Source: a virus. Taken from it: a stretch of 64,000 nt of DNA. The stretch is taken from IMG/VR virus record IMGVR_UViG_3300027801_000019, positions 3,617-67,616 of that record, one strand, 5' to 3'. This document shows positions 1-64,000 of the stretch, in pieces. The stretch's first letter is position 1. Each line of letters opens with the position of its first letter. A program made the position numbers and the translations under genes. The notes below the pieces were generated by a model. The model was not told where the DNA came from. It saw only the letters and a list, made by a program, of their open reading frames with translations, and searched no databases.

Positions 1-3000
1 AATTGATTGTGCATATCCATATTACCCTTAATCCTCTTCATTAAGTCTGGCGTTGTATTATTAACTCCGACTGTTTGATTAGAAAAATGTTGCCCACTAA
101 TTCCTTCAGAACCCCCTCCAATACCCACACCTTCAAAGTTTCTTGGTAATCCCCAGCCTGGATTTGCTTCGCCACCTTCAGTATCTCCGACTTTACCATT
201 CCCATTAGGAGGCCAAACAAGAGGTGGTGCGTAACCATCACCTCCACCGCTATTTCCTCCTCCACCGCCGACTCCACCTTGTCCGGTATCGGCTGTTCCT
301 GGAGTTCTTCCTTTACTTACCTCAGGTAATAGGTATGAAGCAAGTCCACCAAGTGACTTTGACTCATCACGCTCAAGAGTTAATACTACCTTATCAACAT
401 CTTGCGTCTTGGCTGTCCACTGCACCGCCTTTACCGAAAATGCAGTTGCGGTGCTAATACCTACACTTGCATCGGTATAAGTTATTTTGGTGGATGGGTA
501 AAAGTTAATATCATCAACCACACTAATTCTTGGAGCGTGGTAAATCGGTGCATCTTGTGCTGTTGATATTCCAGCCATAGTCCTATATCCTAATGGGAAT
601 GGGGAATAAGCTCTAACTTCACCACCACCATTGGTTGTGTTCATACCAGATATATCATGTGCATTTGCATAATACCAACCGGAACTTGGATTACCATTTC
701 TTTGTCTTAATAAAGCTCGTAAATAATCACTATTTAGTGAGACGACTATTCTTTCTGCACCGGTTTGTCCTGTCCAATAGGTTGCGGGGATTGCTATTTC
801 ATGGAAGCCGTTATGCCTAAACTTCAAAGTAGTTTTTGAGAATATATTGTCGTTAATAACTGTTCCGTCACCAGATGTAGTATATGTTGTATTCGGGTCA
901 TAGATGACTAAGTAATACTCTACATCGTCAATTGCTACAGATGAATTGTATGAATCAGCAAGTATGATACCTATTCTCAATTGTTGGTCGGTTGCAGAAT
1001 CAGATGATTTAGGCATCCCCTTTGGTATGTGAACAATTTGAACTGCCTCGCTAATTGAATTACAACCAACCCATGTGTAAGAATCTTCTGGGTCAAGGTC
1101 TCCTGTATTCGGTGAACCCATCATACCACCGCCGCCACCATTAGCATAGGTATAAGCATTACCAGCACCGGTATATGTTACATTGCCATCAAGAGCATTT
1201 GTCATGCCCGATTGTAAAGAGCCATTAAACCATGAAGACCAACCTAAAGCAGTTCCTGTTCCATATCTTATTGCTTGCACTGTTCTATATGCTGGGTCAA
1301 GGATATAACCATAACGAGCATTGTATAACATTTGATTTGTTTCGCTTAACTGTTGCACTACCTCACAAGTAATTGAAAACGAAGATTCTTTAGATTTATC
1401 ATATGTTGATTTTGCTATTGCCATAGCCTCGTTATTTGAACGAACACTTGGTAAATCAATAGTTTTCCAGCGAGTTTCCCCACCTGTAACCGCACTTGGG
1501 TAATCAACAAAGGATGCACCAGAATTGTAATATACACGCACATTTGACACCGCTGCCGTTGGACTACCTGTTATGTCGGAAAGACGCAAATTATCCCTCG
1601 TAAAGATAAATCCTGATGAATATGCTGGGCGAATGTCCAGCATCCCATCCCTACCCGTTGTATATGTGAAAATTGTTGTAGTATCATTCTCACCAAGTCT
1701 TGTTGCATTACTTGCTTCACTAATTATACCTAAAATAGTTTTTCCTCGTGCATCAAGAACATTACCGTAGTTATCCCAATCTTGTGTTGAACCGGATGAT
1801 AAGTCATATTTCTTTGTTGAGGCAGAAACGGCAAGTTGAGTATTTGTCATTCTTTCAGTTATTGGCATATTATTAAGCCCAAAGTTAATCGGCATTGTAA
1901 ATTGAGATAAATGTGTATCGGAAGATGCTAATACAGAAATGGCTCTAAGTTTATCACTAAGGCTATGTGTATTACTATTTTTTGATTCAACAAATCCTTT
2001 AACAACCATCATAAATCTTAGGGATAGTGGGGCGGCTAAACCTGAATAAAATACTATCTTATCATATCCGTCAGTAATATTCAAAATGGAGTTGTTATAG
2101 CGAATAGGTTGTGGGCTACCGAATGCAGATACACCTGCTTGTGTGTAAGTTCTCCATAGACTAACCATATCATTTCTAATTTGTTCAGTTGTATATAGTG
2201 TTTCGTCTATCTCAATAATAGATACATTGCTCAAAACATTTGTTGAAGTATTATTCCCATTCCAGAAATAAAACATTAGGTTTCTTTCTAACCCATTAGT
2301 GGCTGCCGATTCTCTTTCTAATTCAAGCATACCAAAACCTTCATTAGGGAACTCGGCGGTAGTTTCAAGTGTAACACTTGTAGCACCTGAGACAATATTG
2401 TTATATGGGGATGAGCCACTATTCGCTGCAAGATTAGAACCGGCACTAAAGTAATGATACCAATTGGGGTGGTCGTCAATAGCAGCCCCAGTTGTTTTTG
2501 GTGACGCAGTTGCCTCTTGCCAATAATCATCAATCAATGCTGGGTGACCTTCGGTATCAACAACAAGGTCTCCGAGTGATTTTCTTCCACCCGTTAATTG
2601 TCCAGACTTTCCACCGTTGACTTCGGTATTTAAATTGAAAAACTTAGAAAAATCAAATATTAAAAATGCACCGGCTTTATCTTCCCAATTCCTAAATTGG
2701 GTATGCACTGAAGAATCCGAACCTAATGAAGACCATGAATTACCAGTAAATGGTTCTGTTTCAGAATCAACTTCCCATATATCACAATCTAATCCTACGG
2801 ATAAGTCAACAAAGTTTGAAGATTGCCCATCAATATCAGTTTGGTCAGTATAATGAAGGGATACTCCATAGTTATCTGGTGTTGGGTAAGTTAAACCAAA
2901 CTTGTTTTTACGCAAACCACCGCAAGCATCTGCCTCACCGTTATTTCTCATGTCAGCCCATAAAACCCATATGTGCTTAAAGTCGTCACTTATATCCAAT

Positions 3001-6000
3001 ATATTTATAGTCGCCCCGACTAAGTGAGGCATGGTGATAAACTTACAACCATTCAATACAATTTTTCCAGGAGAACTGCCGGCTGCACCTGAAAAACAAA
3101 AAATATCTGCTTTACCGGTTGGATAAATTATTTCCGCTACACCACTTGCTTCAGCGGCTGCGATAATAACATTTTTGGCGGAGGTGCTGGCGTATGTAAT
3201 ACTTGTAATAACTGATGCAGCTGCAGGTGCAATATTATTTGTATGTATTGTTGAAGCATAAAGAGGGTCTTTTTTAATGCGACCAAACATCTTCTTAAAC
3301 CAAAGTGATTTAGGCAAGTCACGCATCCATACTGCATGAGCAACCCTGTTTTCAACCTGATTCCAAGGGGTAGTATTATTAAATACTGAAGACGCATCAG
3401 CAGTATGCAAATCAACATAACCAGTATCCCAATATGCCTTCCAATCATCACCAAGTGTTAGATAGCCGGTATGAGTGGCAGTGCTATTTACAACAGACCA
3501 AGCCATATCAGTAAAAATTGTATAAGTTGTCACACCATTATTTAGTGTTGTTCCAACACTCATTATTTTGTAAGCGTAATTGTCAATGTTTGCTGATAAA
3601 CCATTAGTTTTTGATGTTAAAAATGTTATATTGGTAAATGATAAATCATTAGATATTACAGAAAAACTTCCACTATCAAGAATTGCTGCCACATATGAAG
3701 TTCCAGCAGCATTTGCGTATCTATAAACATCTGATACGGTTGCGGTATGTGTTGGTGGAGTTTGTGTGGTGACAATCAGATTCCCTATACTATGAACTGC
3801 TTCTTGTGTGATTGCTCTATTAGTCACATCGTTGCTTGCACTACCAAAAACATTTATCGTATCATCAATTTCCAAATCGGGAGAGGTAAAGTAGTATGCC
3901 GTTTTAGCAGTGGAGATTGCATATGTTCCATCCCCATTATCGTCACTTTTAATAGGTGCTATGACTCTACACCTTTTACCAAGCCATTCATTCTCGATAT
4001 TATTTGGGCCAAGTACATCTTCATTATTATACATCTGAATTGGGTGTGCAGTATTTAGTGTGGTTCTTTGGTCTTTTTGTTCTCGATAAGTTAGTAGTGA
4101 TGTTGAGTCATACTCAAACCCAATGCTGTCATCACATACTTTAAGAACAGCCGAACCAAAAAATAATGAAGTATTTAGGTGCTCAGCATCACTTCTTCTT
4201 CCAACGGATTTATCAATATCTGATGTAAAAGTGAGTTGCCCCATATCCCAAGATGGAAGTTGTCTATCTAATAATTTTGCAGGGTCACTCATTCTTAATG
4301 TGATTACTCTTTTATCAGTTTTAACATATTGTTTTACGCTAACATCATCAAGGTTTCGAGTAATTATTGGTCGGTTATCTCCATTCCTAAAAAGTAAGAA
4401 AAGGTATTCGGCATTACTCCCACCGGTTATTAAGGGATAAATATTTAAATTATTCATATCGTCAATTAACTGAACTGTTGTAGTGGAAGTTCCATTGGCA
4501 GTCATACTCATATTAACTTCCTCTATCATAGGGTCTCCTGGATGACCCGACGGATAATCTGTATGTCCTGTTGCGATAGCGGGGTTGCCACCGCCCGCTG
4601 ATGCAGTTTTACCGATATGGTTTGTAATGTTCTTTCCAAATGATACTCGGTCAATACAAATTAATTGCTGCCATCCTTGCGTATTTCCTGACCATTCACC
4701 ATCGGCATAATCAACAGGAACACCTGATAGATTCCAACCATAAAAGTCTGATGGAGACCAATTACCACCACTCGGTTTAGTGCCAAATGAAGTAGGGTTG
4801 CCAGAAACAACACCATTTATAAAGAGTTGGTATGATTGATTAGTAAAATCACATTCAATATCAACATCAGCCCAAAGAGCTGCACCATATTCTTCAAAGT
4901 TTTCACTCGCTTGGTCATTTCCTGGAACTGGTGCAACCATAACATATTCTGCCGGAACAGCATTTATTTTAAAGTGAGCACCACTCATAGGTTGAATTAA
5001 GTCAGAATATTGTTTTTGAATTGTTATTGCTGGTGTGCTTACTGCACCACTTGAGGTTATCTTTACACCGGTTACTCCAAATGTTGATACTGAATTATCA
5101 AAACCAACTTGTAATTTAAATTGAGGTTCTTTTGCATCATGAGTATCTGGAGCTCCACCATAACTTGCTCCACCGCCAACGAATGCTTGTCTTGCTACAC
5201 GAATATGAAATCGGTCTTTATCCCCGAGTGCATTTAGCGTTCCCTCATATTGCATTAGTAATTGTGCGCCAAGTGACGAAAATGTATTTGACCCATTCCT
5301 CCACCACTTTGTATCGAGAACCATAAATGGCTTCCCACCAAGTGATTGAATGGTTGTGCCAATACCAAGACGCTTAGTTAAATGGCTCACATTATCATTC
5401 ATTGATTGCCATTGTAAAAGTCCGGTCATATAGGAATGTCTTCTTATTCCTGTTTGTGCTAATGAAAGGTGGGATAGTGCATCCCAATGCTTATTAGCCC
5501 CACTATCTTGTGTTGCCGTATAGTCTTTCATATCCTTTCTTCCTTCCGAACCGTCATCATCACAAATATACCAATACTTTGCTCCGGTTCTGCGTGGGTT
5601 ATTTGTCCACATATAACCATCTGTTGTTACACCAGCACCGGTAACTCCTGTATTGGAACGGTTTTGGTGATAAAATGATTGTGGGTTGCGTGATGTGGCT
5701 TTTCCTTCCCACCCCTGACCCTTATTTAATCTGGTAATATCAAGTGTAATATATTCATGTAAGCCAGCATTTGATAGTAAGCCTGTATTAGAACGGATTC
5801 CAGACCAAGTTGTAACGGGGAATGCTGCGGATAATGCAGATGAACCGGCATTTAAAAGTTTATCAGATTGTCTTTCAATTACCGAGTATCGGTAGTGGGG
5901 ATTTAAAGGGGCTTCGCCGTTACAAGTGTTACCATGATGAGTAAGTGTATGGTCTGAATATTCATCATCTGGGTTATTTTTGTCGTCAACAATACATTTT

Positions 6001-6068
6001 GTTCCGATGAAATCATCGTAATATCCTGCTAACCATGCTACATACTTATCGTCTAATAATCTTGTCAC
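1..6068 (-). CDS. Giant (>2020 aa) tail tip/baseplate/adhesin-like virion protein, truncated at window edge
   Basis: Absent from the ORF track, consistent with having no stop in the window. GTG at 6066-6068 follows a GAGGTGA RBS right after the tape-measure stop; begins MTRLLDDKYVAWLAGYYDDF and is open in the same frame at the left edge (..PDLMKRIKGNMDMHNQ). Ser/Thr/Gly/Asn-rich. Confidence 0.8.
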   Translation of the reverse strand, partial: MTRLLDDKYVAWLAGYYDDFIGTKCIVDDKNNPDDEYSDHTLTHHGNTCNGEAPLNPHYRYSVIERQSDKLLNAGSSALSAAFPVTTWSGIRSNTGLLSNAGLHEYITLDITRLNKGQGWEGKATSRNPQSFYHQNRSNTGVTGAGVTTDGYMWTNNPRRTGAKYWYICDDDGSEGRKDMKDYTATQDSGANKHWDALSHLSLAQTGIRRHSYMTGLLQWQSMNDNVSHLTKRLGIGTTIQSLGGKPFMVLDTKWWRNGSNTFSSLGAQLLMQYEGTLNALGDKDRFHIRVARQAFVGGGASYGGAPDTHDAKEPQFKLQVGFDNSVSTFGVTGVKITSSGAVSTPAITIQKQYSDLIQPMSGAHFKINAVPAEYVMVAPVPGNDQASENFEEYGAALWADVDIECDFTNQSYQLFINGVVSGNPTSFGTKPSGGNWSPSDFYGWNLSGVPVDYADGEWSGNTQGWQQLICIDRVSFGKNITNHIGKTASAGGGNPAIATGHTDYPSGHPGDPMIEEVNMSMTANGTSTTTVQLIDDMNNLNIYPLITGGSNAEYLFLLFRNGDNRPIITRNLDDVSVKQYVKTDKRVITLRMSDPAKLLDRQLPSWDMGQLTFTSDIDKSVGRRSDAEHLNTSLFFGSAVLKVCDDSIGFEYDSTSLLTYREQKDQRTTLNTAHPIQMYNNEDVLGPNNIENEWLGKRCRVIAPIKSDDNGDGTYAISTAKTAYYFTSPDLEIDDTINVFGSASNDVTNRAITQEAVHSIGNLIVTTQTPPTHTATVSDVYRYANAAGTSYVAAILDSGSFSVISNDLSFTNITFLTSKTNGLSANIDNYAYKIMSVGTTLNNGVTTYTIFTDMAWSVVNSTATHTGYLTLGDDWKAYWDTGYVDLHTADASSVFNNTTPWNQVENRVAHAVWMRDLPKSLWFKKMFGRIKKDPLYASTIHTNNIAPAAASVITSITYASTSAKNVIIAAAEASGVAEIIYPTGKADIFCFSGAAGSSPGKIVLNGCKFITMPHLVGATINILDISDDFKHIWVLWADMRNNGEADACGGLRKNKFGLTYPTPDNYGVSLHYTDQTDIDGQSSNFVDLSVGLDCDIWEVDSETEPFTGNSWSSLGSDSSVHTQFRNWEDKAGAFLIFDFSKFFNLNTEVNGGKSGQLTGGRKSLGDLVVDTEGHPALIDDYWQEATASPKTTGAAIDDHPNWYHYFSAGSNLAANSGSSPYNNIVSGATSVTLETTAEFPNEGFGMLELERESAATNGLERNLMFYFWNGNNTSTNVLSNVSIIEIDETLYTTEQIRNDMVSLWRTYTQAGVSAFGSPQPIRYNNSILNITDGYDKIVFYSGLAAPLSLRFMMVVKGFVESKNSNTHSLSDKLRAISVLASSDTHLSQFTMPINFGLNNMPITERMTNTQLAVSASTKKYDLSSGSTQDWDNYGNVLDARGKTILGIISEASNATRLGENDTTTIFTYTTGRDGMLDIRPAYSSGFIFTRDNLRLSDITGSPTAAVSNVRVYYNSGASFVDYPSAVTGGETRWKTIDLPSVRSNNEAMAIAKSTYDKSKESSFSITCEVVQQLSETNQMLYNARYGYILDPAYRTVQAIRYGTGTALGWSSWFNGSLQSGMTNALDGNVTYTGAGNAYTYANGGGGGMMGSPNTGDLDPEDSYTWVGCNSISEAVQIVHIPKGMPKSSDSATDQQLRIGIILADSYNSSVAIDDVEYYLVIYDPNTTYTTSGDGTVINDNIFSKTTLKFRHNGFHEIAIPATYWTGQTGAERIVVSLNSDYLRALLRQRNGNPSSGWYYANAHDISGMNTTNGGGEVRAYSPFPLGYRTMAGISTAQDAPIYHAPRISVVDDINFYPSTKITYTDASVGISTATAFSVKAVQWTAKTQDVDKVVLTLERDESKSLGGLASYLLPEVSKGRTPGTADTGQGGVGGGGGNSGGGDGYAPPLVWPPNGNGKVGDTEGGEANPGWGLPRNFEGVGIGGGSEGISGQHFSNQTVGVNNTTPDLMKRIKGNMDMHNQ

Positions 6069-6079
6069 TACTCTCACCT

Positions 6080-9000
6080 CTATGCTGCTCTCAATGGCAC
6101 ACCTTGCTCTATTAACTGTCGGGTCACATTGCTACTAATCTCACTTATTGCTTCATCCATTGTCAAGCCAAAGAAGTTATTTGTCATCAATAACTCAACA
6201 TTAGAATACAAGTTTTCAACACCTTTATTTACGACTTGCTTCATCATTTCACCGCTCATGTATTGAGAACGACCACCGAAAAATAATTCTTCTCGTGCGT
6301 TGGCGAAAGAGCGCATTTTTTCTTCGGCTTCGGTAAATCCATCACCTATACCTTCACCGGCTTCAAGTATTCTTGGATTCATATACTCAAAATCTTTTCC
6401 AGCTGCAATCGCTCCTTGACCAATGCTTATAAGATGAGTTATTGCCTCTTGAGTTAGGTCGGTAATTGCTATGCTACCATCAGCAATACCAGCAACAACA
6501 TCATCTATTCCTTCTTCCATATCACCGAAAATTGGGTCATAACTTTCTGTGACCCATAGCTCCTGCCCCTTTGAACCAATTACCTGCTTTTTTACTTGTC
6601 GCTCAAGTTCTTTTACCCACCCTTTCTTAAAGTCAACTGCTTGCATTTCTCCTAAATCACCAGCATTAATATGTTTAGCCAAGGTTTCAATTCCACCCTG
6701 AGTATACATGGATTCCTCAGATAAAGCCAGTCCAGTCATAACAATCTTATTTTGTCTTAGTGCTTCGTTATATGTCGTAAGTTCATTTATATTGTTTTGC
6801 CAATGGTGAAACATAGGGTCATCTTGAGCATATAGGTCTCGATGCGATTCGTATTCTGCTAATAGTGTATTTGAGTATGCTAAGTGGTCGTTCATTTGGG
6901 CAAGATTCATATTAGTTAAGTCAACTTCTGTTCCGAACTTATCTGCTAATGCTGCCGGAACTGCAAATACTTTTGCACTCTCTTCTGTTAATTCACCTAA
7001 TAAATCGCTTGTCATTCTTAAACTATCATTCATACCATCAACAACATCAGTCGCTTTGGTTGCATCAGCTGAAAAGTGTTCAACAGCCATAGCAATTCCC
7101 ATTACCACTAAAGTTATCGCTAATAGTGGAAGACAAGCTGTGACGAAACCTATCATAGCAATTTTTGCTCTTGAGGTTGCTGCAGCAAGACCGTCAAAAG
7201 AAAAAGCGGCTACAGTATTTGTTGTAGCCACAGTTTGCCCTGAAACTGCTGTTGTCAACATTTGTTGAGACATAGCAGCCATCTGGATAGTAGCGGGAAT
7301 CATAGATAGGGTCATAAGAATAATTTGCACCCTTGCAGACTTTTCTTCATCCATACCAAGAACACCACCGAAAACACCCATAGCGATAGATGCCATACCT
7401 GCGGCCATGCTTACTTGTCCTAACCTACCAGTCATCCTTGACATAGCAGCATCTGTGCTTTTCATACCAAAGAGATTTCTTCTCGTAGCCATAGCCTGCT
7501 CGGTTTGTTGCATTAAGGCAGAATCCCTTACCAGCTCAAGGTTATTTTCTGCAAGCGTAAGGGCGACTAAATCATTTATTTCTTGTTCGTGTAAAAGGTG
7601 CATCTCATCACGCAAAATACCTAACTGAATCATTTGATTGATTTTTTCAGTATCCATAGCATTAATTCTATCTTTGGCAGCAGCCTCACCCTCTAAAACA
7701 AGTCTTGCCTGTGCGTCTTGCTCAAGTAATCTTTGGCCTAATGTTAATTCTTTGACTTTGGTTGAAATCTCTTCTTGTTGCATACCACTTAGCAAACCTG
7801 CTGCAGCCACTTTCGCTTTGAGCCTCTCCCTCTCGACTTCTTCAACGAACTCGTTGAGTAATGCTTCTTCTCGTAATCTTACTAAAGTTTTTCGCCCTTG
7901 TCTTTCCCGATAGTTACCTACTGCCTGTTGTGCTGTGTTGTGTTGCTTCTGTTTCTGTGTGTAGGCTTCAAATGTCGCCATTTCTGCTTGTGCTAAAGCA
8001 TTAGCAATTTCAGTTCTTCTCATTAGGATGGTCAAGCCATTTAACTCCACACGATTCACTTCTTGCGCCCCTATAAGTTTCATTCTTTGCGTTCCAGTTA
8101 ATCGCTCGGCTAATGCTGCTTCCGCTCGTGATTTATTTAATTTTGAGTTAATAATGTCCTCTTCAGTTCGGTGCATATATAATAATTCAGTTCTAAGTGC
8201 TTTGTCTCTTTCTAATAGTGATAATGCCTCAATTTCATGGCCTGCTATCCTTAGTTTCATTTCCTCTTGTTGTTTGTATTTCATTGTTATTGCTTGGGTT
8301 AAGTGCATATGGTTTTCCATAATTTCGGTTCGAGCAATCTCAGTTAATATACCGAGATTTGTTATTTTAGCATACTCGCCTGCACTTTTTAATGTGACCC
8401 CACTGAATATTCCTTGCTTCCTATATTCATCGGTTCTCATAATTTCTTCGCCGTTGATAGCCCGTAAAACTGTTCTATGGGTTTCCATAGAGATATTAAC
8501 GGATTTCATCTGCATATACATTTGCATAGTGCTACCCATTATAGTCATCCACTGTTGCATCTCTAATACGAATGTTGACATACCTTTGAATACAGCACTA
8601 TCACCAAATGATGCAAGACCCTTTGTGAACTTGGTTTGAACATTGGTTGCAGCTGTCATAGATGGAAGAAGTTTTTGTCCTAAAATTGCTTGGTAGTGTC
8701 CTAACTCGGCTTGTGCCTCTTTATATGCTGTTGAGTTATCATCAAGAACACGATTCAATTCTTCAGTCGCTGAAGATTGGTCGTCAATTGCCATTTTAGC
8801 AAGTTCGGACATACGGTTATGGTTCTGAATCAATTTAACGAATCTTACATAGTGGTCGTTTCCTGCAACCGTTTGAACGATGTTCTGTTGTTGTTCTGCG
8901 CTTAATTGATGCCATACCTCACCTAAGTCTTCAACGATAGCAGAAAGTGGTCTTAATGCACCCGTAGTCACATCATGAGTTGCTATACCATATTCTGCTA

Positions 9001-9790
9001 ATAGGTCATTATTTTTCTGCATATTAGAACCGAGACGGCCATAAATCATACGCAAAGCCCTACCCGCCTTACCCTGTTCTTCTCCGGCCTCAATTAGTGT
9101 TGCAGACATAGCGGCCATATATGCTATTGATTCACCGGTTCTGTGTGCCTGTGATGCGAATTGATTCATAACGAAAGTCAATTGCTTCATGTTGGAAGCG
9201 GAATTGTTTTCAACGGTATTTAATTGGTCGAGAACTTCAATGGTATTAGCATAAACAGTATTTTGTTGATTTTGGGCATCCAAGTGTTTAAATTGTACTT
9301 CAGTTAAATCACCATACATAAACTTGGTTTGTTGTTGCAAGTTAATCATACGGGTCATGGCTTGTTCAGTTCCCATACCGGAAATCAAAGCAAATGTTTG
9401 ACCGAGCTTTGTTGCAGTCTCAACAGCCGCTTCACCAATCACCCCTGTTAATTGTGCCATCTTAGCACCAGCGGCGAGGGATTCTTCTGCGGTAAAACCA
9501 AAGGCTGCGCCTGTATCTATAATTCCTTCGGCAAGTGCCTTATTTTCTCCGGCAAACTTCTCGAACTCAATAGTGGCTGCAGAAAGAGCCATCGCTAATG
9601 GTGTAACTGATGAAGTTAATGCGGTGATTTGCTCACCTATACCGGCGATAGAGTCAAACATTTGACTCATAGAATCAAGGACAACAGCCTCAACAATAAG
9701 CATTTGCGCTTTAGAATCCGCTATCATACGGGAAGCATTGAATGTTCCGACTACATCAAAAAATACTCGAGGTGCGCCGGTCATTGCCAT
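6080..9790 (-). CDS. Tail tape measure protein
   Basis: 1236 aa, Ala/Met/Gln-rich helical; TP901-type core (MAAMSATLIEAGEEQGKAGRALRMI), hydrophobic segments; follows tail chaperones. Confidence 0.92.
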   Translation of the reverse strand: MAMTGAPRVFFDVVGTFNASRMIADSKAQMLIVEAVVLDSMSQMFDSIAGIGEQITALTSSVTPLAMALSAATIEFEKFAGENKALAEGIIDTGAAFGFTAEESLAAGAKMAQLTGVIGEAAVETATKLGQTFALISGMGTEQAMTRMINLQQQTKFMYGDLTEVQFKHLDAQNQQNTVYANTIEVLDQLNTVENNSASNMKQLTFVMNQFASQAHRTGESIAYMAAMSATLIEAGEEQGKAGRALRMIYGRLGSNMQKNNDLLAEYGIATHDVTTGALRPLSAIVEDLGEVWHQLSAEQQQNIVQTVAGNDHYVRFVKLIQNHNRMSELAKMAIDDQSSATEELNRVLDDNSTAYKEAQAELGHYQAILGQKLLPSMTAATNVQTKFTKGLASFGDSAVFKGMSTFVLEMQQWMTIMGSTMQMYMQMKSVNISMETHRTVLRAINGEEIMRTDEYRKQGIFSGVTLKSAGEYAKITNLGILTEIARTEIMENHMHLTQAITMKYKQQEEMKLRIAGHEIEALSLLERDKALRTELLYMHRTEEDIINSKLNKSRAEAALAERLTGTQRMKLIGAQEVNRVELNGLTILMRRTEIANALAQAEMATFEAYTQKQKQHNTAQQAVGNYRERQGRKTLVRLREEALLNEFVEEVERERLKAKVAAAGLLSGMQQEEISTKVKELTLGQRLLEQDAQARLVLEGEAAAKDRINAMDTEKINQMIQLGILRDEMHLLHEQEINDLVALTLAENNLELVRDSALMQQTEQAMATRRNLFGMKSTDAAMSRMTGRLGQVSMAAGMASIAMGVFGGVLGMDEEKSARVQIILMTLSMIPATIQMAAMSQQMLTTAVSGQTVATTNTVAAFSFDGLAAATSRAKIAMIGFVTACLPLLAITLVVMGIAMAVEHFSADATKATDVVDGMNDSLRMTSDLLGELTEESAKVFAVPAALADKFGTEVDLTNMNLAQMNDHLAYSNTLLAEYESHRDLYAQDDPMFHHWQNNINELTTYNEALRQNKIVMTGLALSEESMYTQGGIETLAKHINAGDLGEMQAVDFKKGWVKELERQVKKQVIGSKGQELWVTESYDPIFGDMEEGIDDVVAGIADGSIAITDLTQEAITHLISIGQGAIAAGKDFEYMNPRILEAGEGIGDGFTEAEEKMRSFANAREELFFGGRSQYMSGEMMKQVVNKGVENLYSNVELLMTNNFFGLTMDEAISEISSNVTRQLIEQGVPLRAA

Positions 9791-9807
9791 GTATCATCCC
9801 TCCTATA

Positions 9808-10436
9808 TCAACCTAACTTACCAAGCATATTTACGGCTTCGTCTTCACTAATTGCTTGTGAAGTCGCTTGTTGTCTTGCTTGCTTTCTGCGAGACATCAT
9901 ACCTTTTATTCCTCCAGGTTTGGAAGATTTTGATTTTGAGGATTGGTCGGCTATTTGAGAAGAAATCTCCATTGCTATTTCAATATCGAGATTCATTCTA
10001 TGTTGTCCTCCTTCACCATGATACTTCTCGTATAGGTCGGAGGGGAGTATTCCCTTGAATGCACTTGCGAGAAGAGGTGCTATTCTTGGGAAGACCCCAA
10101 AGGGATTGCACCTTCTGGGTCGTCGCCTCTGACAAATAGGAGTATGTTTCTCATTTCTTCTGATGTTAAACTATTAATGTCAAAATCTTCATCAACAATA
10201 CAAGGGGGAATCCATGACTTCATTTGGTCTTCCAATGAACCACCGGCTGCCTCAATGATACCCATAAAGGTTTCATTTTGTTCATCATCCCATTCGGTAG
10301 GGTCGCCAAAGTCTTTACACTTACGAACCGCTCTCGCTTGAATGCTTTCAATTTTAATCTTTTCAAGACCAGATGCTTGGCGAACCCAAACTGTTGACCC
10401 GTCGCTTAATTCAATTTCCTTTTTTAGTATTGGCAC
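9808..10436 (-). CDS. Tail assembly chaperone G (10080-10436) and -1 frameshift extension GT (to 9808)
   Basis: Located between tail tube and tape measure; slippery C CCT TTG at 10098-10104; the -1 frame is open into ORF 9808-9996. Confidence 0.85.
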
Positions 10437-10554
10437 TTTTCTTCACACTCTTCTTTACTTTACTTTTCTTTACTGGAGGGATTACATCATAATCCCCATC
10501 TATGTTGAGACGGTATATTGTTCCGTCTGCTTCAGTCCATTCTATTAATGTCAT
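10411..10554 (-). CDS. 47-aa protein with Lys-rich tail
   Basis: Hand-translated MTLIEWTEADGTIYRLNIDGDYDVIPPVKKSKVKKSVKKSANTKKGN; GAGGTGG RBS; fills operon gap. Confidence 0.65.
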   Translation of the reverse strand: MTLIEWTEADGTIYRLNIDGDYDVIPPVKKSKVKKSVKKSANTKKGN

Positions 10555-10563
10555 CTAACCACC

Positions 10564-11061
10564 TCAAAGTGTGGTGATGTATGAAACATATACTTCGGCA
10601 ACGCCACCTGTTAAAGCCGCTGTAGCAATAGTCCAAAGGACACTTACTGGTGCTGCTCCCACATAGGGGTTAGTGGCTGTTACAGTCCACTTTGCTGTTG
10701 CTTGAACGAGATTTGCATTATCAAATGCTGTTGCTCCATGAAATGCTGCAGCAACACCGGTATAACCAATTGCTACTGTTGCTGAACCATCAGATGCTAA
10801 AGGAGGAAGGGCATTAACGAATGTGCTCAAAACAACCGCTCCAGCAGGAAGGGTTTGTGCTGTGCCATCGGCTGCAGTTAAAGTTTTTGCTCCGGTTGTT
10901 AAAGAAGTTCCTGCATAGAAAAACTTCATAACTCTAACATTGCGAGAATCAAGTTTGGCTTCTGTAATTGCTGCATCTGCAATATCGGCAGTGCCTACGC
11001 CACCTGCTACAATATGTTCTGACTTTATTATTCCGTTTAGGTATCTGTTAAATGTTGGCAT
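10564..11061 (-). CDS. Putative virion structural/decoration protein
   Basis: Ala/Thr/Gly-rich beta-type sequence, VGTADIADAAITEAKL fibre-like motif, inside tail operon. Confidence 0.6.
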   Translation of the reverse strand: MPTFNRYLNGIIKSEHIVAGGVGTADIADAAITEAKLDSRNVRVMKFFYAGTSLTTGAKTLTAADGTAQTLPAGAVVLSTFVNALPPLASDGSATVAIGYTGVAAAFHGATAFDNANLVQATAKWTVTATNPYVGAAPVSVLWTIATAALTGGVAEVYVSYITTL

Positions 11062-11115
11062 TTCAATTCCCCTTATCTGTCCTTACTTACCGTTGAGTAT
11101 ATGAATGTTTGCTAA

Positions 11116-11313
11116 TCACTGGTCTTCCCATACGATATAAGCTGTGACTAAATTACTTGTTCTGTTACGGACAATTTTTATGTCAATAATTTTATCTCCG
11201 TTTGCGAATGTGGAGCCTCGCAAAGCAGTTTGGATGGTTGCATCAATCGTTCCCAAATCACCAGATAACTCAGTTATTGTGAGTTTGGACTTATCGGTTA
11301 TGGTGTGTGACAT
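11116..11313 (-). CDS. Small putative virion protein
   Basis: 65 aa, GAGGTGA RBS, in operon. Confidence 0.6.
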   Translation of the reverse strand: MSHTITDKSKLTITELSGDLGTIDATIQTALRGSTFANGDKIIDIKIVRNRTSNLVTAYIVWEDQ

Positions 11314-11322
11314 TTAATCACC

Positions 11323-12363
11323 TCAAACTGTTGCTGTAGCATTGATGAATACACAATCAGCCATAGCCTTCTTTGTTTCATCATAAAGTGCTGTGAAACT
11401 CAAAGACATAGTTTGTGTGTCACGACCCGATACATTGCTTGATGGTGATTCCCATTGAACATTGTATAGTTTAATTGTGATAGTGTGTGCAGATGTTGCG
11501 GTAAATACAAGGGTGATTGCTGGATTGCTGCTTCCAGGTTGATAAACACTGCCTGAACCACCAGCTTGAATGCTGGTATAGATTGGCTCATTAAGACTTG
11601 TTGCGTGAATTGGTGCAATAAACTCAATACTTCCTGTAATTTCACGAAGTTGTGGAGGTGCTTCCCTTACGCAGGTATCGCTACCAAGCGCAAATGCTGC
11701 ATCAACATCTCGATTTAAATTGAACTCAATATCAACAGACTTTACTTGTGTTGAAACTGCAGAGTTTTTGAATGCGACTGTAGCGGATTGGAAGTGAACT
11801 GGCTCTCCAGCATCAGGCACTGTTGCACCTGATTCTGCAGCAATTGCTGCTGGTGATGTAACCGAATCTTCACCTTCTGCTTTACCAACGAAGTCTGCTG
11901 ATAGCATAACATATTCTCCAACAGACCCTTTGATAGATAGGCGATTTAGACTCATTGATGAATACGAGTGTTCCTTCTCATCACGCATAATAATAAATTG
12001 ATAGACTGGGAAAAGGTTTGCAGTTGCTCTTCCTGCATCGTGGTTAATTTCAGTCATAGTGTGGGTATATGGGTCTCCACTTCCACTGTTAGCAACAGTT
12101 GAAAAGACCCCTTTGAATAATGCAGCACAAAAAGCTGAATCATCCAAAGCCATGTTTATTCCACCATCGGAATATCTCTTTCCTGTGGTTGTTTTAGATG
12201 CGCCGTAGCGAGTCATATCTGCACGAGTGCTTATATCAAAAGAAGTATTGAAAGACTCATCATCAATTAATCCATATAATTGTCCAGCAGTGCCGACTGT
12301 TCCAAAGCTTGTTTGAAGGCGCAAGAGTGCGCCCCGATTTCCTGTTCCTATTGCATACGCCAT
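11323..12363 (-). CDS. Major tail (tube) protein
   Basis: About 346 aa beta-rich; REITGSIEF and QTMSLSFTALYD motifs typical of siphovirus tail tubes; upstream of chaperones. Confidence 0.85.
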   Translation of the reverse strand: MAYAIGTGNRGALLRLQTSFGTVGTAGQLYGLIDDESFNTSFDISTRADMTRYGASKTTTGKRYSDGGINMALDDSAFCAALFKGVFSTVANSGSGDPYTHTMTEINHDAGRATANLFPVYQFIIMRDEKEHSYSSMSLNRLSIKGSVGEYVMLSADFVGKAEGEDSVTSPAAIAAESGATVPDAGEPVHFQSATVAFKNSAVSTQVKSVDIEFNLNRDVDAAFALGSDTCVREAPPQLREITGSIEFIAPIHATSLNEPIYTSIQAGGSGSVYQPGSSNPAITLVFTATSAHTITIKLYNVQWESPSSNVSGRDTQTMSLSFTALYDETKKAMADCVFINATATV

Positions 12364-12411
12364 AAATAACAACCCTATTAATGTCTCCTATTAGTGGAAG
12401 AGTATATGAAC

Positions 12412-13461
12412 TCATCTCCTTTGCAAGTGAATCCTTCTCATTGTATCAAAGTTAAGTTGATGCACACACACAGTTTCATCCTCATCCATTTTAGTATCAA
12501 GGGATAAACTATACGAAGTAATAGCGTCTGTATTAAAATCAAGACCGAGATTTATCATAATTTCATCAAAAACATCTGCGGCAATATCTAAACATAATCT
12601 ATAAGCGTTCTTGTAATTTGTTCCTCTTGTTAGTATGAATACCTGTATTTGTGAACGGGTTAATGCCCTATGTCCTCCGAGTGTATCGAGTTCACTTGAT
12701 TCAACATTTTTCATAACTACATGAATAGATGGAGCTGCAATACGACTAATCATGCTTGAACTTATATCATAACCATATCGGATTGATGAGGTATCAACAA
12801 AACCTTTGATGTATGGCCTATCACAATTCTGCAATAATTCAACAACCTTTAATCCCGTTCTAATGATTGTATCATTGACAAATGGGCTCGGTGACATTTC
12901 ATCGGGGGAATATGCACCGTCTGTTGTCGCATATAGAGCCAACCATTTTACAGAACCCGTAGTGTTGCCCCACTGAATAGACCTACTTGAACCTGATGCA
13001 CCAGCCACCGTAATGTATGATGTTGCCGCATCGTCGTCTTCAATAATTTCAAAGAGATATAGTTTTGCTTCACCGCTTGAATCCATAGTTAATCTTAAAA
13101 TTGTTGGTTCATTAATTAAATCTAAATCAGTAAATGTTGTTGTGGTAGCACCTACTAATTTTAATCCGGTTGCCCCATTTGCTTTTACACTTACAGTTTT
13201 TGTTCCATTATCAAGTTTCATTAAAATCTCATCGGTATCGGGGGCGGTATTGTATTGTATCAATGCCCACATTGAATAGGCCACCTTTCCTGCTGCCGGT
13301 GTATGTGTCATAGTTTGGTCTGTAACGACCCAATTACCACCCGAAGCACTACCACCACTACCTGATTTGCTCCACGCCGTTAATTCGTTGTGTGAAACCG
13401 TTGCTGGGTCATACCCATCGGTTCTAAGTTGCCAAAAGTTTGTTTTATCTGATATTGCCAT
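12412..13461 (-). CDS. Tail terminator/completion-like protein with extra N-terminal beta-sandwich
   Basis: Position before tail tube; C-terminal PSIHVV..IQVFILTRG..CLDIAADVFD pattern; N-terminal half beta-rich. Confidence 0.55.
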   Translation of the reverse strand: MAISDKTNFWQLRTDGYDPATVSHNELTAWSKSGSGGSASGGNWVVTDQTMTHTPAAGKVAYSMWALIQYNTAPDTDEILMKLDNGTKTVSVKANGATGLKLVGATTTTFTDLDLINEPTILRLTMDSSGEAKLYLFEIIEDDDAATSYITVAGASGSSRSIQWGNTTGSVKWLALYATTDGAYSPDEMSPSPFVNDTIIRTGLKVVELLQNCDRPYIKGFVDTSSIRYGYDISSSMISRIAAPSIHVVMKNVESSELDTLGGHRALTRSQIQVFILTRGTNYKNAYRLCLDIAADVFDEIMINLGLDFNTDAITSYSLSLDTKMDEDETVCVHQLNFDTMRRIHLQRR

Positions 13462-13470
13462 ATTTCTCCC

Positions 13471-14160
13471 TCACGCTCTTCCCTTTCTGTAGTGCATGGT
13501 ATTAAACTTGTTCTTTAACCAATGCTTAATTCTTTCTTGAGTGCCTTCCTCAATATATTTTTGTCCATCTTCAACCCAATTCCATACAGGTCTTTTGCCA
13601 TTTCCAATTCCAGGAAACATTAAAGGGGAATCTGCTTTTAATAATATGGGCATAAGTGAAAAGTTTGATGTGTGTTGCCAAGCACTTGTTGATTCAACCA
13701 TTTGATTAGTATTTGTATGTAACTCAAAACCATAAGCCCAAGGTGCATGGGGTTTAGAGTATAATTTTGAAAATGACTTAATAGGGTCGCTTCCATGATA
13801 CCCACCTGGCCCCTTACCTTCGGGTGCTGCGTATATTCTCCAACCACCACCACTACCTCGACTGCTTTGTAATTCTCTAACACTTAATGAATCTGCGATT
13901 ATACCATATACTTTATTTTTGGTTGAGCTTTTAATATTTTTACCATCTGCTACAAGTCTTTGTTGTGCATCAATTGATGCTGCTTTTAAAATATTTTTAA
14001 ACTCACGAGGGTATATTAATTTCATATCCAACATCATTCTTTTTAATTGAATATCACTAAAATTAACTTGAAACTGCATTCCCTCTTTACCACTGCTACC
14101 GACATTACCTCGATTATTCCAACCACCCTTACCACCGGAGCGGAAATCTGGCATACCCAT
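13471..14160 (-). CDS. Putative neck/tail-completion protein (HK97 gp10-like position)
   Basis: Basic 229-aa protein; call rests on synteny. Confidence 0.45.
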   Translation of the reverse strand: MGMPDFRSGGKGGWNNRGNVGSSGKEGMQFQVNFSDIQLKRMMLDMKLIYPREFKNILKAASIDAQQRLVADGKNIKSSTKNKVYGIIADSLSVRELQSSRGSGGGWRIYAAPEGKGPGGYHGSDPIKSFSKLYSKPHAPWAYGFELHTNTNQMVESTSAWQHTSNFSLMPILLKADSPLMFPGIGNGKRPVWNWVEDGQKYIEEGTQERIKHWLKNKFNTMHYRKGRA

Positions 14161-14633
14161 TAGTTTAGCCTCCAGATTTGTTGATGGTCTAAGTATATAT
14201 TATTGTATTCATCTAATGTCATTATATCAGAAACGGCATTGTAATTTGGCACATTGATATACCCAAGATTAGATACTACCTTTATAAGATGAACCATTTT
14301 AGATTGCTCGATAGGATTTAGTATTGTTATTTTAGGGATATTTTTTAAATGGTGAGCATTGTTCCTTTCATTCAATAGGTGGCTATGTAGCCCTTTGCTA
14401 CGCCATTCTTTGTGAACATAGGTATTACCCACTAAAACATATCGGCGATTAGGGGATAGTAATGAACCGGTATAGGCAATCGTTTCATTGCCACATGATA
14501 ATACCCAAAAAACCATTTCATCAAATATAGCAGGATAACCTTTGTCTGAGGCATGGGGTAATTTTGAGCCCCAAGCCTTTTCTAAATCTTCGTGCATAAG
14601 AATTAGATTTGTTGAGTATTTATGTAAAAGCAT
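14160..14633 (-). CDS. GNAT-family N-acetyltransferase
   Basis: Acetyl-CoA binding motif A-like TYVHKEWRSKGLHSHLL; TAATG overlaps on both sides. Confidence 0.7.
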   Translation of the reverse strand: MLLHKYSTNLILMHEDLEKAWGSKLPHASDKGYPAIFDEMVFWVLSCGNETIAYTGSLLSPNRRYVLVGNTYVHKEWRSKGLHSHLLNERNNAHHLKNIPKITILNPIEQSKMVHLIKVVSNLGYINVPNYNAVSDIMTLDEYNNIYLDHQQIWRLN

Positions 14634-15175
14634 TAATCAACACTTCCCAAATGCGCTAATCGGCGGAGGTTATCAATTCCTCGCTGTCGTAACACATTCG
14701 AGCGCATTCCGCCTTTTTCAAAATCCATTCCTGCTTGAAATACCGCTTCATCCTCAAGATAATATGCTGCTGATATATCAGCACATATTTCTCTAAGAAC
14801 ATGAGCCATTTCACCTTCTTGAATTGTTACAGCCGTTAAATGGTCTGCGGAAACGCCAGTCACACCTGTTAGTGTATGTGTGGATTTACCAGTCCATGCA
14901 AATGAGTCACCATCAATGTTACCATTACCAGCACTTGAAAAAGCAGTGCCACTTGTTAAAACGACACTTGTTGCACCAGCGGCTATTACCCCATTTGCTG
15001 TTGTTTCTGCTATTTCTCGACTTGGTGTGATTCTGCCATATTGTAAAAACTCTTGGTCTATATCAATTGTGGCTCGACGAATTGCACTTGTTAATCTGGT
15101 TGATGCTCGAGTTCTTTGTGCTGAATCAAGAGCCAATCTTGAACCGGTATCAGATGTAGTGCAATAGTATGTCAT
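14633..15175 (-). CDS. Head-tail adaptor/connector protein
   Basis: N-terminal YCTTSD..AIRRATIDID and C-terminal LREICADISAAYYL resemble gp6/gp36-like adaptors. Confidence 0.65.
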   Translation of the reverse strand: MTYYCTTSDTGSRLALDSAQRTRASTRLTSAIRRATIDIDQEFLQYGRITPSREIAETTANGVIAAGATSVVLTSGTAFSSAGNGNIDGDSFAWTGKSTHTLTGVTGVSADHLTAVTIQEGEMAHVLREICADISAAYYLEDEAVFQAGMDFEKGGMRSNVLRQRGIDNLRRLAHLGSVD

Positions 15176-15378
15176 TAAATCAACCCCGTTAAATCCAAAC
15201 CCATACTTGCTGCCACAAACATAAGTAGTATCTTAACACTTGTATGTAGTTTGGCTATGCTTATCATCATTTCGGTCTGTGCGGAAGTCATTTTATCAAT
15301 AATTTCATCATGTCTTTCAATCCGCTGTTCTAACGAATCAATACGAACAGTTGTGGCATTATTCTGTGCCATCTTCAA
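15175..15378 (-). CDS. Small coiled-coil protein with C-terminal TM helix (XhlA/holin-like architecture)
   Basis: RIDSLEQRIERHDEII coil followed by ILLMFVAASMGL. Confidence 0.55.
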   Translation of the reverse strand: MKMAQNNATTVRIDSLEQRIERHDEIIDKMTSAQTEMMISIAKLHTSVKILLMFVAASMGLDLTGLI

Positions 15379-15541
15379 TCATCTCTTTCGCATCTTCAGA
15401 AATGTCAGTAACTTCTTCAACAATATCAATAATATCATCTAAATCAATTTTACCATCTTTGTATTTAAGATATAACTTAGAACCTCTTTCAAGAATAAAA
15501 GCCCCAACAACAGCATACAGCACAAGTAATTCCACATTCAT
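15359..15541 (-). CDS. Small membrane protein
   Basis: N-terminal TM helix, acidic tail, GGTGA RBS. Confidence 0.6.
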   Translation of the reverse strand: MNVELLVLYAVVGAFILERGSKLYLKYKDGKIDLDDIIDIVEEVTDISEDAKEMIEDGTE

Positions 15542-15549
15542 ATTTTCAC

Positions 15550-15729
15550 CTAATCTTTATATTCAACTGCCCTTACCATAGAGAACGGTATCACAGTGAA
15601 GTGTTGAGCCCTATCGCTCCTATAAAGTTTATACCCATAAGGGGTCTCTTCTATCAGTATATTCGCAAAACAACGCTCGGCGGGAACGAATACTATTTTT
15701 CCAGTTCTCTTTTCTAATTTCTTTTCCAT
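15550..15729 (-). CDS. 59-aa hypothetical protein
   Basis: Hand-translated MEKKLEKRTGKIVFVPAERCFANILIEETPYGYKLY..; GGAGTGA RBS; fills gap. Confidence 0.65.
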   Translation of the reverse strand: MEKKLEKRTGKIVFVPAERCFANILIEETPYGYKLYRSDRAQHFTVIPFSMVRAVEYKD

Positions 15730-15742
15730 TTATTTCACTCCA

Positions 15743-16981
15743 TTATGCTATCAAACCAAAGGCTTGAAGAGCTGCTATTATTTCTGTTATTGCTTGTGCA
15801 TTGAGGGGAGGTTGAGCACCTCCTCCTCCAGGTGGGGCTGCGATTGTTGCTTGTCTTGCTACACCTGCTTTAGCAACACCAAACTTTTGAACATTTACTA
15901 TATCTGCTGTTATTTGGTAAATTGAAGATGAGGATGCTCCTTTAATTGTGCGATATACACCATCACTAATTTCCTCGAAGTTCCATGTTCCTCTAATTAT
16001 TGGTTTTTCAATACATTGGATATTTGCCGATATTGTTGTTTCTTCTTCGGACACACCCAAAAGCATTGAACCAGATTGAATCTCAAGGGATGAACATTGT
16101 AAAGTTAAACCGGCGGGGATAGTAATAATATTCCCATTACCATTACCATTACCAATAACTAAATCTTCAAGTTTAGCAATAAAAGTAACTGCAGTGCCAA
16201 AATTAGTTACATCGTTTGTGCAAGGGATTGGGGCGGCGTTTTTCGCATCTAATGTTAATTTACAATTGCTAAAATCAAGAACAGAAATAGCACATCGTAA
16301 AGCAAGACCAGAACTAAGTCCTAAACCAGTTACATGAATATGTTTTTGGGCTGTTCCCAAAGCCACTTGGGTATTATCCCAAGTTGGGTTAGTCACCACA
16401 AATATACCAACTTGTAATCTTCCAAATGAGGCTTCTGCTACATGGGTTAATGCTGCGTCAATGTTAGCCGCATTCGGATTAACATTTGTGCTCCATTTAC
16501 CACTGGTGAGGGTCATATTCCCTAAATCACCATCGGGAAGATATGCAGCTGCGCTTTGCCCATTAACCATATTCCATGTAGTAGTTTCTTTGCCTTGATT
16601 ACCACCACCTTCAACATAGGTAAGGTCACCACCTACAATAAGGGGTTGATTATAAAATGGTGTGCCTGTTGGTTGCGTTCCTATTGATGTGAATGCCGTT
16701 CCTGCTTGTTTAAATTGCATTACTAATCCATGATAAAAAGAAATTGCTATAAATGTAGGTGTGGCGTGATTAAACTCAACATGGCGATTATATTCTTGTT
16801 TGATAATTAAATGGCCGAGCACTTGATGGTTTAGGCTACAAACTCCTACCGCTTCTTGTCTAAGATAATAATAATCGGCAGCACCTAACGCAGATGGTGG
16901 AGAGCCTGTTGCTAAATCATGCCAATTAGCAACATTGGCTGAATCTGTTGATGCAGCACCCACCCAAGTCAAGTTTGCCAT
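15743..16981 (-). CDS. Putative fibre/adhesin-like virion protein
   Basis: 412 aa Gly/Asn/Thr-rich; N-terminal TWVGAAST..ANW motif; C-terminal IIAALQAFGLIA as in head-fibre anchors. Confidence 0.55.
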   Translation of the reverse strand: MANLTWVGAASTDSANVANWHDLATGSPPSALGAADYYYLRQEAVGVCSLNHQVLGHLIIKQEYNRHVEFNHATPTFIAISFYHGLVMQFKQAGTAFTSIGTQPTGTPFYNQPLIVGGDLTYVEGGGNQGKETTTWNMVNGQSAAAYLPDGDLGNMTLTSGKWSTNVNPNAANIDAALTHVAEASFGRLQVGIFVVTNPTWDNTQVALGTAQKHIHVTGLGLSSGLALRCAISVLDFSNCKLTLDAKNAAPIPCTNDVTNFGTAVTFIAKLEDLVIGNGNGNGNIITIPAGLTLQCSSLEIQSGSMLLGVSEEETTISANIQCIEKPIIRGTWNFEEISDGVYRTIKGASSSSIYQITADIVNVQKFGVAKAGVARQATIAAPPGGGGAQPPLNAQAITEIIAALQAFGLIA

Positions 16982-16987
16982 TTAGAA

Positions 16988-17437
16988 TCACTCGTATGGG
17001 CTTGTTTCTCGTAGTGAATTGCGAATAACATCTGATTCGGTAGTGCTGCTTGGTAATCGTGAGTTTGATGAATCAACAACAAATGCCGTTCCACCTTTAC
17101 CTGAAACCATTTTTAATAAGTCATCACTTCTTTGTTTGAATGTTTTAAGTTGCACTTGAAATCTCTGGTCAACGGCCTTTTGGTCGTCTTGGGGATAAAA
17201 AGAGGCAACGGTATTAACGAGAACTAATAAACAATCCATACAAACCAATGCTTTAATTGCCGTTTCTTTTTGAGCCGCTGTTACTGCATTTGCTGAATCG
17301 TCAGCAAGGTATTCTGTGCTACGGGCGACTTTATTAACCTCTTCAGTTCGCATACTAATATATTCATCAATTGTTGCTCCATTTAAACCACGAGGTCTAT
17401 TTAGTAAATCTCTAATATTATCATTAGTTACAGTCAT
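16988..17437 (-). CDS. Putative head-tail connector
   Basis: Helical 149 aa (VTNDNIRDLL..IDEYI), downstream of capsid gene. Confidence 0.5.
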   Translation of the reverse strand: MTVTNDNIRDLLNRPRGLNGATIDEYISMRTEEVNKVARSTEYLADDSANAVTAAQKETAIKALVCMDCLLVLVNTVASFYPQDDQKAVDQRFQVQLKTFKQRSDDLLKMVSGKGGTAFVVDSSNSRLPSSTTESDVIRNSLRETSPYE

Positions 17438-17745
17438 TCATCTTCCTCCACTACAATAGACCCAAGAGGGGGTGCATCGGTTCTTCCAATGAAAACAAGT
17501 TTACCTGTTCGCATTAGTCTATGAGAAAATGAAGTGTTTGGCATCCAAAGAGTTGATTTGTGGGGGATATTGTCTCCAGCCCATTCAGGTAGTGCCTTTT
17601 GATGAAGACGACGGACAACCCAGCCTTTGCCAGGTCTCCAATCATTTAATCTTCGTTCAAGTTCAGCGACTGATGGATTACCGAATGTCGGAATCTCTAA
17701 TTCATTCGCCTTTTTTAACAGATTTGCCTTTTTGCTTATTGCCAT
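17434..17745 (-). CDS. Hypothetical protein
   Basis: Start moved to MAISKKANLL; in operon chain. Confidence 0.55.
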   Translation of the reverse strand: MAISKKANLLKKANELEIPTFGNPSVAELERRLNDWRPGKGWVVRRLHQKALPEWAGDNIPHKSTLWMPNTSFSHRLMRTGKLVFIGRTDAPPLGSIVVEEDE

Positions 17746-17911
17746 TATCTTCACTACTCTTCTTTGGCTTTGTTGGTGCGTCTTCTTGGAGTCTAACCCA
17801 AGCTCGCATATCTGGCCCGACACCTATAAGGCCTTCCGGCCATTCTTTAGGTTGGGCTTTATTATAGTCTGAACACAATTGTTTCAATCGTGTTAAATCT
17901 TGTCTTGCCAA
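17702..17911 (-). CDS. Hypothetical protein with basic tail
   Basis: TTG start after GGAGTGA RBS. Confidence 0.5.
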   Translation of the reverse strand: MARQDLTRLKQLCSDYNKAQPKEWPEGLIGVGPDMRAWVRLQEDAPTKPKKSSEDNGNKQKGKSVKKGE

Positions 17912-17916
17912 GCGAA

Positions 17917-18309
17917 TCACTCCGATACACAAAGAACGAAGTCACAAGGTGCTGTATCGGCTTGAATACCAATATGAGTAATTGCTGTTTGGCTATCGTC
18001 AAGCCTTGCACAAAAGACACCATTTGGGGCAATCTTAAGTGATGCTTCGTTATTACCTGAACCCGCACCGCTTCTAACTGAAAGTGTGACGAAGTTTGTT
18101 GCATCTCGATTCTCAAAATAAATACCATCAGCCTGTGCTACTCCGTAGTCAGCCAAAACATATTGCACTTCACCTGTATGAGTAATGTTACCTTCAATTT
18201 TAATTGAATCGCCGCTTGTAAAAGCTGCGGTCATTGATTCTGAGTAACCGCTTGCGCCGTCACCGGAAGCCTGTGTAAAGGATGCTGTTACTGTATTATT
18301 TCTTGCCAT
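17917..18309 (-). CDS. Putative capsid-associated beta protein
   Basis: 130 aa directly after capsid gene, GAGGTGA RBS. Confidence 0.55.
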   Translation of the reverse strand: MARNNTVTASFTQASGDGASGYSESMTAAFTSGDSIKIEGNITHTGEVQYVLADYGVAQADGIYFENRDATNFVTLSVRSGAGSGNNEASLKIAPNGVFCARLDDSQTAITHIGIQADTAPCDFVLCVSE

Positions 18310-18319
18310 CTAAATCACC

Positions 18320-19216
18320 TCAAATACCGGTGATTTTCACGATTCGGTTATTTTTACCGGCAGCTGCTCCATCATCGGCTTGGTGTATTACCAATCCCAT
18401 GTATGATGTTAATAGATAGTCAAATCCTACTCCAGGCATTCGAGTCAATTCAGTTTCTGTAACTCCAGGCCCATTGTATGTGAATAATTCAGCTGTTTCG
18501 CCTCCAGGAACCAAAAGAAGTCCTGTTGCGGAAAAGTCGCTGTCACGAGTATAGAATACATTTAGATTGATTTGACCGCCAAGACGCTCTGAAAGGGATT
18601 GAACAACATTTCCGTAAAGAGTTGTTGAGTTCATTGCAGACTTGTGGGTAGCAGGAAGAATCAAAGCGAGTGATTCATTACCAGAAACACGAGCATTAGC
18701 GAAGATTAAATCAACACCCTTTAGAATATCAAGTTCTGCATCTCCGTTTGAGCCTTTGAAACCAGTTCCGGTTGCAGCAAGTGTTTGTCCTGCTCCAGCC
18801 AATAGTTTGTCAAGAACATGAGCATCAATAACATCTGCACGACCTTTTGCGATTGCGAGTTGTTGCCTGTCCATGTTTTCCCATGATTCGCCACGAAGCT
18901 TTACAGTGTCAAGGAATGTTGTTCGGCCTTGACCCTTTTCGAGCTTAACGGTGTAAGACTTTGTTCCGACCTTTGTTGGGTCAACAACAGCTGCGTCGTC
19001 AATTGGATAACTGAAAGAACCTACTCCAGCAGTATACCACTTGTATTCGAGCCAAGGGACACTTCTAACACCAACGAGTGATGTTCCGATTGAAAGTCTT
19101 AAAGACTCTAATTGGATAAAGTCACGCATAACCTGTTGTATAACAGCGTCACCTGTGCCAAATGGCCCAGCTGTTGCGCTAATATTCAGTACTTCTTCTA
19201 ATGATTTATTTGACAT
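18320..19216 (-). CDS. Major capsid protein (HK97 fold)
   Basis: About 300 aa after protease and cement genes; long helix MDRQQLAIAKGRADVIDAHVLDKL; ends RIVKITGI. Confidence 0.85.
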   Translation of the reverse strand: MSNKSLEEVLNISATAGPFGTGDAVIQQVMRDFIQLESLRLSIGTSLVGVRSVPWLEYKWYTAGVGSFSYPIDDAAVVDPTKVGTKSYTVKLEKGQGRTTFLDTVKLRGESWENMDRQQLAIAKGRADVIDAHVLDKLLAGAGQTLAATGTGFKGSNGDAELDILKGVDLIFANARVSGNESLALILPATHKSAMNSTTLYGNVVQSLSERLGGQINLNVFYTRDSDFSATGLLLVPGGETAELFTYNGPGVTETELTRMPGVGFDYLLTSYMGLVIHQADDGAAAGKNNRIVKITGI

Positions 19217-19239
19217 ATTATTCATCTCCATTTTTAATT

Positions 19240-19692
19240 TCAAGCGGTGGCTGCTCCTGCAGTCATTACTGGAATAAGTTCGCCCTCAGTTAGAGTGGCA
19301 CTGTTTGCTGTTGCCAAAAGAGCCGAGCCGGTTGCTTGGCCTTCACCGACATAGATTCCGAGAACCTTTGAGGAGTTTACTGTTGGGGAACAAAGACCAG
19401 ATGCCTTTGCATAAACAAGGCATCCTGTAGTGTATGTCTTTGATGCTTCAGATTGAACCATTAGAACTCCGCCTAACGGGAAGTATGAAACTGTTGCACT
19501 TGCGGTTTCAAACACATGGTCTGGGTCTCGACTGGATTCGCCAGCAGAAATACCGATAGCAATATCAGTTGCACCTGAAACTTCAAGTTTGTTTGTTGTG
19601 CCATCCATAGTGAGGATTCTTCCTACACCGAGAATAGTCTCTGCGTCTTTCAATGTTGTGTTTCTTGGGTCTGTTCCTGAAAATGCTACCAT
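19240..19692 (-). CDS. Capsid cement/decoration protein
   Basis: 150 aa Gly/Ala/Thr-rich (AIGIS..GCLVYAKASG..VLGIYV) between protease and capsid. Confidence 0.7.
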   Translation of the reverse strand: MVAFSGTDPRNTTLKDAETILGVGRILTMDGTTNKLEVSGATDIAIGISAGESSRDPDHVFETASATVSYFPLGGVLMVQSEASKTYTTGCLVYAKASGLCSPTVNSSKVLGIYVGEGQATGSALLATANSATLTEGELIPVMTAGAATA

Positions 19693-19694
19693 AT

Positions 19695-21158
19695 TTATTC
19701 ACCTCTATTTGTTTGAAGGAAACCTTTTTCTTGGGCTTCCTCGAATGTGTATGCTTGACCGTCTCCGTTTATGGAGAAGTTACCAGAATTGTATGATGCG
19801 ACAAGACTATTCCATACTCGAGCGTATAGTTTAGCATCGGTCTCTATCATTTCACCGTTTAGATAATTTGCGACTACTTCCATTGGTTCGGAAGATGCGA
19901 CTATTTCGGACACCATGTTATCAGGTGCTGGGGTTGCTTCAGCCAATACCTTTTCAACAGGTGCTGGTCGGGATGCTTCCCATGATGCGATTAGACTTGT
20001 AATTGTTTCGGATGAAAGGTCTTCATGACCGTTTAATCCAAGGTCACTTGCTTTTTGAACAAGTTCGGTTCGTGCTTCTTCTGCAATTGCAGCCTCACGA
20101 GCGACATTTTCATTGATTGTTGCATTGGCCAGAACTAATTCAGCCTTAATGGCTTCGAGTTCCGCACTCATATTTTCGTTTTCCTCACTCATGACAATTT
20201 CCCCTTTCGGATAGTTCTCGTTAGCAGGGGAGTGGTATATGAACTCTTTCTGTGCCTCAACCTTCTCAACAACATTAATATCCGCCCTATCATATGCTGG
20301 CTTATGAACAATTGCTAAGTGGTCAAATGTAAAATCTGATTCAAAAGTCATACTTCCGTCTTCGGCTGTTGCTGTTGGTATTCCGTAGCCACCGATAGAT
20401 ACTCCATAGTCACCACGAGTCCAAAGACCGGATTCTAAGGCAGGGAATAATTCGGTTCGTCTTACTTCGGCAACATAGTGAACTTCGTATTTATCATCGT
20501 CAAAGTGTTTGATGTTTGCTTCAGTTATGATACCGACTACAGCATCCTCAACTCCACCATCCATGTTTCTGGTAAATCCAACTCCCAAATCTTGTACTGG
20601 GGGATGGTTTAGAGTTAAATCTGCGCCGACCATTTGTTTAATTAGTTTTTCTGCGCCAGCAAGACTAATTGCCCATTTATTCTTGTTATACCCTTCATGG
20701 AAGGCTATACCACTAATTCTAATAACAGAATCACCGCTTGCTTGCACTATGGCTACGGCTTCGGTAATTTGTGTGTCAAGAAAAATATATTGAACATCGT
20801 TACAACACTCATCTTCACAAGGTTCTTCTGAAGTAATTTTGTTTACTGGAGTTTTAGTCCACATTCTGCAAGACCAATAACCAGGAGTTGTTTTGTCTTT
20901 CTTTTCAGCGCAGTTATGACGGTCTCTAAATGCTTTGCGTCTTTTTGGGTCATCACGCTTAATTTCCATGTTGGGGTCGCCAAAGCGCACAATGACAACA
21001 TTACCACTGGCGTTCTGCACATACACCCCAAACTTTTTCTTTTCTTTTGGAGTTCGGAAAGGTTTGTTAAGGGTAACTTTGCGACCTTTGTATTCTGCCG
21101 CAGAAAAAGGCTCTTCTCCAGCCTCCATAGTAATGTAATCTTCTTCCTGCATAATCAC
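19695..21158 (-). CDS. Prohead protease-scaffold fusion with extra N-terminal basic domain
   Basis: ISGIAFH, LNH, GVSIGG and HLAIVHKPAY protease motifs; acidic coiled-coil C-terminus. Confidence 0.85.
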   Translation of the reverse strand: MIMQEEDYITMEAGEEPFSAAEYKGRKVTLNKPFRTPKEKKKFGVYVQNASGNVVIVRFGDPNMEIKRDDPKRRKAFRDRHNCAEKKDKTTPGYWSCRMWTKTPVNKITSEEPCEDECCNDVQYIFLDTQITEAVAIVQASGDSVIRISGIAFHEGYNKNKWAISLAGAEKLIKQMVGADLTLNHPPVQDLGVGFTRNMDGGVEDAVVGIITEANIKHFDDDKYEVHYVAEVRRTELFPALESGLWTRGDYGVSIGGYGIPTATAEDGSMTFESDFTFDHLAIVHKPAYDRADINVVEKVEAQKEFIYHSPANENYPKGEIVMSEENENMSAELEAIKAELVLANATINENVAREAAIAEEARTELVQKASDLGLNGHEDLSSETITSLIASWEASRPAPVEKVLAEATPAPDNMVSEIVASSEPMEVVANYLNGEMIETDAKLYARVWNSLVASYNSGNFSINGDGQAYTFEEAQEKGFLQTNRGE

Positions 21159-21191
21159 TTTGATATATGGGGGGTTATCTAAACCTATTGT

Positions 21192-22220
21192 TTAAAAAGT
21201 TTTGTTGTATTCTTCAGAAGAATAGTAATTATTGTCGTGAACCCACCATATTTGGAGACATAATCTCAATCCGGTTGTTGGTTTAGTCAGGTTTTCAATG
21301 TGAACAAACTTGTTATCTCCCTGTTCAGCTGTTATGTTATACTTAGGCATACCATAATAGATACTTGTTCCATTGTTGTCTTTCAAATATATATCAACTT
21401 CAATTTGTTTAGTTTCACCACAACTCCAATCAGCATCCCATGACACCTGTAATGAAATAGTCTCGTTGGTTTCGTTAAACCAACTCTCGGTTACACTATA
21501 AAAGAATGCAGACCCGTTGCACTGTGGTTCAGGAGGATAGGAACAGGAGCCATCATCTTGTTCGGCCTCCGAGTCATAGTTTTCGGCATCTGGGTCAGTG
21601 CATCCCTCAATCGGTTCTGGCTCTGGTTCAGGCTCTGGTTGTGGCTCAGGCTCTGGTTCAGGCTGTGGTTCAGGTTCAGGTTCTGGCTCATCCCAATAGC
21701 ATGACCCATCCTCCCATGAAGCGTAGTCGTCGTAGTTATCGGCATCGGGATTCAAACAACCGCCGTATTCGTTGTTATAGTATTCATCAGGTGGTAAATC
21801 ATTAGTATTGAACATACCCATGTTTGACATACTACTTCCTGTCAAAAGTAAAAAAACAGGGATTATTATTATTGCTATTTTCTTAAGATTTACAACCTTT
21901 CTGCTAACAGAAGCAATTGCCCTATCAACAATGTCACCTTCAAGTGTTGTTTCAACAGTAACATTGGTTTTGTTATCGCCACCGTTAAGAACTGTGTTCT
22001 CTGAGACCTCGTTGTTGATTTGTTGAACGGTGGATATTAATTCAGCCGCTTCTTTTAATTGAGTAATTAAATCCTTTTCAAAATGATTGGATTCGTTGAG
22101 TATTCCATCGTCGCCTAAATCTTCTAAAACATCTGAGACGGTTCTGCCTGTTGCATCAGCAATGATTTTTGCTCGCTCGGCTAATTCATCAGACATACAT
22201 ATACCCTCATTGTTCTTCAT
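21192..22220 (-). CDS. Membrane-anchored protein with Pro-Glu linker and GCxDPxAxNY..DGSC repeats
   Basis: TM segment IAIIIIPVFLLL, two Cys repeats flanking (PE)n. Confidence 0.8.
   Translation of the reverse strand: MKNNEGICMSDELAERAKIIADATGRTVSDVLEDLGDDGILNESNHFEKDLITQLKEAAELISTVQQINNEVSENTVLNGGDNKTNVTVETTLEGDIVDRAIASVSRKVVNLKKIAIIIIPVFLLLTGSSMSNMGMFNTNDLPPDEYYNNEYGGCLNPDADNYDDYASWEDGSCYWDEPEPEPEPQPEPEPEPQPEPEPEPEPIEGCTDPDAENYDSEAEQDDGSCSYPPEPQCNGSAFFYSVTESWFNETNETISLQVSWDADWSCGETKQIEVDIYLKDNNGTSIYYGMPKYNITAEQGDNKFVHIENLTKPTTGLRLCLQIWWVHDNNYYSSEEYNKTF
21613..21689 (-). repeat. 6-bp degenerate tandem repeat encoding (PE/PQ)n
   Basis: ggttca/ggctct/ggttct units. Confidence 0.9.
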
Positions 22221-22572
22221 CGGTATTGGTTGTAAATCCTAATTCTTCCATTTTCATTTCATGGTCGTGTTGCTTCCCTTTACGCTCTAAATCGTGAGAT
22301 AATTGCATTTTAGATAATTCGGCGTTTAAGTCATATTGGGGAGTCATATTCTGAATGTCGGTGGTTGTCTCTTGCTTGTATAAATCAAGTATATTGGTTA
22401 TGATAAGTAGGGCTGGCCCTCCGACTATGCCTATCACCATGATTTGATTTTCAACAATCTCAACACCATTGACTACACTTTGCCAAATCGCCAATGAAGC
22501 GAATGATACCCATGCTAATACTATTGGCACAGATATGAACCAAAATAAGCGATTTGTTAATTGTTGTGTCAT
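22207..22572 (-). CDS. Two-TM membrane protein
   Basis: Two hydrophobic helices followed by a coiled tail. Confidence 0.7.
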   Translation of the reverse strand: MTQQLTNRLFWFISVPIVLAWVSFASLAIWQSVVNGVEIVENQIMVIGIVGGPALLIITNILDLYKQETTTDIQNMTPQYDLNAELSKMQLSHDLERKGKQHDHEMKMEELGFTTNTDEEQ

Positions 22573-24044
22573 TCATCTTCCTCCTTTTTAGGTTTAGTGT
22601 CATTCTCGACTTCTTTTTCTTTAGGCATTTTGCCCTTAGGTTGACTTTCAAGTTCTTCTTTGTCGTCGCCCCCATCATCTTTTTTAGGCTTTTTATCATC
22701 CTTAAGATTAATTATGTGTAGTGCTTGGTCTAAAGACAACAAACCACTATCCCATCCTTGTGTAGCCCTTCGCATTAGATTTACTGGGGTTTCTTCATCA
22801 AGTGGCTTAAATGTTAATTGTGGTATGTCAATTCTTTTATGTGGTATGCCTTTTAGACTCAAATGCTTTGAAAACATTTCATGCACTGATTGAGCTAATA
22901 TGTTTTGTAATCTTGATATTGCTGATACAGCCCAAACATTCGCATTGAAGGTAGCCGCAAAGGTTGAGCCTCTTTCTTGTCCAGAAGCCGTTCTCGGAAC
23001 ATGAAGAACTGCTGAAATATCTGCATTTACTGAATCAAGGAATGCTGAGGCATCAGGAATTGCATTTTTCAAGTCAACATGGTGTATCTCAACATAGTCT
23101 GGTAAGATAGGGATTTGGTCGCCATCAAGTGTCTCTAATAACTTAGCAACATCATTCATAATGCTCTTTAATCGTTCTTGTTGTTCTGCAGGGTCGGTAA
23201 TATGCTCGACTGCTTCCATACCAATAGTAACAAATTGTTTTGTAAGACTATCTTCTAATGCAACTCGGTTGTTAATACTATTATACTTTGCTCTAATAGG
23301 TTGTTTTAGGGATGAAAAACGGGATGCTCCCCAAATACCATAAGTCCAACGGCCTAATCTATCTCTAAACCAATTTGAGCGATAGTCAATTTTAATATGC
23401 CATATCTCATCGGTATCAAATACCTGTGTGGCTACTTTATTTTCTCGGAAAAGGTAATAGTGAGCATTCATAACGGGATTATCTTCGGTAATGTGTCCTG
23501 TATAACCGGATGACTCAATATCTCTTTTATCAACCCGCTTATCCATAATAGTAATCTGTTTTACTGGAAGAGATTGAACCTTAGTAATACCAACACCTGC
23601 CTTACCCACAAGTTTGTTAATATCATTCCCATAAACCATTAGGTTTCTTAAAGCGGATATTAGAATGTCATCAAAATCAACCTGTTCAACCAATTCTTTT
23701 ATTGCGTTACGAATGGATGCGTTTTTAGCCCCTTTGTAATCTATTAGGTAGTTATTAGCAGTTAATGAAACGGAACGCACAGCACCGTTTAATTCGGGGT
23801 CTAATTTAACCATGCTATCATATAGGTCAAAGGTTTGGTCGTATTGGTCGTATGTTGAACGGGCTCGTGCGGAGCGGTTCATGTCATCAGTGGATTGTAA
23901 CACATCGGACAAACCAGCAAATACTTCTGATGGCATAGCCTTTCTGTTGCCCACTGACATAGGCATTTCTTCTGCAATAATCGTCTTTTTGCCGAAGATT
24001 TTGGATAGCCTACCCTGTTTCGCCATGATGTTCAAATAAGCCAT
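22569..24044 (-). CDS. Portal protein
   Basis: 491 aa, first gene of head operon; DPELNGAVR, LMVYGN, EIWHIK, ISAVLHVPR motifs. Confidence 0.88.
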   Translation of the reverse strand: MAYLNIMAKQGRLSKIFGKKTIIAEEMPMSVGNRKAMPSEVFAGLSDVLQSTDDMNRSARARSTYDQYDQTFDLYDSMVKLDPELNGAVRSVSLTANNYLIDYKGAKNASIRNAIKELVEQVDFDDILISALRNLMVYGNDINKLVGKAGVGITKVQSLPVKQITIMDKRVDKRDIESSGYTGHITEDNPVMNAHYYLFRENKVATQVFDTDEIWHIKIDYRSNWFRDRLGRWTYGIWGASRFSSLKQPIRAKYNSINNRVALEDSLTKQFVTIGMEAVEHITDPAEQQERLKSIMNDVAKLLETLDGDQIPILPDYVEIHHVDLKNAIPDASAFLDSVNADISAVLHVPRTASGQERGSTFAATFNANVWAVSAISRLQNILAQSVHEMFSKHLSLKGIPHKRIDIPQLTFKPLDEETPVNLMRRATQGWDSGLLSLDQALHIINLKDDKKPKKDDGGDDKEELESQPKGKMPKEKEVENDTKPKKEEDE

Positions 24045-24065
24045 AGTGTATTTGAATCAACCGCC

Positions 24066-24283
24066 CATCTATTCTTTTGCTTATGCCCAAATGATTAAAA
24101 CGCATCACTGAGTGGCATATACCTATTTTTTATTATTTCTTCTTAAGACAGTGGAATCTATTCTTAATAGTAGTAGGGATTGTTCGGTAATTTTTTTTCG
24201 TTATAAGGATTAATAATTAATAATTAAAACCGTTGCACAGCACCACATTATTTTTTTATACAAAATCCAAAAACAATAAAGTT
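24066..24283 (-). repeat. AT-rich noncoding element, copy 1 (inverted relative to 46860-47098)
   Basis: Reverse complement of 24202-24261 matches 46890-46949 at 47/60 ungapped by hand; a second block is also similar. Confidence 0.75.
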
Positions 24284-24326
24284 ATACACAGAAAGAGTTA
24301 TTACTGGCCGTCTTTTCAGACCAAAT

Positions 24327-25763
24327 ATGGCGGGTTCAAAACCATCAATCCAAAGCGGTTACGATAAAATAGAGTCTTTATTAGAATTATATCCATTAGA
24401 TGTGCGGGGCAATAAAACTAAAATTGCCGCCGCATTAACTTTGGTTCACCCAGAAAGAAATCATAAAGGGTGGGAGGCACTTGTTTTCCGCTATATCAAA
24501 GCACAAAAAGAAACTTCAAACACCATACAATACGACAAATCCCCTTATTATTATAATGAAGAAGCAGATACATATATAACTTTTATTCGTGCTGCAGGTG
24601 AAAATATGGTTATTAATGGTGATATGCACCGAGCCATGAAGTCTGCATACTCTAATATGGCAAGCAAGGGTGCTACTATTAATGAAATAGCACGAGAGTT
24701 TAACTTTCCTCGTGCTTATTTTGATGAATACCGTAGAGTTCATTGTTGGACTCATGATATGTTACCATATACAGACGAAGAAGTTATGGGTGAGAACAAT
24801 GATGAGTTGGTTGCCGACCTAATTCTTCGCAATCGTCGTGAGATTCACAAACAATACGAGAAGAAAAAGTGGAAGGAGATAGAACAGGCCGCTGAGAAAT
24901 GGTTTAATTTTGAAGATACTTACAAAGGGATGATTGGTGACTTGCAAAAAGCACCTAAGAAAGTGCCTAAAGCAAAACTTGCCGATGCTAAAGAGCCGTT
25001 TTGTGTTGTTATGTCTCCCACTGATTTTCATTGGGGTAAGCATGGTTGGGTTGATGAAGTCGGTGAAACCTATAACTTTGAAGAGGCTCGTTCCCGTTTG
25101 CTTGAAAGAACAAATGAAATTATTTCATGGTTGCCAGCTCGCCCTGATAAAATAATACTTGCTACTGGTTCAGATTGGTTTCATGTTGATAATGACTTAG
25201 GAATGACTACTCGGGGAACGCCACAAGATATGTGCGGAAGCCCAGCACAAATATTGATTACAGGTTGCCAATTGGCTCGTGAGCATATTGATATACTAAG
25301 GCAAGTTGCACCTGTTGAAGTGGCATTTATGGCTGGAAACCATGACCGGCATAGTGCAATTGCTTTAATGTTATACTTATCGGCGGCATATGAAGATGTT
25401 GACGATGTTGAAGTTCAATTAAATCCAAAAACAAGACATTACACCCAATATGGGGCAACATTGATTGGGTTTAATCATGGTGATTCAGTTAAAAAGGAGA
25501 AACTTCCTACATTAATGTCAAAAGAGCAACGAGTTCTTTGGGGTAAAACTGAATCCCACATTTGGTTCACAGGACATTTGCACCACCAAGTATTATATGA
25601 GATGGATGGAGGATTAGTTATTCAACTCCCCTCTTTGGCTGGCCATGACCGTTACCACTACCGAGCAGGTTACACAACAGCAAAGGCTGGTCTTGCAGCA
25701 CACATAATTGATAAAGAACTTGGGTTAATTGGTAGTATATTTAGTCCGGTGAGGCATACATGA
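24327..25763 (+). CDS. Calcineurin-like metallophosphoesterase with N-terminal HTH-like region
   Basis: DFH, GSD, GNHD, HGD and GHLH motifs. Confidence 0.88.
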   Translation: MAGSKPSIQSGYDKIESLLELYPLDVRGNKTKIAAALTLVHPERNHKGWEALVFRYIKAQKETSNTIQYDKSPYYYNEEADTYITFIRAAGENMVINGDMHRAMKSAYSNMASKGATINEIAREFNFPRAYFDEYRRVHCWTHDMLPYTDEEVMGENNDELVADLILRNRREIHKQYEKKKWKEIEQAAEKWFNFEDTYKGMIGDLQKAPKKVPKAKLADAKEPFCVVMSPTDFHWGKHGWVDEVGETYNFEEARSRLLERTNEIISWLPARPDKIILATGSDWFHVDNDLGMTTRGTPQDMCGSPAQILITGCQLAREHIDILRQVAPVEVAFMAGNHDRHSAIALMLYLSAAYEDVDDVEVQLNPKTRHYTQYGATLIGFNHGDSVKKEKLPTLMSKEQRVLWGKTESHIWFTGHLHHQVLYEMDGGLVIQLPSLAGHDRYHYRAGYTTAKAGLAAHIIDKELGLIGSIFSPVRHT

Positions 25764-25927
25764 CAATAGGGGCTGGTATTGTTTGGTCTGTTGAAAGAAA
25801 GTGTCGGGAGTGCGGCTTTACAGCTGTATGCCGATATACTTCTCATAGAAAATGGTGTAAAAAATTAAGTAAAAGAGTATATTGTGGCACTATGAGGGTA
25901 GTGCGTTATCCGGAGGAAGAAGAATGA
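25760..25927 (+). CDS. 55-aa Cys-rich protein
   Basis: Hand-translated MTIGAGIVWSVERKCRECG..YCGTMRVVRYPEEEE; ATGA overlaps on both sides. Confidence 0.65.
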   Translation: MTIGAGIVWSVERKCRECGFTAVCRYTSHRKWCKKLSKRVYCGTMRVVRYPEEEE

Positions 25928-27396
25928 AAATAGGAGAAACTTTATCGTTAAAGAGAAGTAAGAAAGACCCCAAGTATTTTTATCAATGGCTTGGTTATTC
26001 ATGGGGTGAGCACATTGAAGATTGGATGAAACTTTACGGTGAAAGAGGAGATTCTATTGTTCATAGGGTTTGTATTATCGCACCACGAGACCACTCAAAA
26101 TCCACCACACTAAGGGTAGCAGTGCTTTGGTCTTGTCTATTTGAAAAGTGGCGCAACAAACCATTTACCACTTGGTTGTTTTCTGCAAGTAAAGACCTTG
26201 CTATGCGCCGATTAGAAGAAATTAGGGAGGATATGAAAAGGCATCCACAACTTCGTAGTTTAATTGACCCAAGAAGGGGTAATAAACACGCAATTCATTT
26301 TACAAACGGTTCTTGGATTAGAGCAACCGGTGTAGGGGCGGCTATTCGAGGTGAGCACCCAGCCCGTATTGTTTTTGACGATGTATTGGATGATATAGGC
26401 GACCAATCCCCAAATAACCTTAGACATTGGTTTAGGAAGAAAATCACCCCTATGTTATCCCCACAAACTTCAATTTTCGTAGTGGGAACACCTATGGCTA
26501 TGACTGACCTTTACCATACGGAGATGCTATCAAATGATGTTTGGAAAAGCACCATTACATCTGCAATCCCTAATTGGGAGGAACATAAGGCGGATAATAC
26601 AGTTAAGCCTATTGCACTTTGGGAGGCGGAAAGACCTATTGCCTTCCTAATGGAACAACGAGCCGCTATCGGTGAATTGGCATTTACCCAAGAATATTTA
26701 TGTAAGGTTGTTGATGATGAAGCTCAAGCATTCCGTAGGGAACACACTCGAGCGCATATGGACACTAATGATGTAATCCACTGGGATAACAAAGAGGAAG
26801 GTAAATATATGATAGGCTTTGACCCATCTCAAGGATTGGGGCAAGATTATACCGTTATGGTTGTCTTGCGCCAAGATGCACAAGGGTTTGTTCACTTTGT
26901 TAATATGTGGCGTAGGAATGACTTCGCACCGGATAAACAAGCCGAGATGTTAGGCGAGTGGTCTAAAAAATATAAAAGCCCTATCGCTGCAGAAGATGTT
27001 GGATTTCAAAGACTCTATGAATCCCTATTAGTGCAAAAGGGAATAACGGTTGATTATCGCCAAAGCAAGGTTTCAAATCGTGCATTAAAGCAGGCATTGA
27101 TGAATCGTCTTCGAGTTTGGTTCGAGCAAAAGAAAGTAATATTCCCCTATGGCGACGATGCAACTCGTAGGGTTGTAAATGTCATATTAGAAGAATTAGA
27201 CCACCATGTATGGAAGGAAGGGCTTATTACTGATGTGGGCAAGCATAATGATACGGTTATGGCATTTGCTCACGCAATAGACCAAATGACACATATTGAT
27301 TCTGGGAGATTGCCTATGGCTACAAGAAAAGTCTCAGGAACTTCATGGGGCGGCAATTCATCGGGTTCGGGAAGATTTGTTATTTTCGGCGATTAA
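25924..27396 (+). CDS. terL: Terminase large subunit
   Basis: Walker A APRDHSKST, Walker B IVFDD, VVGTP, nuclease IGFDP and HNDTVMA; start moved to MKIGETL. Confidence 0.93.
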   Translation: MKIGETLSLKRSKKDPKYFYQWLGYSWGEHIEDWMKLYGERGDSIVHRVCIIAPRDHSKSTTLRVAVLWSCLFEKWRNKPFTTWLFSASKDLAMRRLEEIREDMKRHPQLRSLIDPRRGNKHAIHFTNGSWIRATGVGAAIRGEHPARIVFDDVLDDIGDQSPNNLRHWFRKKITPMLSPQTSIFVVGTPMAMTDLYHTEMLSNDVWKSTITSAIPNWEEHKADNTVKPIALWEAERPIAFLMEQRAAIGELAFTQEYLCKVVDDEAQAFRREHTRAHMDTNDVIHWDNKEEGKYMIGFDPSQGLGQDYTVMVVLRQDAQGFVHFVNMWRRNDFAPDKQAEMLGEWSKKYKSPIAAEDVGFQRLYESLLVQKGITVDYRQSKVSNRALKQALMNRLRVWFEQKKVIFPYGDDATRRVVNVILEELDHHVWKEGLITDVGKHNDTVMAFAHAIDQMTHIDSGRLPMATRKVSGTSWGGNSSGSGRFVIFGD

Positions 27397-27741
27397 TATC
27401 TCAATATCCAAAGAGTCACACTCCGGACATTGAAACTCGTAATAAAGCGAGGAACTCTCTAATTCAAATACAGCCCCCGTTATTACCCACCTCTCTCCAT
27501 TATAATTGCATATTGAGCATTTCAACATGGCTAATGATAGACCATGAGCTTATTTAGAATATGTTACTTTTTGAAAAAATTAAAAAAAATTGAGCGAGGT
27601 GGTGGGCGTTCGAGATGGGCGTTATATTGGAGTTTTTGGTGCATCCTTTATAGGTGGGCATCACCACCATTCGCTATGGGCGAACCAAATTGGACACATA
27701 CTATGTGTGATGCGATTCGGATTTGTTCTATGGGTGATACC

Positions 27742-28272
27742 ATGATTGAAATGATATTGGTAATTATCGCACTTTTGAAAAGTGTCATAGTTACAAAAAC
27801 AATAGGAATAGTAGGTATAGCGGCAATTGTTGCTATGAATACGGTAAAAGGGAAAGAACCAATTAGAACGGACAAAGCATGGTATAAAATGCGTGTTTTG
27901 GACTATCTAAACGGTATAATGAACATCATGGATAATATCCATGCTAACGGGTGGACAAAGTATCAAACTATGACCATTGGCGTTCAATATGCAAAGGTTG
28001 AATTGGTATTGGTTAGGGCTATGTTGAAAGCCTATTTGGCTATGGCAAAGGTTCAAAATTGGACTTTAGCGGTTGATGTGTGCCCTAATACGGCATCATC
28101 ACCGGTGGCCAAACTAAACGCTATGATAGCAACATTGATTGATATGTCAATGACCGATGATGAAAAGAATGCTATGCTAATTAGTCAATTAGAAAAGCAA
28201 ATGGCAAAGGATGCAAAAGCATTGAAAGCATTGTTGGCAAAGGGCAAAGGTGGTGCGGGCAAAAAGGAATGA
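27742..28272 (+). CDS. Helical protein, 'KMRxxDY' paralog 1, with N-terminal hydrophobic segment
   Basis: TTTATA at 27647, GGTGA RBS before ATG 27742; start uncertain (27676 or 27835 possible). Confidence 0.65.
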   Translation: MIEMILVIIALLKSVIVTKTIGIVGIAAIVAMNTVKGKEPIRTDKAWYKMRVLDYLNGIMNIMDNIHANGWTKYQTMTIGVQYAKVELVLVRAMLKAYLAMAKVQNWTLAVDVCPNTASSPVAKLNAMIATLIDMSMTDDEKNAMLISQLEKQMAKDAKALKALLAKGKGGAGKKE

Positions 28273-28281
28273 TAGGTGACT

Positions 28282-28380
28282 ATCATACGGTGCAAATCCG
28301 TTAGAATGTGGTTAGGGTCGCACACCACCGCCAAAGTGCGACCACCTACGGGAAAGGGTAGGGCAAACGGAATGGTTTGC
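28282..28380 (+). ncRNA. Candidate structured RNA type A, copy 1
   Basis: ACGG-TGCAAAT-CCGT, GGTCGCAC/GTGCGACC, CCTAC/GTAGG and GCAAAC/GTTTGC hairpins. Confidence 0.45.
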
Positions 28381-28393
28381 ACACCCCCCGAAT

Positions 28394-28828
28394 ATGGATA
28401 ACCAAACCCAAACCAAACCCAAACCGACCACCACCATGAAAGCACTTTTCATGTTTGATGCACACTTTAGCATCAATAATGAAATGTTGGCAACCTATGA
28501 TATTGGCAACATACCATCACTAACCTTTGGATATACCAATGGTGATGATATAGAACCGGCGCAAATACACCGTATGGTTGCGTCTATTGGCCACCGATTA
28601 GCAAAGACGCAACAACCTACCACCGATGAAAACGGGGATGAATGCGACCAATGTATGACCCATCACATTGACGGGGAATTATGCAATCAATCATCATGCG
28701 ACCATGATTATGATATTTTAGAATCCATTGATGGATGGGTTTCATGTCAATGGTGTGGATTTGAAAGGGGATTGGATGCCGATGATTTTCATGTTGAATA
28801 TGACCCAACCGACAAAGACGAATATTGA
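28394..28828 (+). CDS. Acidic protein with Cys/His clusters
   Basis: CDQC, CDHDY, CQWCG; start may be 28436. Confidence 0.6.
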   Translation: MDNQTQTKPKPTTTMKALFMFDAHFSINNEMLATYDIGNIPSLTFGYTNGDDIEPAQIHRMVASIGHRLAKTQQPTTDENGDECDQCMTHHIDGELCNQSSCDHDYDILESIDGWVSCQWCGFERGLDADDFHVEYDPTDKDEY

Positions 28829-29118
28829 AAGGATTGATTGAAATGATACTACCTAACAAAACAAATGAAAGGCCGACCAAAGGGGGTGATATGATGGCTA
28901 TAACACAAATAAACATGGCGTGTTCACAATGTATTGACAAAGCGTTTAATTTAGGAAAAACCACAATGGTAAAAGATTTCTTGGATATTAACAATTGTAA
29001 TTTCATTGTTGGGCGACCAACCCACATGATAATAGATTATCCAACAATCTATCTATGTGACGAATGTTTAGTGGAATATAAAAGAACAATGGCTTTTTTC
29101 AAAGCGTATGTTGTTTGA
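28825..29118 (+). CDS. Zn-finger-like small protein
   Basis: CSQC..CDEC; likely start about 28891 after GGTGA. Confidence 0.6.
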   Translation: MKGLIEMILPNKTNERPTKGGDMMAITQINMACSQCIDKAFNLGKTTMVKDFLDINNCNFIVGRPTHMIIDYPTIYLCDECLVEYKRTMAFFKAYVV

Positions 29119-29140
29119 ATAAACACTACTAATTCAATAA

Positions 29141-29237
29141 TTCAAATATAGACATCAATGCGTTGATGTTAGGGTGTTACGCCACCCTTTCGCCCCTATC
29201 GGTTGTGCGCAATCGGTGGGGGCTACCCTTTTTTTTT
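29141..29237 (+). terminator. Three-hairpin 3' element with poly-T (RNA type B, copy 1)
   Basis: Hairpins at 29152-29169, 29171-29188 and 29192-29223, then T9. Confidence 0.65.
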
Positions 29238-29704
29238 GCTTTTTGCTTTTCTTTTTTTTGATGTAGTAAAACAATCATTACTATATCGGATGGGGTAAAG
29301 GATAATCCCTCGAAAAATATAACGAAAAACTGTGCAGTAAATCGTGCAGTATTTTCATTTCAACTTATGTTGGGATTGGTTCTGCCTTACGAAAAAAACA
29401 TTTGGAGAATGCTGCAGTCTCACAATAACCTGCAGTCTTATCAGTAACACCGCCCTGCTCTCTCTTCTTTGGCATAGGGTAAGGCTTTCCCTTATTATTA
29501 AAAAAAGTCGGATTTTGTCACCCAGAAGTTCCAGGTATATAAAGGCTGGCCTCCACCATCCTCGCTTGGTAGTGCCGATTTGGGTCGCCGAAAAGTCCAG
29601 GTATATATACCCTTTCTCCGGTTGTTCAGAAAAGTATCACGAACATACTATATACTATGGGCGTATATTTATATTTAGGGGCAAAGACCCCACCGGTGAT
29701 AAAT

Positions 29705-30043
29705 ATGTCCGATGAAAAAGTAGCCAAAAAAACGATGAATGAAACCCTACGAATGCGTATTCGGGATGTAAATAATTTAGTTACAAACCTAATGCAATTT
29801 GTGGACACGCTAATGACCAAAAACGAATGGGTCGCCGTATTAGGCCTATTAGTAGCAAACAAAGCCCTATATGATGCCGTAGCACACCGATTTGGTGCAA
29901 AAGTGGATATAGCGCAAAAGATTGACGAATTAATTGAATCCGTCACATTGCTAACCATGTCAAAAGCCGCTATCAAAGCAAAGGCAAAGGCCGAATTGAA
30001 CGAACAAATCAAAGCACTAAAGGATGCACTAAAGGAACTATGA
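29705..30043 (+). CDS. Helical protein, paralog 2
   Basis: LRMRIRDV motif; TATA at about 29668, GGTGA RBS. Confidence 0.75.
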   Translation: MSDEKVAKKTMNETLRMRIRDVNNLVTNLMQFVDTLMTKNEWVAVLGLLVANKALYDAVAHRFGAKVDIAQKIDELIESVTLLTMSKAAIKAKAKAELNEQIKALKDALKEL

Positions 30044-30052
30044 TTTAGGATA

Positions 30053-30162
30053 ATCATTCGGTGCAAATCCGGCAACGACCCGATGGGGTGGCGGGCGAAT
30101 AATGTCCACCCCAACCGTAGGCCGGTGGCCGTCATAGGGAAATGGCGGTCATCGGTTTTTTT
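30053..30162 (+). ncRNA. Candidate structured RNA type A, copy 2, ending in terminator-like hairpin
   Basis: ATCATTCGGTGCAAATCCG (18/19 to copy 1), GGGGTGG/CCACCCC stem, long GU-containing hairpin and T-run. Confidence 0.45.
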
Positions 30163-30352
30163 ATTTGTCATATTTAACATAGGCTTTTTTAAGCCAACGA
30201 TACCTGACCTCCCTCGAAAAAAATAAACTGCTTATCGTGCAGTATCTCGGCATACCTTAAAACCAGTTTTGTTAAAAAAGTAACTTCATGGCACACCCCC
30301 TAAGTTTGTATTCGCATTCACATTCATTCTAATCACCTAACTTTATTCAATA

Positions 30353-30589
30353 TTATGAGATTGCTACACCGTTTTCATCAAAGTCATAGGCGCACAAGTC
30401 GTCACATACCCAACAATACAATTCGTATGCGTTAAGTCGTTCTAATTCGGACAAGTCTATTACCATATAATCCATGTTTCCATCCCACGAGAACGCCGTC
30501 ATCATTGACACCGTATCTTTTCCGCAAGTTTTACATAACCATATAAACTTATATTCTATTTCTTTCAATCCCAAGTTTTTATTTTCCAT
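30353..30589 (-). CDS. Zn-finger-like small protein (cassette gene)
   Basis: CKTC..CWVC; own TATA element. Confidence 0.7.
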   Translation of the reverse strand: MENKNLGLKEIEYKFIWLCKTCGKDTVSMMTAFSWDGNMDYMVIDLSELERLNAYELYCWVCDDLCAYDFDENGVAIS

Positions 30590-30862
30590 TTTTAATCATT
30601 CCTACCCCGTCGGGGCTACATACCCATACACGCCACACCCTATAATGGTAGCGATTCGGCAAGTTTTACGAGATAGCAACCTATTTATCTTAGAGCCGCC
30701 CCCGAGTTAGGGGTGGGGATTAGTCTCGAAAAAAACAAAATGTCTTCTGTGCAGTTTATAAGTTCGGTGACTTACGGGGAGTTTTGAATAAAAAAGGAGG
30801 TGGTATGGTTGTGAATACATTTATAGTATTATTTAAGTTCATACAATCACCTAAGTTTTTAT

Positions 30863-31180
30863 TTAACGGGGTAAAGGATAATCATAAAGAGTTGCACCAA
30901 CAATTGCGTCATATGCGTAGCACAAATTGTTATTGACAATCCAAAACTCAGACACCAAATCAATCATAATAAAATGGTCGTCGGGTTGGTTTGGTATATC
31001 AAACTCAGGCACTATCCAATAACCCATCGGTATGCACATACCATCAAAGTTTGTTCCTAAGTTCATCATCATGCAAAACTCATCATCATATCCACGAATT
31101 GCCATAGCAATTTGACCGTAGGGCATGATAATTAAGCCGCTTTTTTCATCGTTGTTTTCGTATATTTCTAAGTTTTTCAT
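30863..31180 (-). CDS. Acidic hypothetical protein (cassette gene)
   Basis: 105 aa; upstream region nearly duplicates that of 30353-30589. Confidence 0.7.
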   Translation of the reverse strand: MKNLEIYENNDEKSGLIIMPYGQIAMAIRGYDDEFCMMMNLGTNFDGMCIPMGYWIVPEFDIPNQPDDHFIMIDLVSEFWIVNNNLCYAYDAIVGATLYDYPLPR

Positions 31181-31476
31181 TTTCGGTTTTCCCCCCTTTT
31201 GGGTTAGTTACCCATACACGCCGTAGCATATAATGGTTCGGATTGGGTGAGTTTTACGAGCTTTGGTGGTATTAGTTAAGCCGCCCCCCAAGATAAGGGG
31301 ATGGGATAAGATTACTCGAAAACAAAACTCGCTAACTCGTGCAGTATATTTTTCCTTCAAAAAACGCATTCGCCTGATGTGTTGGTTGTCATGTTGTTGT
31401 CAAAAAGTGACCTTATGGTGGGGGAATCCCACCGGATTGATATTGGAAGAACCTTTTCATATTACCACCTATTTAT

Positions 31477-32085
31477 TCAAAGACTTGGTGGTGCGTTATA
31501 TTCCCAATCGCATGACCTACAAAACACTAACAATCCGTCTTCGGAGTCGTCATAGTTAAAGTAATCTTCGCCAGCCGCACCATTGATAACTTCTTCACAC
31601 ATATTACAAAGAATGATTATGCTTTTTTTCCTTCCATCCTTTTCATTTTTATAGGTGTGTCCAACAAGTTTGTGTGATTTACAACGGTGGTCGTAGTAGC
31701 CCGCTTCCCCAGTCACATATGAATGTTCTAATGTGTATTCGGAAATAACTTCATCACGATGAACCATTTCATTGCACACAAAGCACTTCACAGTGATACC
31801 ATGTCGCTTTTCAAAGTCGGCCTTCATTAGTGCTTTGCCCTTTTGTTGTCGGTCAAATACCTTGTATGCCCGTAGTAGTATTTGCATACGGACAATTTCT
31901 TGTTCGTAGTATTGCTTTAATACCACCATTGATACACCAATAGGTATTTTGCTTTCCAGCGCACTTATTAATTCGTCGTTTGTGGTTGGGTATGTTAGAT
32001 TATTGCTAACACACACCAACTTCAGAAACGCCATTTCCTTTTCATTCAATTTTATATTCTTCAATTGTTTATTTTCGTTATTCAT
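31477..32085 (-). CDS. Zn-finger-like protein (cassette gene)
   Basis: CFVC, CKSH, CNMC, CRSC; AGGAGGT RBS. Confidence 0.75.
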   Translation of the reverse strand: MNNENKQLKNIKLNEKEMAFLKLVCVSNNLTYPTTNDELISALESKIPIGVSMVVLKQYYEQEIVRMQILLRAYKVFDRQQKGKALMKADFEKRHGITVKCFVCNEMVHRDEVISEYTLEHSYVTGEAGYYDHRCKSHKLVGHTYKNEKDGRKKSIIILCNMCEEVINGAAGEDYFNYDDSEDGLLVFCRSCDWEYNAPPSL

Positions 32086-32424
32086 GTTTTTTACCTCCTT
32101 TTTAGTCGCATCGGGCTTTGTTATTGTCGCCCGCTACAACCACTGCTGGGGGTATGTGGGTATAAAGGTTTATATTGGGCGTCTTAGTGGAGCTTTGGTG
32201 GTATTATATGAGGTGCGCCTCCGGCCTCAAGTTTTTAGGATAAGGTCTCGAAAAAAAACTATGACAAGTCGTGCAGTATATTTCACTGTCAGAAACTCGA
32301 AAGACGGCGAATCCTTAGCATATGTAAAAAAGCGATAAAAAAGTTAAATCCAATAGGTGAACTTAATGTGGGGAATATCCCACCGATTCAAACATTATCT
32401 TAATAGTCATGGTATCACTTCAGT

Positions 32425-32952
32425 TCAATATGACCTATCGTGGGTTGGCGGGAAGTGTGTGTAGTCATTTGTAGTGACTAAATCCATACCATACCTAAAG
32501 TGTAATTCCGCCTCAACTGCATCTAATACACCATTACCAAACATACCCTTTAGAATGCCCGTTAAAACTTCAGGTATTCCGCCGCCGATGTGATGCGCTA
32601 ATCCAACTTCGCAGATTAACTTTATTTCACAATCGGTTGTGTGGCGTGGGTCAAAGTTAACTTGTAGGTTGTGTGCCACTAATTGTAGCGTTACAACTTC
32701 CCTGTTTGACATAATCCACACTTCAGGTATTTGCGGGGTTAAACATTCCCGACATTTGTAGGCTTGCGGAGTAGGTTGTTCCGATACATCTTCAGATTCC
32801 CCGTCACCACATAACTTACCGCAGTAGTCGCATTCACGACACCCGCAACCATGTATTTCACCAAATTGCCTTATGTGCCATTCGTAATGTTCCTTTGATA
32901 GAACATGACCGCAACCACATACAATTTCATTCGTTTTTTTATCTTCTTTCAT
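32425..32952 (-). CDS. Zn-finger-like protein (cassette gene)
   Basis: CGCGH, CGCRECDYC, CREC; AGGAGG RBS. Confidence 0.75.
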   Translation of the reverse strand: MKEDKKTNEIVCGCGHVLSKEHYEWHIRQFGEIHGCGCRECDYCGKLCGDGESEDVSEQPTPQAYKCRECLTPQIPEVWIMSNREVVTLQLVAHNLQVNFDPRHTTDCEIKLICEVGLAHHIGGGIPEVLTGILKGMFGNGVLDAVEAELHFRYGMDLVTTNDYTHFPPTHDRSY

Positions 32953-33254
32953 TATTTTTGCCTCCTGTTTTTTTGGATGGCCGCCGTTGCGACCATGTTA
33001 GGCTGTGGGGGTAGTAGCATATATAATGTTCTATTAGGCAAGTATAGCGAGCTAAACGCACTTTATTCATCTTGCCGCCTCGTCGAGTTAGGCAAGTTTA
33101 AAGCCTACGAAAAAACTTCACAAATAATCGTGCAGTTTATCCGCTTGTGTGACGACTGTTAAGTTTCATGCAATGCTACGCCTTACAAAACATGAAGGCA
33201 GTTAGGGATGCCAGCCCGAGCTGATGGTGGGTGATACAAGTTACCATCAATTGA

Positions 33255-33569
33255 TTAAGCACCGTAGGATGCGCAGTCGCAACCACATAATTCAGTCATA
33301 TACAACCATTCAGGTGTAGCAATTTCAGAAGGGTCATGCCCACAAAGACAATGTGAGAATGAGCCATCTTTGTTGTAGGAAGTGACGGTGTAATTACCAG
33401 CGGCCATTTTTGCATTGAGCTTTTTAATATCAGCCAAGACTTTTACAACACGAACACATGGTTTGCAGTAAGCAAGCATTGTGAAGGTTGGGTGGCCTAC
33501 ATAAGGTATATCCACCATTTCATCGGAAGGAAACCATTCGGAGCAGCCGCAGCACATATCAGGATTCAA
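33255..33569 (-). CDS. Cys-rich small protein
   Basis: CCGC..CKPC..CLCGH. Confidence 0.6.
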   Translation of the reverse strand: MNPDMCCGCSEWFPSDEMVDIPYVGHPTFTMLAYCKPCVRVVKVLADIKKLNAKMAAGNYTVTSYNKDGSFSHCLCGHDPSEIATPEWLYMTELCGCDCASYGA

Positions 33570-34282
33570 GATAAATCAACCCCATAATTAACAGGTTTTG
33601 GTGAGCAAAGGTCGCCGGTGGCAGAAAGACAAGGCCCTTCAGAATAATAACCACAGCGAAGACAAATTGGTTTAGCAAGATGTATTTTGGTATAACAGTC
33701 TAAACAATATTTTGAGTCGTTATTACCGAGCATCATTGTCTTTTCCGAGAACCATTCATCGCAGTGAAAGCATTCATCCTTTGGTGAGCCCCATACATCG
33801 GCCATAAGAATCTTTGGTTCACACCAGATTCGGTGTGCGCCGCACAGGTGGATTTCATATTTTAAGACAGTTCTATGACTATCAGTTTGGGCAAAGAATG
33901 CGAAGTCCATAAGAATGCAGCCGCAGTCAAGTGTTTGTTGTTTGCCTAACTTTTGAAGATTGTATTTGGCGACAGTTGCAGCGTGGTCATCCCAGCATTC
34001 GGTGTCATCATGAGGGATGCAATCGTCATCATAATAGTCGGCGTAGCAAGGTGAGCAAAGGAGTTCATTGCCACCGTCGCACCCAGCCACATTGATGTAT
34101 TGAGTAATTGGTCTATCGCAAGTATCGCAATTGCCGATTATGTTCCCCAAGTTGGTGGGGATTCGAGAATCAGAGGTCAATCGCAAGTCGGGCATCGGGG
34201 GTGTGTCGGGTCGTTCCGCCATAACAAGACATCGGGGGCATTGCATATATACCCTGCGTATGGCCGAAGTGGGGTGCATCAC
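33566..34282 (-). CDS. Multi-Zn-finger-like protein
   Basis: Six or more CxxC pairs; start uncertain. Confidence 0.6.
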   Translation of the reverse strand: MMHPTSAIRRVYMQCPRCLVMAERPDTPPMPDLRLTSDSRIPTNLGNIIGNCDTCDRPITQYINVAGCDGGNELLCSPCYADYYDDDCIPHDDTECWDDHAATVAKYNLQKLGKQQTLDCGCILMDFAFFAQTDSHRTVLKYEIHLCGAHRIWCEPKILMADVWGSPKDECFHCDEWFSEKTMMLGNNDSKYCLDCYTKIHLAKPICLRCGYYSEGPCLSATGDLCSPKPVNYGVDLS

Positions 34283-34628
34283 GATTGAGTTTTAGCGAGT
34301 TAAAGGGATATACGAGTGTGTATCACATTCCACCTCATCGGATGGTTGGGGGTGGGGGGAATAAATGTCTCGAAAACTATTTTTTAAATATCGCACAGTT
34401 TAATGCAGTCTCTATCTTGGCCGCCGCCTCAAGTTTTTTATTTGAGTTGAGCTCGAAAAAAACTTAAGTAAAATCGTGCAGTTAAGTAAAACGAAAATAC
34501 GCCATTTAGCTCGTGCCTCGATGATGATGCACCGCACTTGCCTATACCGGCATCTATATATAGTAGTGATGCGTAAGACTATCATGGGCAAAGTGAAGAC
34601 CAGCCCTACAAAAAGGAGGCAAAAAATA

Positions 34629-35129
34629 ATGAAACAAGATAAGAAAAATCCGAAAGCGGAGAAAGAAGCAAAGGAAGCACCACCAGCTGAAGCTGTTGCT
34701 GTAACTTACTTGCCACCCACCGAGAACCAGTGGAAGGTAATGAAGATGCGCAACCGAGATTACCTGGATGCTAACAAGAAGATGATTGACGAAGAACTGG
34801 TGCTACAAGCAGCAGCTCTTGCAGTTGATGAGAAAAACCGAGGGATGGTAACATTCTCCCCTTATCAGGCGAGCCTTATGGTAATCGCCCTCGAGGCGGC
34901 GTTGTTAGTCTTCACTTCAATGTGCTCAGAAGCAATTCGTGTAAAATCTGTCTTCATTAATTTGAAGGCGGATTTCGGACTGCAGATAGCTCGATTGAAC
35001 GGACTCATTGATGGCACAGTTAAGGCAATGACACCTGCTGAGAAAATTGCGAACAAGGCCGCTCTCGAAGAGAAGATGGCTGAAAGCGCAAAGCTCCAAG
35101 CGGAAATATTAGCCTTGAGTCAAGTCTGA
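34629..35129 (+). CDS. Helical protein, paralog 3
   Basis: MKMRNRDY motif; TATA at about 34555, AGGAGG RBS at 34614. Confidence 0.75.
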   Translation: MKQDKKNPKAEKEAKEAPPAEAVAVTYLPPTENQWKVMKMRNRDYLDANKKMIDEELVLQAAALAVDEKNRGMVTFSPYQASLMVIALEAALLVFTSMCSEAIRVKSVFINLKADFGLQIARLNGLIDGTVKAMTPAEKIANKAALEEKMAESAKLQAEILALSQV

Positions 35130-35147
35130 TTCTGGAAGCTCTTTCCA

Positions 35148-35249
35148 TTCAAGTAAACTTGTGAATGCGTTCACAAGCCGAGCACAAAAGTAAGTCTCGT
35201 TTCGCTCCCCTTGAGGCTGAGGCCTTGAGGGGAGCTCCATTTTTTTTTT
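35148..35249 (+). terminator. Three-hairpin 3' element with poly-T (RNA type B, copy 2)
   Basis: CTTGTGAA-TGCG-TTCACAAG, CGAG..CTCG, 14-bp hairpin 35204-35235, T-run. Confidence 0.65.
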
Positions 35250-35719
35250 GACTTATTTTTAATCAAGGCAGAAATGCTATAAATCTCGAGACTCTCGAAA
35301 AATACTCGCTATTGCTTGGCAGAAGATTAAAATCTTGAGATATAACGAAAACACCGAAAATCAAATCGTGCTCAAAAAAAGCGGGTCGAGTGTGTTTCAT
35401 AGTAGGAGTTTGTTTAACATCTCGCTATAAGGTATCGCCCCTCGCCTTCTCATATATTAAAATAGTAAGACAGTAAATCCATGCAGAAAATCTCCAGCCA
35501 ATCAATACAAGACTACCATCTTATCCCCGAAGTTACACAAGGCAAAGAGCCGAAACTCCGCACCCGAGCGGTTAACTCATATATGATGCACGAACCCCAT
35601 AGGTTTATATAGTTTGACGATAATCTCATATTAGGTGGAACGACAGAAAACTTACAGTAATCGGTAGTATCTTGTCTCCCCAAAAAATAACTGAAGATGA
35701 AAAAACGGAAGGTGAAAAA

Positions 35720-36193
35720 ATGTATGATAACAAGGATTACTTCTCCCTCGAGGAGATAGAAAGAAATGGCAGAAGCTGTCGTTATGAAGTTTGTGTGGCC
35801 GATGGAAGAATCGGTCTCCAAGTAGTAACATTCAGGACAGATTCATGCTATCAAGTTGAAATTGGTTTAGGTGTTAAGTCACCTCTATATACCGGAGGCA
35901 CATGGGTCACAAAGACCAAGATTGCTTATTGGGATGGAGCTGGTGCGGATAGGCAACCTGAGGAAAAGGAACAAGTGCAAGACCATCTAAATCAGGTATC
36001 TTGGCACATGGGCAGCGTCTGGAATGTTCGAGATGTTGAATCCTCAGTCTTTGACTTTATCTTATCTGATTACGGGTCAGTTTCTATTGGTATAGCTCAA
36101 CTCAAAGCGGTTAGGCTTCAGATGATGATGGCAAAGCAACTTCAATTACAGCAAGCGTTCTTACAGGACTTTATCGCAGGTGATGCAATATGA
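35720..36193 (+). CDS. Hypothetical protein, first gene of early operon
   Basis: TTTATATA at about 35604; GGTGA RBS before ATG 35720. Confidence 0.7.
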   Translation: MYDNKDYFSLEEIERNGRSCRYEVCVADGRIGLQVVTFRTDSCYQVEIGLGVKSPLYTGGTWVTKTKIAYWDGAGADRQPEEKEQVQDHLNQVSWHMGSVWNVRDVESSVFDFILSDYGSVSIGIAQLKAVRLQMMMAKQLQLQQAFLQDFIAGDAI

Positions 36194-39100
36194 GTAAGGC
36201 AATTAATCATTGTTGTATCAAGCTTAACAACATCACTTGTGTATATGAAAATCCTAAGGGAATGCGTGTATGCTCAGATTGCTATATTCCAGGCAAATTA
36301 TATTTGTCAGTCACTTACACCACTACACTGAGGTTTGATGTATGAGTTTAGATAATGGATTCTTTACCTTCCCTCTATGCAAAGAATGCAAGGGAGTTGT
36401 TGGTTATGTGAACAAGCAAGGCAATTGTTCTCCATGCGCTGCAGACCTACTGAGGTGGAATGAATGAGTGGGATAGATATTATTCTTAAGGATAGACGGA
36501 TTGCAGAAGACAGAATCAAGCGAGCCTTGAAGGTCTTAAGCTCATGGCCTACGGATGAAATGCAAGAAGAAGAAGGCTTCTGTTGGAGGAACTTTTTCTC
36601 AGGCATGGGATGTGCCGCCCGAGACATCTTGGAGGGAAATGAATGACTTCCGATACATCAGCTGGCTTCATGTATTGCAGCTTCCCTAAGTGCGACAATA
36701 GAACTGACATGGGTCATAATCTTGTCTGTAATGAATGTGCTCTAAGATTGTTAGGGATAACAATTAGAGGTGATGAATCATGAGTGAATTAGTTTATTGT
36801 AACTCATGTTGGAAACACATTGGCAAGCCCATCTTCGCATGGGGTCGCAGGTTTGAAGCTTGTGCTTGTGAAACACCAAGCCCTGATGAGCGAGACACAG
36901 ATATGAAATATTCTGAAGTACTTGCAGATGTCTGCGAGAAAATCAAACAAACTCATGTGAAAGCAGTTAAGAATGAGAAATGGACTGATGAAGCATTAAA
37001 AGAAATGCTTAAGATGCTTGACATTGAAGGAGATGATGAAGATGAAGAATTACTATAAAATAGAAGATGAAGTGGCCTACCGGCTTAAGGAGAAAACTGA
37101 TTGCGCCCACTGTCGAGAAAAGTTTTTCGAGCCAGATGGAGAATATGTAACATCTCAAGGAGTATTGTGTGAGTTACATTGGCTCAGATTGCTTGTCAAA
37201 AATGCTCAAGACAATACCCGCATACAAGATGAGTTAGGTGCAAAAGTTAAGAGGGATATTAATCTCGAGTGTTCTCTTTGTGTTGGAGAGTCTAATGACA
37301 AGGGAGAATACATTACCTCTCGAGGTATAATGTGCAAGTATCACTGGAACAAGGAGTTTACAGGAAGGTGTGTTGCTAATGAGTGAGCAACACTCATTTA
37401 TTGGGATGCCAGCATCTCGAACTGCTCGTAACGATATACCTTATCTGTTTAAGAATCAAGGAAGATTAGTTATAACAACTGAATCATATCGCTTCTCTTG
37501 TTGTCCTATTTTGAAGCCCATTGTCTGGGTTGCCGGAAGAAACTGTGATATTCGAGGCGAACTTCATATTTGGAAGTGCAGCGGTTGTGAGGAGCTTTTC
37601 TCTATTCAACATTCGCCTGCTTGCACACAAGGGCTTTGCAGATGCTTGCTTGACAAAACCAAGTATAAAGTGGTAGAGTCAAAATACATGAGGTGATTAT
37701 GATGTGTGAAAATGAAGATAATCCTTGGAGAAACATTAGATTTATTAAGGAAGATTTAGCGTTGCTAACTGAACATAAAAATCCAAGAATAGCTTATACC
37801 GCAGGAGTTTTATTACACCAGCGCAACTTAGAAGAAGAAGCGAAGGGAAAGCATGATGAATGGTTTAAAGATTTAGAGGATGAGTATGTGGAGAAGGTGG
37901 GCTGATATGAAGACAAGAAAAGAACCTATGTATGAGCGTGATTGCATCACCTCAAGAACTTGCCTTCGTAATACCAGTGCAAGACCAGGTCTTTATCCTG
38001 AGAGCAGACAGCCAAAGGAAAGACTTAAGTTATATAGGGTTGACTCACATTGTAAATCTGCTCATGCACCTGAAGAAATTGTGCAAGACTGCTGCATCTT
38101 ATATGGCGTAGCCGAAGATGGAGCTCGCTTTATATGGAGTCATGTCTTCCAATACTGGAGAGAAGCACAAGTAAAAAAATATGAAGAAGAAAATGGAGAT
38201 GAGAAAAATGAGTGAAAAAACTGAAATACGAAAACTGGAGCAAAATCCTGCGCAGCTGCGCAGATGGACTGACCTTGTATGGCATGACTATGAGATGGGT
38301 AAATATTCTCAAGAAAAGGCTTTGAGACCAGCATTTATGGGGCAAACAAGACAAGCTTGGATAGATGAGAAAATGGAAGCATTCCTTGAAACTCACCCTA
38401 ACTACCTCGATGGTGACGAAGATGGAGATTGGCCAGGTTACAAGAGAAGTGGCCTACGAGACCAAATGGAAAATGAATCTTCTTTTTATACATTCGCCTT
38501 AATTGATGGAAGTTATAGACCAGGAGCTTGGTATGTAATGATGACTCAAGAAAGCCGACAATATCTTGGGCCAGAAGAAGGAGGAACTTGGGGCGGTTGT
38601 TCTCGATTTGTTCAATGGACTTCCTTCTATACCCGAGAAGAAGCAGTAGAGTTTATTGAGTTTTACAATGCCAACAAGAAAGCTGGCACAACCAACTCGG
38701 ATTCCCTTGAGTTACTTGGTGGTGACGATACAGTCTCATCAACCTACCCTGAAGGTTATATCCCTACTGGCTTCTCTTTTGATAAATCCTTAGAGGTCTA
38801 TTTAGTAATCCTACCTTATGTGCCTGAGCCGGAGCCTTATTACTATGAATGAAGAAGATATAATCAGGTCACTTGCTCATAGTATGCAGATGACTGTCCG
38901 ATTCTGGCTCAAGAGTGGTATGTCAGACGAGACCAGAAAAGTATGCGAAGAATATGAAAATATCTTCAGGGGAATCTATGTGAAACCCTTCCGGCAGAAA
39001 CTTTGGGTTGTCTCGAGATATTCAGCGCAAGTTTTGTTATGGGGCGATAAGATGTTTGGAGGAAATTAAGATGGATTACAAAGCAAAGAAAAGAGATGAA

Positions 39101-40317
39101 GATGGATTTAAAAAACCACTTAACAATAATGGTTGGGCTCATATTCACGAGTATGAGATATACATAACCTCAAGCAATCCTGTGAAGTTTACTTGGCAGT
39201 GTTGCTGGTGTGGGAAAAAAAGAAATGAAGATAAGAACGATAAAAGAAAGTGGTGAATGAAAATAAGGAGTGAAAATAAGATGAGTGAAAATATAATAGA
39301 TGAAAATATACGATGCAGAAGATGTCGCAGTTCAGCTGTGGCATTCAGGAAGAATGTTTTTGGGTATAACCTTGAGGAATGCCTAAGGTGCAAGTTCACC
39401 TACATAAGCAATAGAATGAAAATTAGGAAACTTGTTAAAATTGAAGTTCCTGAAGAAAAACTTTGTTTTGTTGGCTGTGTTTGTGCATCTTGTTATCCGG
39501 AGGACTACCGATGAAGTGCGAGAATTGTGGCTCAAGTGCCGATACTGAGTTTCATCATGCCGGTCAAGTAAGTTGGTGTTCCCCCTTAACTGGGTGCAAC
39601 ATTGATTCTGTTGTTGAGGATATACTACAAGCTGTAATAGTGAAGCACAAAGAACTGATAGCAGGCAAGAACAGGAACATATGTGCTGGAGAAACTAATG
39701 AATCTTATGATGAAGCAAGTGACTCAATTATACCGATACACACTTCTTATGCAGAAGTAAGAAAGTGGGTTGAAGAACAGATGAAATTAATAGTGCAAGA
39801 AATGGCTGAAATGGAGTATGGTTTCTGATGCCTAATCGAGAAACTTCAAGTCATGGGTGGGTTCATGCGAGCGAGCCAACTTATGTTCGTAAAAAACTCT
39901 TCGTGTCATTCATTTGTATTAATCAGGTTGCTGGAGTAACTCCAGCAAAAATACCATGCAACACTCTAATTACTCATTGTTCAGTATCTGAGGATGATAT
40001 TGAGTCTCGATGCCCTGAATGCAATTTCCCTCACCTTCCTACCGAGTATCAAATCTGGGGGGTTTCTGATGAGTGAAGTAGTAGTAGTATGTCATCGTTG
40101 CCGAGCAGAAGATAGGCCAGACCATACAAGAACTTATAAGACATTTGCTAAGAATGCTTACTGCGTATGTGGCACTGCCCTTCATGTTACAACTCTTGAT
40201 GAAAATGAATTATTTACTTGCATACATTGTAAATCTCTAATTTATGGTCTGGATAATGACGGCTCAACTTCTTGGGTGGACTGGAATGATTGCGGCTGTA
40301 AGAATAAGGTGGTCTGA
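36190..40317 (+). other. Chain of about 16 small overlapping ORFs, mostly CxxC Zn-finger-like
   Basis: Includes 36464-36646, 36780-37058, 37018-37386, 37370-37696, 37693-37905, 37907-38215, 38818-39069, 39257-39514, 39511-39828, 39828-40076, 40069-40317; ATGA overlaps and GGTGA/GGAG RBS. Confidence 0.75.
38208..38852 (+). CDS. Acidic phage-type hypothetical protein
   Basis: RQYLGPEEGGTW resembles a GPEEGGW motif recurrent in small phage early proteins. Confidence 0.6.
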   Translation: MSEKTEIRKLEQNPAQLRRWTDLVWHDYEMGKYSQEKALRPAFMGQTRQAWIDEKMEAFLETHPNYLDGDEDGDWPGYKRSGLRDQMENESSFYTFALIDGSYRPGAWYVMMTQESRQYLGPEEGGTWGGCSRFVQWTSFYTREEAVEFIEFYNANKKAGTTNSDSLELLGGDDTVSSTYPEGYIPTGFSFDKSLEVYLVILPYVPEPEPYYYE

Positions 40318-40615
40318 TGCTTAAATCAACATCTGTCTTATTGTTCAACATCTCTAAATGGGTGGGTTGAGTTACTATGTTATTTTTATCTTCAACAAAC
40401 CAATTTATCTCATTTTTACGAGACCAAGCCAAACCTCATCATTATATCTTGGCTAACAAAAAATATCTGGTTCAATTTTTGGAGCAGAAAAATATAGGGC
40501 GAAAAACTTATCCCGAAAAGCTGCAGACGAAAACCTTGTGCAGTAAGCGAGTCACAGTTGCTACCGGAATGTTTATAAACCCCAACGACCAATACTCATA
40601 TAGGCGGAAAACCAG

Positions 40616-41653
40616 ATGACAAAAAAAACGAATAAATCTAAGTCCAATTTGGCACGAGACAAAGTAATTAAAGAAATGGCTGACCTTGTAAGCGAGGCAA
40701 TCAAAAAGGGCGAGAAGCCTTGGCTAAGGCCTTGGGATACTTCCAAATGCACAAGTGGTCTTGCTCATAATGTGGTTTCAAAGAAACCTTATCGGGGTGT
40801 AAATCAGTTTTATTTGGGTCTATGCTCGATTGACTTTGAGTTTGCATCATTCAAACAATGGTCTGAGGTTGGTCGCAAACACGCTATCAAAAATGGTGAG
40901 TTTGAGATGGCTACCGATAAAGACGGCAAATCCTACAAGAAGACTACCACATACTACGGAGTTCAGAAAGGTGCAAAGGCTGTAACTGTTGTTTATTTCA
41001 CCATGTTGAAATTAGAAGACAAGGACAATCCCGATGAAATTAACATGATTCCTTTACTCAAGTGGCATAAAGTGTTCGGAAGAAGTGATACCAACATACC
41101 TGCCCCAATCATTGAGAAGCCAACGGAGGATGAAATGCCTACCTTTACCGAGATTCAAGAAAGAATTGAAGGGGAAATGCACGATTGGATGGAGTCGGAG
41201 GGTATTGGTTTTGCCGAAGGTGGTGAACGAGCCTTCTATCGCTATTCAACAGACCACATTCAAATGCCAGATAAAATAGCATTCCCTTCTGGTTATGCTT
41301 ATATGCCTACACTATTTCACGAATCAGTTCACTCAACCGGACACAAGAAGCGTTTAAACCGTAAGATGGGTATGGGTATGGGAAGTGATGAGTATGCTTT
41401 CGAGGAATTGGTAGCGGAGATGGGTGCATCCCTTCTTTGTCGCCACCACAATATTCTTCCAACCGATGCGTTGGAGGATGGTTTAGAAAACCAAGTATCA
41501 TACATAGCACATTGGCTCAAGCAATTGAAGTCAAATCCAAAAACAATTATTCAAGCAGGTAGTAAAGCGCAGCGAGCGGTGGACTATATACTTGGAACAA
41601 CATTTGAAGACAATAAAAACGATGAAAAAAAAGGAGATATAAAAGATGAATGA
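40616..41653 (+). CDS. ardC: ArdC-like antirestriction protein (ssDNA-binding domain plus zincin-like metallopeptidase)
   Basis: PWLRPW, PYRGVN, FASFKQW, VQKGAKA; FHESVHSTGH and YAFEELVAEMGA. Confidence 0.9.
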   Translation: MTKKTNKSKSNLARDKVIKEMADLVSEAIKKGEKPWLRPWDTSKCTSGLAHNVVSKKPYRGVNQFYLGLCSIDFEFASFKQWSEVGRKHAIKNGEFEMATDKDGKSYKKTTTYYGVQKGAKAVTVVYFTMLKLEDKDNPDEINMIPLLKWHKVFGRSDTNIPAPIIEKPTEDEMPTFTEIQERIEGEMHDWMESEGIGFAEGGERAFYRYSTDHIQMPDKIAFPSGYAYMPTLFHESVHSTGHKKRLNRKMGMGMGSDEYAFEELVAEMGASLLCRHHNILPTDALEDGLENQVSYIAHWLKQLKSNPKTIIQAGSKAQRAVDYILGTTFEDNKNDEKKGDIKDE

Positions 41654-42107
41654 TTACAGCGAGAACTTAATTGGGATTGACTGCAACTTCGGTTGCACTC
41701 ACTATATTAGCGAAGATACTGCGTGGAGCTTATTATGCGGTGCGTTTGAAGGTGGTTCAAATTATTGGATAGACCAATGCAGAATCCCTGATACTATGGA
41801 AGCAAGACGAGCAAGAACCTTAGGGATTGCACAAACATGGGAATCTGGCAAACTAAACGCTTGTATCGCTACACAATCATGGAGATACATACACCAAATA
41901 CCATTCCTTACCAATGGCCACTTGTTTATCAAAGCCGATGGAGTGGAATATATGTTGGATAGAAATGCTCTAATTCAAGGAATTGAGGGGATTGCCGATA
42001 TGGATAACAAGAGGCACCTTCATGATTTAATATCTGAATCTGGTGATGCTATCACATCTGATTTATTTCTTCAATTTGCTTTATTCGGTGAGGTGATTTA
42101 CGGATGA
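41646..42107 (+). CDS. Phage-type hypothetical protein
   Basis: AFEGGSNYW..DAITSDLFLQFALFGEVIYG. Confidence 0.65.
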   Translation: MNDYSENLIGIDCNFGCTHYISEDTAWSLLCGAFEGGSNYWIDQCRIPDTMEARRARTLGIAQTWESGKLNACIATQSWRYIHQIPFLTNGHLFIKADGVEYMLDRNALIQGIEGIADMDNKRHLHDLISESGDAITSDLFLQFALFGEVIYG

Positions 42108-43178
42108 GTGACGATATGAAACATACTCACGAGTATAAAGATGGTAAGTGTGAGGTCTGTCGCAAATGGGAAAATGTATGTCCTTGTGGAAATTGTCAGA
42201 GAATGCACACTGAGTTTATAGCAGACTATTGTTTGGAGTGGCAATGCACCCAAGCTGAAGTTTTACAATACTTTGCGGGGTTAGATAAAAGCCAAGCATA
42301 CCCAGTAAAAATAGATGAGGTGGTTGAATGACTGATGAATCTCCATTATGTAGCAATTGCGAAAACAAAGCAACCACTCAAGATAATATCTATTGTCCTA
42401 CATCTCATTATGCGTGTGATGACTGGCAATGTATCAAGATGGCTGCGCTTGCGCTATGGGAAGATTCACACGAAACGGTTCTTGGATTAGAAGAGGTGAG
42501 CGAATGAGTACTGAATGCTTTTACTGCAAACAAGAAATATGGGAGCAGCCTGCTGAAGCAGGGGTTTGGGGAGGCGACTGGTATTCTGGTTGTGAAGTAT
42601 GTGGGTGGCACTGTGAAATGGATAAAGAAGATATACCACGCATCAGACAACAATTAAATCTTAACCAAATAGTAGTGTTGAAGAAAAGTCTTAATATTTT
42701 ATACAAAAAGATGCTTAGAGATTCACCACGATACGGTAAGACTATCTATAACCCAGAAACATTCAATGACCAGCTTGAGATACTTAGGGAAATAACGGAA
42801 CAACTTGTTGAATACGGTGATGAAGAATGAATGCTATAATTACTCAAGAAGGTTGGTGGCGTTGTAAGGTTTGTAGCCATCCCAATACCGCATTCGAGTC
42901 ATTTTGTGTGGAGTGTTCGTGGCATAGGTGGTGGAGTGAGCAATATGTCTAACACTAAAAAATTAGAATTACTTCCCTCGATAGCCGATTGCAAGTTTTG
43001 GTTGTATATACCACTTAAAGAATTATCAAAAACTCAAATAGCAGAAATAATATCAATTCTTGCACCACGAAGTATGTCATGGCAAAATAATTACGAGTTA
43101 TATGTTGAGTTTAAAACAATTTCTTCTGGTAATCTTTTTATAGAGGCTGCCGAGAAAATAATGAATGGAGATGATTAA
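42104..43178 (+). other. Small ORF chain, several Cys-rich
   Basis: 42104-42331, 42429-42830, 42906-43178 plus shorter linking ORFs. Confidence 0.6.
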
Positions 43179-43180
43179 AA

Positions 43181-43495
43181 ATGGGAGATGTGGAATACAA
43201 AAAACTTACAAAATTAGGGAATGCTTATTCAATTAAAATCTTACAAAACATAGAAAACTTAATGGTTGAGCTTAATGTGAATGTTCCTGAAAATGGTCTT
43301 ACTACTCGTGATATAGCAAGTCTATTAACACAAAAAAGAGTAAGTCACGATGGAAAGAGGATAATAAATAATTATGGTCTTCCATCTATACACAAACTTG
43401 CTATGTTATTAAAAAGAGATGTAAGATTTATGGCATACAAGCGAACAGTGAAAGCAACGACTCAATGGAGTTTGGTTTTTAATGAAGAGGAATAA
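43181..43495 (+). CDS. Winged-helix-like DNA-binding protein
   Basis: GLTTRDIASLL..IHKLAMLLKRD.RF..QW pattern. Confidence 0.55.
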   Translation: MGDVEYKKLTKLGNAYSIKILQNIENLMVELNVNVPENGLTTRDIASLLTQKRVSHDGKRIINNYGLPSIHKLAMLLKRDVRFMAYKRTVKATTQWSLVFNEEE

Positions 43496-43608
43496 GAATG
43501 TCATTCGGTGGGTTTATATACTACGGCGACTATGTAATACTGTGGCGAATGTGAGCGGACAAAAAACAGAGCCAACAAAACAATGAAACAAAAAGGAGAT
43601 GAAAACAA

Positions 43609-44400
43609 ATGAGCGATGCAAAACGACAATATAAGCAATATATCACACTTGATTTAAAGTTTGATGAACCACAAGCACCCGATAGTGTCTGGAGGACATT
43701 ATACACTAACGGTATAGCCGTTAAAAGTGGAGGCCAAGATGGATATAGCCACCAAAACTTCAATAGGGTTCAAACCAAGAAGATTATTAGGATTTCAAGT
43801 CCACTTTCGGTTAATACCGTTGACTTAAGGTATATTACCGATGAAACTAAGAAAGTCTTAGATGCAATACTACCTGATATGTGGTCTTCAGAAAAGATTA
43901 CACTTGAAGATGATATTCAATCAAATCGTGTATTTGAACCTGATTACTTCGCTGTTAAAGCAGATTCTTTAGTGGGTAGCAATATGAAGAGTTGGTGGAA
44001 TACTGATGACTCAGATTGGATTGATGACATTAAATATCTAAACCAAGAGTTTGGATTCAATGCTAATATCAACATCTATGACTTCAAGGTTTCCCCATCT
44101 GTTGATGGTGCGGGCTATGTTGAGTCTTTACAATTCAAGATGTTCCTTAGAACTTCCAATCAGAAACTATTCAATGCTAATGAAGCGGAGCTTAATACCT
44201 ATGTGTTGGGCAACATTCTAAAAGCTTGTCTTGCTGTTGGCACATACCAACACGCATTCTCATGTGCTGGTGAAATTGAAGTGGAGAAGTCAGTATCATG
44301 TGCTCGATTCAACAAAAACGATGTAGTTATTACAGATGCAGAATTAGATACGGTAATGGCTCAAGCAGTCGCAGAAGCCCTTAGGGATGAGGAAGAATGA
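43609..44400 (+). CDS. Hypothetical protein (263 aa)
   Basis: Own TATA at about 43514, AGGAGA RBS. Confidence 0.75.
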   Translation: MSDAKRQYKQYITLDLKFDEPQAPDSVWRTLYTNGIAVKSGGQDGYSHQNFNRVQTKKIIRISSPLSVNTVDLRYITDETKKVLDAILPDMWSSEKITLEDDIQSNRVFEPDYFAVKADSLVGSNMKSWWNTDDSDWIDDIKYLNQEFGFNANINIYDFKVSPSVDGAGYVESLQFKMFLRTSNQKLFNANEAELNTYVLGNILKACLAVGTYQHAFSCAGEIEVEKSVSCARFNKNDVVITDAELDTVMAQAVAEALRDEEE

Positions 44401-45692
44401 GTTTAAGACAAATTGTCTTAGACAAAATCTCCGGTCTATTAGAAAGCGGTGAGAGCCATCACTTTGAAGCCTTTGGTGAAAGCAGGGGTATGCAAGCAAA
44501 ACTTGTTGATGGTAAAATAGCTTCTTGGGAAATGTGGGGAAGGGGAGGTCAAGAATGTCATATATACCCCGAACCTGTTTCTTCTATGTATGCGGCATTA
44601 TGTGTAGTCAAAGCCCTCGTTGATGAGAAGGATGGCGACCCTCGTTATGCTGCTCACTCAGAAGAGTTTTACGATTTCTGGAACTCGCCTGAAGGTAGAG
44701 AAATGTGCGTTGAAGCAAAAAGGAAGGATGATTGAGGATGGTAAGTGATAATTCTAAACCGAAGACAATACCACTGGGTGTTGCCAAGTGGATTCTTAAA
44801 CAACAACTCGCTGATGAAAACTTTGAAGGTATGTATTTACTTCTTGACAATATAATTTCAAGAACTCGGGTGATTGAAGATGATGTGTAAAATTACAAAG
44901 TGGAATCCTGAAGGGGAACATGATTGGTGTCTTGATGAAGCAAGCGGTGAAAGCCCTGAGCATATTATGCTTTGGCTTGGTTGCATTAATGCTTGTGGCT
45001 ACCAAAGAAGAGTTAATTTCAATATCATTACTGGTGTTAAGACCTTTGATAGAATAGAGTTAATAAAAACAGGGGTTTTAATATGAATGAGGATATAACT
45101 TGTGTTCAAGCACAATATCCCATGTATCTTGAGTTTGATGTTTCCGATGTTGATATGAAGGAAGTTAAAGAATGTTGTGTAAAATACGGAACTCTATTCA
45201 TTGAGTATCTTGATGGAACAATACAAGAAATAGATTCATACACAGAATATGAGCCGGATATGAAGCATCCCGAAGAAGTCAAATACTTTACTGCTGAAAG
45301 TATGGAAATCGAGGATGCAAAAATACAACTTAAGGATTTAGTGAATCAAGAAAATGTCTGGAGGAAGAATAATGAGAGTTAAACCTTTCAAAGATAAAAA
45401 GATAACTTATTTGACTTTGGCGAACCAAGAACTTAGCCAAGTAATTAGGAAGTTATTAGTTATTTATCCGGTTGAATCTTGGCCTAACGATAACGACCAC
45501 AACCTTATTAAACTGTCGCTTACAGACCTAAGATTGCTCACCCCTCCCCCGTCAATACCCGTCTTTGAATATGAATGTTCTCAGTGTGGTAGAGAAGTAA
45601 CAAAAACTCAAGCATCTGGTAGAGTAGCCAGATGTAAGTCTTGTTACGCTACATGGAAGCGTGAGCAAAGAGCAAGACTCAAGAGGGATTAA
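44397..45692 (+). other. Small ORF chain
   Basis: 44397-44735, 44874-45086, 45083-45382 (acidic), 45354-45692 (CSQC..CKSC). Confidence 0.65.
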
Positions 45693-45694
45693 AA

Positions 45695-46000
45695 ATGGGA
45701 TTTCATACTACAACAAAAGGTGGCAAGCGAGGCGTTAGACTAAAGAGAGAGATTTACATAATCCTCCATGCAGCCGAAGAAGGGATGACTACCAGACAGA
45801 TTTATGAACAATTATGTTCTTCGCCATGTAAGCGATTTATTAACGGAACTGTGCAAGTAGCACAACATCTTAAGCGTATGAAAGGTGTTGAGCAAGATTT
45901 GGGCATGGCATATGGTCTCGATTCTCAATATAGTGCTAAACTGTGGGTTCTTACACACCCTGAAGAGTTTATAGAGTGGTTCGGCGAAGAGATACCATGA
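45695..46000 (+). CDS. Winged-helix-like protein
   Basis: GMTTRQIYEQL..VQVAQHLKRM..LW. Confidence 0.55.
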   Translation: MGFHTTTKGGKRGVRLKREIYIILHAAEEGMTTRQIYEQLCSSPCKRFINGTVQVAQHLKRMKGVEQDLGMAYGLDSQYSAKLWVLTHPEEFIEWFGEEIP

Positions 46001-46848
46001 CCGAAGGTATTATTACCATAGACCTATCTCACAAATCAACCAAAATAGACGCTTACTCTGGTTGGTCTTCTGAAAGAAGATTTTTACCCTATCTTACTAT
46101 ACTAAACCAAGATGGAATAGAAATAATTTTTTCTGGCTATGATACAGTTTGGCAACTTCTTGATACGATTTGCTATAAGATTCCTTTGGGGAGAAATAAT
46201 TTCAACCCAGTTTTAAAACATAGGGTTCAGCACACCGATTTAACCTCGCTTGAGATATTACGGGGTATTTTCTCTGAGTCGGATTTACCAAAAATTACTA
46301 TACAGGGGATGCACACAGAAGAAAATGTTTTTGTGGCTGACCATACATATTCTCACTACGATGAAGATTTACAACCTTCGTTATTTTATATAGCATCTAT
46401 TCTCGAGGACAAAAAATCTGAAACTATTGTTTTTGGTAACTATAACTTCATAGCAAGAAACAGGGATAGTGAAAATAAACGCACAATTATGACACTTCCT
46501 TCTATAATTGCACTAATTGAAGGTAATACAGGCTCTCTTGCGGTAATAAGAGTCGTTCAAATGCCAAATGGTAAGATGGGTATTCTATCTAACTGTGTAT
46601 TAAAAAATAAAAAATACGCCTGTTCCCCTCCAAAAATCTTCGGCAAGGATGAAACCGAAAAAATATGCAAGCATTTGGACAGTATTCTTTCAAATCGTAA
46701 CAAAATCTCATATGTGGTAGGGGAGAAATATACTTTACCGGAGTGGAAGCAGGAAATAAGTGCTGGCTCAACTGTTGCCCACCACAAATACAATTATAGC
46801 CTTCTCGAAGCAGAATTATCCTTAATTTTACAAAAAAATAATCTATGA
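45997..46848 (+). CDS. Hypothetical protein
   Basis: About 283 aa; ATGA overlap with upstream gene. Confidence 0.7.
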   Translation: MTEGIITIDLSHKSTKIDAYSGWSSERRFLPYLTILNQDGIEIIFSGYDTVWQLLDTICYKIPLGRNNFNPVLKHRVQHTDLTSLEILRGIFSESDLPKITIQGMHTEENVFVADHTYSHYDEDLQPSLFYIASILEDKKSETIVFGNYNFIARNRDSENKRTIMTLPSIIALIEGNTGSLAVIRVVQMPNGKMGILSNCVLKNKKYACSPPKIFGKDETEKICKHLDSILSNRNKISYVVGEKYTLPEWKQEISAGSTVAHHKYNYSLLEAELSLILQKNNL

Positions 46849-46859
46849 GAATGTTCTGA

Positions 46860-47098
46860 CCTTTAATTGTTTTGATTTATTAGTAAGTGGTATAAAATAT
46901 AAATGGGGCGCAGTGCATCGGTTTTGCTAATTCTTTATTAATGCTTATAGTCTGGGGTTGAAAATATGATGTTGAATATCCCCTATACTCTTACTGGTCT
47001 ATTATACCCTATAAAGGATAAAAAGAATAATGGCAATACCTGCGCAGTCAGGCGTTTATTTAATTTGGGATTGCTCAAAAGAATCAAAAGAATAGATT
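46860..47098 (+). repeat. AT-rich noncoding element, copy 2 (candidate origin or regulatory element)
   Basis: Similar to the reverse complement of 24066-24283; upstream of wHTH and MCM-like genes. Confidence 0.75.
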
Positions 47099-47139
47099 CA
47101 ACCGTTATGTTTATATGCCCCAAAGCATACAGGAATAAT

Positions 47140-47547
47140 ATGGGTAATGCGAATAGTGGGCAACAAAGGTTTGTAACAGCTGCCTATCGCTATATACAGA
47201 TTAATGGCTCAATCGCCGCTAATGAATTAGTGGATTATCTAAGAAACAATCACATTTCCAGCCGTTCTAATTTGTCTATTAGAAAGGCATCTGCTGTCTT
47301 AAACCAACACCCCATGTTTATTAGTGATGGTGAAGGTGTGGCCAGCAACGGTCAATCTAAATATGCTGTAGTGATATATGGTATAGTGAGTGAAGAAGAC
47401 ATTGTTGCTAATCTTGTTACTAAATTAAGAAATAACACATCACTATTATACTCCTTTAAAAAATACCCTGCATTTATACGCAAACAAGTCTTAGATGCCC
47501 TATCCGATTCCCCCAATATACCCCACGAGATTTTACCAAAAAACTGA
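47140..47547 (+). CDS. Winged-helix-like protein
   Basis: Start reassigned to ATG 47140 by promoter geometry; GSIAANELVDYL..RKASAVLNQHPMF. Confidence 0.6.
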   Translation: MGNANSGQQRFVTAAYRYIQINGSIAANELVDYLRNNHISSRSNLSIRKASAVLNQHPMFISDGEGVASNGQSKYAVVIYGIVSEEDIVANLVTKLRNNTSLLYSFKKYPAFIRKQVLDALSDSPNIPHEILPKN

Positions 47548-47590
47548 AAAACGAATGAGACAAAAAACGGGGGATGACTGAGGTTATCCT

Positions 47591-48937
47591 ATGACTAATA
47601 ATATATTTGAAATGGTTCAAAACTACGCTGCTCGCAATTTCTTCATTGATGTTGAAGATAAAATACCGATTTTCATTTGCTCAGTCGGAGCGCATTTGTT
47701 TAACACAATTAACAAATGTCGAGATTGTGACTTTGACCCTGAAAAGGCAGACCACACAGGCTTTGCTATACATAACTGTCCTATGAGACATGATAAACAC
47801 CCCATCTATACTCCTATGTCCAGATTGGCTGATACCCGCATTCACATTCTAATGCGTGGAGATAAGGGGTCTGGTAAATCTATTCTAATCCAATTGTTTT
47901 TAGGTGAGCATAATGGTTTGCTCTATAACAAAGAGGCTATGAACGGAGTAGGATTTAGAACAATGCTTGGCCCTAATTCTATAACTGAAGCAGGTATGTT
48001 TGGTTCGGTTGATGAAGACGGTAACATTACTGGCCGACCATTGGCTCGTGAATTGTGTGGTGGCTTTTTAGGATTTGAAGAGTTTTCATCTATGTCCGAT
48101 GCACAAAAGAAAGACCACTCGGTTGATATGAAAAACCAAATGCTAACATCAACTGACAACGGGCGGGTAATGAAAGCCATGAAGTCTGGTTGGGTTCAAT
48201 ACAATACTCGCTATACATTATGGGCAGGAACGCAACCTGCTCGGTTTGAATTAGAATCAGGTCTTGACCGCAGATTCTTTATCATTGACATTGAAATGTC
48301 TCCAGGTAAAGAATTAGAATACAAACGGGCTCAAAGAAAGCAAGCACAAATGACTAATATGGATAGAGCCGATTTGGCAGAATTGAACATAGAAATTAGT
48401 CGCTGGTTTTTAAACCGTCAATTAGAAGTAATATTATCTCCTCCAACGGGTATTATGTTTGGTGATAAAATAGAGGAGTGGTTGGAACGGCCAGAGGTTC
48501 GCTCATTTGAATCAGATTTGTTCCGCCGCTTATGTATTGGTTATACTATGATGCGAGAAGAATATGTTGGTGATGTTGTTCTTGATGTTATTATGACACC
48601 GGAGTTGGCTATGTTATTAGAGTCTTCATTGAATCAACGCAGAAATGTTATGGATGCAGACCTAATGCTTATCAAAGACACATTCTGGCAACAAGACCTA
48701 TCAAAGTCACAATTACTTAAGGAGGTTGAACGCATGATTACAAACGACTACCAAGCAGCAAAGCGGTGGATGGAAGAATCATTGATGGGTCAATCTTGGT
48801 ATTATGAATATGTGCCAAGCAAAGAGGGTCGAGGTCGCAAAGGTGTGGTATGTCGCATAGGCGCAGCTCCGACACCAGAAGTTATGAAAACCATAGGTCG
48901 TAAGATTATATGGGGCGGTAAGGAGATGACTGTATGA
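47591..48937 (+). CDS. mcm: MCM-like AAA+ helicase, short form
   Basis: IHILMRGDKGSGKS, TEAGMFG, GGFLGFEEFSSM, AGTQP, LDRRFFII correspond to MCM Walker A/B, sensor 1 and arginine finger. Confidence 0.8.
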   Translation: MTNNIFEMVQNYAARNFFIDVEDKIPIFICSVGAHLFNTINKCRDCDFDPEKADHTGFAIHNCPMRHDKHPIYTPMSRLADTRIHILMRGDKGSGKSILIQLFLGEHNGLLYNKEAMNGVGFRTMLGPNSITEAGMFGSVDEDGNITGRPLARELCGGFLGFEEFSSMSDAQKKDHSVDMKNQMLTSTDNGRVMKAMKSGWVQYNTRYTLWAGTQPARFELESGLDRRFFIIDIEMSPGKELEYKRAQRKQAQMTNMDRADLAELNIEISRWFLNRQLEVILSPPTGIMFGDKIEEWLERPEVRSFESDLFRRLCIGYTMMREEYVGDVVLDVIMTPELAMLLESSLNQRRNVMDADLMLIKDTFWQQDLSKSQLLKEVERMITNDYQAAKRWMEESLMGQSWYYEYVPSKEGRGRKGVVCRIGAAPTPEVMKTIGRKIIWGGKEMTV

Positions 48938-49155
48938 GTCCTTGTTTATGCGGTGATACCTTTTGCCCTTCATGTGGAGGTGGTTGTGTTGAATGCGATA
49001 ACAACGGCAAAGAAGAATGCGACTGCCCTTCAATGTGGGATGATGACGAAGCCATTAAAAAACTATGCCAAATAATGTGTGAGCATCTGGATTATACAGA
49101 TACCTTAACGGGTGCAGTATGTAATGACTGTGGCAAAGAGGAGTTGATTGAATGA
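48934..49155 (+). CDS. Cys-rich microprotein
   Basis: CLC..CPSC..CVEC..CNDC. Confidence 0.6.
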   Translation: MSPCLCGDTFCPSCGGGCVECDNNGKEECDCPSMWDDDEAIKKLCQIMCEHLDYTDTLTGAVCNDCGKEELIE

Positions 49156-49784
49156 GAACTCACGCAGAAATTATGCAACGCTTCCAAGAAACTGATGACG
49201 AGATTACTGAAAAGGTATTAGCGTGGGTTCTTGAAAGTGGTGATGGAGTATGTCCTATGTGCTCAAATCCAGCGCACAAAGTATGGGAGATTAAAATTAT
49301 GACTGGTCAAATTACATCAGTCCATCTTGAATCGTCACAACATTGGCCTTCGGGAACAATACAAGACCACATGGATAACCACCGACACTACGACCACGCT
49401 GAAGCTGCATACATTGAAAAGGCCAGAACGGAAAGTATAAGCACATTATCCGTAGCGGAGAATATTGCACAAAAATTAATTATCTGGATTGAAGAACTTG
49501 AAACAAGAAAGGATTCTGAGGGTATCACATCGGAGTGGGTTGCAGATGCAGCCAGACTAACTAATCAAGCAAATCAATCTTTGCGTCTTATAGGAATGTT
49601 GAAGAAAGAAATTGGTGTGGATTCACAATTACTTTTGGCTCAAAACAGGGTTGATAGTATTATGGGAATCTTGGTTCATGTTCTCGGCGACCAGCCTAAA
49701 CTATTAGATGCAGTGGAATTACGATTAGCGGCTCTAAAAGAACCGACACATATTATTGATTACGACGAGGGGGATTGGGAATGA
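49152..49784 (+). CDS. Zn/HTH plus coiled-coil protein (terminase small subunit-like architecture)
   Basis: CPMC..HMDNH followed by helical region; function inferred only. Confidence 0.4.
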   Translation: MRTHAEIMQRFQETDDEITEKVLAWVLESGDGVCPMCSNPAHKVWEIKIMTGQITSVHLESSQHWPSGTIQDHMDNHRHYDHAEAAYIEKARTESISTLSVAENIAQKLIIWIEELETRKDSEGITSEWVADAARLTNQANQSLRLIGMLKKEIGVDSQLLLAQNRVDSIMGILVHVLGDQPKLLDAVELRLAALKEPTHIIDYDEGDWE

Positions 49785-50041
49785 CAAAAGCATGGACAAA
49801 AGCAAGAACGAGAGTAATGGTGAACCGGAGAGTAACCGATGGTGATTTGTATAAATTATGGGATGCGCTTAGAGACGATGGTGTATGGATAAAGCCGACA
49901 ACACAAGGCTATCAATTCTATGCAGGTCAATATCGCATTAGCAACAAATCCATTAGCCAAGCATGGTATGTTTCTGAGAATGCTGTTCGTCGCTTGGCAT
50001 TATGGTTAATTGCAGGTAATGGTGATTCAGATTGGGAATGA
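49775..50041 (+). CDS. Hypothetical protein
   Basis: In overlap chain. Confidence 0.6.
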   Translation: MGMTKAWTKARTRVMVNRRVTDGDLYKLWDALRDDGVWIKPTTQGYQFYAGQYRISNKSISQAWYVSENAVRRLALWLIAGNGDSDWE

Positions 50042-50712
50042 TATTTTTAACTGCAGATGAACGCCCATTCAAAGAAGGCGACTATATACTAAGCCATGAT
50101 ATACAATATCTTCCAACCGCCCCCTCAACCACTTATATAGTATTCAAATCAAAAATAAAAGAGAAGGACATATTAGATTGGATAGACATTGTTTCGTTTA
50201 GACTTGTATTTGTTATTGACAAAATACCAAAACTATCTAAGGCTACCAAAGACAGAATAATTATTGACAATTCATTACTTGTTGGTAAAGAATCCTATAA
50301 TACTGCTATACAAGCCATGTTCAAATACAATGACAGGCAATATGTTTATAACTTATTAAAAAGCACTAAGACCCCTATACCTTTAGCGGTTGCATGGATG
50401 AAAGCAAACACCCGTTTTGATGCCCAGAAATGGCGGCTGTTGGCCGATGTTCAATATACCCTACCAGACTGCTATGCGTGGTCTATCATGGCGTTCTGCG
50501 TCGTTTCAAAGGGCAGAAATCCCGACTGGCCAAAGGGCAGTAAAAAGGGGGATTCATACACCCCTCCTTTACTTTGTAGGGAGTCCGATATTTACACCCA
50601 GACAATCATTGAATCGTCTGCATCTATCCGTAATGAAATTAGAGATACAATAGATGTAAAAGAGCAAAACATTATAACCCAACGGAAGGAAACGATTCTT
50701 CAGTGGTTATGA
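50038..50712 (+). CDS. Possible degenerate clamp-loader large-subunit-like protein
   Basis: Helical PIPLAVAWMKAN region reminiscent of the RFC-L collar; C-terminal ETILQWL is PIP-like. Confidence 0.35.
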   Translation: MIFLTADERPFKEGDYILSHDIQYLPTAPSTTYIVFKSKIKEKDILDWIDIVSFRLVFVIDKIPKLSKATKDRIIIDNSLLVGKESYNTAIQAMFKYNDRQYVYNLLKSTKTPIPLAVAWMKANTRFDAQKWRLLADVQYTLPDCYAWSIMAFCVVSKGRNPDWPKGSKKGDSYTPPLLCRESDIYTQTIIESSASIRNEIRDTIDVKEQNIITQRKETILQWL

Positions 50713-50913
50713 GTGACTGATGGAACAGTGTATATATTTTTATTCTTCATGCTTTGTGGTCTATTAAGAAACTTCTTTTTCTTTTGGGTAAATGGTGGTG
50801 GGAAGGATTGGAATGTTGAGTGGATGACAAAGGATAGGCGACAACTTACCGAAGGTGATTCGGAATCAATGCCTGATGCTTTTGCTATGTCTATGATGAT
50901 GGAACAAGATTAA
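50713..50913 (+). CDS. Small membrane protein
   Basis: N-terminal hydrophobic helix. Confidence 0.55.
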   Translation: MTDGTVYIFLFFMLCGLLRNFFFFWVNGGGKDWNVEWMTKDRRQLTEGDSESMPDAFAMSMMMEQD

Positions 50914-50938
50914 AAGGCTTCTATTAGTGGTATTTAGT

Positions 50939-51337
50939 ATGGCCAGAAACAGACAGGTTCGGAGAATCATTATCGAGACCCTGTGGGAACGAGGGCCGAT
51001 GACAAAAGGACAAATGTATTCTTATATTGAGAACAACCATAAACTCCTCAAAGAACCCACCGAGCATTCGCTGTCATCAATAATGAATAAGAATAGTCAA
51101 GTGATACCCGTTGGTTTTGAGATTGCCGTTACTGAATCTGGGAACAAGGCATCTCATGTTCTATTTGATATTAATAGGGAGATGATTAAAAATGGTAAGG
51201 AATTAATAATGACTATGCCGATAGCAATTTTACTTGAAAAGGAAAGGAAGGGGATTGGTCGTTGTCCTCTTTGCGCCCGTATGAGAATATTAACAAGTAA
51301 CGAAGTATGTTTAATGTGTGAGAAAGAAAGGCGTTAA
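50939..51337 (+). CDS. wHTH plus Zn-ribbon protein
   Basis: GPMTKGQMYSYI..SLSSIM; CPLC..CLMC. Confidence 0.6.
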   Translation: MARNRQVRRIIIETLWERGPMTKGQMYSYIENNHKLLKEPTEHSLSSIMNKNSQVIPVGFEIAVTESGNKASHVLFDINREMIKNGKELIMTMPIAILLEKERKGIGRCPLCARMRILTSNEVCLMCEKERR

Positions 51338-51386
51338 TAAGAGTGCAAATCGTTATGTTTATATAGTCTAAAGCATAGGGCAGTAT

Positions 51387-51740
51387 ATGGTCGAGGATGT
51401 AGCCCAATACATAGAGCCGAATAAAACGGCACACATCTCTTGGAAGATGGCAATTGAATCATCATGTGCTAATATACAATCAGGTCTTCTAAAGCATCAT
51501 GAGAAATATGGCACTGCTATCTTTCGCCCTGTAACTGTATTATCTAATGCAAATGCAGAACAATCCATTAGAATGAGAATAGATGACCGAATCCGTAAAT
51601 TACAGAATCTTGATAGAACATTTTCAATAAAAAGTGCTCATGAAGAAAGAGAGTTAATTGATGACCTAATAGGTTATCTTATTAATTTTAGAGCATACAT
51701 GGCTACACATGAACCTGATATATGGGGTGAGTTTGAATGA
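51387..51740 (+). CDS. DUF1599-like nucleotide-modification-associated all-alpha protein
   Basis: KHHEKYG..IRMRIDDRIRKLQNL..DDLIGYL pattern. Confidence 0.6.
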   Translation: MVEDVAQYIEPNKTAHISWKMAIESSCANIQSGLLKHHEKYGTAIFRPVTVLSNANAEQSIRMRIDDRIRKLQNLDRTFSIKSAHEERELIDDLIGYLINFRAYMATHEPDIWGEFE

Positions 51741-54640
51741 GCAAAGTAGGTTTCTGTGGAGTTTGTGACTTCACACAATCATATCACCCAAGCAATATGT
51801 TGTTAATGGCTAACCGACCTGACATTAATTGGAAAAATAAGCCAGATGTTTATTCTGGTCAAACATGGTTTTGTCAAGGCTGCGGTTCTGGAACTAAATA
51901 TGAAATTGAAGAAGATGACTGGGAGGGTTACTAATGGGTAGAGAGTTAAAATGCACCAATAAAAATTGCGGGGATAGAGGCCATAATTTTAGGGTGGAAA
52001 TTGAGATAACTAAATATCTTGAGGCGGCTACAAATGTTCACTTCACCCATTACCCTATTAATTGTTTCACCTGTGCTTGTTGTGGACTTATACCTATGGA
52101 GGTGACAGCATGAGTCAAAGAGAATCATTCAAAATAAATCAATCTGGTTGGGTTGGTAAATGCACTAAGTGTAATTTGTGGAGGACAGCAGACCATACCA
52201 TAATTAACCGAATAACAGGTTCTCGCTTCTGTATGTTTGATGGAGCACCTATTCATTTAAAATGTGAATCATGTATGACTAAGGACACAAAGTTATGTGA
52301 AGACTGTGGGGGAACAGGAATGGATTACCCACCAACAAATAAGGAGATGAAAGAATGATACCCGACGCAAGCAATATAGCCCAAGCAGCCCAAATAGATG
52401 AACACGCATTTAGAGAAATTGATTTATCAATGCGAACTGACTTGGGGTGGGCAACCTGTGGAAGATACCGAACATATTCTGATGAGCGAGATAGTGATGA
52501 TGGGCAGGCCGTAGGTGGCTTCTGGATTTGCCATGCTGTTGAAAGTGAAGAAGATAATGAATGGATTATGAATCTTGCTACCTGCAGAACACCATTTGAA
52601 TTATTTATCGCTATTGAGAAGATAGGGATTGAATCAGAACATTTTAGTAATTCACTAACATATCTTATCTATGGCACAACAGATGCCGATGTGATAGCAT
52701 CCTTAACAAAAAGTGGTGAGGAAGAATGAGTGTAACAGAAATAGAAAATTGGATTGAGAACTTTGATGTAACAAGTCAAACAGTTGCAGACCTTGAACAA
52801 ATATATTACGATTTAGTCATGGAACAAGCAAAACAAATGATTGAGGACTTTGAAGGTCTTGATTGGAAATCTATTGCATACTTAACTGCAAAATTGCGTG
52901 TTGATATGGGTTACACCTGTGCGAGTTTGATAGAAGGGTATGGTGAGGGAAAATGAGAAACTATCCTGATGATTGCCCGTCATGGTCTTTTGGTGAAGAA
53001 GACATGGATGGATGCGAGAAGCTGTCCTGTGGTTGTTACGAAGAAATGTGTGAATGCCCTCAGTGTAAATACTGTGGTGAAAGAATTACTCCCGATGATG
53101 AAGAAGTATGCCCAAATGAATGTGAGGATGAAAAAGAATGAATGAAGAAAGAACAACACAAGAGTTTACTGATGAATTAGAACTGCGGATTTATCAAACA
53201 GTAAGGGAATTACAAGCCATTGTCGTTACACAATACAAGTTAGAGACTTGTCCTAAGTGTAAATCTAAGCACACAATCGGTAATGAATATCCCGAAGACG
53301 ATGACAATATTCTTGTCACCTGTAATGTATGCCAAGCTGCATGGAATACAGTCGGTGAATTACAGGGTGAGTAAATGGCTTACAATTTTAAAGGTAGAGT
53401 ATGGCACATCAAAGGTGTTGATAGTGTTAATTTGCCTTCAGGAAACATACAAGTGGAAACATGGTGTCTCCATAACGAATCCGGTGAATACATAAGTGTC
53501 ATGTTTGACTCGATAAATTATACCCAATGCAAGCACTGTGGGAGAAACTTCCAAATGATTCATCCTGTGATTGCTGAACAAATCATACGAAGCAAAGATG
53601 AAGAGATTCAAAGAATGATGGAGATGCTTACTAATGTCTGATAATATGCCAAGGGTGGCTCATGATGCCATAACTATTTTATTTAAACTTGGTCAGGTGG
53701 ATTTGGCTAACACTCTATCGCTACGATATGAGGCTATTATGGGTCATGGAGACCGTCAATAGGTATGTTTATATACTGCAATGAATAGGTGATAATATGG
53801 GCGGAATAGAACGGATAGAAGGATTTAAATGCACATCTTGCGATACGGTATCAGGTGATATAGACGATGCAATCGCTTGTTGTGGTGTTGAAGTAACAGT
53901 GTCCTTCACAATGACAGTAAGTGGAACAGTCACTATTGATTGTAGGGATTTAAGCTCCTTTGAAGAAGCAACAAACATAAGCGGTGATGACCTACTTAGT
54001 GGACAACCTGAAATTGATTGTGATATACAAGGCGATAGTGATGTGAACATAGACGATTGGGAAGTTGATATTACTCACTTAGATTATGAAGAAGTGGAGG
54101 AATAAATATGTATAATGAAGAATGGATAGAATACTACCAACATTTAGAGGAACTGAGACAAAGCGGAGTAATGAATATGTTTGGCGCAGCTCCCCATTTA
54201 GGAACTGTCTTTGGTTTGAATCCCAGAGAAGCAAGAAAGGTATTAGTATCTTGGATGGAAAACTACGACTTACTTATTACTAATAAGATTATTAAGGTTC
54301 AGTGATATTATGACATTAACTACTAAGATTAACCCATCACAAAAATGTGTTGGTTGTGGAAAACCTCTTGACCCATCGAGAGATACAGTCCACTTTCTTC
54401 CTCGTGGCTATTTATGCACCCCCTGCCTTGATATGTTACTCGGTAAAGGTTATTCAGTATTTTATGGTGGTGCTTAAATGAGAATATCACAAAAGCTTGT
54501 TAAATGGTTTCTAAAGAGAAAGGGTCTTCCTATGTGCAAAATGTGTGATGAGGCGGTTGCTGAGATTGACCCCCTTGTATTGTGCATGGAGTGTTTTAAA
54601 CATCATGAGAATGACTTATATGGATTTGGTGATATGGAGT
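51737..54640 (+). other. Chain of small acidic or Zn-finger-like ORFs
   Basis: 51737-51934, 52110-52358, 52355-52729, 52726-52956, 52953-53141, 53138-53374, 53375-53641, 53797-54105, 54108-54305 (LRQSGVMNMFGAAP phage motif). Confidence 0.7.
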
Positions 54641-55553
54641 GAGTAAGAATATTTGGTGGGAAACCCACAGACCAAAGACATTATCTCAATTCGTTGGGCA
54701 GGATAATCTGCGTAAGGAGTTTGAACCTATACTAAGTGGGGATTCACCCATGCAAAATTACATATTTTCATCTCGAGGTGCGGGAACAGGTAAAACAACA
54801 CTCGCCTATATTATTTCAGAAACATTAGGTTATCAACTGCATAAGTTTAATGCTTCATCCAAAAAGACTCGTGGTATAGAGTTTATTGAAGAATACATCA
54901 TCCCTTTATCCCGTTCCGGTCTTAATGAGGTAATCATATTCCTCGATGAGGCAGACCGAATCACACCACAAGCACAGGATGCACTAAAAGGTGTAATTGA
55001 AGAATCAACCTGCTTTTTCATTCTAACCTGTAATGACATTAACAAAGTTTCCCCTTGGCTTCAATCACGCTGTCAAGTTAGAACCTTTGACCCTATCTCA
55101 ACAGAAGATACAATATCCAGAATGGCTGTTGTTGCCTCATCCGAATCATTTTCAGTTACGCACACAGAATTAAGTATTATTGCTAAAGCCCATGATGGCG
55201 ACCTAAGAAACTCGTTAGGTGCTTTACAGTGTCTTTCGGCATTTGAGTCACCAAAGGATAGAGAATCATTTATTCTAAGATTAACAACGGGTCGCATTGA
55301 CTCAACATCATTCCTCACACTTTGTTTTAAAAACAAGGATATTGATGAGGCATACAAAACACTTACTATTCACCCATCAGACCCAAGAATTATTGTGCGA
55401 ACAATATTTGAGTTTGCTATGGATAATTCATCATCGGTGGATGCTAAGGTCAAAGTCATTTCCGCTTCGGTTCAGGCCGAGAGGGATTTAATATCAGGAG
55501 TGAATGAATACATTGCACTGATGGAGTATGTAAGGAGTTTATGCAGGGTTTGA
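54639..55553 (+). CDS. rfcS: Clamp loader (RFC small subunit-like)
   Basis: WWETHRPKTL..VGQ, GAGTGKTT, FNAS..RGI, FLDEAD, LQSRC, GDLRN. Confidence 0.92.
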   Translation: MSKNIWWETHRPKTLSQFVGQDNLRKEFEPILSGDSPMQNYIFSSRGAGTGKTTLAYIISETLGYQLHKFNASSKKTRGIEFIEEYIIPLSRSGLNEVIIFLDEADRITPQAQDALKGVIEESTCFFILTCNDINKVSPWLQSRCQVRTFDPISTEDTISRMAVVASSESFSVTHTELSIIAKAHDGDLRNSLGALQCLSAFESPKDRESFILRLTTGRIDSTSFLTLCFKNKDIDEAYKTLTIHPSDPRIIVRTIFEFAMDNSSSVDAKVKVISASVQAERDLISGVNEYIALMEYVRSLCRV

Positions 55554-55614
55554 TTGTATGATTACAAACCTTTATAGACCCCAAAGACAACCGAATAGAT
55601 AGGAGGAAAATAGT

Positions 55615-56838
55615 ATGACCGACGAATATGAGAATGTAGCAAAACAAGTAGGAACAAGCCCAGCCGCTATTGAGCGCAGGGTGGTTCTTATCTTAGACCA
55701 GAATGAAGGTGCTTGGACAACGGCAGGCTTCACAACCGAACAAAAAGGCAGTAGAGCAATTAGAATTGCCGCTCGTCAAATGATAACCGAGAAGCGTAAA
55801 ATTGCTTCATCCGGTTGTGTTGAATTGACAGGGTGCTTCGTTACATCACCGCCTTACAAGGATTGGGCAAAAATGGCTTATAAGAAACTAAGTGCAACAT
55901 TGGCTACCCTTGACCCATCGGGAATTGATTCATTAGTTAGCACAGGAACACTTGTTACCTATACACCAAGTGATAGTGGATTTACTCGCAAAGCAAATCC
56001 TTCTTTGATGGCTAAGAAAGCCTTTGAATCTGGCATTGATGAAACTTTCGTTCACACACTCCCTAAGGGAACTGTTGAACATGAATTACTTGGTATTTCA
56101 TATTACATTGTAGCAGACAATAATATGCCTAAATATCCTTCAGGTGATGACAATTACCGATACGGTATGCCTCGACCAGAAAGTGAACCGGAAAGAACTT
56201 GTTTGTTTTTGGGTTCTTTAGATGGTGGCGAAGTAAGAATCCATGAAATTAAGTTTTCTGGTGATGAGGCTATCGCACAGCAACCGACATATGTTCCTGG
56301 AGTTATTGCTGTCAAAGCAGGTAAGGATAATGCAAAAACAGGTAATGCTCGTTCATGGACTCGTAAAGGTGTTTCAATCTTTAACGAAGACCCTGAGGCT
56401 GCATCTGTTCTTCCTTCAGCACCATTTGAATTAAAGGATGGTAAGCCAGCTGGATTTATTGTTGACATTGTTGGTGAGGACAAATTGCTTTCATCATTCA
56501 ATGACATACTTCCTTACTACGATGCTCATAGAGATGACGAGGATTGGTGGACTCAGTGGATTGGTTTAGAAGGTGAAGTGTCACACATTGATACACTTGA
56601 TAATGGGGCATCAACACTTATTGTTGGCGACCTTGAAGACTTTGCTGCACCATCAATTGAAGTAAGGATTCCAGCTGAACAAAGCCATTTACTTGACTTT
56701 TCTGTTGGTTCAACCATACTTGTTCTTGGTGCTGTTTGGAAGACTAACGATGGTGAACCTCGTATGTCAGTCTATGGTTGGTATGTTACTGCAGGTATTG
56801 CACCAGCAGAAACTGATGTTGAAGGATGGGATGCTTGA
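55615..56838 (+). CDS. Putative RPA-like ssDNA-binding protein
   Basis: C-terminal OB-fold-like pattern (GEVSHI..IVGDL..VLGAV), acidic tail ending DVEGWDA, position in replication module. Confidence 0.6.
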   Translation: MTDEYENVAKQVGTSPAAIERRVVLILDQNEGAWTTAGFTTEQKGSRAIRIAARQMITEKRKIASSGCVELTGCFVTSPPYKDWAKMAYKKLSATLATLDPSGIDSLVSTGTLVTYTPSDSGFTRKANPSLMAKKAFESGIDETFVHTLPKGTVEHELLGISYYIVADNNMPKYPSGDDNYRYGMPRPESEPERTCLFLGSLDGGEVRIHEIKFSGDEAIAQQPTYVPGVIAVKAGKDNAKTGNARSWTRKGVSIFNEDPEAASVLPSAPFELKDGKPAGFIVDIVGEDKLLSSFNDILPYYDAHRDDEDWWTQWIGLEGEVSHIDTLDNGASTLIVGDLEDFAAPSIEVRIPAEQSHLLDFSVGSTILVLGAVWKTNDGEPRMSVYGWYVTAGIAPAETDVEGWDA

Positions 56839-57764
56839 TGGCGTGGGGAGCGGCTGCTACCAGCGAAGCACAACAACCTAAATATGGTCGGGAACACATG
56901 AGGGCTATGCTCGAGAGGCAAAAGTCTCGGGTAAATAGAACTCCAATTCGTATGGCTTTGGTGGGCAAGGAGAATACTTGTAAAACTGGTCTTGCATTGG
57001 ATTTAGCCGGTGCTGAATCAGGTAAGACAATTACTATATTTGACTTTGATAATTCTGCTGCTGAAACGGTTGCACATTTATATCCCGATGCTAAGAATAT
57101 CAATATCATATCACTCTATGACGAAGGGGATGAATCTCTATTCAATGAAGACAACACTACTAATTGGGTTGCTTTGATTGATAAGGTCGGATGGTTTGTT
57201 AATTTGATTTCTGAAGACATAAATGCAAATCCTGAAGAACATGGTGCATTCATTTTTGATGGTGGCTCAACCTTTATGAAATGGTGTGAGTTTGCTATGA
57301 CAGGTGTTTTGCTTAGGCGTGGCACTATCAAGGATGAAGGCGATTCGTTCAACCAAAAAGAATGGAGAACTCGCAATCAATTGTTCCGAGATATTATCAA
57401 TAGAGTCCATGCTTTACCATTGGATAAAATCTATTTCACTTTCCATCTCAAAGACAATAAAACATTCGTTGATGTTGGCGGTGGCTCTAAAGGATTAGTT
57501 AAGATTGGTGAAAAGGTTGATTGGGTGGAAGGCACACAGCGTATCGTCTCCCAACAAATCTTCCTTGCTCGTTACCGTAAGAAGGCTAATGAATCTTCTG
57601 GAGTTAAAGGTGATGATAAACTTAAAGAGGATGAATGGGTTGTCCGAGCGACTATTGAAGAAATGAAAGGTCGTGGTATGGAGCTTGTTGGCACTACACA
57701 TGATGTTCTAAGTATCAAAAACAAAAAGGTTGCATGGTCTGGATTGCCAGATTTGAAGTGGTGA
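56838..57764 (+). CDS. RecA/Sak4-like P-loop ATPase
   Basis: ALVGKENTCKT, IFDFD, FIFDG, FTFH. Confidence 0.75.
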   Translation: MAWGAAATSEAQQPKYGREHMRAMLERQKSRVNRTPIRMALVGKENTCKTGLALDLAGAESGKTITIFDFDNSAAETVAHLYPDAKNINIISLYDEGDESLFNEDNTTNWVALIDKVGWFVNLISEDINANPEEHGAFIFDGGSTFMKWCEFAMTGVLLRRGTIKDEGDSFNQKEWRTRNQLFRDIINRVHALPLDKIYFTFHLKDNKTFVDVGGGSKGLVKIGEKVDWVEGTQRIVSQQIFLARYRKKANESSGVKGDDKLKEDEWVVRATIEEMKGRGMELVGTTHDVLSIKNKKVAWSGLPDLKW

Positions 57765-57768
57765 TTAA

Positions 57769-58014
57769 ATGATTTATTGCCACGAGCCTGACGATGACGA
57801 AGATACTGATTTGGATAAATTAATCGGCACTATAAGTAACTCTCAGGAGAATATTGAGAATGAATTAGATGCTATGCTCACACAAGTTGATTTCCTAACC
57901 AGTAAGATTTTAGAATTAACAACAGCATTATTAGAAGTAGCCACTGAGGTTGCTCGAATAGAGAATAAAGCGGTGGGTGTATTATTCACACTACCAACGG
58001 AGGGAGAAAAATGA
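57769..58014 (+). CDS. Acidic coiled-coil protein
   Basis: Heptad pattern. Confidence 0.6.
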   Translation: MIYCHEPDDDEDTDLDKLIGTISNSQENIENELDAMLTQVDFLTSKILELTTALLEVATEVARIENKAVGVLFTLPTEGEK

Positions 58015-58838
58015 AAATAGATACAAGATTATTGACAAGCCTATTAAAAAGAACGCAGCGAATACAGTGTGTTGGAGGAAAACCGCAGGCACAAGTTAGT
58101 GCGTGTGTGTTGGATGGATTAACAGATGGAGTTTGCACTACATCACTTGTTAGGGATGGTAAAACAAGTTTATCACATTTCCTAATTCCGGCGGAAAACA
58201 GTAAGGGAATATCGCTACCAATCCCAGATATTGAAAGGGTTCTCGGAGTGCTTTCATCCCACTCGTCACCGGTCTCAATTAAATATGATGATAATAAACT
58301 CATTTTTAAATCCGGTAAAAAGACTACCCGTTTAACTTCATCGGAGAATGGTCTTGCATTTGCTCATTCATCAGAAACTATTAGTGAGTGGGGTTCAAAA
58401 TCCAAATTACTTGCCAGTCGTTTCGTATTTGAAAGCGAAGAGTTTGTTGGTTATAAAATGGCTGATGATACTATTAGGCATTCAATTTATGATTTGAAGA
58501 TTGATGCAAACGAATTGTTTGAAGCACTTCGTTGTGATAATATGAACGGACAAAAACTCAACCGCTATACATTCGCAATCCAAGATGACAAAGTGCGTAT
58601 TGGTGTTGGTGAAGAAATGAAGGGTTTAACCTATACTGACTTTGTTAATGAAAACCCAGTTGAAGCAGGTAATTCTTTTGAATGGACTTTTGAGGGTGGT
58701 TTGGAAAATGTTCTTGCAGGTATTTCTGGAGATATTACTATATCATTTATTGACTTTAGGAATGAGAAACAAGGAATCCGAATGGTAATTGACCTCGCAG
58801 CAAGAGGCTTTGTATATCAGGCTGGCGTTCTTCAATGA
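58011..58838 (+). CDS. pcna: DNA sliding clamp (PCNA-like)
   Basis: 275 aa two-domain alpha/beta pattern; near RFC and PolB. Confidence 0.7.
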   Translation: MKIDTRLLTSLLKRTQRIQCVGGKPQAQVSACVLDGLTDGVCTTSLVRDGKTSLSHFLIPAENSKGISLPIPDIERVLGVLSSHSSPVSIKYDDNKLIFKSGKKTTRLTSSENGLAFAHSSETISEWGSKSKLLASRFVFESEEFVGYKMADDTIRHSIYDLKIDANELFEALRCDNMNGQKLNRYTFAIQDDKVRIGVGEEMKGLTYTDFVNENPVEAGNSFEWTFEGGLENVLAGISGDITISFIDFRNEKQGIRMVIDLAARGFVYQAGVLQ

Positions 58839-59710
58839 AGGCTTCTGTGTCTTTGAGCCATACCAACCTAACGCCTGTTGAATGGTGTGGGGATTATTGG
58901 GCTAAGCGAGAAGACTATGCTTGTTATAGTGATGCCGAATCACCGAGTGGTTCAAAGGTAAGACAATTTCTTGAAATGGCTCATGAACAACCAGATACAC
59001 CGATGGTTGTTGGTTGTGCTTCATATTCCGCTATGCAGATTTATGTTGCATGGTCTGCAAAACAGGCGGGTGTTCCGGCTCATATATTTGTTCCCCGAAG
59101 AAAAATAAAGACTTCTGCTACAAAATATGCTGAAGAAATGGGTGCTATTATTCATGAGGTTTTTCCTGGATATGCTAATGTATATAGAAAGCGAGCAAGG
59201 GATTTTGCTAAGGAAAATGGTGGTGCTGTTCGTTGGGATTCAAAGAGGGCAATTAGAGATACAGTATTACAATGTATGAATCTTCCTATGGAATGTAAGA
59301 GGGTTGTTGTGGCAACAGGTTCAGGTTTAACTGCCTCAGGCATAATGACAGGCCTTGCTATACTACAAAGAAGTGATGTGGAGGTTATTGCAGTATGTGT
59401 ATCTAATATGGCTGATGAGGATAATATCCACCATAACTGTAACTATATGTTACATGAAATGACCGCCCATTATACTGACCCGATTCTGACCCCCAGAAAA
59501 CCCGTTCTGCGCATGGTAAAGGCTAACGGGGGGTATAGTGACCCAATGTTCAAATTGTTGCCAAATGGCGACGCATTAGACCCTTATTATACAGCCAAAG
59601 CAATGCCATATCTTACCTTTGGTGATGTGTTATGGGTGTCTGGTATGCGACCTATTTCTGCGTGTCCAGATGAATGGATTGAAAGGTTTGTAAGTGGGCA
59701 AAAGAATTAA
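58835..59710 (+). CDS. PLP-dependent enzyme (fold type II, ACC deaminase/D-cysteine desulfhydrase-like)
   Basis: TPVE..WAKRED..GSKVR (PLP Lys), VVATGSGLTASG, LDPYYTAK. Confidence 0.88.
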   Translation: MKASVSLSHTNLTPVEWCGDYWAKREDYACYSDAESPSGSKVRQFLEMAHEQPDTPMVVGCASYSAMQIYVAWSAKQAGVPAHIFVPRRKIKTSATKYAEEMGAIIHEVFPGYANVYRKRARDFAKENGGAVRWDSKRAIRDTVLQCMNLPMECKRVVVATGSGLTASGIMTGLAILQRSDVEVIAVCVSNMADEDNIHHNCNYMLHEMTAHYTDPILTPRKPVLRMVKANGGYSDPMFKLLPNGDALDPYYTAKAMPYLTFGDVLWVSGMRPISACPDEWIERFVSGQKN

Positions 59711-59806
59711 TCAATCGCAGTATCACATTTATATGAATTACTTATATTCTCTTAGGACAAGACCCCCAAAACATATGTTTATATACCTAAAGGACAATTG
59801 GTATTT

Positions 59807-60757
59807 ATGGCAAAGAATCCCGACGGGCTACAACAGAGATTTATGGATAACCCATTCTCAATAATAAACACAGCAACCGATAGATGGCAGAACCGTAAGC
59901 GGGGATGGAAAGCACTTGGTATACAATCCGAAGTGGGTCGTGATGCACGAGCATTCAATATCAAAGAGTGGATGGATGATACGGGAGATGTTCAAGTAGC
60001 AACCCAAAGTGATACATCTATATTTGACCCTGCTCTATGTGAAATACTCTATACATGGTTTGTTCCTAAGCCAAAGGATGCTCAAATACATGGTCGCCCA
60101 CAAGTTCTTGACCCATTCGCTGGAGGTTCAGTGCGTGGTATCGTTGCCTCCCAAATGGGCTTAGATTACTACGGCCATGAGTTGCGTGAAGAACAAGTGC
60201 TTGCTAATCGCCAACAATACGAGGACATTGGTGGTGAAGGGATTTGCACATGGATTCCTGGAGATTCGGCAAAAACACTTATTGAGAATTACAATTCACC
60301 CCAAATGTTTGATTTTATGCTTACTTGTCCTCCCTATGGTGATTTAGAAGTGTATTCGGATGACCCAGCAGATATATCTAATATGCCCTCTAACCGATTT
60401 GATGAAGCGTATGCAGATATTATGCAAAAAGCAATTGCTCATATGAAGCCAAATACTTTTGTCTGTGTGGTCGTTGGTGACTACCGAGATAAATCTGGGT
60501 ATCTATGCAATTTTGTTTCTAAGACTATTGCCGCCTGCGAAGTGTGGGGTTTCCGTCTATTCAATGAGATTGTTTTACAAAATGTTGTCGGCACTTTAGC
60601 CCTTAGAGTTGCCAGACAATTTGAAACCAACCGTAAGATTGGCAAACTACATCAGAATGTTCTTGTCTTTTACAACGGCGACCCTAAAACAATGAAGGCC
60701 GACGGTTGGCATTCTATGAATCTGGTCGAGAATCGCACATTGGCTGAATGGTTGTAA
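59807..60757 (+). CDS. SAM-dependent DNA amino-methyltransferase-like protein
   Basis: VLDPFAGG (motif I), TCPPY (motif IV variant), HQNVLVF; start moved by promoter geometry. Confidence 0.85.
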   Translation: MAKNPDGLQQRFMDNPFSIINTATDRWQNRKRGWKALGIQSEVGRDARAFNIKEWMDDTGDVQVATQSDTSIFDPALCEILYTWFVPKPKDAQIHGRPQVLDPFAGGSVRGIVASQMGLDYYGHELREEQVLANRQQYEDIGGEGICTWIPGDSAKTLIENYNSPQMFDFMLTCPPYGDLEVYSDDPADISNMPSNRFDEAYADIMQKAIAHMKPNTFVCVVVGDYRDKSGYLCNFVSKTIAACEVWGFRLFNEIVLQNVVGTLALRVARQFETNRKIGKLHQNVLVFYNGDPKTMKADGWHSMNLVENRTLAEWL

Positions 60758-60794
60758 GTAAAGGTTTATAAGGGTATGATATATAGGTGAGAAT

Positions 60795-61112
60795 ATGGCT
60801 GGAATAAAGGTGCATGGAGAGAATGGAGAGATACTAACGGAAGTCAAACTACCCACTAAGGTAGTTTTGGGTGAACCATTAGTATTAAATGGAGAATGTG
60901 GTAATGGTGCAACATATAGTGTCAAACTTGAAGCATTAGTGATTCGAGAGGATAAATTATATCGCAATGAAGAATGGTTGCGAGAAGCATATACCAATAA
61001 CGGAAAGACAATGGCCGAACTCGCTACAATGTTTAGCGTTTCCCCTATGACTATCTGCACATGGTTGGATAAGTTTAGTATTGAGACCCGTTCTCGTGGT
61101 CGCCGTTCCTAA
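60795..61112 (+). CDS. HTH DNA-binding protein
   Basis: WLREAY..TMAELATMFSVSPMTICTWL. Confidence 0.8.
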   Translation: MAGIKVHGENGEILTEVKLPTKVVLGEPLVLNGECGNGATYSVKLEALVIREDKLYRNEEWLREAYTNNGKTMAELATMFSVSPMTICTWLDKFSIETRSRGRRS

Positions 61113-61160
61113 GATTGTCAATAACTATGTTTATATACTTTGAATACATAGTATAGATTA

Positions 61161-63413
61161 GTGATAATAGAGCGTAGTGGCAACCGGAATGTCTTGATAA
61201 GGCATAGAGATGAACAGGGTCTGCGAAAAGAAACTGTTATCAAGAACATTAAACCCTATGGTTTCTTACTTGATGATGATGCACAATTTATACCAGCACT
61301 TGCTAAGGAAGAAGGTTATCATGGTGTATATGGAGAATCACTTACTAAGGTTATTATGGCCGACCCGAATGATGTATCGGAACTTAAGAATCGGTTTGAT
61401 AAAACATGGGAATGCAATATCCCTTGGAGCAACCGTTGTCTGTCAGAACATATCAAGACCAATCCCCCTATTCCTAATTATGAGCATCGTATCTGGTATT
61501 TAGATATGGAGTGGACTATTAACACTGAGCAAATAACAGTAATCAGTGTCTATGATTCTTTTAAGGAACAAATGTGGACTTGGGCTGTTCACCCAGAAAA
61601 CTCGTATTCCGGTAGCATAGATACATTACATTTCTTAAATCATCCCTATGGTGATACATCAAAGAAACTTCTCGGAGCACCAATAATAGTTTTCAAAAGT
61701 GAGCGTGAAATGTTACTTCATTTTACAGAACAAATGAAAAAGTGTGACCCTGATATTATTACCGGCTGGAATGTAGTTAATGCAGATTGTCGAGTATTGG
61801 TTGAAAGGTGTCAGGCAAACGGCATAGACCCAAAGGTAATGTGTGGTGGCTCATCAAGGTCAATTAGATATAATTTTACTGATTGGGCTCAGCCTATTGG
61901 TGGGAGAATGGTGGTTGATTTAATGCTTGCTGTGTGTAACCTATGGCAATTGAAGAATGGGGCGTTGCCCAATAAAAAACTTGATACCGTAGCAGAAATA
62001 ATATTGAATGATAAGAAACTTCCATTGGCAGACGGACATGATACATATTATACTGACTTCCATACATACATTGATTACAACATTCAAGATGTTGATTTGT
62101 TACCAAGACTAAATAAAACTATGAATGCAATTAATCACTACCTTGCTATTCAACATATTGTTCAGTGTGATATACAGACCACACCATATGTTACTCGTGT
62201 ATTTACTTGTCTAACTATTAATGACCCTGAGGTTAAGTTCCGAATACCAACAAAGCCACAATTCGCTAAAGAAGAATATGAGGGTGCTGATATAATGACC
62301 CCAGAAAGGGGTGTGTATAATTCTGGTGTTGCCATCATGGATATTAAGGCTATGTATCACTCAAATGCGGCACTGCATAACATTTCATGGGAGACACTTG
62401 AAGAAACCGGTGTGGATTGTGGCAATGGTTCATGCTTCCATCATCTCCATAAAGGTCATTTAGTTAGACAGATGGATAGGATGACTGAACTTAGGAATGA
62501 ATATAAAGCACTTATGAAATCGGCAAAAACCGATGATGAGAAGGCTATGTATGATGCTATGCAATATGCGACTAAATCACTCGTTGCGTCTATGTATGGT
62601 GCAGCCGGTGATGCTAAGTATGGTTTGTATCACCCAAAGGTAGCGGCGGCAATTACTTATACTTCCCGACAAACATTATTCCGTTTGCGTGAGGAATGTG
62701 AAATACGAGATATGAAAGTTATCTATGGGCATACCGACTCAGTGTTCGTTTTATGTGATACACCAGAATTAGGACAAATGCACATTGTTAGTATCAATGA
62801 AGATATGCACCCAATAGAAACTGAGTTTGAAAAGTGGTGTCCGTCAGTTCTCATCATGGCTAAGAATCGCTATGCAGGTTTGACTAAATGGACAGATGGG
62901 GAATACCATGAAGAAAAGCTCTATGTTAAGGGTATTGAATTGAAACAAAATAGGCTTCCACCTCTAATGAAGAAAGTTATGAGTCATGTGATTTATGGTT
63001 TATTGGAAGGTCGTTCCGAACCTGAAATTAGTAAAGTCATTGAAGATATGATTACCGATGTGGTATCTAAGAAAGTTAATCCATTAGAATTGTGTATATC
63101 AGCAAGGCTACAAAAGAATCTTGAAGACTACACCGTATTAGGTGAATCCCGAAGAGGTGCGGCGTGGGCTAATCGGGTTCTCGGCAAAGGTTATCGTAAG
63201 GGTGATTCCTTTTTATCCACCCTTTCAACACAAGGAGAATACATAGCATTTGATGACCCATCAGAGATTGAAGGAATATGTGAAATTGGGTATAAACATT
63301 TAGCCGAGCGATTCATTGTCAACAAAGTTAAACCATACTTTGAGGCCGTTGGATATGATACACAAATACTAATCAATGCTCTAAATGGTGTTTCAGGTTT
63401 AGAATGGCTTTAA
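61161..63413 (+). CDS. polB: Family B DNA polymerase
   Basis: ExoI YLDME, ExoII GWN..D, ExoIII YNIQDV; polymerase DIKAMYHS, KSLVASMYG, YGHTDS, KNRYAG. Confidence 0.95.
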   Translation: MIIERSGNRNVLIRHRDEQGLRKETVIKNIKPYGFLLDDDAQFIPALAKEEGYHGVYGESLTKVIMADPNDVSELKNRFDKTWECNIPWSNRCLSEHIKTNPPIPNYEHRIWYLDMEWTINTEQITVISVYDSFKEQMWTWAVHPENSYSGSIDTLHFLNHPYGDTSKKLLGAPIIVFKSEREMLLHFTEQMKKCDPDIITGWNVVNADCRVLVERCQANGIDPKVMCGGSSRSIRYNFTDWAQPIGGRMVVDLMLAVCNLWQLKNGALPNKKLDTVAEIILNDKKLPLADGHDTYYTDFHTYIDYNIQDVDLLPRLNKTMNAINHYLAIQHIVQCDIQTTPYVTRVFTCLTINDPEVKFRIPTKPQFAKEEYEGADIMTPERGVYNSGVAIMDIKAMYHSNAALHNISWETLEETGVDCGNGSCFHHLHKGHLVRQMDRMTELRNEYKALMKSAKTDDEKAMYDAMQYATKSLVASMYGAAGDAKYGLYHPKVAAAITYTSRQTLFRLREECEIRDMKVIYGHTDSVFVLCDTPELGQMHIVSINEDMHPIETEFEKWCPSVLIMAKNRYAGLTKWTDGEYHEEKLYVKGIELKQNRLPPLMKKVMSHVIYGLLEGRSEPEISKVIEDMITDVVSKKVNPLELCISARLQKNLEDYTVLGESRRGAAWANRVLGKGYRKGDSFLSTLSTQGEYIAFDDPSEIEGICEIGYKHLAERFIVNKVKPYFEAVGYDTQILINALNGVSGLEWL

Positions 63414-63460
63414 GGTGAACATTCGTTATGTTTATATACTTTGGGTGTGTAGTGTATAAT

Positions 63461-64000
63461 ATGGCGAATCCCCGTTTAACATACAACCCAGCAGATACTG
63501 ATGACAAAACCTCTTTGAAGATTAGTAAATCCTCATTTGTTCTATACAATATGTGTCCTCGTAAGTATTGGTGGAATTATATCGCATTACCAGATGTTCG
63601 CCCACCACCCTCCGAAGCAATGCTTAGAGGAAGTGCAATTCACAAAGCAATGGAGCCTCTAATTGTAGCACCGAGTGACCCGAAGGCAATTAAAGCGGGT
63701 GATAAGTCTGCAACCAAACAAGGTTTTGGTAATGATATTGGTTATGGAGTTATGAAGGATTTGCTTGCCGATTTAGAATCTAAAGTCGGTAAGTGGGAAA
63801 TGCTTCAAGCAGAAATCAAAATCACTATCCATGATGAGCGAATGGGAGTCTATCTTGTTGGTGCTATGGATGGTTTGATAAGAACTGAAAGCGGTGATGT
63901 TATACTTGTTGAATTAAAAACAGGTAACTTTAATGACGGCAAATTATCTCGCACCCGAAGGGAATTAGCATTCTATACTTATATGTTGGAACATACTGAA
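63461..64000 (+). CDS. PD-(D/E)XK (Cas4/RecB-like) nuclease, truncated at window edge
   Basis: Hand-translated ISKSS..CPRKYW..RGSAIH..GAMDG..VELKTG..ELAFY. Confidence 0.85.
   Translation, partial: MANPRLTYNPADTDDKTSLKISKSSFVLYNMCPRKYWWNYIALPDVRPPPSEAMLRGSAIHKAMEPLIVAPSDPKAIKAGDKSATKQGFGNDIGYGVMKDLLADLESKVGKWEMLQAEIKITIHDERMGVYLVGAMDGLIRTESGDVILVELKTGNFNDGKLSRTRRELAFYTYMLEHTE

Follow-up and report, generated by a model that had tools for sequence, protein, structure and literature searches.

Three divergent paralogs of a small helical protein family in an uncultivated marine tailed virus

Three dispersed genes of an uncultivated marine tailed virus, here called A, B and C, are, on sequence evidence, real but distantly related paralogs. 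They belong to one family of small, all-alpha proteins that stand alone. The DNA analysed is a window of 64,000 nt, which covers positions 3,617-67,616 of the record IMGVR_UViG_3300027801_000019, from a genome of 67.6 kb. The family is new and coherent, comprises 42 protein clusters and occurs only within a single lineage of marine tailed viruses, which are abundant and uncultivated. What this adds is an annotation with good support, not a new mechanism.

Homology and characteristics of the family

An earlier note on this DNA had described A, B and C as dispersed paralogs of an unrecognised helical protein. Its gene coordinates are correct, all three genes lie on the + strand, and the motifs that it quoted are present (YKMRVLDYL / LRMRIRDVN / MKMRNRDYL and, further on, MTDDEK / MSKAAI / MTPAEK).

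27742..28272, + strand: paralog A, 176 aa from ATG 27742; short subfamily; family profile E 4e-33
29705..30043, + strand: paralog B, 112 aa; short subfamily; family profile E 1e-24
34629..35129, + strand: paralog C, 166 aa from an ATG led by AGGAGG; long subfamily; family profile E 3e-30

A profile search finds exactly these three copies in the genome. Upstream of A, the ATG at 27676 is in-frame and open, and C would have 181 aa if it started at ATG 34584, also in-frame and open, which is the start used by its database orthologues P0013 and P0015. The start of B is preceded by GGTGAT. A begins with a hydrophobic segment (KD19 2.23) followed by the family domain, and the central helix of C is hydrophobic (KD19 2.03).

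Pairwise BLASTP among the three proteins gave no significance (E 0.081, 0.18 and 0.67), and shallow profiles were weak, with 22% (A-C), 70.7% and 0.9% (B-C). Significance was reached after orthologues found on contigs of related viruses had been added to each profile; hhalign then gave 97.8% for A-B (E 1e-12, 103 columns), 96.4% for AB-C (E 1e-9, 116 columns) and 92% for B-C. The pairwise HMM alignment proposed in the earlier note bears out the paralogy once orthologues are added. Reversed-alignment controls (n=3) stayed at or below 0.9%, and 20/20 column-shuffled controls at or below 0.7%. A jackhmmer search of 4254 ORFs from related loci merged A and B, with no unrelated match below E 0.01. 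It is scarcely credible that the three proteins are non-homologous and resemble each other through helical or coiled-coil composition, as the BLASTP results and the shallow A-C and B-C values might suggest, given that the enriched profiles stay in register across 100-116 columns, starting at MRxxD and reaching the C-terminus, that control scores are 9-18 against 45-80 for the real comparisons, and that a single joint profile pulls out a coherent set of 42 proteins of the same size class.

That joint profile, run against 1.84 billion protein representatives, retrieved the 42 clusters at E <= 1e-3, all of them stand-alone proteins of 80-240 aa with one full-length match each. The MRxxD motif occurs in 41/42 members; the other hallmarks are the MTxxEK turn and a last helix of amphipathic character. 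There are two old subfamilies, a short one (A/B type) and a long one (C type), the latter having additional helical insertions and an N-terminus rich in Pro, Ala, Lys and Glu. The pI is not conserved (4.9-9.8).

The family remains unrecognised, as the earlier note had it, in sequence and fold searches alike, and no housekeeping family matched. For A, B and C, nothing was found below E 0.03 in PHROG or at E <= 0.1 in Pfam, and NCBIfam gave matches only far under its cut-offs; across the 42 members, Pfam returned three different singleton matches only. Neither B nor C had a tblastn match in 50,697 phage records of GenBank. With A, the IMG/VR locus search retrieved only near-identical contigs, and with B alone or C alone nothing; ESM Atlas gave no usable match. 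The best PDB sequence match, 5ziz_A (flagellin / FlgL N-terminal helices), has E 0.0028 for the whole chain, but its best stretch has i-E 0.66 and is limited to the MTxxEK-plus-helix part, and we treat it as a coiled-coil-like resemblance.

The structural model of B (pLDDT 83.7) predicts a soluble protein of four helices, with MRxxD on helix 1 and the MTxxEK turn leading into the amphipathic last helix. Foldseek of this model against the PDB gave no match below E 0.08 and none reaching E 0.001. The lowest E belonged to ATBAG1 (4hwi_B; E 0.081, TM 0.35, rmsd 7.0), a three-helix-bundle match that is not significant, and a BAG domain was rejected. The best geometry was that of ribosomal protein S20 (TM 0.47-0.50, rmsd 3.0-3.9, 84-95 columns, E 0.5-1.7); this candidate was also rejected, the S20 model (PF01649) having zero matches in the 67.6 kb genome at E <= 10 and matches in 10/14 control genomes. 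The bS20 and BAG three-helix bundles are like B at the level of fold geometry only, whereas the family has a fourth helix, variable charge and no Pfam match.

Upstream boxes and 3' regions

Each gene has its own TATA-like box, as had been claimed, and the DNA behind each is rich in hairpins (fold z -2.8, -2.1 and -3.7 after A, B and C).

27647..27654, + strand: TATA-like box TTTATAGG of A, read by eye, 21 nt before the in-frame ATG 27676
28270..28390, + strand: 3' region of A, four predicted hairpins (stop-codon hairpin 28270-28285; 7-nt-loop hairpin 28287-28301; GC stem in 28310-28346; hairpin 28349-28390); MFE -45.3, z -2.8
28394..29118, + strand: two small Cys-rich ORFs, of 144 and 97 aa, located ahead of the first terminator after A
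29192..29232, + strand: predicted terminator closing the A unit, 14-bp stem followed by a T-run
29310..34481, + strand: bipartite motif TCGWAAA-N10-26-YGTRCAG, sited in the spacers that flank B and in the one preceding C
29533-29542 and 29599-29609, + strand: further boxes AGGTATATA upstream of B, read from the sequence
29664..29677, + strand: TATA-like stretch of B, read likewise
30041..30167, + strand: 3' region of B, with the hairpins shared with A, GC stem 30084-30113 and predicted terminator 30119-30158 with T-run; dG -26.3
34555..34562, + strand: TATA box TATATATA of C, 21 nt before the in-frame, open ATG 34584
35127..35249, + strand: 3' region of C, three small hairpins followed by predicted terminator 35204-35235 with T-run; dG -27.8, z -3.7

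The +21 spacing is common to A, C and the promoter-like class TATGTTTATATR of this genome. The exact box TATGTTTATATR occurs six times upstream of replication genes, always on the + strand, and five of these boxes have ATGG at +21 or +22 (10 matches against 1.9 expected). In 7/12 family loci, including C (+21), a script detected a TATA-like box with an ATG 19-25 nt further on; it missed the A box TTTATAGG. The island provides clean examples of the promoter-like and terminator signals of this lineage.

The predicted elements after B (30119-30158), C (35204-35235) and the A unit (29192-29223) have the make-up of intrinsic terminators, the T-run being defined as at least 6 T in 8 nt. A hairpin plus T-run follows 7/7 B/C-position genes from four genomes and 1/5 A-position genes (the window, L004, L007, L008, L010 and L011 were surveyed); at the B and C positions, the GC-rich stem has about 8-17 bp and a loop of 4-6 nt, and lies 78-116 nt past the stop codon. 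The hairpins of A have no T-run after them, and the next ORF begins at 28394. Since the Cys-rich ORFs, which match no PHROG or NCBIfam family, sit between A and the next terminator, they are probably co-transcribed with A. The 3' regions differ from plain intrinsic terminators in that those of B and C carry one to three extra hairpins ahead of the terminator, while in A and B the stop codon lies within the first hairpin, and a 7-nt loop is conserved in the second. This pair, the stop-codon hairpin and the GGTGCAAATCC hairpin, lies at 30041-30071 in B and forms repeat family D15, with 78% identity between A and B over 32 nt, the second hairpin keeping its 7-nt loop. In the A/B alignment of the 3' regions, the third stem is one column out of step. 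The indels of one DNA contig fall within the loop 30097-30102 of the B region.

The earlier note had further proposed that proteins and adjacent RNAs act together as modules, an idea that the analysis does not support. We consider it decidedly unlikely that the proteins are nucleic-acid-binding regulators, active for instance in anti-termination or autoregulation together with the 3' hairpins or a spacer motif. The 32-nt element common to A and B is in keeping with such a role, as is the conservation of the 110 nt after A, which are about 89% identical to L004 (99/111 aligned bases) vs about 65% in the A domain; moreover, similar hairpins stand behind both short-type genes of L008, and the best geometric folds are S20 bundles, yet at E 0.5-1.7. 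The spacer motif TCGWAAA-N10-26-YGTRCAG can also be counted in its favour, as it flanks B on both sides and precedes C, and occurs in three genomes. It has six matches (starts at 29310, 30214, 30726, 31316, 32248 and 34453), all on the + strand, compared with a mean of 0.11 and a maximum of 2 in shuffles, and there are four + strand matches each in L008 and L010. Against these points, the hairpins of B and C look like terminators, and the A/B element is absent after C and restricted to near-identical relatives: its pattern has 13 matches in IMG/VR, of which 3 are close relatives and 10 are unrelated and at chance level. Rfam gave no match at gathering across the 64 kb window, and its 8 matches in 27000-36000 (E 0.81-8.7) are all at least 19 bits below gathering, none of them in the A or B 3' regions; no tRNA or tmRNA was found. 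The Pfam S20 model matched nothing in the genome, as described above. In addition, the spread of pI, with 13/42 members acidic, speaks against a general nucleic-acid-binding role. The structured RNAs behind the genes look for the most part like ordinary terminator hairpins, while the A/B element and the strand-specific spacer motif could conceal an RNA or DNA role.

Genome context and evolution

A follows directly after the terminase gene, and the family island, which is gene-sparse, lies between terminase and the replication genes. This is the only region in which spacers of 120-540 nt separate the genes. Synteny is kept in L008, L010 and L011, with both subfamilies in the same order. In a profile search of the ORFs from all related loci collected, the family was matched only where terminase identity is at least 78%, and relatives at 62-65% lack it in their loci; the family-less loci inspected (L034, L057 and L020) have other genes downstream of terminase.

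The suggestion that the family is diversified agrees with a dN/dS of 0.34-0.43 for A vs 0.085 for terminase, and with a DNA identity of about 65% in the A domain vs about 87% in its flanks. Because dN/dS is below 1, the faster evolution may reflect a loosening of constraint and not an arms race. The genes resemble the moron-like or early genes of variable islands in tailed phages: they encode small stand-alone proteins without known domains, each has its own promoter-like box and terminator, the island differs between relatives and dN/dS is elevated. Unlike moron-like genes, two subfamilies of one family keep a fixed order in several genomes, a behaviour unlike that of single interchangeable cassettes.

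In phage T4, the internal proteins have a common conserved N-terminal segment that targets them to the capsid. These proteins, IPI-IPIII, are several small divergent proteins per genome, with a conserved N-terminal segment and polymorphic loci, and the present family is alike in this. In the T4 type, the prohead protease cleaves the N-terminal targeting peptide, and the proteins reside in the capsid. A virion-associated function, in which A, B and C would be internal or ejected, scaffold-like or decoration proteins with the MRxxD segment as a targeting or processing signal, seems unlikely but deserves some weight. A adjoins terminase, small size, an all-helical build and an amphipathic helix at the C-terminus are frequent in scaffolds too, the N-terminal motif is conserved where the remainder has diverged, and contigs of an RNA library lie over A and C. 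However, unlike in IPI-IPIII, the similarity spans the full length of the proteins and not the N-terminus alone; the genes are on the strand opposite the portal-to-tail module (3-24044) and far from it, the family is missing at the loci with 62-65% terminase identity, and no PHROG structural family matches.

Possible roles and host

We tentatively favour an explanation that may hold as a whole, in which A, B and C belong to a new paralog family of accessory, partner-binding proteins encoded in autonomous units, the hairpins being terminators. By their layout, the genes form separate expression units, every one with a TATA-like box upstream; B and C are closed by strong predicted terminators of hairpin and T-run, and the A unit would run through the two Cys-rich ORFs to the terminator at 29192. 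The proteins would be accessory rather than core, and would bind other proteins, of the host or of the virus, through the conserved MRxxD face of helix 1, which could meet a constant partner, with the variable surfaces elsewhere. Their likeliest role may be to redirect or block a host function, in takeover or counter-defence. The proposal of the earlier note, first-expressed proteins for host takeover or anti-defence, would fit the genome context. The 3' hairpins would stop transcription and protect 3' ends, and separate RNA partners would not be involved.

Membrane association, with A as a membrane anchor and a role in egress, lysis timing or superinfection exclusion, is very unlikely. The hydrophobic N-terminal segment of A and the hydrophobic central helix of C are in line with it; but the segment occurs in just 4/42 members (A, P0010, P0011 and P0034), it is missing from the A-position orthologues of L007, L008 and L010, and the model of B is that of a soluble helical protein. 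A more elaborate version of the partner-binding explanation is a long shot: the short and long subfamilies, which occur together in every related genome, would form a hetero-oligomer via their last amphipathic helices, tethered to the membrane where A has its anchor. Its target would be a conserved host machine, probably an archaeal one, gripped by the invariant MRxxD face, and subunit dosage would be set by the two hairpins shared at the 3' ends, that of the stop codon and that with the 7-nt loop. If true, the assembly would represent a new class of complex for takeover or counter-defence. Members of the family are short, soluble-looking and easy to express, and are good candidates for host-interaction or counter-defence screens.

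In TBP/TFB-type (archaeal-like) promoters, transcripts start about 22 nt past the TATA box. The fixed 21-22 nt spacing from TATA to ATG hints at an archaeal host, while the SD-like GGTGAT and AGGAGG and the hairpin terminators are also compatible with a bacterial one. The terminase found no relative in 185,579 species genomes, and a portal search gave no match. PolB is closest to that of haloarchaeal tailed viruses (23% identity), and the clamp loader to that of T4-like phages of bacteria (29-33%). Magrovirus genomes are described as 90-110 kb long (PMC5434244, PMC11706807, PMC12999244), so that a virus of 67.6 kb is not an obvious member. In the RNA library X20, some contigs match portions of A and of C exactly; contaminating DNA is a possible source of these contigs, and stretches of the region that the library leaves uncovered carry no information. 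Pieces of 31 nt from the RNA library at 29229-29260 are T-rich low-complexity matches.

A family of stand-alone helical proteins

The small helical proteins A, B and C had been described in an earlier note as three dispersed paralogs of an unrecognised family, and the three open reading frames (ORFs) are found at the coordinates that it gave. Each protein has few close marine relatives, which are unnamed and carry no Pfam domain.

27742-28272, plus strand: A, 176 aa, hydrophobic segment at the N-terminus
29705-30043, plus strand: B, 112 aa
34629-35129, plus strand: C, 166 aa

The relationship is invisible to pairwise BLASTP (E values of 0.081, 0.18 and 0.67), and hhalign comparison of profiles made from the close relatives alone gave weak results (A-B 70.7%, A-C 22%, B-C 0.9%). 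We collected 80 loci around related terminases and searched their ORFs for family members, and divergent members were found at syntenic places in L007, L008, L010, L011 and L012. Run on 4254 ORFs, jackhmmer brought A and B together and returned nothing unrelated below E 0.01. With the orthologue-enriched alignments, hhalign gave 97.8% for A-B (E 1.2e-12, 103 columns), 96.4% for AB-C (E 1.1e-9, 116 columns) and 92% for B-C (E 6.7e-7), in register from the MRxxD motif through the C-terminus. The real scores were 45-80, against 13-18 for three reversed alignments (at most 0.9%) and 9-18 for twenty column-shuffled C alignments (at most 0.7%). These matches, together with the clean controls, indicate that the paralogy is real, in agreement with the earlier proposal; it is scarcely credible that the similarity is due to chance, as the BLASTP values by themselves would allow.

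A joint profile from an 18-sequence family alignment was run against 1.84 billion cluster representatives and matched 42 proteins at E ≤ 1e-3, of which 28 reached E ≤ 1e-10. The members span 80-240 aa and each is matched as a single full-length stretch, which argues that the domain stands alone; fused forms were not seen among the 42. The MRxxD motif is present in 41 of the 42 aligned members, with the Asp invariant and the Met and Arg nearly so, and the last helix is preceded by a further signature, a Met/Leu-Thr/Ser-x-x-Glu/Asp-Lys turn. The AlphaFold model of B, with the 18-sequence alignment as input, has a mean pLDDT of 83.7 and a pTM of 0.69, and contains four helices (residues 2-30, 39-63, 67-84 and 87-111). 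Foldseek found no match to this model in the PDB below E 0.08; the top rows were generic helical bundles, namely a BAG domain, ribosomal protein S20 (TM 0.47-0.50) and designed bundles. Identity with S20 was rejected, given that the Pfam S20 model has no match in the genome.

The family is also unrecognised by sequence, as had been claimed: PHROGs, Pfam and NCBIfam hold no match, tblastn of B and C found nothing in 50,697 GenBank phage records, and the ESM Atlas gave no match. The PDB sequence search returned coiled-coil-type matches only, the best being FlgL (E 0.0028, with an i-E of 0.66 for the stretch). No account of the family was met in the literature on marine archaeal viruses, in a search that was not aimed at it and does not imply absence from print; supplementary tables of magrovirus and Poseidoniales-virus papers could list the lineage. 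A, B and C thus belong to a new, stand-alone, four-helix family.

We tentatively regard A, B and C as accessory proteins that may act by protein-protein contacts, with host takeover or counter-defence as the most likely role. The conserved helix face bearing MRxxD would meet a constant partner, and elsewhere the surfaces would be variable and inconsistent in charge. A membrane-associated function, to which the N-terminal hydrophobic segment of A might point, seems quite improbable; such a segment occurs in 4 of the 42 members.

The accessory island and its evolution

The window covers bases 3617-67616 of an IMG/VR virus record; the full record has 67,616 bases and is complete according to CheckV. 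The family genes lie in an island between the terminase and the replication module, with spacers of 120-540 nt (27400-36000); elsewhere the genome is tightly packed. An exonuclease-like gene is also on the plus strand.

3-24044, minus strand: structural module (portal-like protein, tail proteins, two giant ORFs)
25882-27396, plus strand: large terminase
about 27.4-36 kb: island with A, B and C
from about 36 kb, plus strand: replication module (ArdC-like protein, AAA+ clamp-loader-like protein, family B DNA polymerase)

Association of A, B and C with the virion is rather unlikely: the structural module lies on the opposite strand.

A search with the family profile found exactly three copies in the genome. 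Relatives keep the layout of terminase, short-type (A/B) gene, small ORFs, second short-type gene, minus-strand Cys-rich block and one or two long-type (C) genes. The family genes that share this layout are at the following positions in three terminase loci.

L010: 3281, 4865 and 8055
L008: 6274 and 7916
L011: 15570 and 16573, in tandem

In a quick maximum-likelihood tree of 51 rows, the long clade contains all four C-position genes and the short clade all A- and B-position genes (SH-aLRT 98 for each). Within the short clade there is no grouping by A or B position, so the A/B split may be younger, repeated or homogenised. The two subfamilies are old and are retained as a set in the accessory island, where each gene forms an autonomous unit. 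The profile search of the ORFs of all collected loci did not find the family in those of the many relatives with 62-65% terminase identity; three of these loci were inspected (L034, L057 and L020), and unrelated genes occupy the same place in them.

The family evolves faster than core genes. Compared with L004, the closest divergent relative, dN/dS is 0.34-0.43 for A and 0.085 for the terminase. DNA identity to L004 is about 87% in the flanks, drops to about 65% across the A domain (269 of 411 aligned bases) and recovers to about 89% over the 110 nt past the A stop. Small, fast-evolving accessory proteins of variable phage islands are a familiar kind; the novelty lies in the conserved set of two subfamilies and in its signals.

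Eight loci (L005, L006, L007, L012, L031, L045, L051 and L081) stop 0.2-3.6 kb past the terminase. For six of them (L005, L006, L007, L012, L031 and L051), the contig range shows this point to be the end of the contig as well, which suggests that assemblies break in the variable island.

Other genes of the genome were also observed. The minus-strand block at 30353-34282 comprises five or six genes for small Cys-rich (CxxC) proteins. The genes have strong AGGAGG sites, and a repeated module some 150 nt long (repeat families D1, D5 and D7) lies upstream of each one. Orthologues of at least two of them occur in L010, which indicates that these ORFs are real genes; profile searches gave no family match for their products. 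A 43-codon plus-strand ORF (30805-30936) with a strong AAGGAGGT site overlaps the minus-strand gene 30863-31180 in antisense at that gene's 3' end, and could be a small gene or chance. At 40616-41653, an ArdC-like N-terminal domain is fused to a zincin-like metallopeptidase (PF08401 and PF18818), a candidate anti-restriction protein. Two very large minus-strand ORFs (3-9790) stand at the end of the structural module; one runs off the window and is at least 2025 aa long, and the other has 1236 aa.

Hairpins, spacer motif and promoter-like signals

The observation that hairpin-rich DNA follows each gene was confirmed, with the 3' regions of A, B and C folding better than shuffles (z of -2.8, -2.1 and -3.7, respectively). 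Terminators are the dominant features of these regions.

29192-29223: terminator of the A unit, downstream of two Cys-rich ORFs
30119-30158: terminator past B
35204-35235: terminator past C

A hairpin (-23 to -28 kcal/mol) followed by a T-run occurs 78-116 nt past the stop in all seven B- and C-position genes of four genomes, and at only one of five A-position genes. The 3' regions of A and B have 32 nt in common (78% identical), comprising one hairpin that contains the stop codon and another whose loop is UGCAAAU, followed at the same place in both by a GC stem of differing sequence. This element exceeds a terminator; it is restricted to near-identical relatives, and the 3' hairpins of the two short-type genes of L008 likewise resemble each other. 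The likeness may come from gene conversion between paralogs, or from a common 3' UTR control or stability element, and is not evidence of a separate RNA gene. Rfam has no match and there are no tRNAs in the window. The proposal that the proteins act with adjacent RNAs as protein-RNA modules is the least supported part of the earlier note, and was not upheld. One metatranscriptomic library contains exact-match contigs over 28102-28252 (A), and 34609-34842 and 35032-35182 (C), compatible with transcription and short of proof of it.

A bipartite motif, TCGWAAA-N10-26-YGTRCAG, recurs in the island spacers from 29.3 to 34.5 kb, always on the plus strand regardless of the orientation of the flanking genes. 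One copy directly precedes the 43-codon ORF.

Window (29310-34481), plus strand, site starts: 29310, 30214, 30726, 31316, 32248, 34453
Window, looser copies: near 33108 and 35346
L008: 7524, 8420, 9044, 10541
L010: 4603, 5371, 6410, 7789

The window holds six matches against 0.11 expected from shuffles (maximum 2). Read on the minus strand, the motif is a weak hairpin with a T-run, and it is a candidate promoter, minus-strand terminator or protein-binding site. That A, B and C are nucleic-acid-binding regulators tied to this motif or to the 3' hairpins is doubtful; pI values within the family lie between 4.9 and 9.8, with 13 of the 42 members acidic.

A TATA-like box was found upstream of every one of A, B and C, as the first reading had it.

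27647-27654, plus strand: A box, TTTATAGG, 21 nt to an in-frame ATG at 27676
34555-34562, plus strand: C box, TATATATA, 21 nt to the ATG at 34584

The ATG at 34584 is in frame with C and open, and the annotations of the orthologues P0013 and P0015 start there; the later ATG, at 34629, has a strong AGGAGG before it. In 7 of 12 family loci, a scripted scan located a box and, 19-25 nt downstream of it, an ATG. Most of these ATGs are out of frame and may therefore mark the transcript start instead of a start codon.

The spacing recurs in a further, sharply defined promoter-like class, TATGTTTATATR, which has six exact copies at 47-63.5 kb, all on the plus strand, and 10 matches when one mismatch is allowed (1.9 expected).

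47106, 51354, 53764, 59774, 61126, 63427, plus strand: exact copies
35600: copy with one mismatch

Five of the six exact copies are followed at +21 or +22 by an ATGG with which the downstream gene begins; at the remaining copy (61126) there is a GTG at +23. The spacing from TATA box to ATG fits archaeal-style initiation about 22 nt past the box, with leaderless messages, and that of TATGTTTATATR, judged from sequence, suggests TBP-type initiation and an archaeal host. A bacterial host is possible from the SD-like sequences, the hairpin terminators and the T4-like clamp loader. Host searches across species genomes found nothing, and the family B DNA polymerase is closest to those of haloarchaeal tailed viruses, at 23% identity.

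Follow-up and report, generated by a model that had tools for sequence, protein, structure and literature searches.

Paralogous genes and their 3' hairpins

The window, i.e. the whole stretch of 64,000 nucleotides that was analysed, comes from a marine phage of 67.6 kb (67,616 bases in the full virus record). In it, a pair of genes, P1 and P2, adjoins the terminase gene, and each of the two is followed by a small hairpin module (Table 1). The true start of P1 is probably the ATG at 27730, because ATGGGTGATACC is conserved in the related locus L086; when read from this codon, P1 would probably have an N-terminal hydrophobic helix and the helical domain of the family. The conserved start of P2 is probably the ATG at 29705 (MSDEK...). 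Substitutions in P2 exhibited a third-codon-position excess in the + frame, and the AlphaFold2 model of its product was a plain bundle of four helices (mean pLDDT of 77.8).

The earlier note on this DNA had described the two genes as paralogs. A direct BLASTP comparison of P1 and P2 was not significant (E = 0.18), but a jackhmmer search over 2958 ORFs of the collected loci joined the two from either seed (E = 4.9e-29 and 7.4e-44), and residues M, R, D, and N of an RMRxxD..N motif were invariant in the alignment of 11 family sequences; the relation is thus real but distant, with a protein identity of about 23%. No match for P1 or P2 was found in Pfam or PHROGs, and none that was usable in the ESM Atlas, nor did a Foldseek search with the P2 model against PDB and BFVD give any match at E ≤ 0.001. 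The family as a whole comprises only 23 protein clusters among 1.84 billion representatives.

The pattern ATCAT(A/T)CGGTGCAAATCCG occurs exactly twice in this phage, at 28282 and 30053. The two 19-mers lie on the + strand and, as claimed previously, are identical at 18 of 19 positions. Both begin 9 nt past a TGA stop codon (28270-28272 and 30041-30043), close to the 10 nt that had been estimated, although the distance differs in L086. Within the window, no further copy with up to two mismatches was found, and a search of the full record for the 13-nt core, with up to one mismatch, returned these two occurrences only. Two or more motif matches were obtained in none of 100 dinucleotide shuffles. 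A local alignment of the 3' flanks of P1 and P2 scored 33, whereas the best of 300 shuffles scored 22, so that none reached the real value; beyond the core hairpin, H1, no sequence was common to copies 1 and 2. Other repeated intergenic motifs are abundant in this genome. One copy of a promoter-like repeat, D3 (51340), resembles GTGCAAATC(C)GTTA, which was judged coincidental.

Table 1. Positions in the window of genes P1 and P2 and of the elements that follow them
Feature	Position	Strand	Sequence or remarks
P1 (paralog 1)	27544..28272	+	longest ORF, 242 aa; from ORF list, translation and family membership
H0, copy 1	28270..28285	+	TGATAG-GTGA-CTATCA; includes stop codon; folds
19-mer, copy 1	28282-28300	+	ATCATACGGTGCAAATCCG
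H1, copy 1	28287..28301	+	ACGG-TGCAAAT-CCGT
H2, copy 1	28316..28343	+	GGTCGCAC, 12-nt loop ACCACCGCCAAA, GTGCGACC
H3/H4, copy 1	28349..28390	+	outer CGGG/CCCG around inner GCAAAC/GTTTGC (28363-28380)
P2 (paralog 2)	29657..30043	+	128 aa
H0, copy 2	30041..30056	+	TGATT-TAGGAT-AATCA; includes stop codon
19-mer, copy 2	30053-30071	+	ATCATTCGGTGCAAATCCG
H1, copy 2	30058..30072	+	TCGG-TGCAAAT-CCGG
H2, copy 2	30085..30112	+	GGGGT...ACCCC, inner GGGC/GTCC
Intrinsic terminator of P2 transcript	30119..30165	+	17-pair stem, loop AGGGAA, run of seven T

The CGG-TGCAAAT-CCG stem with its 7-nt loop was found as described in the earlier note and is extended by a fourth pair, A-T in copy 1 and T-G in copy 2. 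Across the five distinct sequences, H1 consists of a 4-bp stem and the loop UG(C/U)AAAU, and its fourth pair is A-U, G-U, or U-G. The three G-C pairs show no variation anywhere and are therefore uninformative for or against the stem. In the loop, positions 3, 6, and 7 vary: position 3 is U instead of C in the L007 lineage, and a variant end of a contig from run X9 has A there and GG in place of AU; U1, G2, A4, and A5 are fixed.

Just upstream of H1, AUCA can pair with the stop-codon UGAU to form H0, which accounts for the ATCA part of the motif. Downstream, the GC-rich stems of differing sequence that had been noticed after each motif were confirmed (GGTCGCAC/GTGCGACC at 28316-28343, and GGGGTGG/CCACCCC within 30085-30112). 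Copy 1 occupies a 121-nt gap ahead of the next same-strand ORF, and its H3/H4 structure ends 3 nt before the ATG of that ORF (28394). No terminator-like site was called in this gap, and none of the copy 1 hairpins combines a GC-rich stem with a directly following U-tract. Copy 2 is positioned between the stop codon and an intrinsic terminator located 76 nt past the P2 stop (hairpin at 30119-30158), which places it within the P2 3'UTR, if P2 is transcribed at all. This separate hairpin is the only one with the GC-rich stem and U-tract of an intrinsic terminator, which H1 lacks.

The fold energies of both copies were only mildly better than those of shuffled sequences (copy 1: z = -2.46, 2 out of 200 shuffles as good; copy 2: z = -2.24, 5 out of 200), and single-sequence MFE folds of copy 2 favoured a rival pairing (UCGG...CCGA with UGC/GCA) over H1. 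Copy 2 of the window folded at -48.7 kcal/mol on the + strand versus -37.1 on the - strand, a strand-specific structure due to G-U pairs; for copy 1, the strand bias was small or absent.

With respect to transcription, the 20 runs listed included one RNA run, which contained 0.05 of the words, and DNA runs with 0.1-0.6 of the words. This run yielded one specific piece, a 151-nt contig (28102-28252) that ends 30 nt short of the motif and could be DNA carry-over, and six other pieces on low-complexity sequence (28855-28872 and 29229-29260). These pieces are neutral with respect to transcription of the motif, and parts left uncovered were not taken as absence.

Conservation and pairing among related phages

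Near relatives of this phage were few. A P2 search retrieved nothing from viral contigs, and an alignment search with P2 in metagenome contigs retrieved two loci, L085 and L086; the family alignment added no viral contig to those already known, and the exact 20-mer of H2 was found in known near-identical viral contigs only. The variant 19-mer of run X9 had no match in viral contigs; a blastn search of phage GenBank records likewise returned nothing.

In these relatives, the element was conserved beyond its surroundings. From H1 through the next hairpin (bins 28286-28345), identity with L086 and L007 was 87-100%, and columns 28306-28354 were invariant in the window, L086, and L007 lineages, including the stem and loop of H2 of copy 1. 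The last ~120 nt of P1 coding sequence, by comparison, were 10-60% identical with L086; at the boundary itself, identity was 10% in bin 28250-28279 and 80-100% from the 5' edge of the motif onwards. Against L007, P1 coding identity was 50-63% up to ~28225 and 80-90% across the last ~45 nt. For P2, 44 out of 339 coding nucleotides differed from L086, versus none of the first 37 nt past the stop. The ORFs between the two copies were hypervariable (0-50% identity), with block edges at ~28640 and 29120-29240. In L086, 13 nt separate the stop from CGG, versus 15 nt in the window; in copy 1 of L086, H0 is not formed and the 9-nt spacing is not kept.

Covariation in homologs had been named as a check of the candidate RNA, and the downstream hairpins do keep their pairing through compensatory changes. 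In copy 1, RNAalifold reported 5 out of 39 pairs changed on both sides, mostly in the inner stem of H4, which is compensatorily altered to GCCAAT/ATTGGC in L086 and replaced by CCGCAT/ATGCGG in L007. In copy 2, all four stem substitutions between the window and L085 preserve pairs, with one G-U to G-C change in H2; the L085 terminator carries one compensatory U-A to A-U change and one U-G to C-G. Between the copies, pair 5 of H0 switches from A-U (copy 1) to U-A (copy 2). In the H0+H1 alignment, 97.7% of cells pair, a value reached by 10 out of 500 shuffles, for five distinct sequences from one narrow lineage, in which kinship alone can beat shuffles without any structure. Overall, these comparisons support a genuine hairpin that is better conserved than the sequence around it and is linked to two paralogous genes.

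The motif was absent from relatives whose TerL is 82-85% identical. In the L011 lineage, both paralog flanks carry another small hairpin, ATATTG-TGCG-CAATAT in one and ATATTA-TGCG-TAATAT in the other. The two differ by one compensatory pair (G:C to A:T), and a terminator follows each; these flanks, when aligned, scored 50, whereas shuffles reached at most 25 (0 out of 300). In the L013 lineage, the two flanks were not significantly alike (29 out of 300 shuffles reached the score). Flanks compared across lineages were at shuffle level in six of eight cases and borderline in the other two (2 and 6 of 300 shuffles). Judged by these alignments, the two flanks of one genome resemble each other and differ from those of other lineages, in the window and in L011.

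Search for tRNA-like features and further occurrences

The earlier note had seen in the hairpin a fit to the T-loop module of tRNA-like RNAs. Our searches detected nothing tRNA-like: ARAGORN called no tRNA gene in the window, Rfam 15 (4227 models) gave no match over the window at gathering thresholds, and with E up to 10 the region 28200-30300 returned eight weak matches (E from 0.19 to 8.7), none of which overlapped either element or belonged to the tRNA clan. No acceptor-, D-, or T-arm arrangement appeared around H1 in the folds. The tRNA T-arm is a 5-bp stem with T54-Psi55-C56 in the loop, and residue 2 of the T-loop is U or pseudouridine. H1 has a 4-bp stem, with G at loop residue 2 throughout, unlike in tRNA, and C, U, or A at residue 3. 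The loop sequence would allow a T-loop at the level of the minimal rule only: in the available text of PMC4810234, a T-loop, which also occurs in RNase P, T-box stem I, and the L1 stalk of rRNA, is described as a pentaloop closed by a U1-A5 reverse-Hoogsteen pair, and both U1 and A5 are present in H1 in five of five distinct sequences, within a 7-nt loop that is closed by G-C and has a variable residue 3. No partner loop or intercalating base was identified, and the context is not tRNA-like.

The wider scans mainly returned chance-level matches. The relaxed pattern CATNCGGTGNAAATCCG was found at 70 loci in viral contigs, approximately the number expected by chance and mostly within long ORFs (about 18 of them represent one gut-phage coding family); when 7 of the 11 loci that looked non-coding were compared with Rfam, nothing relevant appeared. 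Among 185,579 species genomes, the exact 19-mer had four matches, again about the chance number, none within an ARAGORN-called tRNA gene and three in named gut taxa. A covariance model of H0+H1, run against 82 sources (741 kb), recovered its own six training sequences, eight matches with E > 0.5, and locus L002 (23.7 bits). The latter belongs to an unrelated phage, in a helicase/primase context, with a fold z-score of -0.66 and no Rfam match; it was set aside as a probable chance match, given that a few occurrences of a 17-base pattern are to be expected there.

In two of the 70 loci, L113 and L142, CATACGGTGCAAATCCGTT lies within a match to the Rfam tRNA model RF00005 (42.7 and 36.1 bits; gathering score of 29). 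The MFE fold of this gene is a class-II cloverleaf, in which ACGG-UGCAAAU-CCGU forms the anticodon arm. As in our phage, the identical hairpin is preceded by CAU, followed by UU, and located between an ORF and a GC-rich hairpin; it differs in being the anticodon arm of a full cloverleaf, whereas here acceptor, D, and T arms are absent. ARAGORN called no tRNA in either locus, and among the collected loci no protein is common to this phage and L113/L142. Position 33 of an anticodon loop is U, where H1 read in this way would place G. The match could be due to chance. The sole tRNA link found is a lead only, to the anticodon arm, not the T-arm, of an unrelated phage.

A candidate recognition hairpin in two mRNAs

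We tentatively interpret the 19-mer as the conserved core of a module that is formed by sense-strand RNA at the 3' end of each paralog mRNA, within one narrow group of marine tailed phages, with H1 as a candidate site for a trans-acting factor; this reading is plausible, without being probable. Judged by the tests above, the module is neither a tRNA mimic nor coding, and the hairpin is most likely a regulatory mRNA part rather than a tRNA mimic. H1 would act as a sequence-specific recognition hairpin for one factor, either a second RNA or a protein encoded by phage or host, and this factor would set the fate of both mRNAs jointly, through 3'-end stability or processing or by affecting passage through the downstream hairpins.

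In its logic, such two-copy recognition may be likened to lambdoid nut sites, where the boxB hairpin is phage-specific and present in two identical copies. A lambdoid nut site comprises boxA and a boxB hairpin with a 5-nt GNRA-like loop bound by the arginine-rich phage N protein, and boxB (nutL/nutR) is located downstream of early promoters, with boxA adjacent. Common to both systems are two small hairpins per genome with an identical loop, whose sequence is lineage-specific and different in relatives, and boxB acts in RNA, as is proposed for H1, with one copy just past the stop of a gene and upstream of terminators. H1 differs by its 7-nt loop and by following a terminase-proximal gene pair, and PHROG and Pfam scans of the 67 window ORFs found no antiterminator family. 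Intrinsic terminators with upstream accessory hairpins offer another parallel, as copy 2 precedes a textbook terminator and the L011 hairpins do so after both paralogs; however, H1 has no U-tract, and no terminator-like hairpin separates copy 1 from the next ORF.

An element acting as DNA, either as a target of DNA-binding proteins from phage or host or as a recombination hot-spot, would explain the invariance of stem and loop equally well, and it is consistent with the sharp return of homology to L086 at the 5' edge of the motif, the hypervariable ORFs between the copies, the abundance of other repeated intergenic motifs, and a Sak4-like annealing protein encoded in the genome. The available text of PMC4122927 describes such hot-spots in T4-like phages, the PeSLs, as composite terminator/promoter repeats that are points of genetic exchange; our motif resembles them as a short repeated intergenic stem-loop near variable small ORFs, with a homology break at its edge. 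PeSLs, however, occur in many copies that combine a terminator with an early promoter and mark indel boundaries, whereas here there are two copies, no promoter-like -10 element after the motif, and variable block edges that lie elsewhere. Moreover, the G-T and T-G versions of the fourth pair of H1 pair only in the single-stranded + strand, and the downstream stems change compensatorily. No read or contig in four runs joined the two repeats, a weak argument as contigs show presence only. On balance, we consider a DNA-level element unlikely. A separate small RNA, cut from the 3'UTR or independently transcribed and pairing in trans through the H1 or H2 loop, would fit the strong terminator at the end of copy 2, usual for 3'UTR-derived small RNAs, and the invariance of the 12-nt H2 loop of copy 1 in three lineages. 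It is nevertheless improbable: the sequence immediately before each element contained no called promoter-like site, a search of the window for stretches complementary to the H1 or H2 loop yielded chance-level 7- to 10-mers only, the copies share nothing beyond H1, which would be odd for one seed, and the sole fitting contig of the RNA run stops before the motif.

A hairpin derived from or mimicking tRNA, that is, an arm relic or copy that engages a tRNA-binding factor, for instance to act as its decoy or to signal processing or modification, would account for the fixed U1, G2, A4, and A5, of which U1 and A5 are as in the T-loop pentaloop (PMC4810234, available text), and for the tRNA matches at two loci of the relaxed scan. 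We consider it quite unlikely, given the negative ARAGORN and Rfam results, the missing arms, a G2 that departs from both T-loop and U33, and the chance-level number of both relaxed and exact matches. A variant of this proposal, and a very improbable one, treats H1 as a portable tRNA-arm module, serving as an anticodon arm in L113/L142 and here as an mRNA 3'-end tag engaging one shared factor. Candidate factors would then be a tRNA-modifying enzyme, a tRNA-cleaving defence nuclease, or a ribosome-associated factor, the last of these encountered on translation termination at the UGA, 15 nt upstream; if true, phage mRNAs would bear a tRNA-arm decoy or recruitment signal. That the motif is a functionless relic, an undecayed 3' flank left from the ancestral gene duplication, would agree with two copies in one narrow lineage and sister lineages without the motif, but is highly improbable: the element is the best-conserved stretch, next to coding sequence that has diverged by 40-90%, and with paralogs at ~23% protein identity, 18 of 19 shared nucleotides do not represent neutral survival. 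Finally, both copies are in the frame of the upstream ORF (I-I-R-C-K-S), their A/T difference is synonymous (ATA/ATT), and of the four codon changes that separate the window from L007, three would be synonymous, as translation by read-through or recoding, or of a small ORF on either strand, would predict. This explanation was rejected, with a practically negligible probability, because copy 1 has a TGA followed by an in-frame TAG and the change from 15 to 13 nt in L086 shifts the frame; in addition, the putative peptides past the motif have nothing in common, and the longest minus-strand frame over copy 1 corresponds to another frame and peptide in L086.

If the preferred reading of H1 as a recognition hairpin is right, the motif represents a cis-RNA element, small and not yet annotated, from a group of uncultured marine phages in which hardly any gene has a known function. 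The element is confined to a few near-relatives, and its value is local for now. Resemblance of the flanks within a genome, combined with divergence between lineages, is the expectation for co-evolving RNA-protein recognition pairs, which are useful as orthogonal regulatory parts. The 15-nt hairpin, together with the invariant 28-nt hairpin that follows it, would provide a handle on the role of the terminase-adjacent gene pair, and the element would link two fast-evolving paralogs to a common regulator.

Anatomy and conservation of the element

Two copies of a 19-nt motif were found in the window, ATCATACGGTGCAAATCCG (28282-28300) and ATCATTCGGTGCAAATCCG (30053-30071), each beginning 9 nt past the TGA of one of two small plus-strand genes, P1 and P2. 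No others were found with up to two mismatches, two matches were reached in 0 of 100 shuffles, and the 13-nt core of the motif has just two occurrences in the whole genome. The repeat described in the earlier note was thus confirmed, and the stems named there are present in both copies. Each copy forms successive hairpins, H0, the core hairpin H1, and H2. The ATCA within the repeat and the equal spacing from the stop codons would be explained by the pairing of AUCA with UGAU in H0. Alternatively, CAU may pair with a downstream AUG, lengthening H1; in the metagenome locus L086, an unrelated 5' flank, AACC-CAU, is likewise complementary to the invariant AUG-U-GGUU. Single-sequence MFE folds of copy 2 favour pairing in competition with H1.

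Positions of the hairpins, repeats and genes discussed (window positions unless a locus is named)
Feature	Position	Strand	Description
Copy 1 H0	28270-28285		UGAUAG-GUGA-CUAUCA; includes stop codon
Copy 1 H1	28287-28301		ACGG-UGCAAAU-CCGU
Copy 1 H2	28316-28343		stem 8 bp, loop 12 nt
Copy 1 long hairpin	28349-28390		outer CGGG/CCCG, inner GCAAAC/GUUUGC; terminates 3 nt ahead of next ORF's ATG
Copy 2 H0	30041-30056		UGAUU-UAGGAU-AAUCA
Copy 2 H1	30058-30072		UCGG-UGCAAAU-CCGG
Copy 2 H2	30085-30112
Copy 2 intrinsic terminator	30119-30158		seven U
CTCGAAAAA/TCGTGCAGT repeat	29310-29350, 30213-30243, 30725-30755, 31315-31345, 32247-32277, 33106-33136, 34452-34482	+
(A/G)TATGTTTATATAC repeat family	43495, 47100, 51340, 53750, 59760, 61112, 63427	+
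Tape-measure, minor-tail, portal-like genes	3-24044	-
TerL (large terminase)	25882-27396	+	exonuclease-like gene and small ORFs also on plus strand
Minus-strand gene block	30353-34282	-
Long block		+	clamp loader, Sak4-like annealing protein, methyltransferase, HNH endonuclease, DNA polymerase
Non-canonical tRNA-like gene	L113 9198-9281, L142 7289-7372	-	Rfam tRNA match

Among 80 TerL-anchored viral loci, the motif was carried by the near-identical contigs L003 and L006 and by L007 (TerL 92%); it was absent from L008-L016 (TerL 75-85%) and from all remaining TerL-anchored loci, in a 2-mismatch scan and with a covariance model. Two further loci came from a metagenome scan: L085, with a P2 95% identical and a complete copy 2, and L086, with P1 and copy 1 as well as a P2 81% identical whose copy 2 is truncated at the edge of the contig. 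In 30-nt bins, the end of P1 was 10-60% identical to L086, and 50-63% identical to L007 up to about 28225; identity to both was 87-100% in bins 28286-28345 and dropped again downstream. Columns 28306-28354, including the 12-nt H2 loop, were invariant across three lineages, and the first 37 nt past the P2 stop showed zero differences from L086.

The H0-H1 region is represented by five distinct sequences, in which 97.7% of cells pair, a level reached by 10 of 500 shuffles, with slid controls at 26-49%. Pair 4 of H1 occurs as A-U, G-U or U-G and pair 5 of H0 as A-U or U-A, and the remaining three pairs of H1, all G-C, show no variation. A variant contig end from the DNA sequencing run X9 reads UCGG-UGAAAGG-CCGA, with U-A as its fourth pair. 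For copy 1, RNAalifold indicated both-sided changes in 5 of 39 pairs, chiefly in the inner stem, which is GCCAAU/AUUGGC in L086; L007 has another hairpin (CCGCAU/AUGCGG) within the same CGGG/CCCG frame. All four substitutions between copy 2 of the window and that of L085 preserve pairs. Folding-energy strand bias was clear solely in window copy 2 (-48.7 versus -37.1 kcal/mol).

The P1 and P2 genes and their genomic setting

The IMG/VR virus record (67,616 bases, completeness rating 100%), of which the window covers 64 kb, is that of a tailed phage; neither integrase, RNA polymerase nor tRNA gene was seen in the window with ARAGORN and protein family scans. The DNA runs containing the stretch are labelled as marine or seawater metagenomes. 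P1 and P2 showed no similarity by BLASTP (E = 0.18). The label "paralogs" proved right, as an iterative profile search of 2958 ORFs from the loci compared joined both genes from either seed, with an invariant RMRxxD..N motif in the family alignment. This search also placed the gene pair 3' of TerL in the relatives L011 and L013, and found the first gene of the pair in L010, whose contig ends shortly after. It is a rare family, with 23 clusters retrieved at E <= 0.001 from 1.84 billion representative proteins. The likely start of P1 is at 27730, which would give an N-terminal hydrophobic helix. The predicted structure of P2 is a four-helix bundle (mean pLDDT 77.8), for which an informative fold or family match was not found. 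Relative to L086, 44 of 339 P2 coding positions differ (12, 11 and 21 by codon position), and plus-strand coding is therefore confirmed. An antisense ORF of 184 aa (29626-30180, minus strand) lies opposite P2 and the entire copy-2 element; judging from the substitution pattern and family conservation, which favour the plus-strand gene, this frame is probably a by-product.

One of the 20 listed runs was an RNA library, containing 0.05 of the words; its sole specific piece, a 151-nt contig inside P1 (28102-28252), stops 30 nt short of the motif. Copy 2 has the stop codon on one side and its own terminator on the other, and copy 1 falls in a 121-nt gap between two ORFs of one strand, in which a terminator was not called; from these positions, both copies should therefore be transcribed together with their genes.

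Other features were observed in this genome. Between the motif copies (28394-29118) lie two hypervariable small ORFs, one of 144 aa, the other of 97 aa and carrying CxxC pairs; at about 28640-29120 the sequence is 0-50% identical to L086, L085 and L007, and the zinc-finger-like ORFs differ in each relative. The 540-nt region upstream of P2 is highly conserved (in most bins 93-100% identical to both L085 and L086) and contains GAA(A)AGT(T/C)CCAGGTATATA(A/T)A twice (29521-29548 and 29590-29612, plus strand). The repeat CTCGAAAAA(A)-N13-20-TCGTGCAGT(AT) is present, in constant orientation, in each gap between genes from 29.3 to 34.5 kb, though most genes nearby are on the minus strand, and follows the P2 terminators of L011 and L013; it is a putative regulatory repeat, promoter- or terminator-like. 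The (A/G)TATGTTTATATAC repeats, often with TGTCAAT about 7 nt upstream, directly precede plus-strand genes (the DNA polymerase ORF by 35 nt, for example) and look like the phage's own promoter consensus in the replication block. A 16-pair hairpin (27398-27436), starting 2 nt past the TerL stop, is retained in L086 with a single loop change (TGTGACT to TGCGACT); with G-U pairs, the minus strand is its best fold. Tandem 12/18-nt repeats GGTTCTGGCTCTGGTTCAGGC (21613-21684) lie inside a minus-strand ORF of the structural block (21192-22220, 342 aa), their sole Pfam match being a low-complexity, procyclin-like model.

Coding, tRNA and T-loop readings

The motif continues the reading frame of both upstream ORFs, and several differences are synonymous. 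A coding reading was ruled out by TGA-TAG in copy 1, by the stop-to-CGG distance in L086 (13 versus 15 nt), by the unrelated post-motif sequences of copies 1 and 2, and by a minus-strand frame that is not retained.

Neither a known RNA family nor a tRNA was detected: Rfam gave zero matches over the window at gathering thresholds and, at E up to 10, eight weak matches in 28200-30300, none of them on the elements, and ARAGORN called zero tRNAs over the window. As to the T-loop reading of the earlier note, UGCAA fits the minimal rule (U1 and A5 of the pentaloop) in PMC4810234, and the H1 loop positions seen varying (3, 6 and 7) are those left free by the motif as described there; H1 departs from a T-arm in that G stands at residue 2, the stem is 4 bp long and a partner element is not evident. 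The relation is, at the level of sequence, one of compatibility, short of membership. A relaxed viral scan with CATNCGGTGNAAATCCG returned 70 loci, near the chance number and mostly coding sequence. In two of these, the unrelated viral contigs L113 and L142, CATACGGTGCAAATCCGTT lies within an Rfam tRNA match (42.7 and 36.1 bits; gathering score 29) that was not called by ARAGORN. The MFE fold of this gene is a class-II cloverleaf with a long variable arm and ACGG-UGCAAAU-CCGU as anticodon arm, with a 4-bp "anticodon" stem and a UGCAAAU loop that would place G at position 33. These loci share zero proteins with the window phage, and the exact 19-mer had four matches in 185,579 species genomes, the chance number, none inside an ARAGORN-called tRNA gene. 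If this lead is real, H1 resembles an anticodon arm, not a T-arm; a tRNA-arm relic or mimic appears quite improbable.

Paired flanks and a possible common factor

The two 3' flanks align with each other in the window (score 33), in L086 (score 29) and in L011 (score 50 over 70 nt), each score being reached by 0 of 300 shuffles; the alignment was not significant in L013 (score 17; 29 of 300). Cross-lineage comparisons were at shuffle level in six of eight cases and borderline in two (2/300 and 6/300), probably due to G-rich terminator stems. The L011 flanks (6724-6810 and 8279-8370; TerL 82%) have about 70 nt in common, with UGCG-tetraloop hairpins (AUAUUG-UGCG-CAAUAU and AUAUUA-UGCG-UAAUAU) that differ from the window's hairpin, show one compensatory pair (G:C to A:T) and are both followed by a G-rich terminator; they are a second, different module of paired flanks. 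The proteins beside the paired flanks are only about 23-30% identical.

Flanks alike within a genome and unlike between lineages suggest selection by an agent that the two copies in a genome share. We read this agent as a candidate trans-acting factor, the main rival being a DNA-level process; that the element is a DNA site or recombination point seems unlikely. The most likely reading of the element is a genuine, sense-strand structured RNA module, restricted to one lineage and with a core hairpin recognised by sequence. It matches no curated family, and its kind is familiar, that of phage intercistronic or 3'UTR hairpin elements. Tentatively, one factor would control the 3'-end fate of both the P1 and P2 mRNAs via this element.

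What the first reader, a model, noticed from the sequence alone, without database searches (positions are those of the whole stretch)
29309..35374. Polar bipartite DNA motif CGAAAA..TCGTGCAGT with two-helical-turn spacing punctuating every cassette
Seen: about 10 copies with variable AT-rich middles but fixed start-to-start spacing of 21 nt (29389, 30214, 30726, 31316, 32248, 33107, 34370, 34453, 35345) or 20 nt (29310, 29322), and a looser copy near 40513-40544. All are on the + strand regardless of neighbouring gene direction. One (30214) lies between convergent genes, so it is not simply a promoter element. The motifs carry the CTC/CAG trinucleotides missing from the cassettes. Inference: same-face binding sites for a protein acting with genome polarity, such as staged-ejection stop signals (cf. 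T5 injection stop signal), packaging or nicking signals, or cassette recombination sites. I know of no described equivalent in archaeal viruses.
Basis: partly seen in the sequence, partly recalled or inferred. Interest (0 to 1): 0.88.

Follow-up and report, generated by a model that had tools for sequence, protein, structure and literature searches.

The report
One-way junction motif between virus gene cassettes
A 31-base DNA signal that always points the same way sits at every gene-cassette boundary in the variable region of a marine, probably archaeal, tailed virus and its relatives, and cassette swaps between relatives break at its edges, much like the promoter-terminator junction elements known from T4-type phages.

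Summary
The window has 10 copies of tCTCGAAAAAA-N9-AAATCGTGCAGTA at 29311-34454, all on the + strand. A matrix built only from other contigs gives 10 + hits and 0 - hits in the 67.6-kb genome, against 0.2 per strand in shuffles.

The window is a closed tailed-virus genome with archaeal-type replication genes. It resembles the viruses of marine group II archaea (magroviruses).

The motif is conserved in relatives. All 19 metagenome contigs with two or more copies (77 copies) carry them on one strand. Cellular genomes show only chance-level single hits.

The layout is conserved too. A tandem pair precedes a + gene, single copies lie 3' of each leftward ORFan cassette, and a second tandem pair precedes a paralogous + gene. 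Cassettes differ between relatives. One-sided homology ends inside the motif or within 10 nt of it in 22 of 25 pairs.

Best reading (0.45): a lineage-specific, rightward promoter-type junction element, an archaeal-virus counterpart of T4 PeSLs, that also serves as a recombination point. A protein-bound boundary site and a leftward terminator are not excluded. No transcript ends were available. Ejection, packaging and nicking readings have no support.

A similar element has already been reported for the haloarchaeal virus HGTV-1, so this is a new variant of a known kind.

The parts
29309..29340 (+). motif copy 1, the first of an overlapping pair; 20-nt spacing; second box CTGTGCAGT
29321..29352 (+). 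motif copy 2; 20-nt spacing; second box TCGTGCAGT
   Evidence: matrix score 8.8
29388..29419 (+). motif copy 3; second box TGCTGCAGT; 67 nt after copy 2; left tandem group ahead of + gene A
   Evidence: score 30.6
29530..29680 (+). array of four TATA-like boxes (29536, 29602, 29649, 29668) between the left tandem group and gene A
29705..30043 (+). gene A, 112 aa, with an N-terminal RMRIRD motif; conserved position behind the first tandem pair in relatives
30213..30244 (+). single motif copy between convergent genes
   Evidence: score 24.2
30353..30589 (-). leftward ORFan cassette, 78 aa; no Pfam or PHROG family
30725..30756 (+). single motif copy; second box CTGTGCAGT
   Evidence: score 8.6
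30863..31180 (-). leftward ORFan cassette, 105 aa
31315..31346 (+). single motif copy
   Evidence: score 28.3
31477..32085 (-). leftward ORFan cassette, 202 aa, with a strong Shine-Dalgarno sequence
32247..32278 (+). single motif copy
   Evidence: score 30.6
32425..32952 (-). leftward ORFan cassette, 175 aa
33106..33137 (+). single motif copy; begins ACGAAAA
   Evidence: score 27.9
33255..34282 (-). two leftward ORFs (104 and 238 aa). The 238-aa ORF is the only cassette with a homologue in a relative: 44.5% over 128 aa to L007 9330-9971
34369..34400 (+). first copy of the right tandem pair; second box TCGCACAGT
   Evidence: score 15.9
34452..34483 (+). second copy of the right tandem pair, 83 nt after the first
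   Evidence: score 32.6
34555..34561 (+). canonical TATA box of gene B, 101 nt after the C of the second tandem copy and about 70 nt before the ATG; same arrangement in L090, L112, L128 and L115
34629..35129 (+). gene B, 166 aa, a distant paralogue of gene A (RMRNRD motif); model is a helical bundle; conserved behind the last tandem pair in relatives
35294..35375 (+). degenerate pair of copies (C at 35296 and 35346) ahead of + gene 35672-36193
   Evidence: below the matrix threshold

Best explanation
The motif is a lineage-specific, directional cis-regulatory junction element of a marine, probably archaeal (magrovirus-like), tailed virus. It works like the PeSL promoter/stem-loop cassettes of T4-type phages.

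Proposed anatomy. The roughly 32 conserved bases have the size and geometry of an archaeal core promoter pointing rightward. If transcription starts at the A after CAGT, the CGAAAAAA tract lies at about -29 to -22, the TATA position. The invariant AAATCGTGCAGT covers -12 to -1, with a T/A initiator. The motif lacks the virus's own canonical TTTATATA box, so it would need a virus- or lineage-specific factor.

Proposed roles. Many copies follow a GC hairpin and/or a T-run, so each junction would read 'stop, then start' on the + strand. Tandem copies feed two paralogous + genes that bracket the array. Single copies face the 3' ends of the leftward ORFan cassettes, where they would give convergent or antisense transcription, or insulation. 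As 30-bp islands of identity in one orientation, the copies are also the crossover points at which cassettes are exchanged between related viruses.

What is shown and what is inferred. Shown: existence, polarity, conservation, layout, and breakpoints at the motif. Inferred: promoter activity, start site, trans-acting factor and antisense role.
For: Reality and polarity. The genome has 10 + hits and 0 - hits against 0.2 per strand in shuffles. In 19 of 19 multi-copy metagenome contigs (77 copies) every copy is on one strand. The 94%-complete relative G001 has 5 copies on one strand, 0 on the other and 0 control matches, all within 3 kb of 61 kb.

Selection. The motif survives as 44-bp islands of 86-89% identity inside otherwise unalignable DNA. 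TerL is 82-84% identical and flanking gene B only 34-35%. The consensus from 75 copies shows nothing conserved outside about 33 bp.

Specific to the virus clade. Scanning 596 Gb of cellular genomes gave 19 single hits in 19 records, against about 17 expected by my arithmetic, and no clusters.

Rightward logic.
- Tandem pairs (18 pairs, spaced 55-83 nt, 11 of them 66-67) lie ahead of conserved + genes, where no leftward gene stands upstream of them on the - strand.
- Among single copies, 23 of 35 have a run of five or more T upstream on the + strand, against 2 of 35 with an A-run.
- GC hairpins lie upstream of several copies.
- More distant TerL relatives carry other one-way repeats in the same region. 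Those of L056 and L062 (5 +/0 - and 7 +/0 -) include a TATA box and mostly precede + genes. Several relatives share the GTGCAGT core.

Recombination. Among 73 copies, 13 inter-contig pairs share only the upstream side, and 11 of them lose identity at +31 to +39 (the motif ends at +28). Twelve pairs share only the downstream side: 7 lose identity at -7 to -1 and 4 at +14 to +18. Cassette proteins differ between relatives.

Archaeal setting. The clamp loader matches archaeal RFC small subunits at E 7e-26, against 7e-12 for T4 gp44 and 5e-4 for the bacterial gamma subunit. PolB's best full-length hits are haloarchaeal tailed viruses. TTTATATA-type boxes precede genes.
Against: No transcript start was observed. 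The motif has no canonical TATA box, although the genome's ordinary promoters do.

Most intervals between copies hold leftward genes: 22 of 47 are minus-dominant, 13 plus-dominant and 12 ambiguous. A rightward promoter there would therefore make antisense RNA, which is unusual and unproven.

Both conserved + genes have their own canonical TATA box 88-101 nt downstream of the last copy, or several such boxes for gene A. The motif is therefore not their only promoter.

Some tandem pairs have a T-run of up to 10 between the two copies, which would stop RNA started at the first copy.

On the - strand the best-conserved part is a run of 6-8 T, an archaeal terminator signal. Folding energies of the upstream hairpins do not favour one strand: 38 are more stable on +, 28 on -, of 70.

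The breakpoint counts come from ungapped comparisons of non-independent pairs. A conserved motif also extends alignments by itself, and at least one 'upstream-only' pair is an 18-bp indel.
Confidence: 0.45

Rival explanations
1. A boundary or operator site without promoter activity. A virus-encoded DNA-binding protein sits on the two TCG-led half-sites, 21 bp apart on one face of the helix. It insulates or represses neighbouring transcription units in either direction. The uniform orientation is a by-product of how cassettes spread: recombination between direct repeats is tolerated, while inverted copies would invert the genome.
For: The motif is bipartite with a variable middle and fixed spacing. 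Copies flank units of both orientations. Extra lone CGAAAA half-sites lie near canonical TATA boxes and just after the last tandem copy. Fifteen of the 27 + strand CGAAAA in the window lie within 29311-35355. Each virus lineage has its own repeat, as expected if site and protein co-evolve.
Against: No DNA-binding protein was identified. Pfam found only weak HTH_23 and MarR hits (E about 0.005) among 62 ORFs. The conserved neighbour, gene B, models as a plain helical bundle with no informative fold match. The distance to the canonical TATA box varies from 88 to 101 nt.
Confidence: 0.25
2. A leftward terminator. Read on the - strand, ACTGCACGATTT-N9-TTTTTTCGAG is a back-up, possibly factor-assisted, oligo-T terminator placed 3' of every leftward cassette.
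For: The run of 6-8 T on the - strand is among the best-conserved parts. Every leftward cassette has a copy 82-260 nt beyond its stop codon. In L035, GGTTACAAAA copies (68 + against 10 -) lie among leftward ORFs, and each reads as a short T-run on the - strand.
Against: Leftward genes already have their own hairpin plus T-run between the stop codon and the motif: 57 of 72 copies have a run of five or more A on + within +30 to +130, and the conserved block has a hairpin followed by TTTT(T) on the - strand. An oligo-T terminator does not explain the invariant TCGTGCAGT and CTCG. The doubled copies stand where no leftward gene lies upstream on the - strand.
Confidence: 0.12
3. A dedicated site-specific recombination site, integron-like: a gene with one oriented site at its 3' end, inserted by a recombinase.
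For: On the - strand each cassette is a gene followed by one site, all in one orientation. Breakpoints lie at the motif. Cassettes are ORFans that differ between relatives.
Against: None of the families reported for the window ORFs scanned against Pfam is an integrase or a recombinase. The motif has no inverted symmetry (sequence). Crossovers fall at both edges and inside the spacer rather than at one fixed point. The cassettes carry their own promoters and Shine-Dalgarno sequences.
Confidence: 0.08
4. A signal for a physical process on the DNA: a staged-ejection stop, a terminase recognition site, or a strand-specific nick site.
For: Strict strand polarity, and a position 2-8 kb downstream of the large terminase gene.
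Against: There are ten copies spread between genes over 5 kb in the middle of a contig whose ends overlap, by 86 bp with 3 mismatches read by eye. There are none elsewhere in 67.6 kb. No data on nicks or genome ends were available.
Confidence: 0.05

Closest known systems
PeSLs (promoter-early stem-loops) of T4-type phages (PMC2839356, passages read; PMC4122927, abstract and introduction read)
   Same: Both are short conserved composite motifs repeated in intergenic DNA of a hyperplastic region. Both flank ORFan cassettes, sit next to G/C-rich stem-loops and an A/T-rich stretch, and lie at the breakpoints of insertions, deletions and replacements between close relatives.
   Different: PeSLs carry the host sigma-70 consensus and end in the Shine-Dalgarno sequence and start codon of a co-oriented gene. 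Here the host is probably archaeal and the motif has no canonical TATA box. Most cassettes are antisense to the motif. Promoter and terminator activity are untested.
Conserved motif before ORFs in the left part of the haloarchaeal myovirus HGTV-1 (passage in PMC3950731 citing Sencilo et al. 2013; the primary paper is not held)
   Same: It is an archaeal tailed virus with a repeated intergenic motif that has been likened to PeSLs, with proposed roles in transcription and genome shuffling.
   Different: That motif is reported to contain a TATA-like box and an inverted repeat and to precede the ORFs. The present motif has neither within its conserved 33 bp and mostly follows the ORFs. I have not seen the HGTV-1 sequence.
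Integron attC cassette arrays (recalled knowledge)
   Same: Each gene has one oriented site at its 3' end. The array of unrelated cassettes runs in a single orientation, and exchange happens at the sites.
   Different: No integrase was found, the site has no hairpin-forming inverted repeats, the cassettes have their own promoters, and the crossover position is not fixed.
Archaeal core promoter: BRE, TATA and initiator (recalled knowledge)
   Same: It has about the same length (about 32 bp) and is polar. An A/T tract lies about 26 bp upstream of a pyrimidine-purine step, and CGAAA resembles the euryarchaeal BRE consensus as I recall it.
   Different: The A-tract is not a TTTATATA-type box like the genome's own promoters. 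The proximal 12 bp are GC-containing and invariant, which is atypical.

Membership tests
PeSL-type composite junction element | Repeated conserved motif in intergenic DNA of a hyperplastic region, flanking ORFans | tested here: met
   There are 10 copies between ORFs at 29311-34454. The cassettes have no Pfam or PHROG family and differ between relatives.
PeSL-type composite junction element | Contains the host's consensus early promoter | tested here: not met
   The conserved 33 bp contain no TTTATATA-type box like the genome's own promoters. A non-canonical promoter is possible but unproven.
PeSL-type composite junction element | Adjacent stem-loop acting as a terminator or attenuator | tested here: inconclusive
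   GC hairpins and/or runs of five or more T lie upstream of many copies (23 of 35 single copies) but not all. Folding does not favour one strand.
PeSL-type composite junction element | A co-oriented gene starts directly at the 3' end of the motif | tested here: not met
   Of 47 intervals between copies, 22 are minus-dominant, 13 plus-dominant and 12 ambiguous. The + genes start 117-365 nt downstream, with canonical TATA boxes in between.
PeSL-type composite junction element | Recombination breakpoints between relatives lie in the motif | tested here: met
   In 22 of 25 one-sided pairs, homology breaks inside the motif or within 10 nt of it. The pairs are not independent and the comparison was ungapped.
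Integron cassette array | Integron integrase (tyrosine recombinase) encoded nearby | tested here: not met
   None of the Pfam families reported for the window ORFs scanned is an integrase or a recombinase.
Integron cassette array | attC with paired inverted core sites that fold into a hairpin | tested here: not met
   The consensus tCTCGAAAAAA-N9-AAATCGTGCAGTA has no inverted symmetry.
Archaeal core promoter | Transcription starts about 25 nt downstream of the A/T box | not testable with these tools
   Only contigs from one RNA run were available, and they cannot show transcript starts.
Archaeal intrinsic terminator (- strand) | Oligo-T run at the 3' end of the transcription unit | tested here: inconclusive
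   A run of 6-8 T is present on the - strand in nearly all copies. However, a separate hairpin plus T-run lies closer to the stop codons, and no 3' ends are known.
Magrovirus-like archaeal tailed virus (host setting) | Halovirus-like morphogenetic genes plus an archaeal-type replisome (PolB, RFC clamp loader and others) | tested here: inconclusive
   TerL, a tape measure protein, PolB and an RFC-like protein were found, with best matches to archaeal RFC and to haloarchaeal virus PolB. MCM, primase and clamp were not identified. A TerL scan found no relative in cellular genomes. The family definition is taken from passages of PMC5434244.

The most novel reading that the evidence does not exclude
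Each lineage of this marine archaeal virus family has evolved its own one-way junction motif: CTCGAAAAAA-N9-AAATCGTGCAGTA here, GGTTACAAAAAC in L035, and GACGCTTGCGAA followed by a TATA box in L056 and L062. A lineage-specific viral factor reads the motif, fires a rightward promoter against the 3' end of every leftward ORFan cassette as a global antisense switch, and at the same time marks the crossover points for cassette exchange. That would be an archaeal-virus counterpart of integrons and PeSLs in which regulation and gene shuffling share one 31-bp site.
Probability: 0.2. Interest if true: 0.75.

Novelty: new variant of a known kind. Interest (0 to 1): 0.55.

Why it matters
These viruses are abundant in the ocean and uncultured, and nothing is known about how they regulate genes or acquire new ones.

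A conserved one-way element at every cassette junction gives a concrete handle on both questions. It marks where accessory genes are swapped. It also predicts a virus-specific class of transcription signal that differs from the host-type TATA promoters in the same genome.

The repeats also explain why assemblies of these viruses often break just after the terminase gene. If the antisense arrangement is real, it would be a new way for an archaeal virus to switch off a whole block of accessory genes at once.

Tried and rejected
RNA evidence. One metatranscriptome run (X1, contigs only) held 5% of the sampled words. When laid, its contigs matched 28102-28252, 34609-34842 and 35032-35182 at 100% identity, plus low-complexity matches at 29230. 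No motif copy was covered. Contigs cannot show starts or ends and the depth was 2-3, so I draw nothing from it.

Known RNA families. Rfam gave no hit at gathering scores over the window, and only a chance-level NsiR4 hit (E 0.81) in 27500-36500.

A small RNA downstream of the motif. The 138-nt stretch after the motif that is conserved in 10 contigs does not fold better than shuffles on either strand, with z between -1.0 and +0.4 in the 3 contigs folded. It contains the leftward gene's hairpin and T-run, so it is better read as a shared 3' module.

Strand of the upstream hairpins. Energy differences do not decide between strands.

A trans-acting factor.
- Genes A and B, which follow the tandem pairs, are distant paralogues (hhalign probability 83.5%, E 8e-6). 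BLASTP alone saw nothing.
- Neither has a Pfam, PHROG or ESM Atlas lead.
- The AlphaFold model of B (pLDDT 77) is a helical bundle whose best PDB match has E 0.36.
- I therefore found no evidence that they bind DNA.

A virus-encoded RNA polymerase. The 2222-aa ORF next to the tape measure gene has no Pfam family and none of the catalytic aspartate motifs I searched for. No sigma, TFB or TBP family appeared among 62 ORFs.

Histogram of homology-block ends. I rejected it as evidence, because a conserved motif extends alignments by itself. I replaced it with the one-sided pair test.

Host link. A TerL scan of cellular genomes found no relative. The motif scan of cellular genomes gave only chance-level single hits.

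Sencilo et al. 2013 is not held, and supplements were not consulted. Their figures may show the HGTV-1 motif and bear on how similar it is. Searches for print precedent: (magroviruses), with passages showing no mention of promoters or intergenic motifs, and (PeSL).

Full report
WHAT THE WINDOW IS. The window is bases 3617-67616 of a single 67,616-bp contig. The first 86 bases of the contig recur at its end with 3 mismatches, read by eye, so it is a closed or terminally redundant virus genome. It is a tailed virus.
- A tape measure protein (6080-9790, -) and other structural genes lie on the - strand.
- A large terminase (25882-27396, +), an exonuclease (24327-25763, +) and a family-B DNA polymerase (61161-63413, +) lie on the + strand.
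- The clamp loader (54639-55553) matches archaeal RFC small subunits best, at E 7e-26. Human and yeast RFC score 5e-20, T4 gp44 scores 7e-12 and the bacterial gamma subunit 5e-4.
- The best full-length PolB matches among cultured viruses are haloarchaeal tailed viruses, at about 23% identity.
- Several intergenic regions carry GTTTATATA-type boxes 20-70 nt before start codons.
- The 80 terminase relatives kept, of 111 that encode a relative, are uncultured virus contigs from IMG/VR. No cellular genome encodes a relative.

This gene set matches what passages of PMC5434244 describe for viruses of marine group II archaea. I treat an archaeal host as likely but not proven.

THE OBSERVATION. The motif is real.
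- Ten copies match CGAAAA-N13/14-(second box ending CAGT) on the + strand between 29311 and 34454. None matches on the - strand.
- CTCGAAAA occurs 8 times on + and 2 on -. TCGTGCAGT occurs 6 times on + and 0 on -.
- The spacing from TCGAAAA to TCGTGCAGT is 21 nt, or 20 nt in the two overlapping copies at 29310 and 29322.
- A weight matrix built only from 18 copies in three other contigs finds 8 sites on +, 0 on -, and 0-1 in each of 20 shuffles.
- A matrix from 60 distinct copies of other contigs finds 10 on + (9 within 29322-34454), 0 on -, and 0.2 per strand in 30 shuffles.
- The copies at 35296 and 35346 are degenerate, and the one near 40513 does not score.
- CTC and CTG are depleted on the + strand of the cassettes. 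CAG is not.

CONSERVATION AND POLARITY ELSEWHERE. Three IMG/VR relatives carry the motif in the same place and orientation relative to the terminase gene. Their TerL is 82-84% identical.
- L007 has 6 copies and L090 has 6 copies.
- G001, which is 94% complete, has 5 copies at up to 1 mismatch on one strand, 0 on the other and 0 control matches, all within 3 kb of 61 kb. A sixth copy appears with a looser pattern.

A metagenome scan returned 36 loci.
- Nineteen of them hold 2-6 copies (77 in all), and in all 19 every copy is on one strand.
- The other 17 have one copy. Five of them, with GC content 0.55-0.57, are obvious chance matches.
- Two of the 19 are the same contigs as L007 and L090.

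The same pattern in 596 Gb of cellular genomes gave 19 single matches in 19 bacterial records, about the 17 I expect by arithmetic, and never two together.

The consensus of 75 distinct copies is tCTCGAAAAAA-N9-AAATCGTGCAGTA. Nothing is conserved outside about 33 bp. Between relatives whose neighbouring DNA no longer aligns, the motif remains as a 44-bp island of 86-89% identity.

LAYOUT. The arrangement is the same in the window, L007, L090 and G001.
1. Terminase and a few small + genes come first.
2. A tandem pair of copies follows, then a stretch with three or four TATA-like boxes, then + gene A (112-134 aa, N-terminal RMRIRD motif).
3. Next come single copies, each lying 82-260 nt beyond the stop codon of a leftward cassette. 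Each cassette has its own hairpin plus T-run, TATA-like box and Shine-Dalgarno sequence.
4. A second tandem pair follows, then + gene B (166-174 aa) with a canonical TATA box 88-101 nt after the last copy, then the long + strand early and replication arm.

Further details:
- Genes A and B are distant paralogues (hhalign 83.5%, E 8e-6).
- Tandem spacing is 55-83 nt, and 66-67 nt in 11 of 18 pairs.
- Of 47 intervals between copies, 22 hold mainly a leftward ORF, 13 a rightward one (mostly gene A) and 12 are ambiguous.
- The cassette proteins have no Pfam or PHROG family. With one exception (44.5% over 128 aa), they have no counterpart in the relatives.

BREAKPOINTS. I compared 73 distinct copies with their flanks, pairwise between contigs.
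- Twenty-three pairs are alike on both sides.
- Thirteen are alike only upstream. Eleven of these lose identity at +31 to +39, where the motif ends at +28, and two at -36 and -18.
- Twelve are alike only downstream. They lose identity at -7 to -1 (7 pairs), +14 to +18 (4 pairs) or +54 (1 pair).

The same motif with its left flank is therefore joined to different right flanks, and the reverse, with the switch at or inside the motif.

Three caveats apply. The comparison is ungapped, the pairs are not independent events, and one upstream-only pair is an 18-bp indel. An earlier histogram of alignment ends is confounded by the conservation of the motif itself, and I do not use it. Because crossovers occur at both edges and in the spacer, this looks like homologous exchange within a short island of identity rather than an enzyme cutting at one base.

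WHAT IT MOST LIKELY DOES. A strictly one-way element of about 32 bp suggests a directional process. Read rightward, it has the proportions of an archaeal core promoter. With a start at the A after CAGT, the A-tract lies at the TATA position and the invariant AAATCGTGCAGT covers the region that melts. This geometry is my inference from recalled promoter architecture.

Four observations support a rightward reading.
- The doubled copies stand ahead of conserved + genes, where there is no leftward gene to serve.
- Twenty-three of 35 single copies have a run of five or more T upstream on the + strand, against 2 of 35 with an A-run.
- GC hairpins lie upstream of several copies.
- In more distant relatives the same region carries other one-way repeats. 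Those of L056 and L062 (5 +/0 - and 7 +/0 -) include a TATA box and mostly precede + genes. Several relatives share the GTGCAGT core.

Five observations count against it.
- The motif has no canonical TATA box.
- Both + genes have their own.
- Some tandem pairs have a long T-run between the two copies.
- Most cassettes would be transcribed antisense.
- No RNA ends are known.

I therefore give the promoter-type junction reading 0.45. I give 0.25 to a protein-bound boundary or operator site whose polarity merely reflects recombination history. A leftward terminator gets 0.12, a dedicated recombination site 0.08, and ejection, packaging or nicking signals 0.05.

COMPARISON WITH WHAT IS KNOWN. The closest described system is the PeSL of T4-type phages. 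These are composite promoter/stem-loop motifs in hyperplastic regions that flank ORFans and mediate their shuffling (PMC2839356 passages; PMC4122927 abstract and introduction). A PeSL-like motif has been reported in the haloarchaeal myovirus HGTV-1 (passage in PMC3950731; the primary paper is not held).

The present element meets the PeSL criteria of location and breakpoints. It fails the criteria of a host-consensus promoter and of a co-oriented gene at its 3' end. So it works like a PeSL in genome shuffling but is not shown to be one in transcription. It is not an integron: no integrase was found, the site has no inverted repeats, and the cassettes have their own promoters. The magrovirus papers I searched do not mention promoters or intergenic motifs.

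VERDICT. The finding is a new variant of a known kind. Interest is moderate, at 0.55. It would rise if the antisense promoter or the lineage-specific factor were shown.

Noticed in passing
window 28273-28393 and 30044-30168 (+): Two related elements share CGGTGCAAATCCG, each directly after a + gene. Each folds into three hairpins, with z-scores of -2.9 and -2.0. Neither has an Rfam match. The 11-mer recurs only in near-identical contigs (L001, L002, L124) and in two unrelated loci.
   Followed up: partly
window 29530-29680; L090 8030-8230; L056 11123-11448: Dense arrays of TATA-like boxes, often with a CGAAA-type word nearby, lie ahead of gene A. Distant relatives have arrays with a period of about 41 nt. 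These could be a promoter cluster or a replication origin.
   Followed up: no
L035 12972-18817; L056 11503-17049; L062 13896-19743: More distant terminase relatives (62-65% identity) carry different one-way repeats in the same region. GGTTACAAAA occurs 68 times on + and 10 on -, among leftward ORFs. GACGCTTGCGAA followed by a TATA box occurs 5 +/0 - and 7 +/0 -, mostly before + genes.
   Followed up: partly
genome ends (G000 1-86 and 67531-67616, outside and at the end of the window): The ends overlap by 86 bp with 3 mismatches, so the contig is closed or terminally redundant and carries strain variation.
   Followed up: partly
window 30805-30936 (+): A 43-aa ORF with a strong Shine-Dalgarno sequence starts 49 nt after motif copy 30727. 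A TTTATAA box abuts the motif. The ORF overlaps the 3' end of the leftward gene 30863-31180.
   Followed up: no
L004-L006, L011, L030, L044, L050; L119, L130, L134, L139, L143, L148: Many relatives' contigs, some 55-72 kb long, stop 0.2-3.6 kb after the terminase gene. Several metagenome contigs end at a motif copy or within about 90 nt of one. This suggests that assemblies break at this repeat-rich, strain-variable region.
   Followed up: no
window 30250-34360: CTC and CTG are depleted on the + strand of the leftward cassettes, which means GAG and CAG are depleted on their coding strand (3.9 and 2.9 per kb). Rightward genes at 34480-40000 have 21.4 and 14.5 per kb. The cassettes therefore have a distinct codon or word usage.
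   Followed up: partly
window 27358-27528 (-) and 27345-27557 (+): A 56-aa ORF on the - strand is 66-70% identical in three relatives and overlaps a 70-aa + ORF. Which of the two is the real gene is unclear.
   Followed up: no
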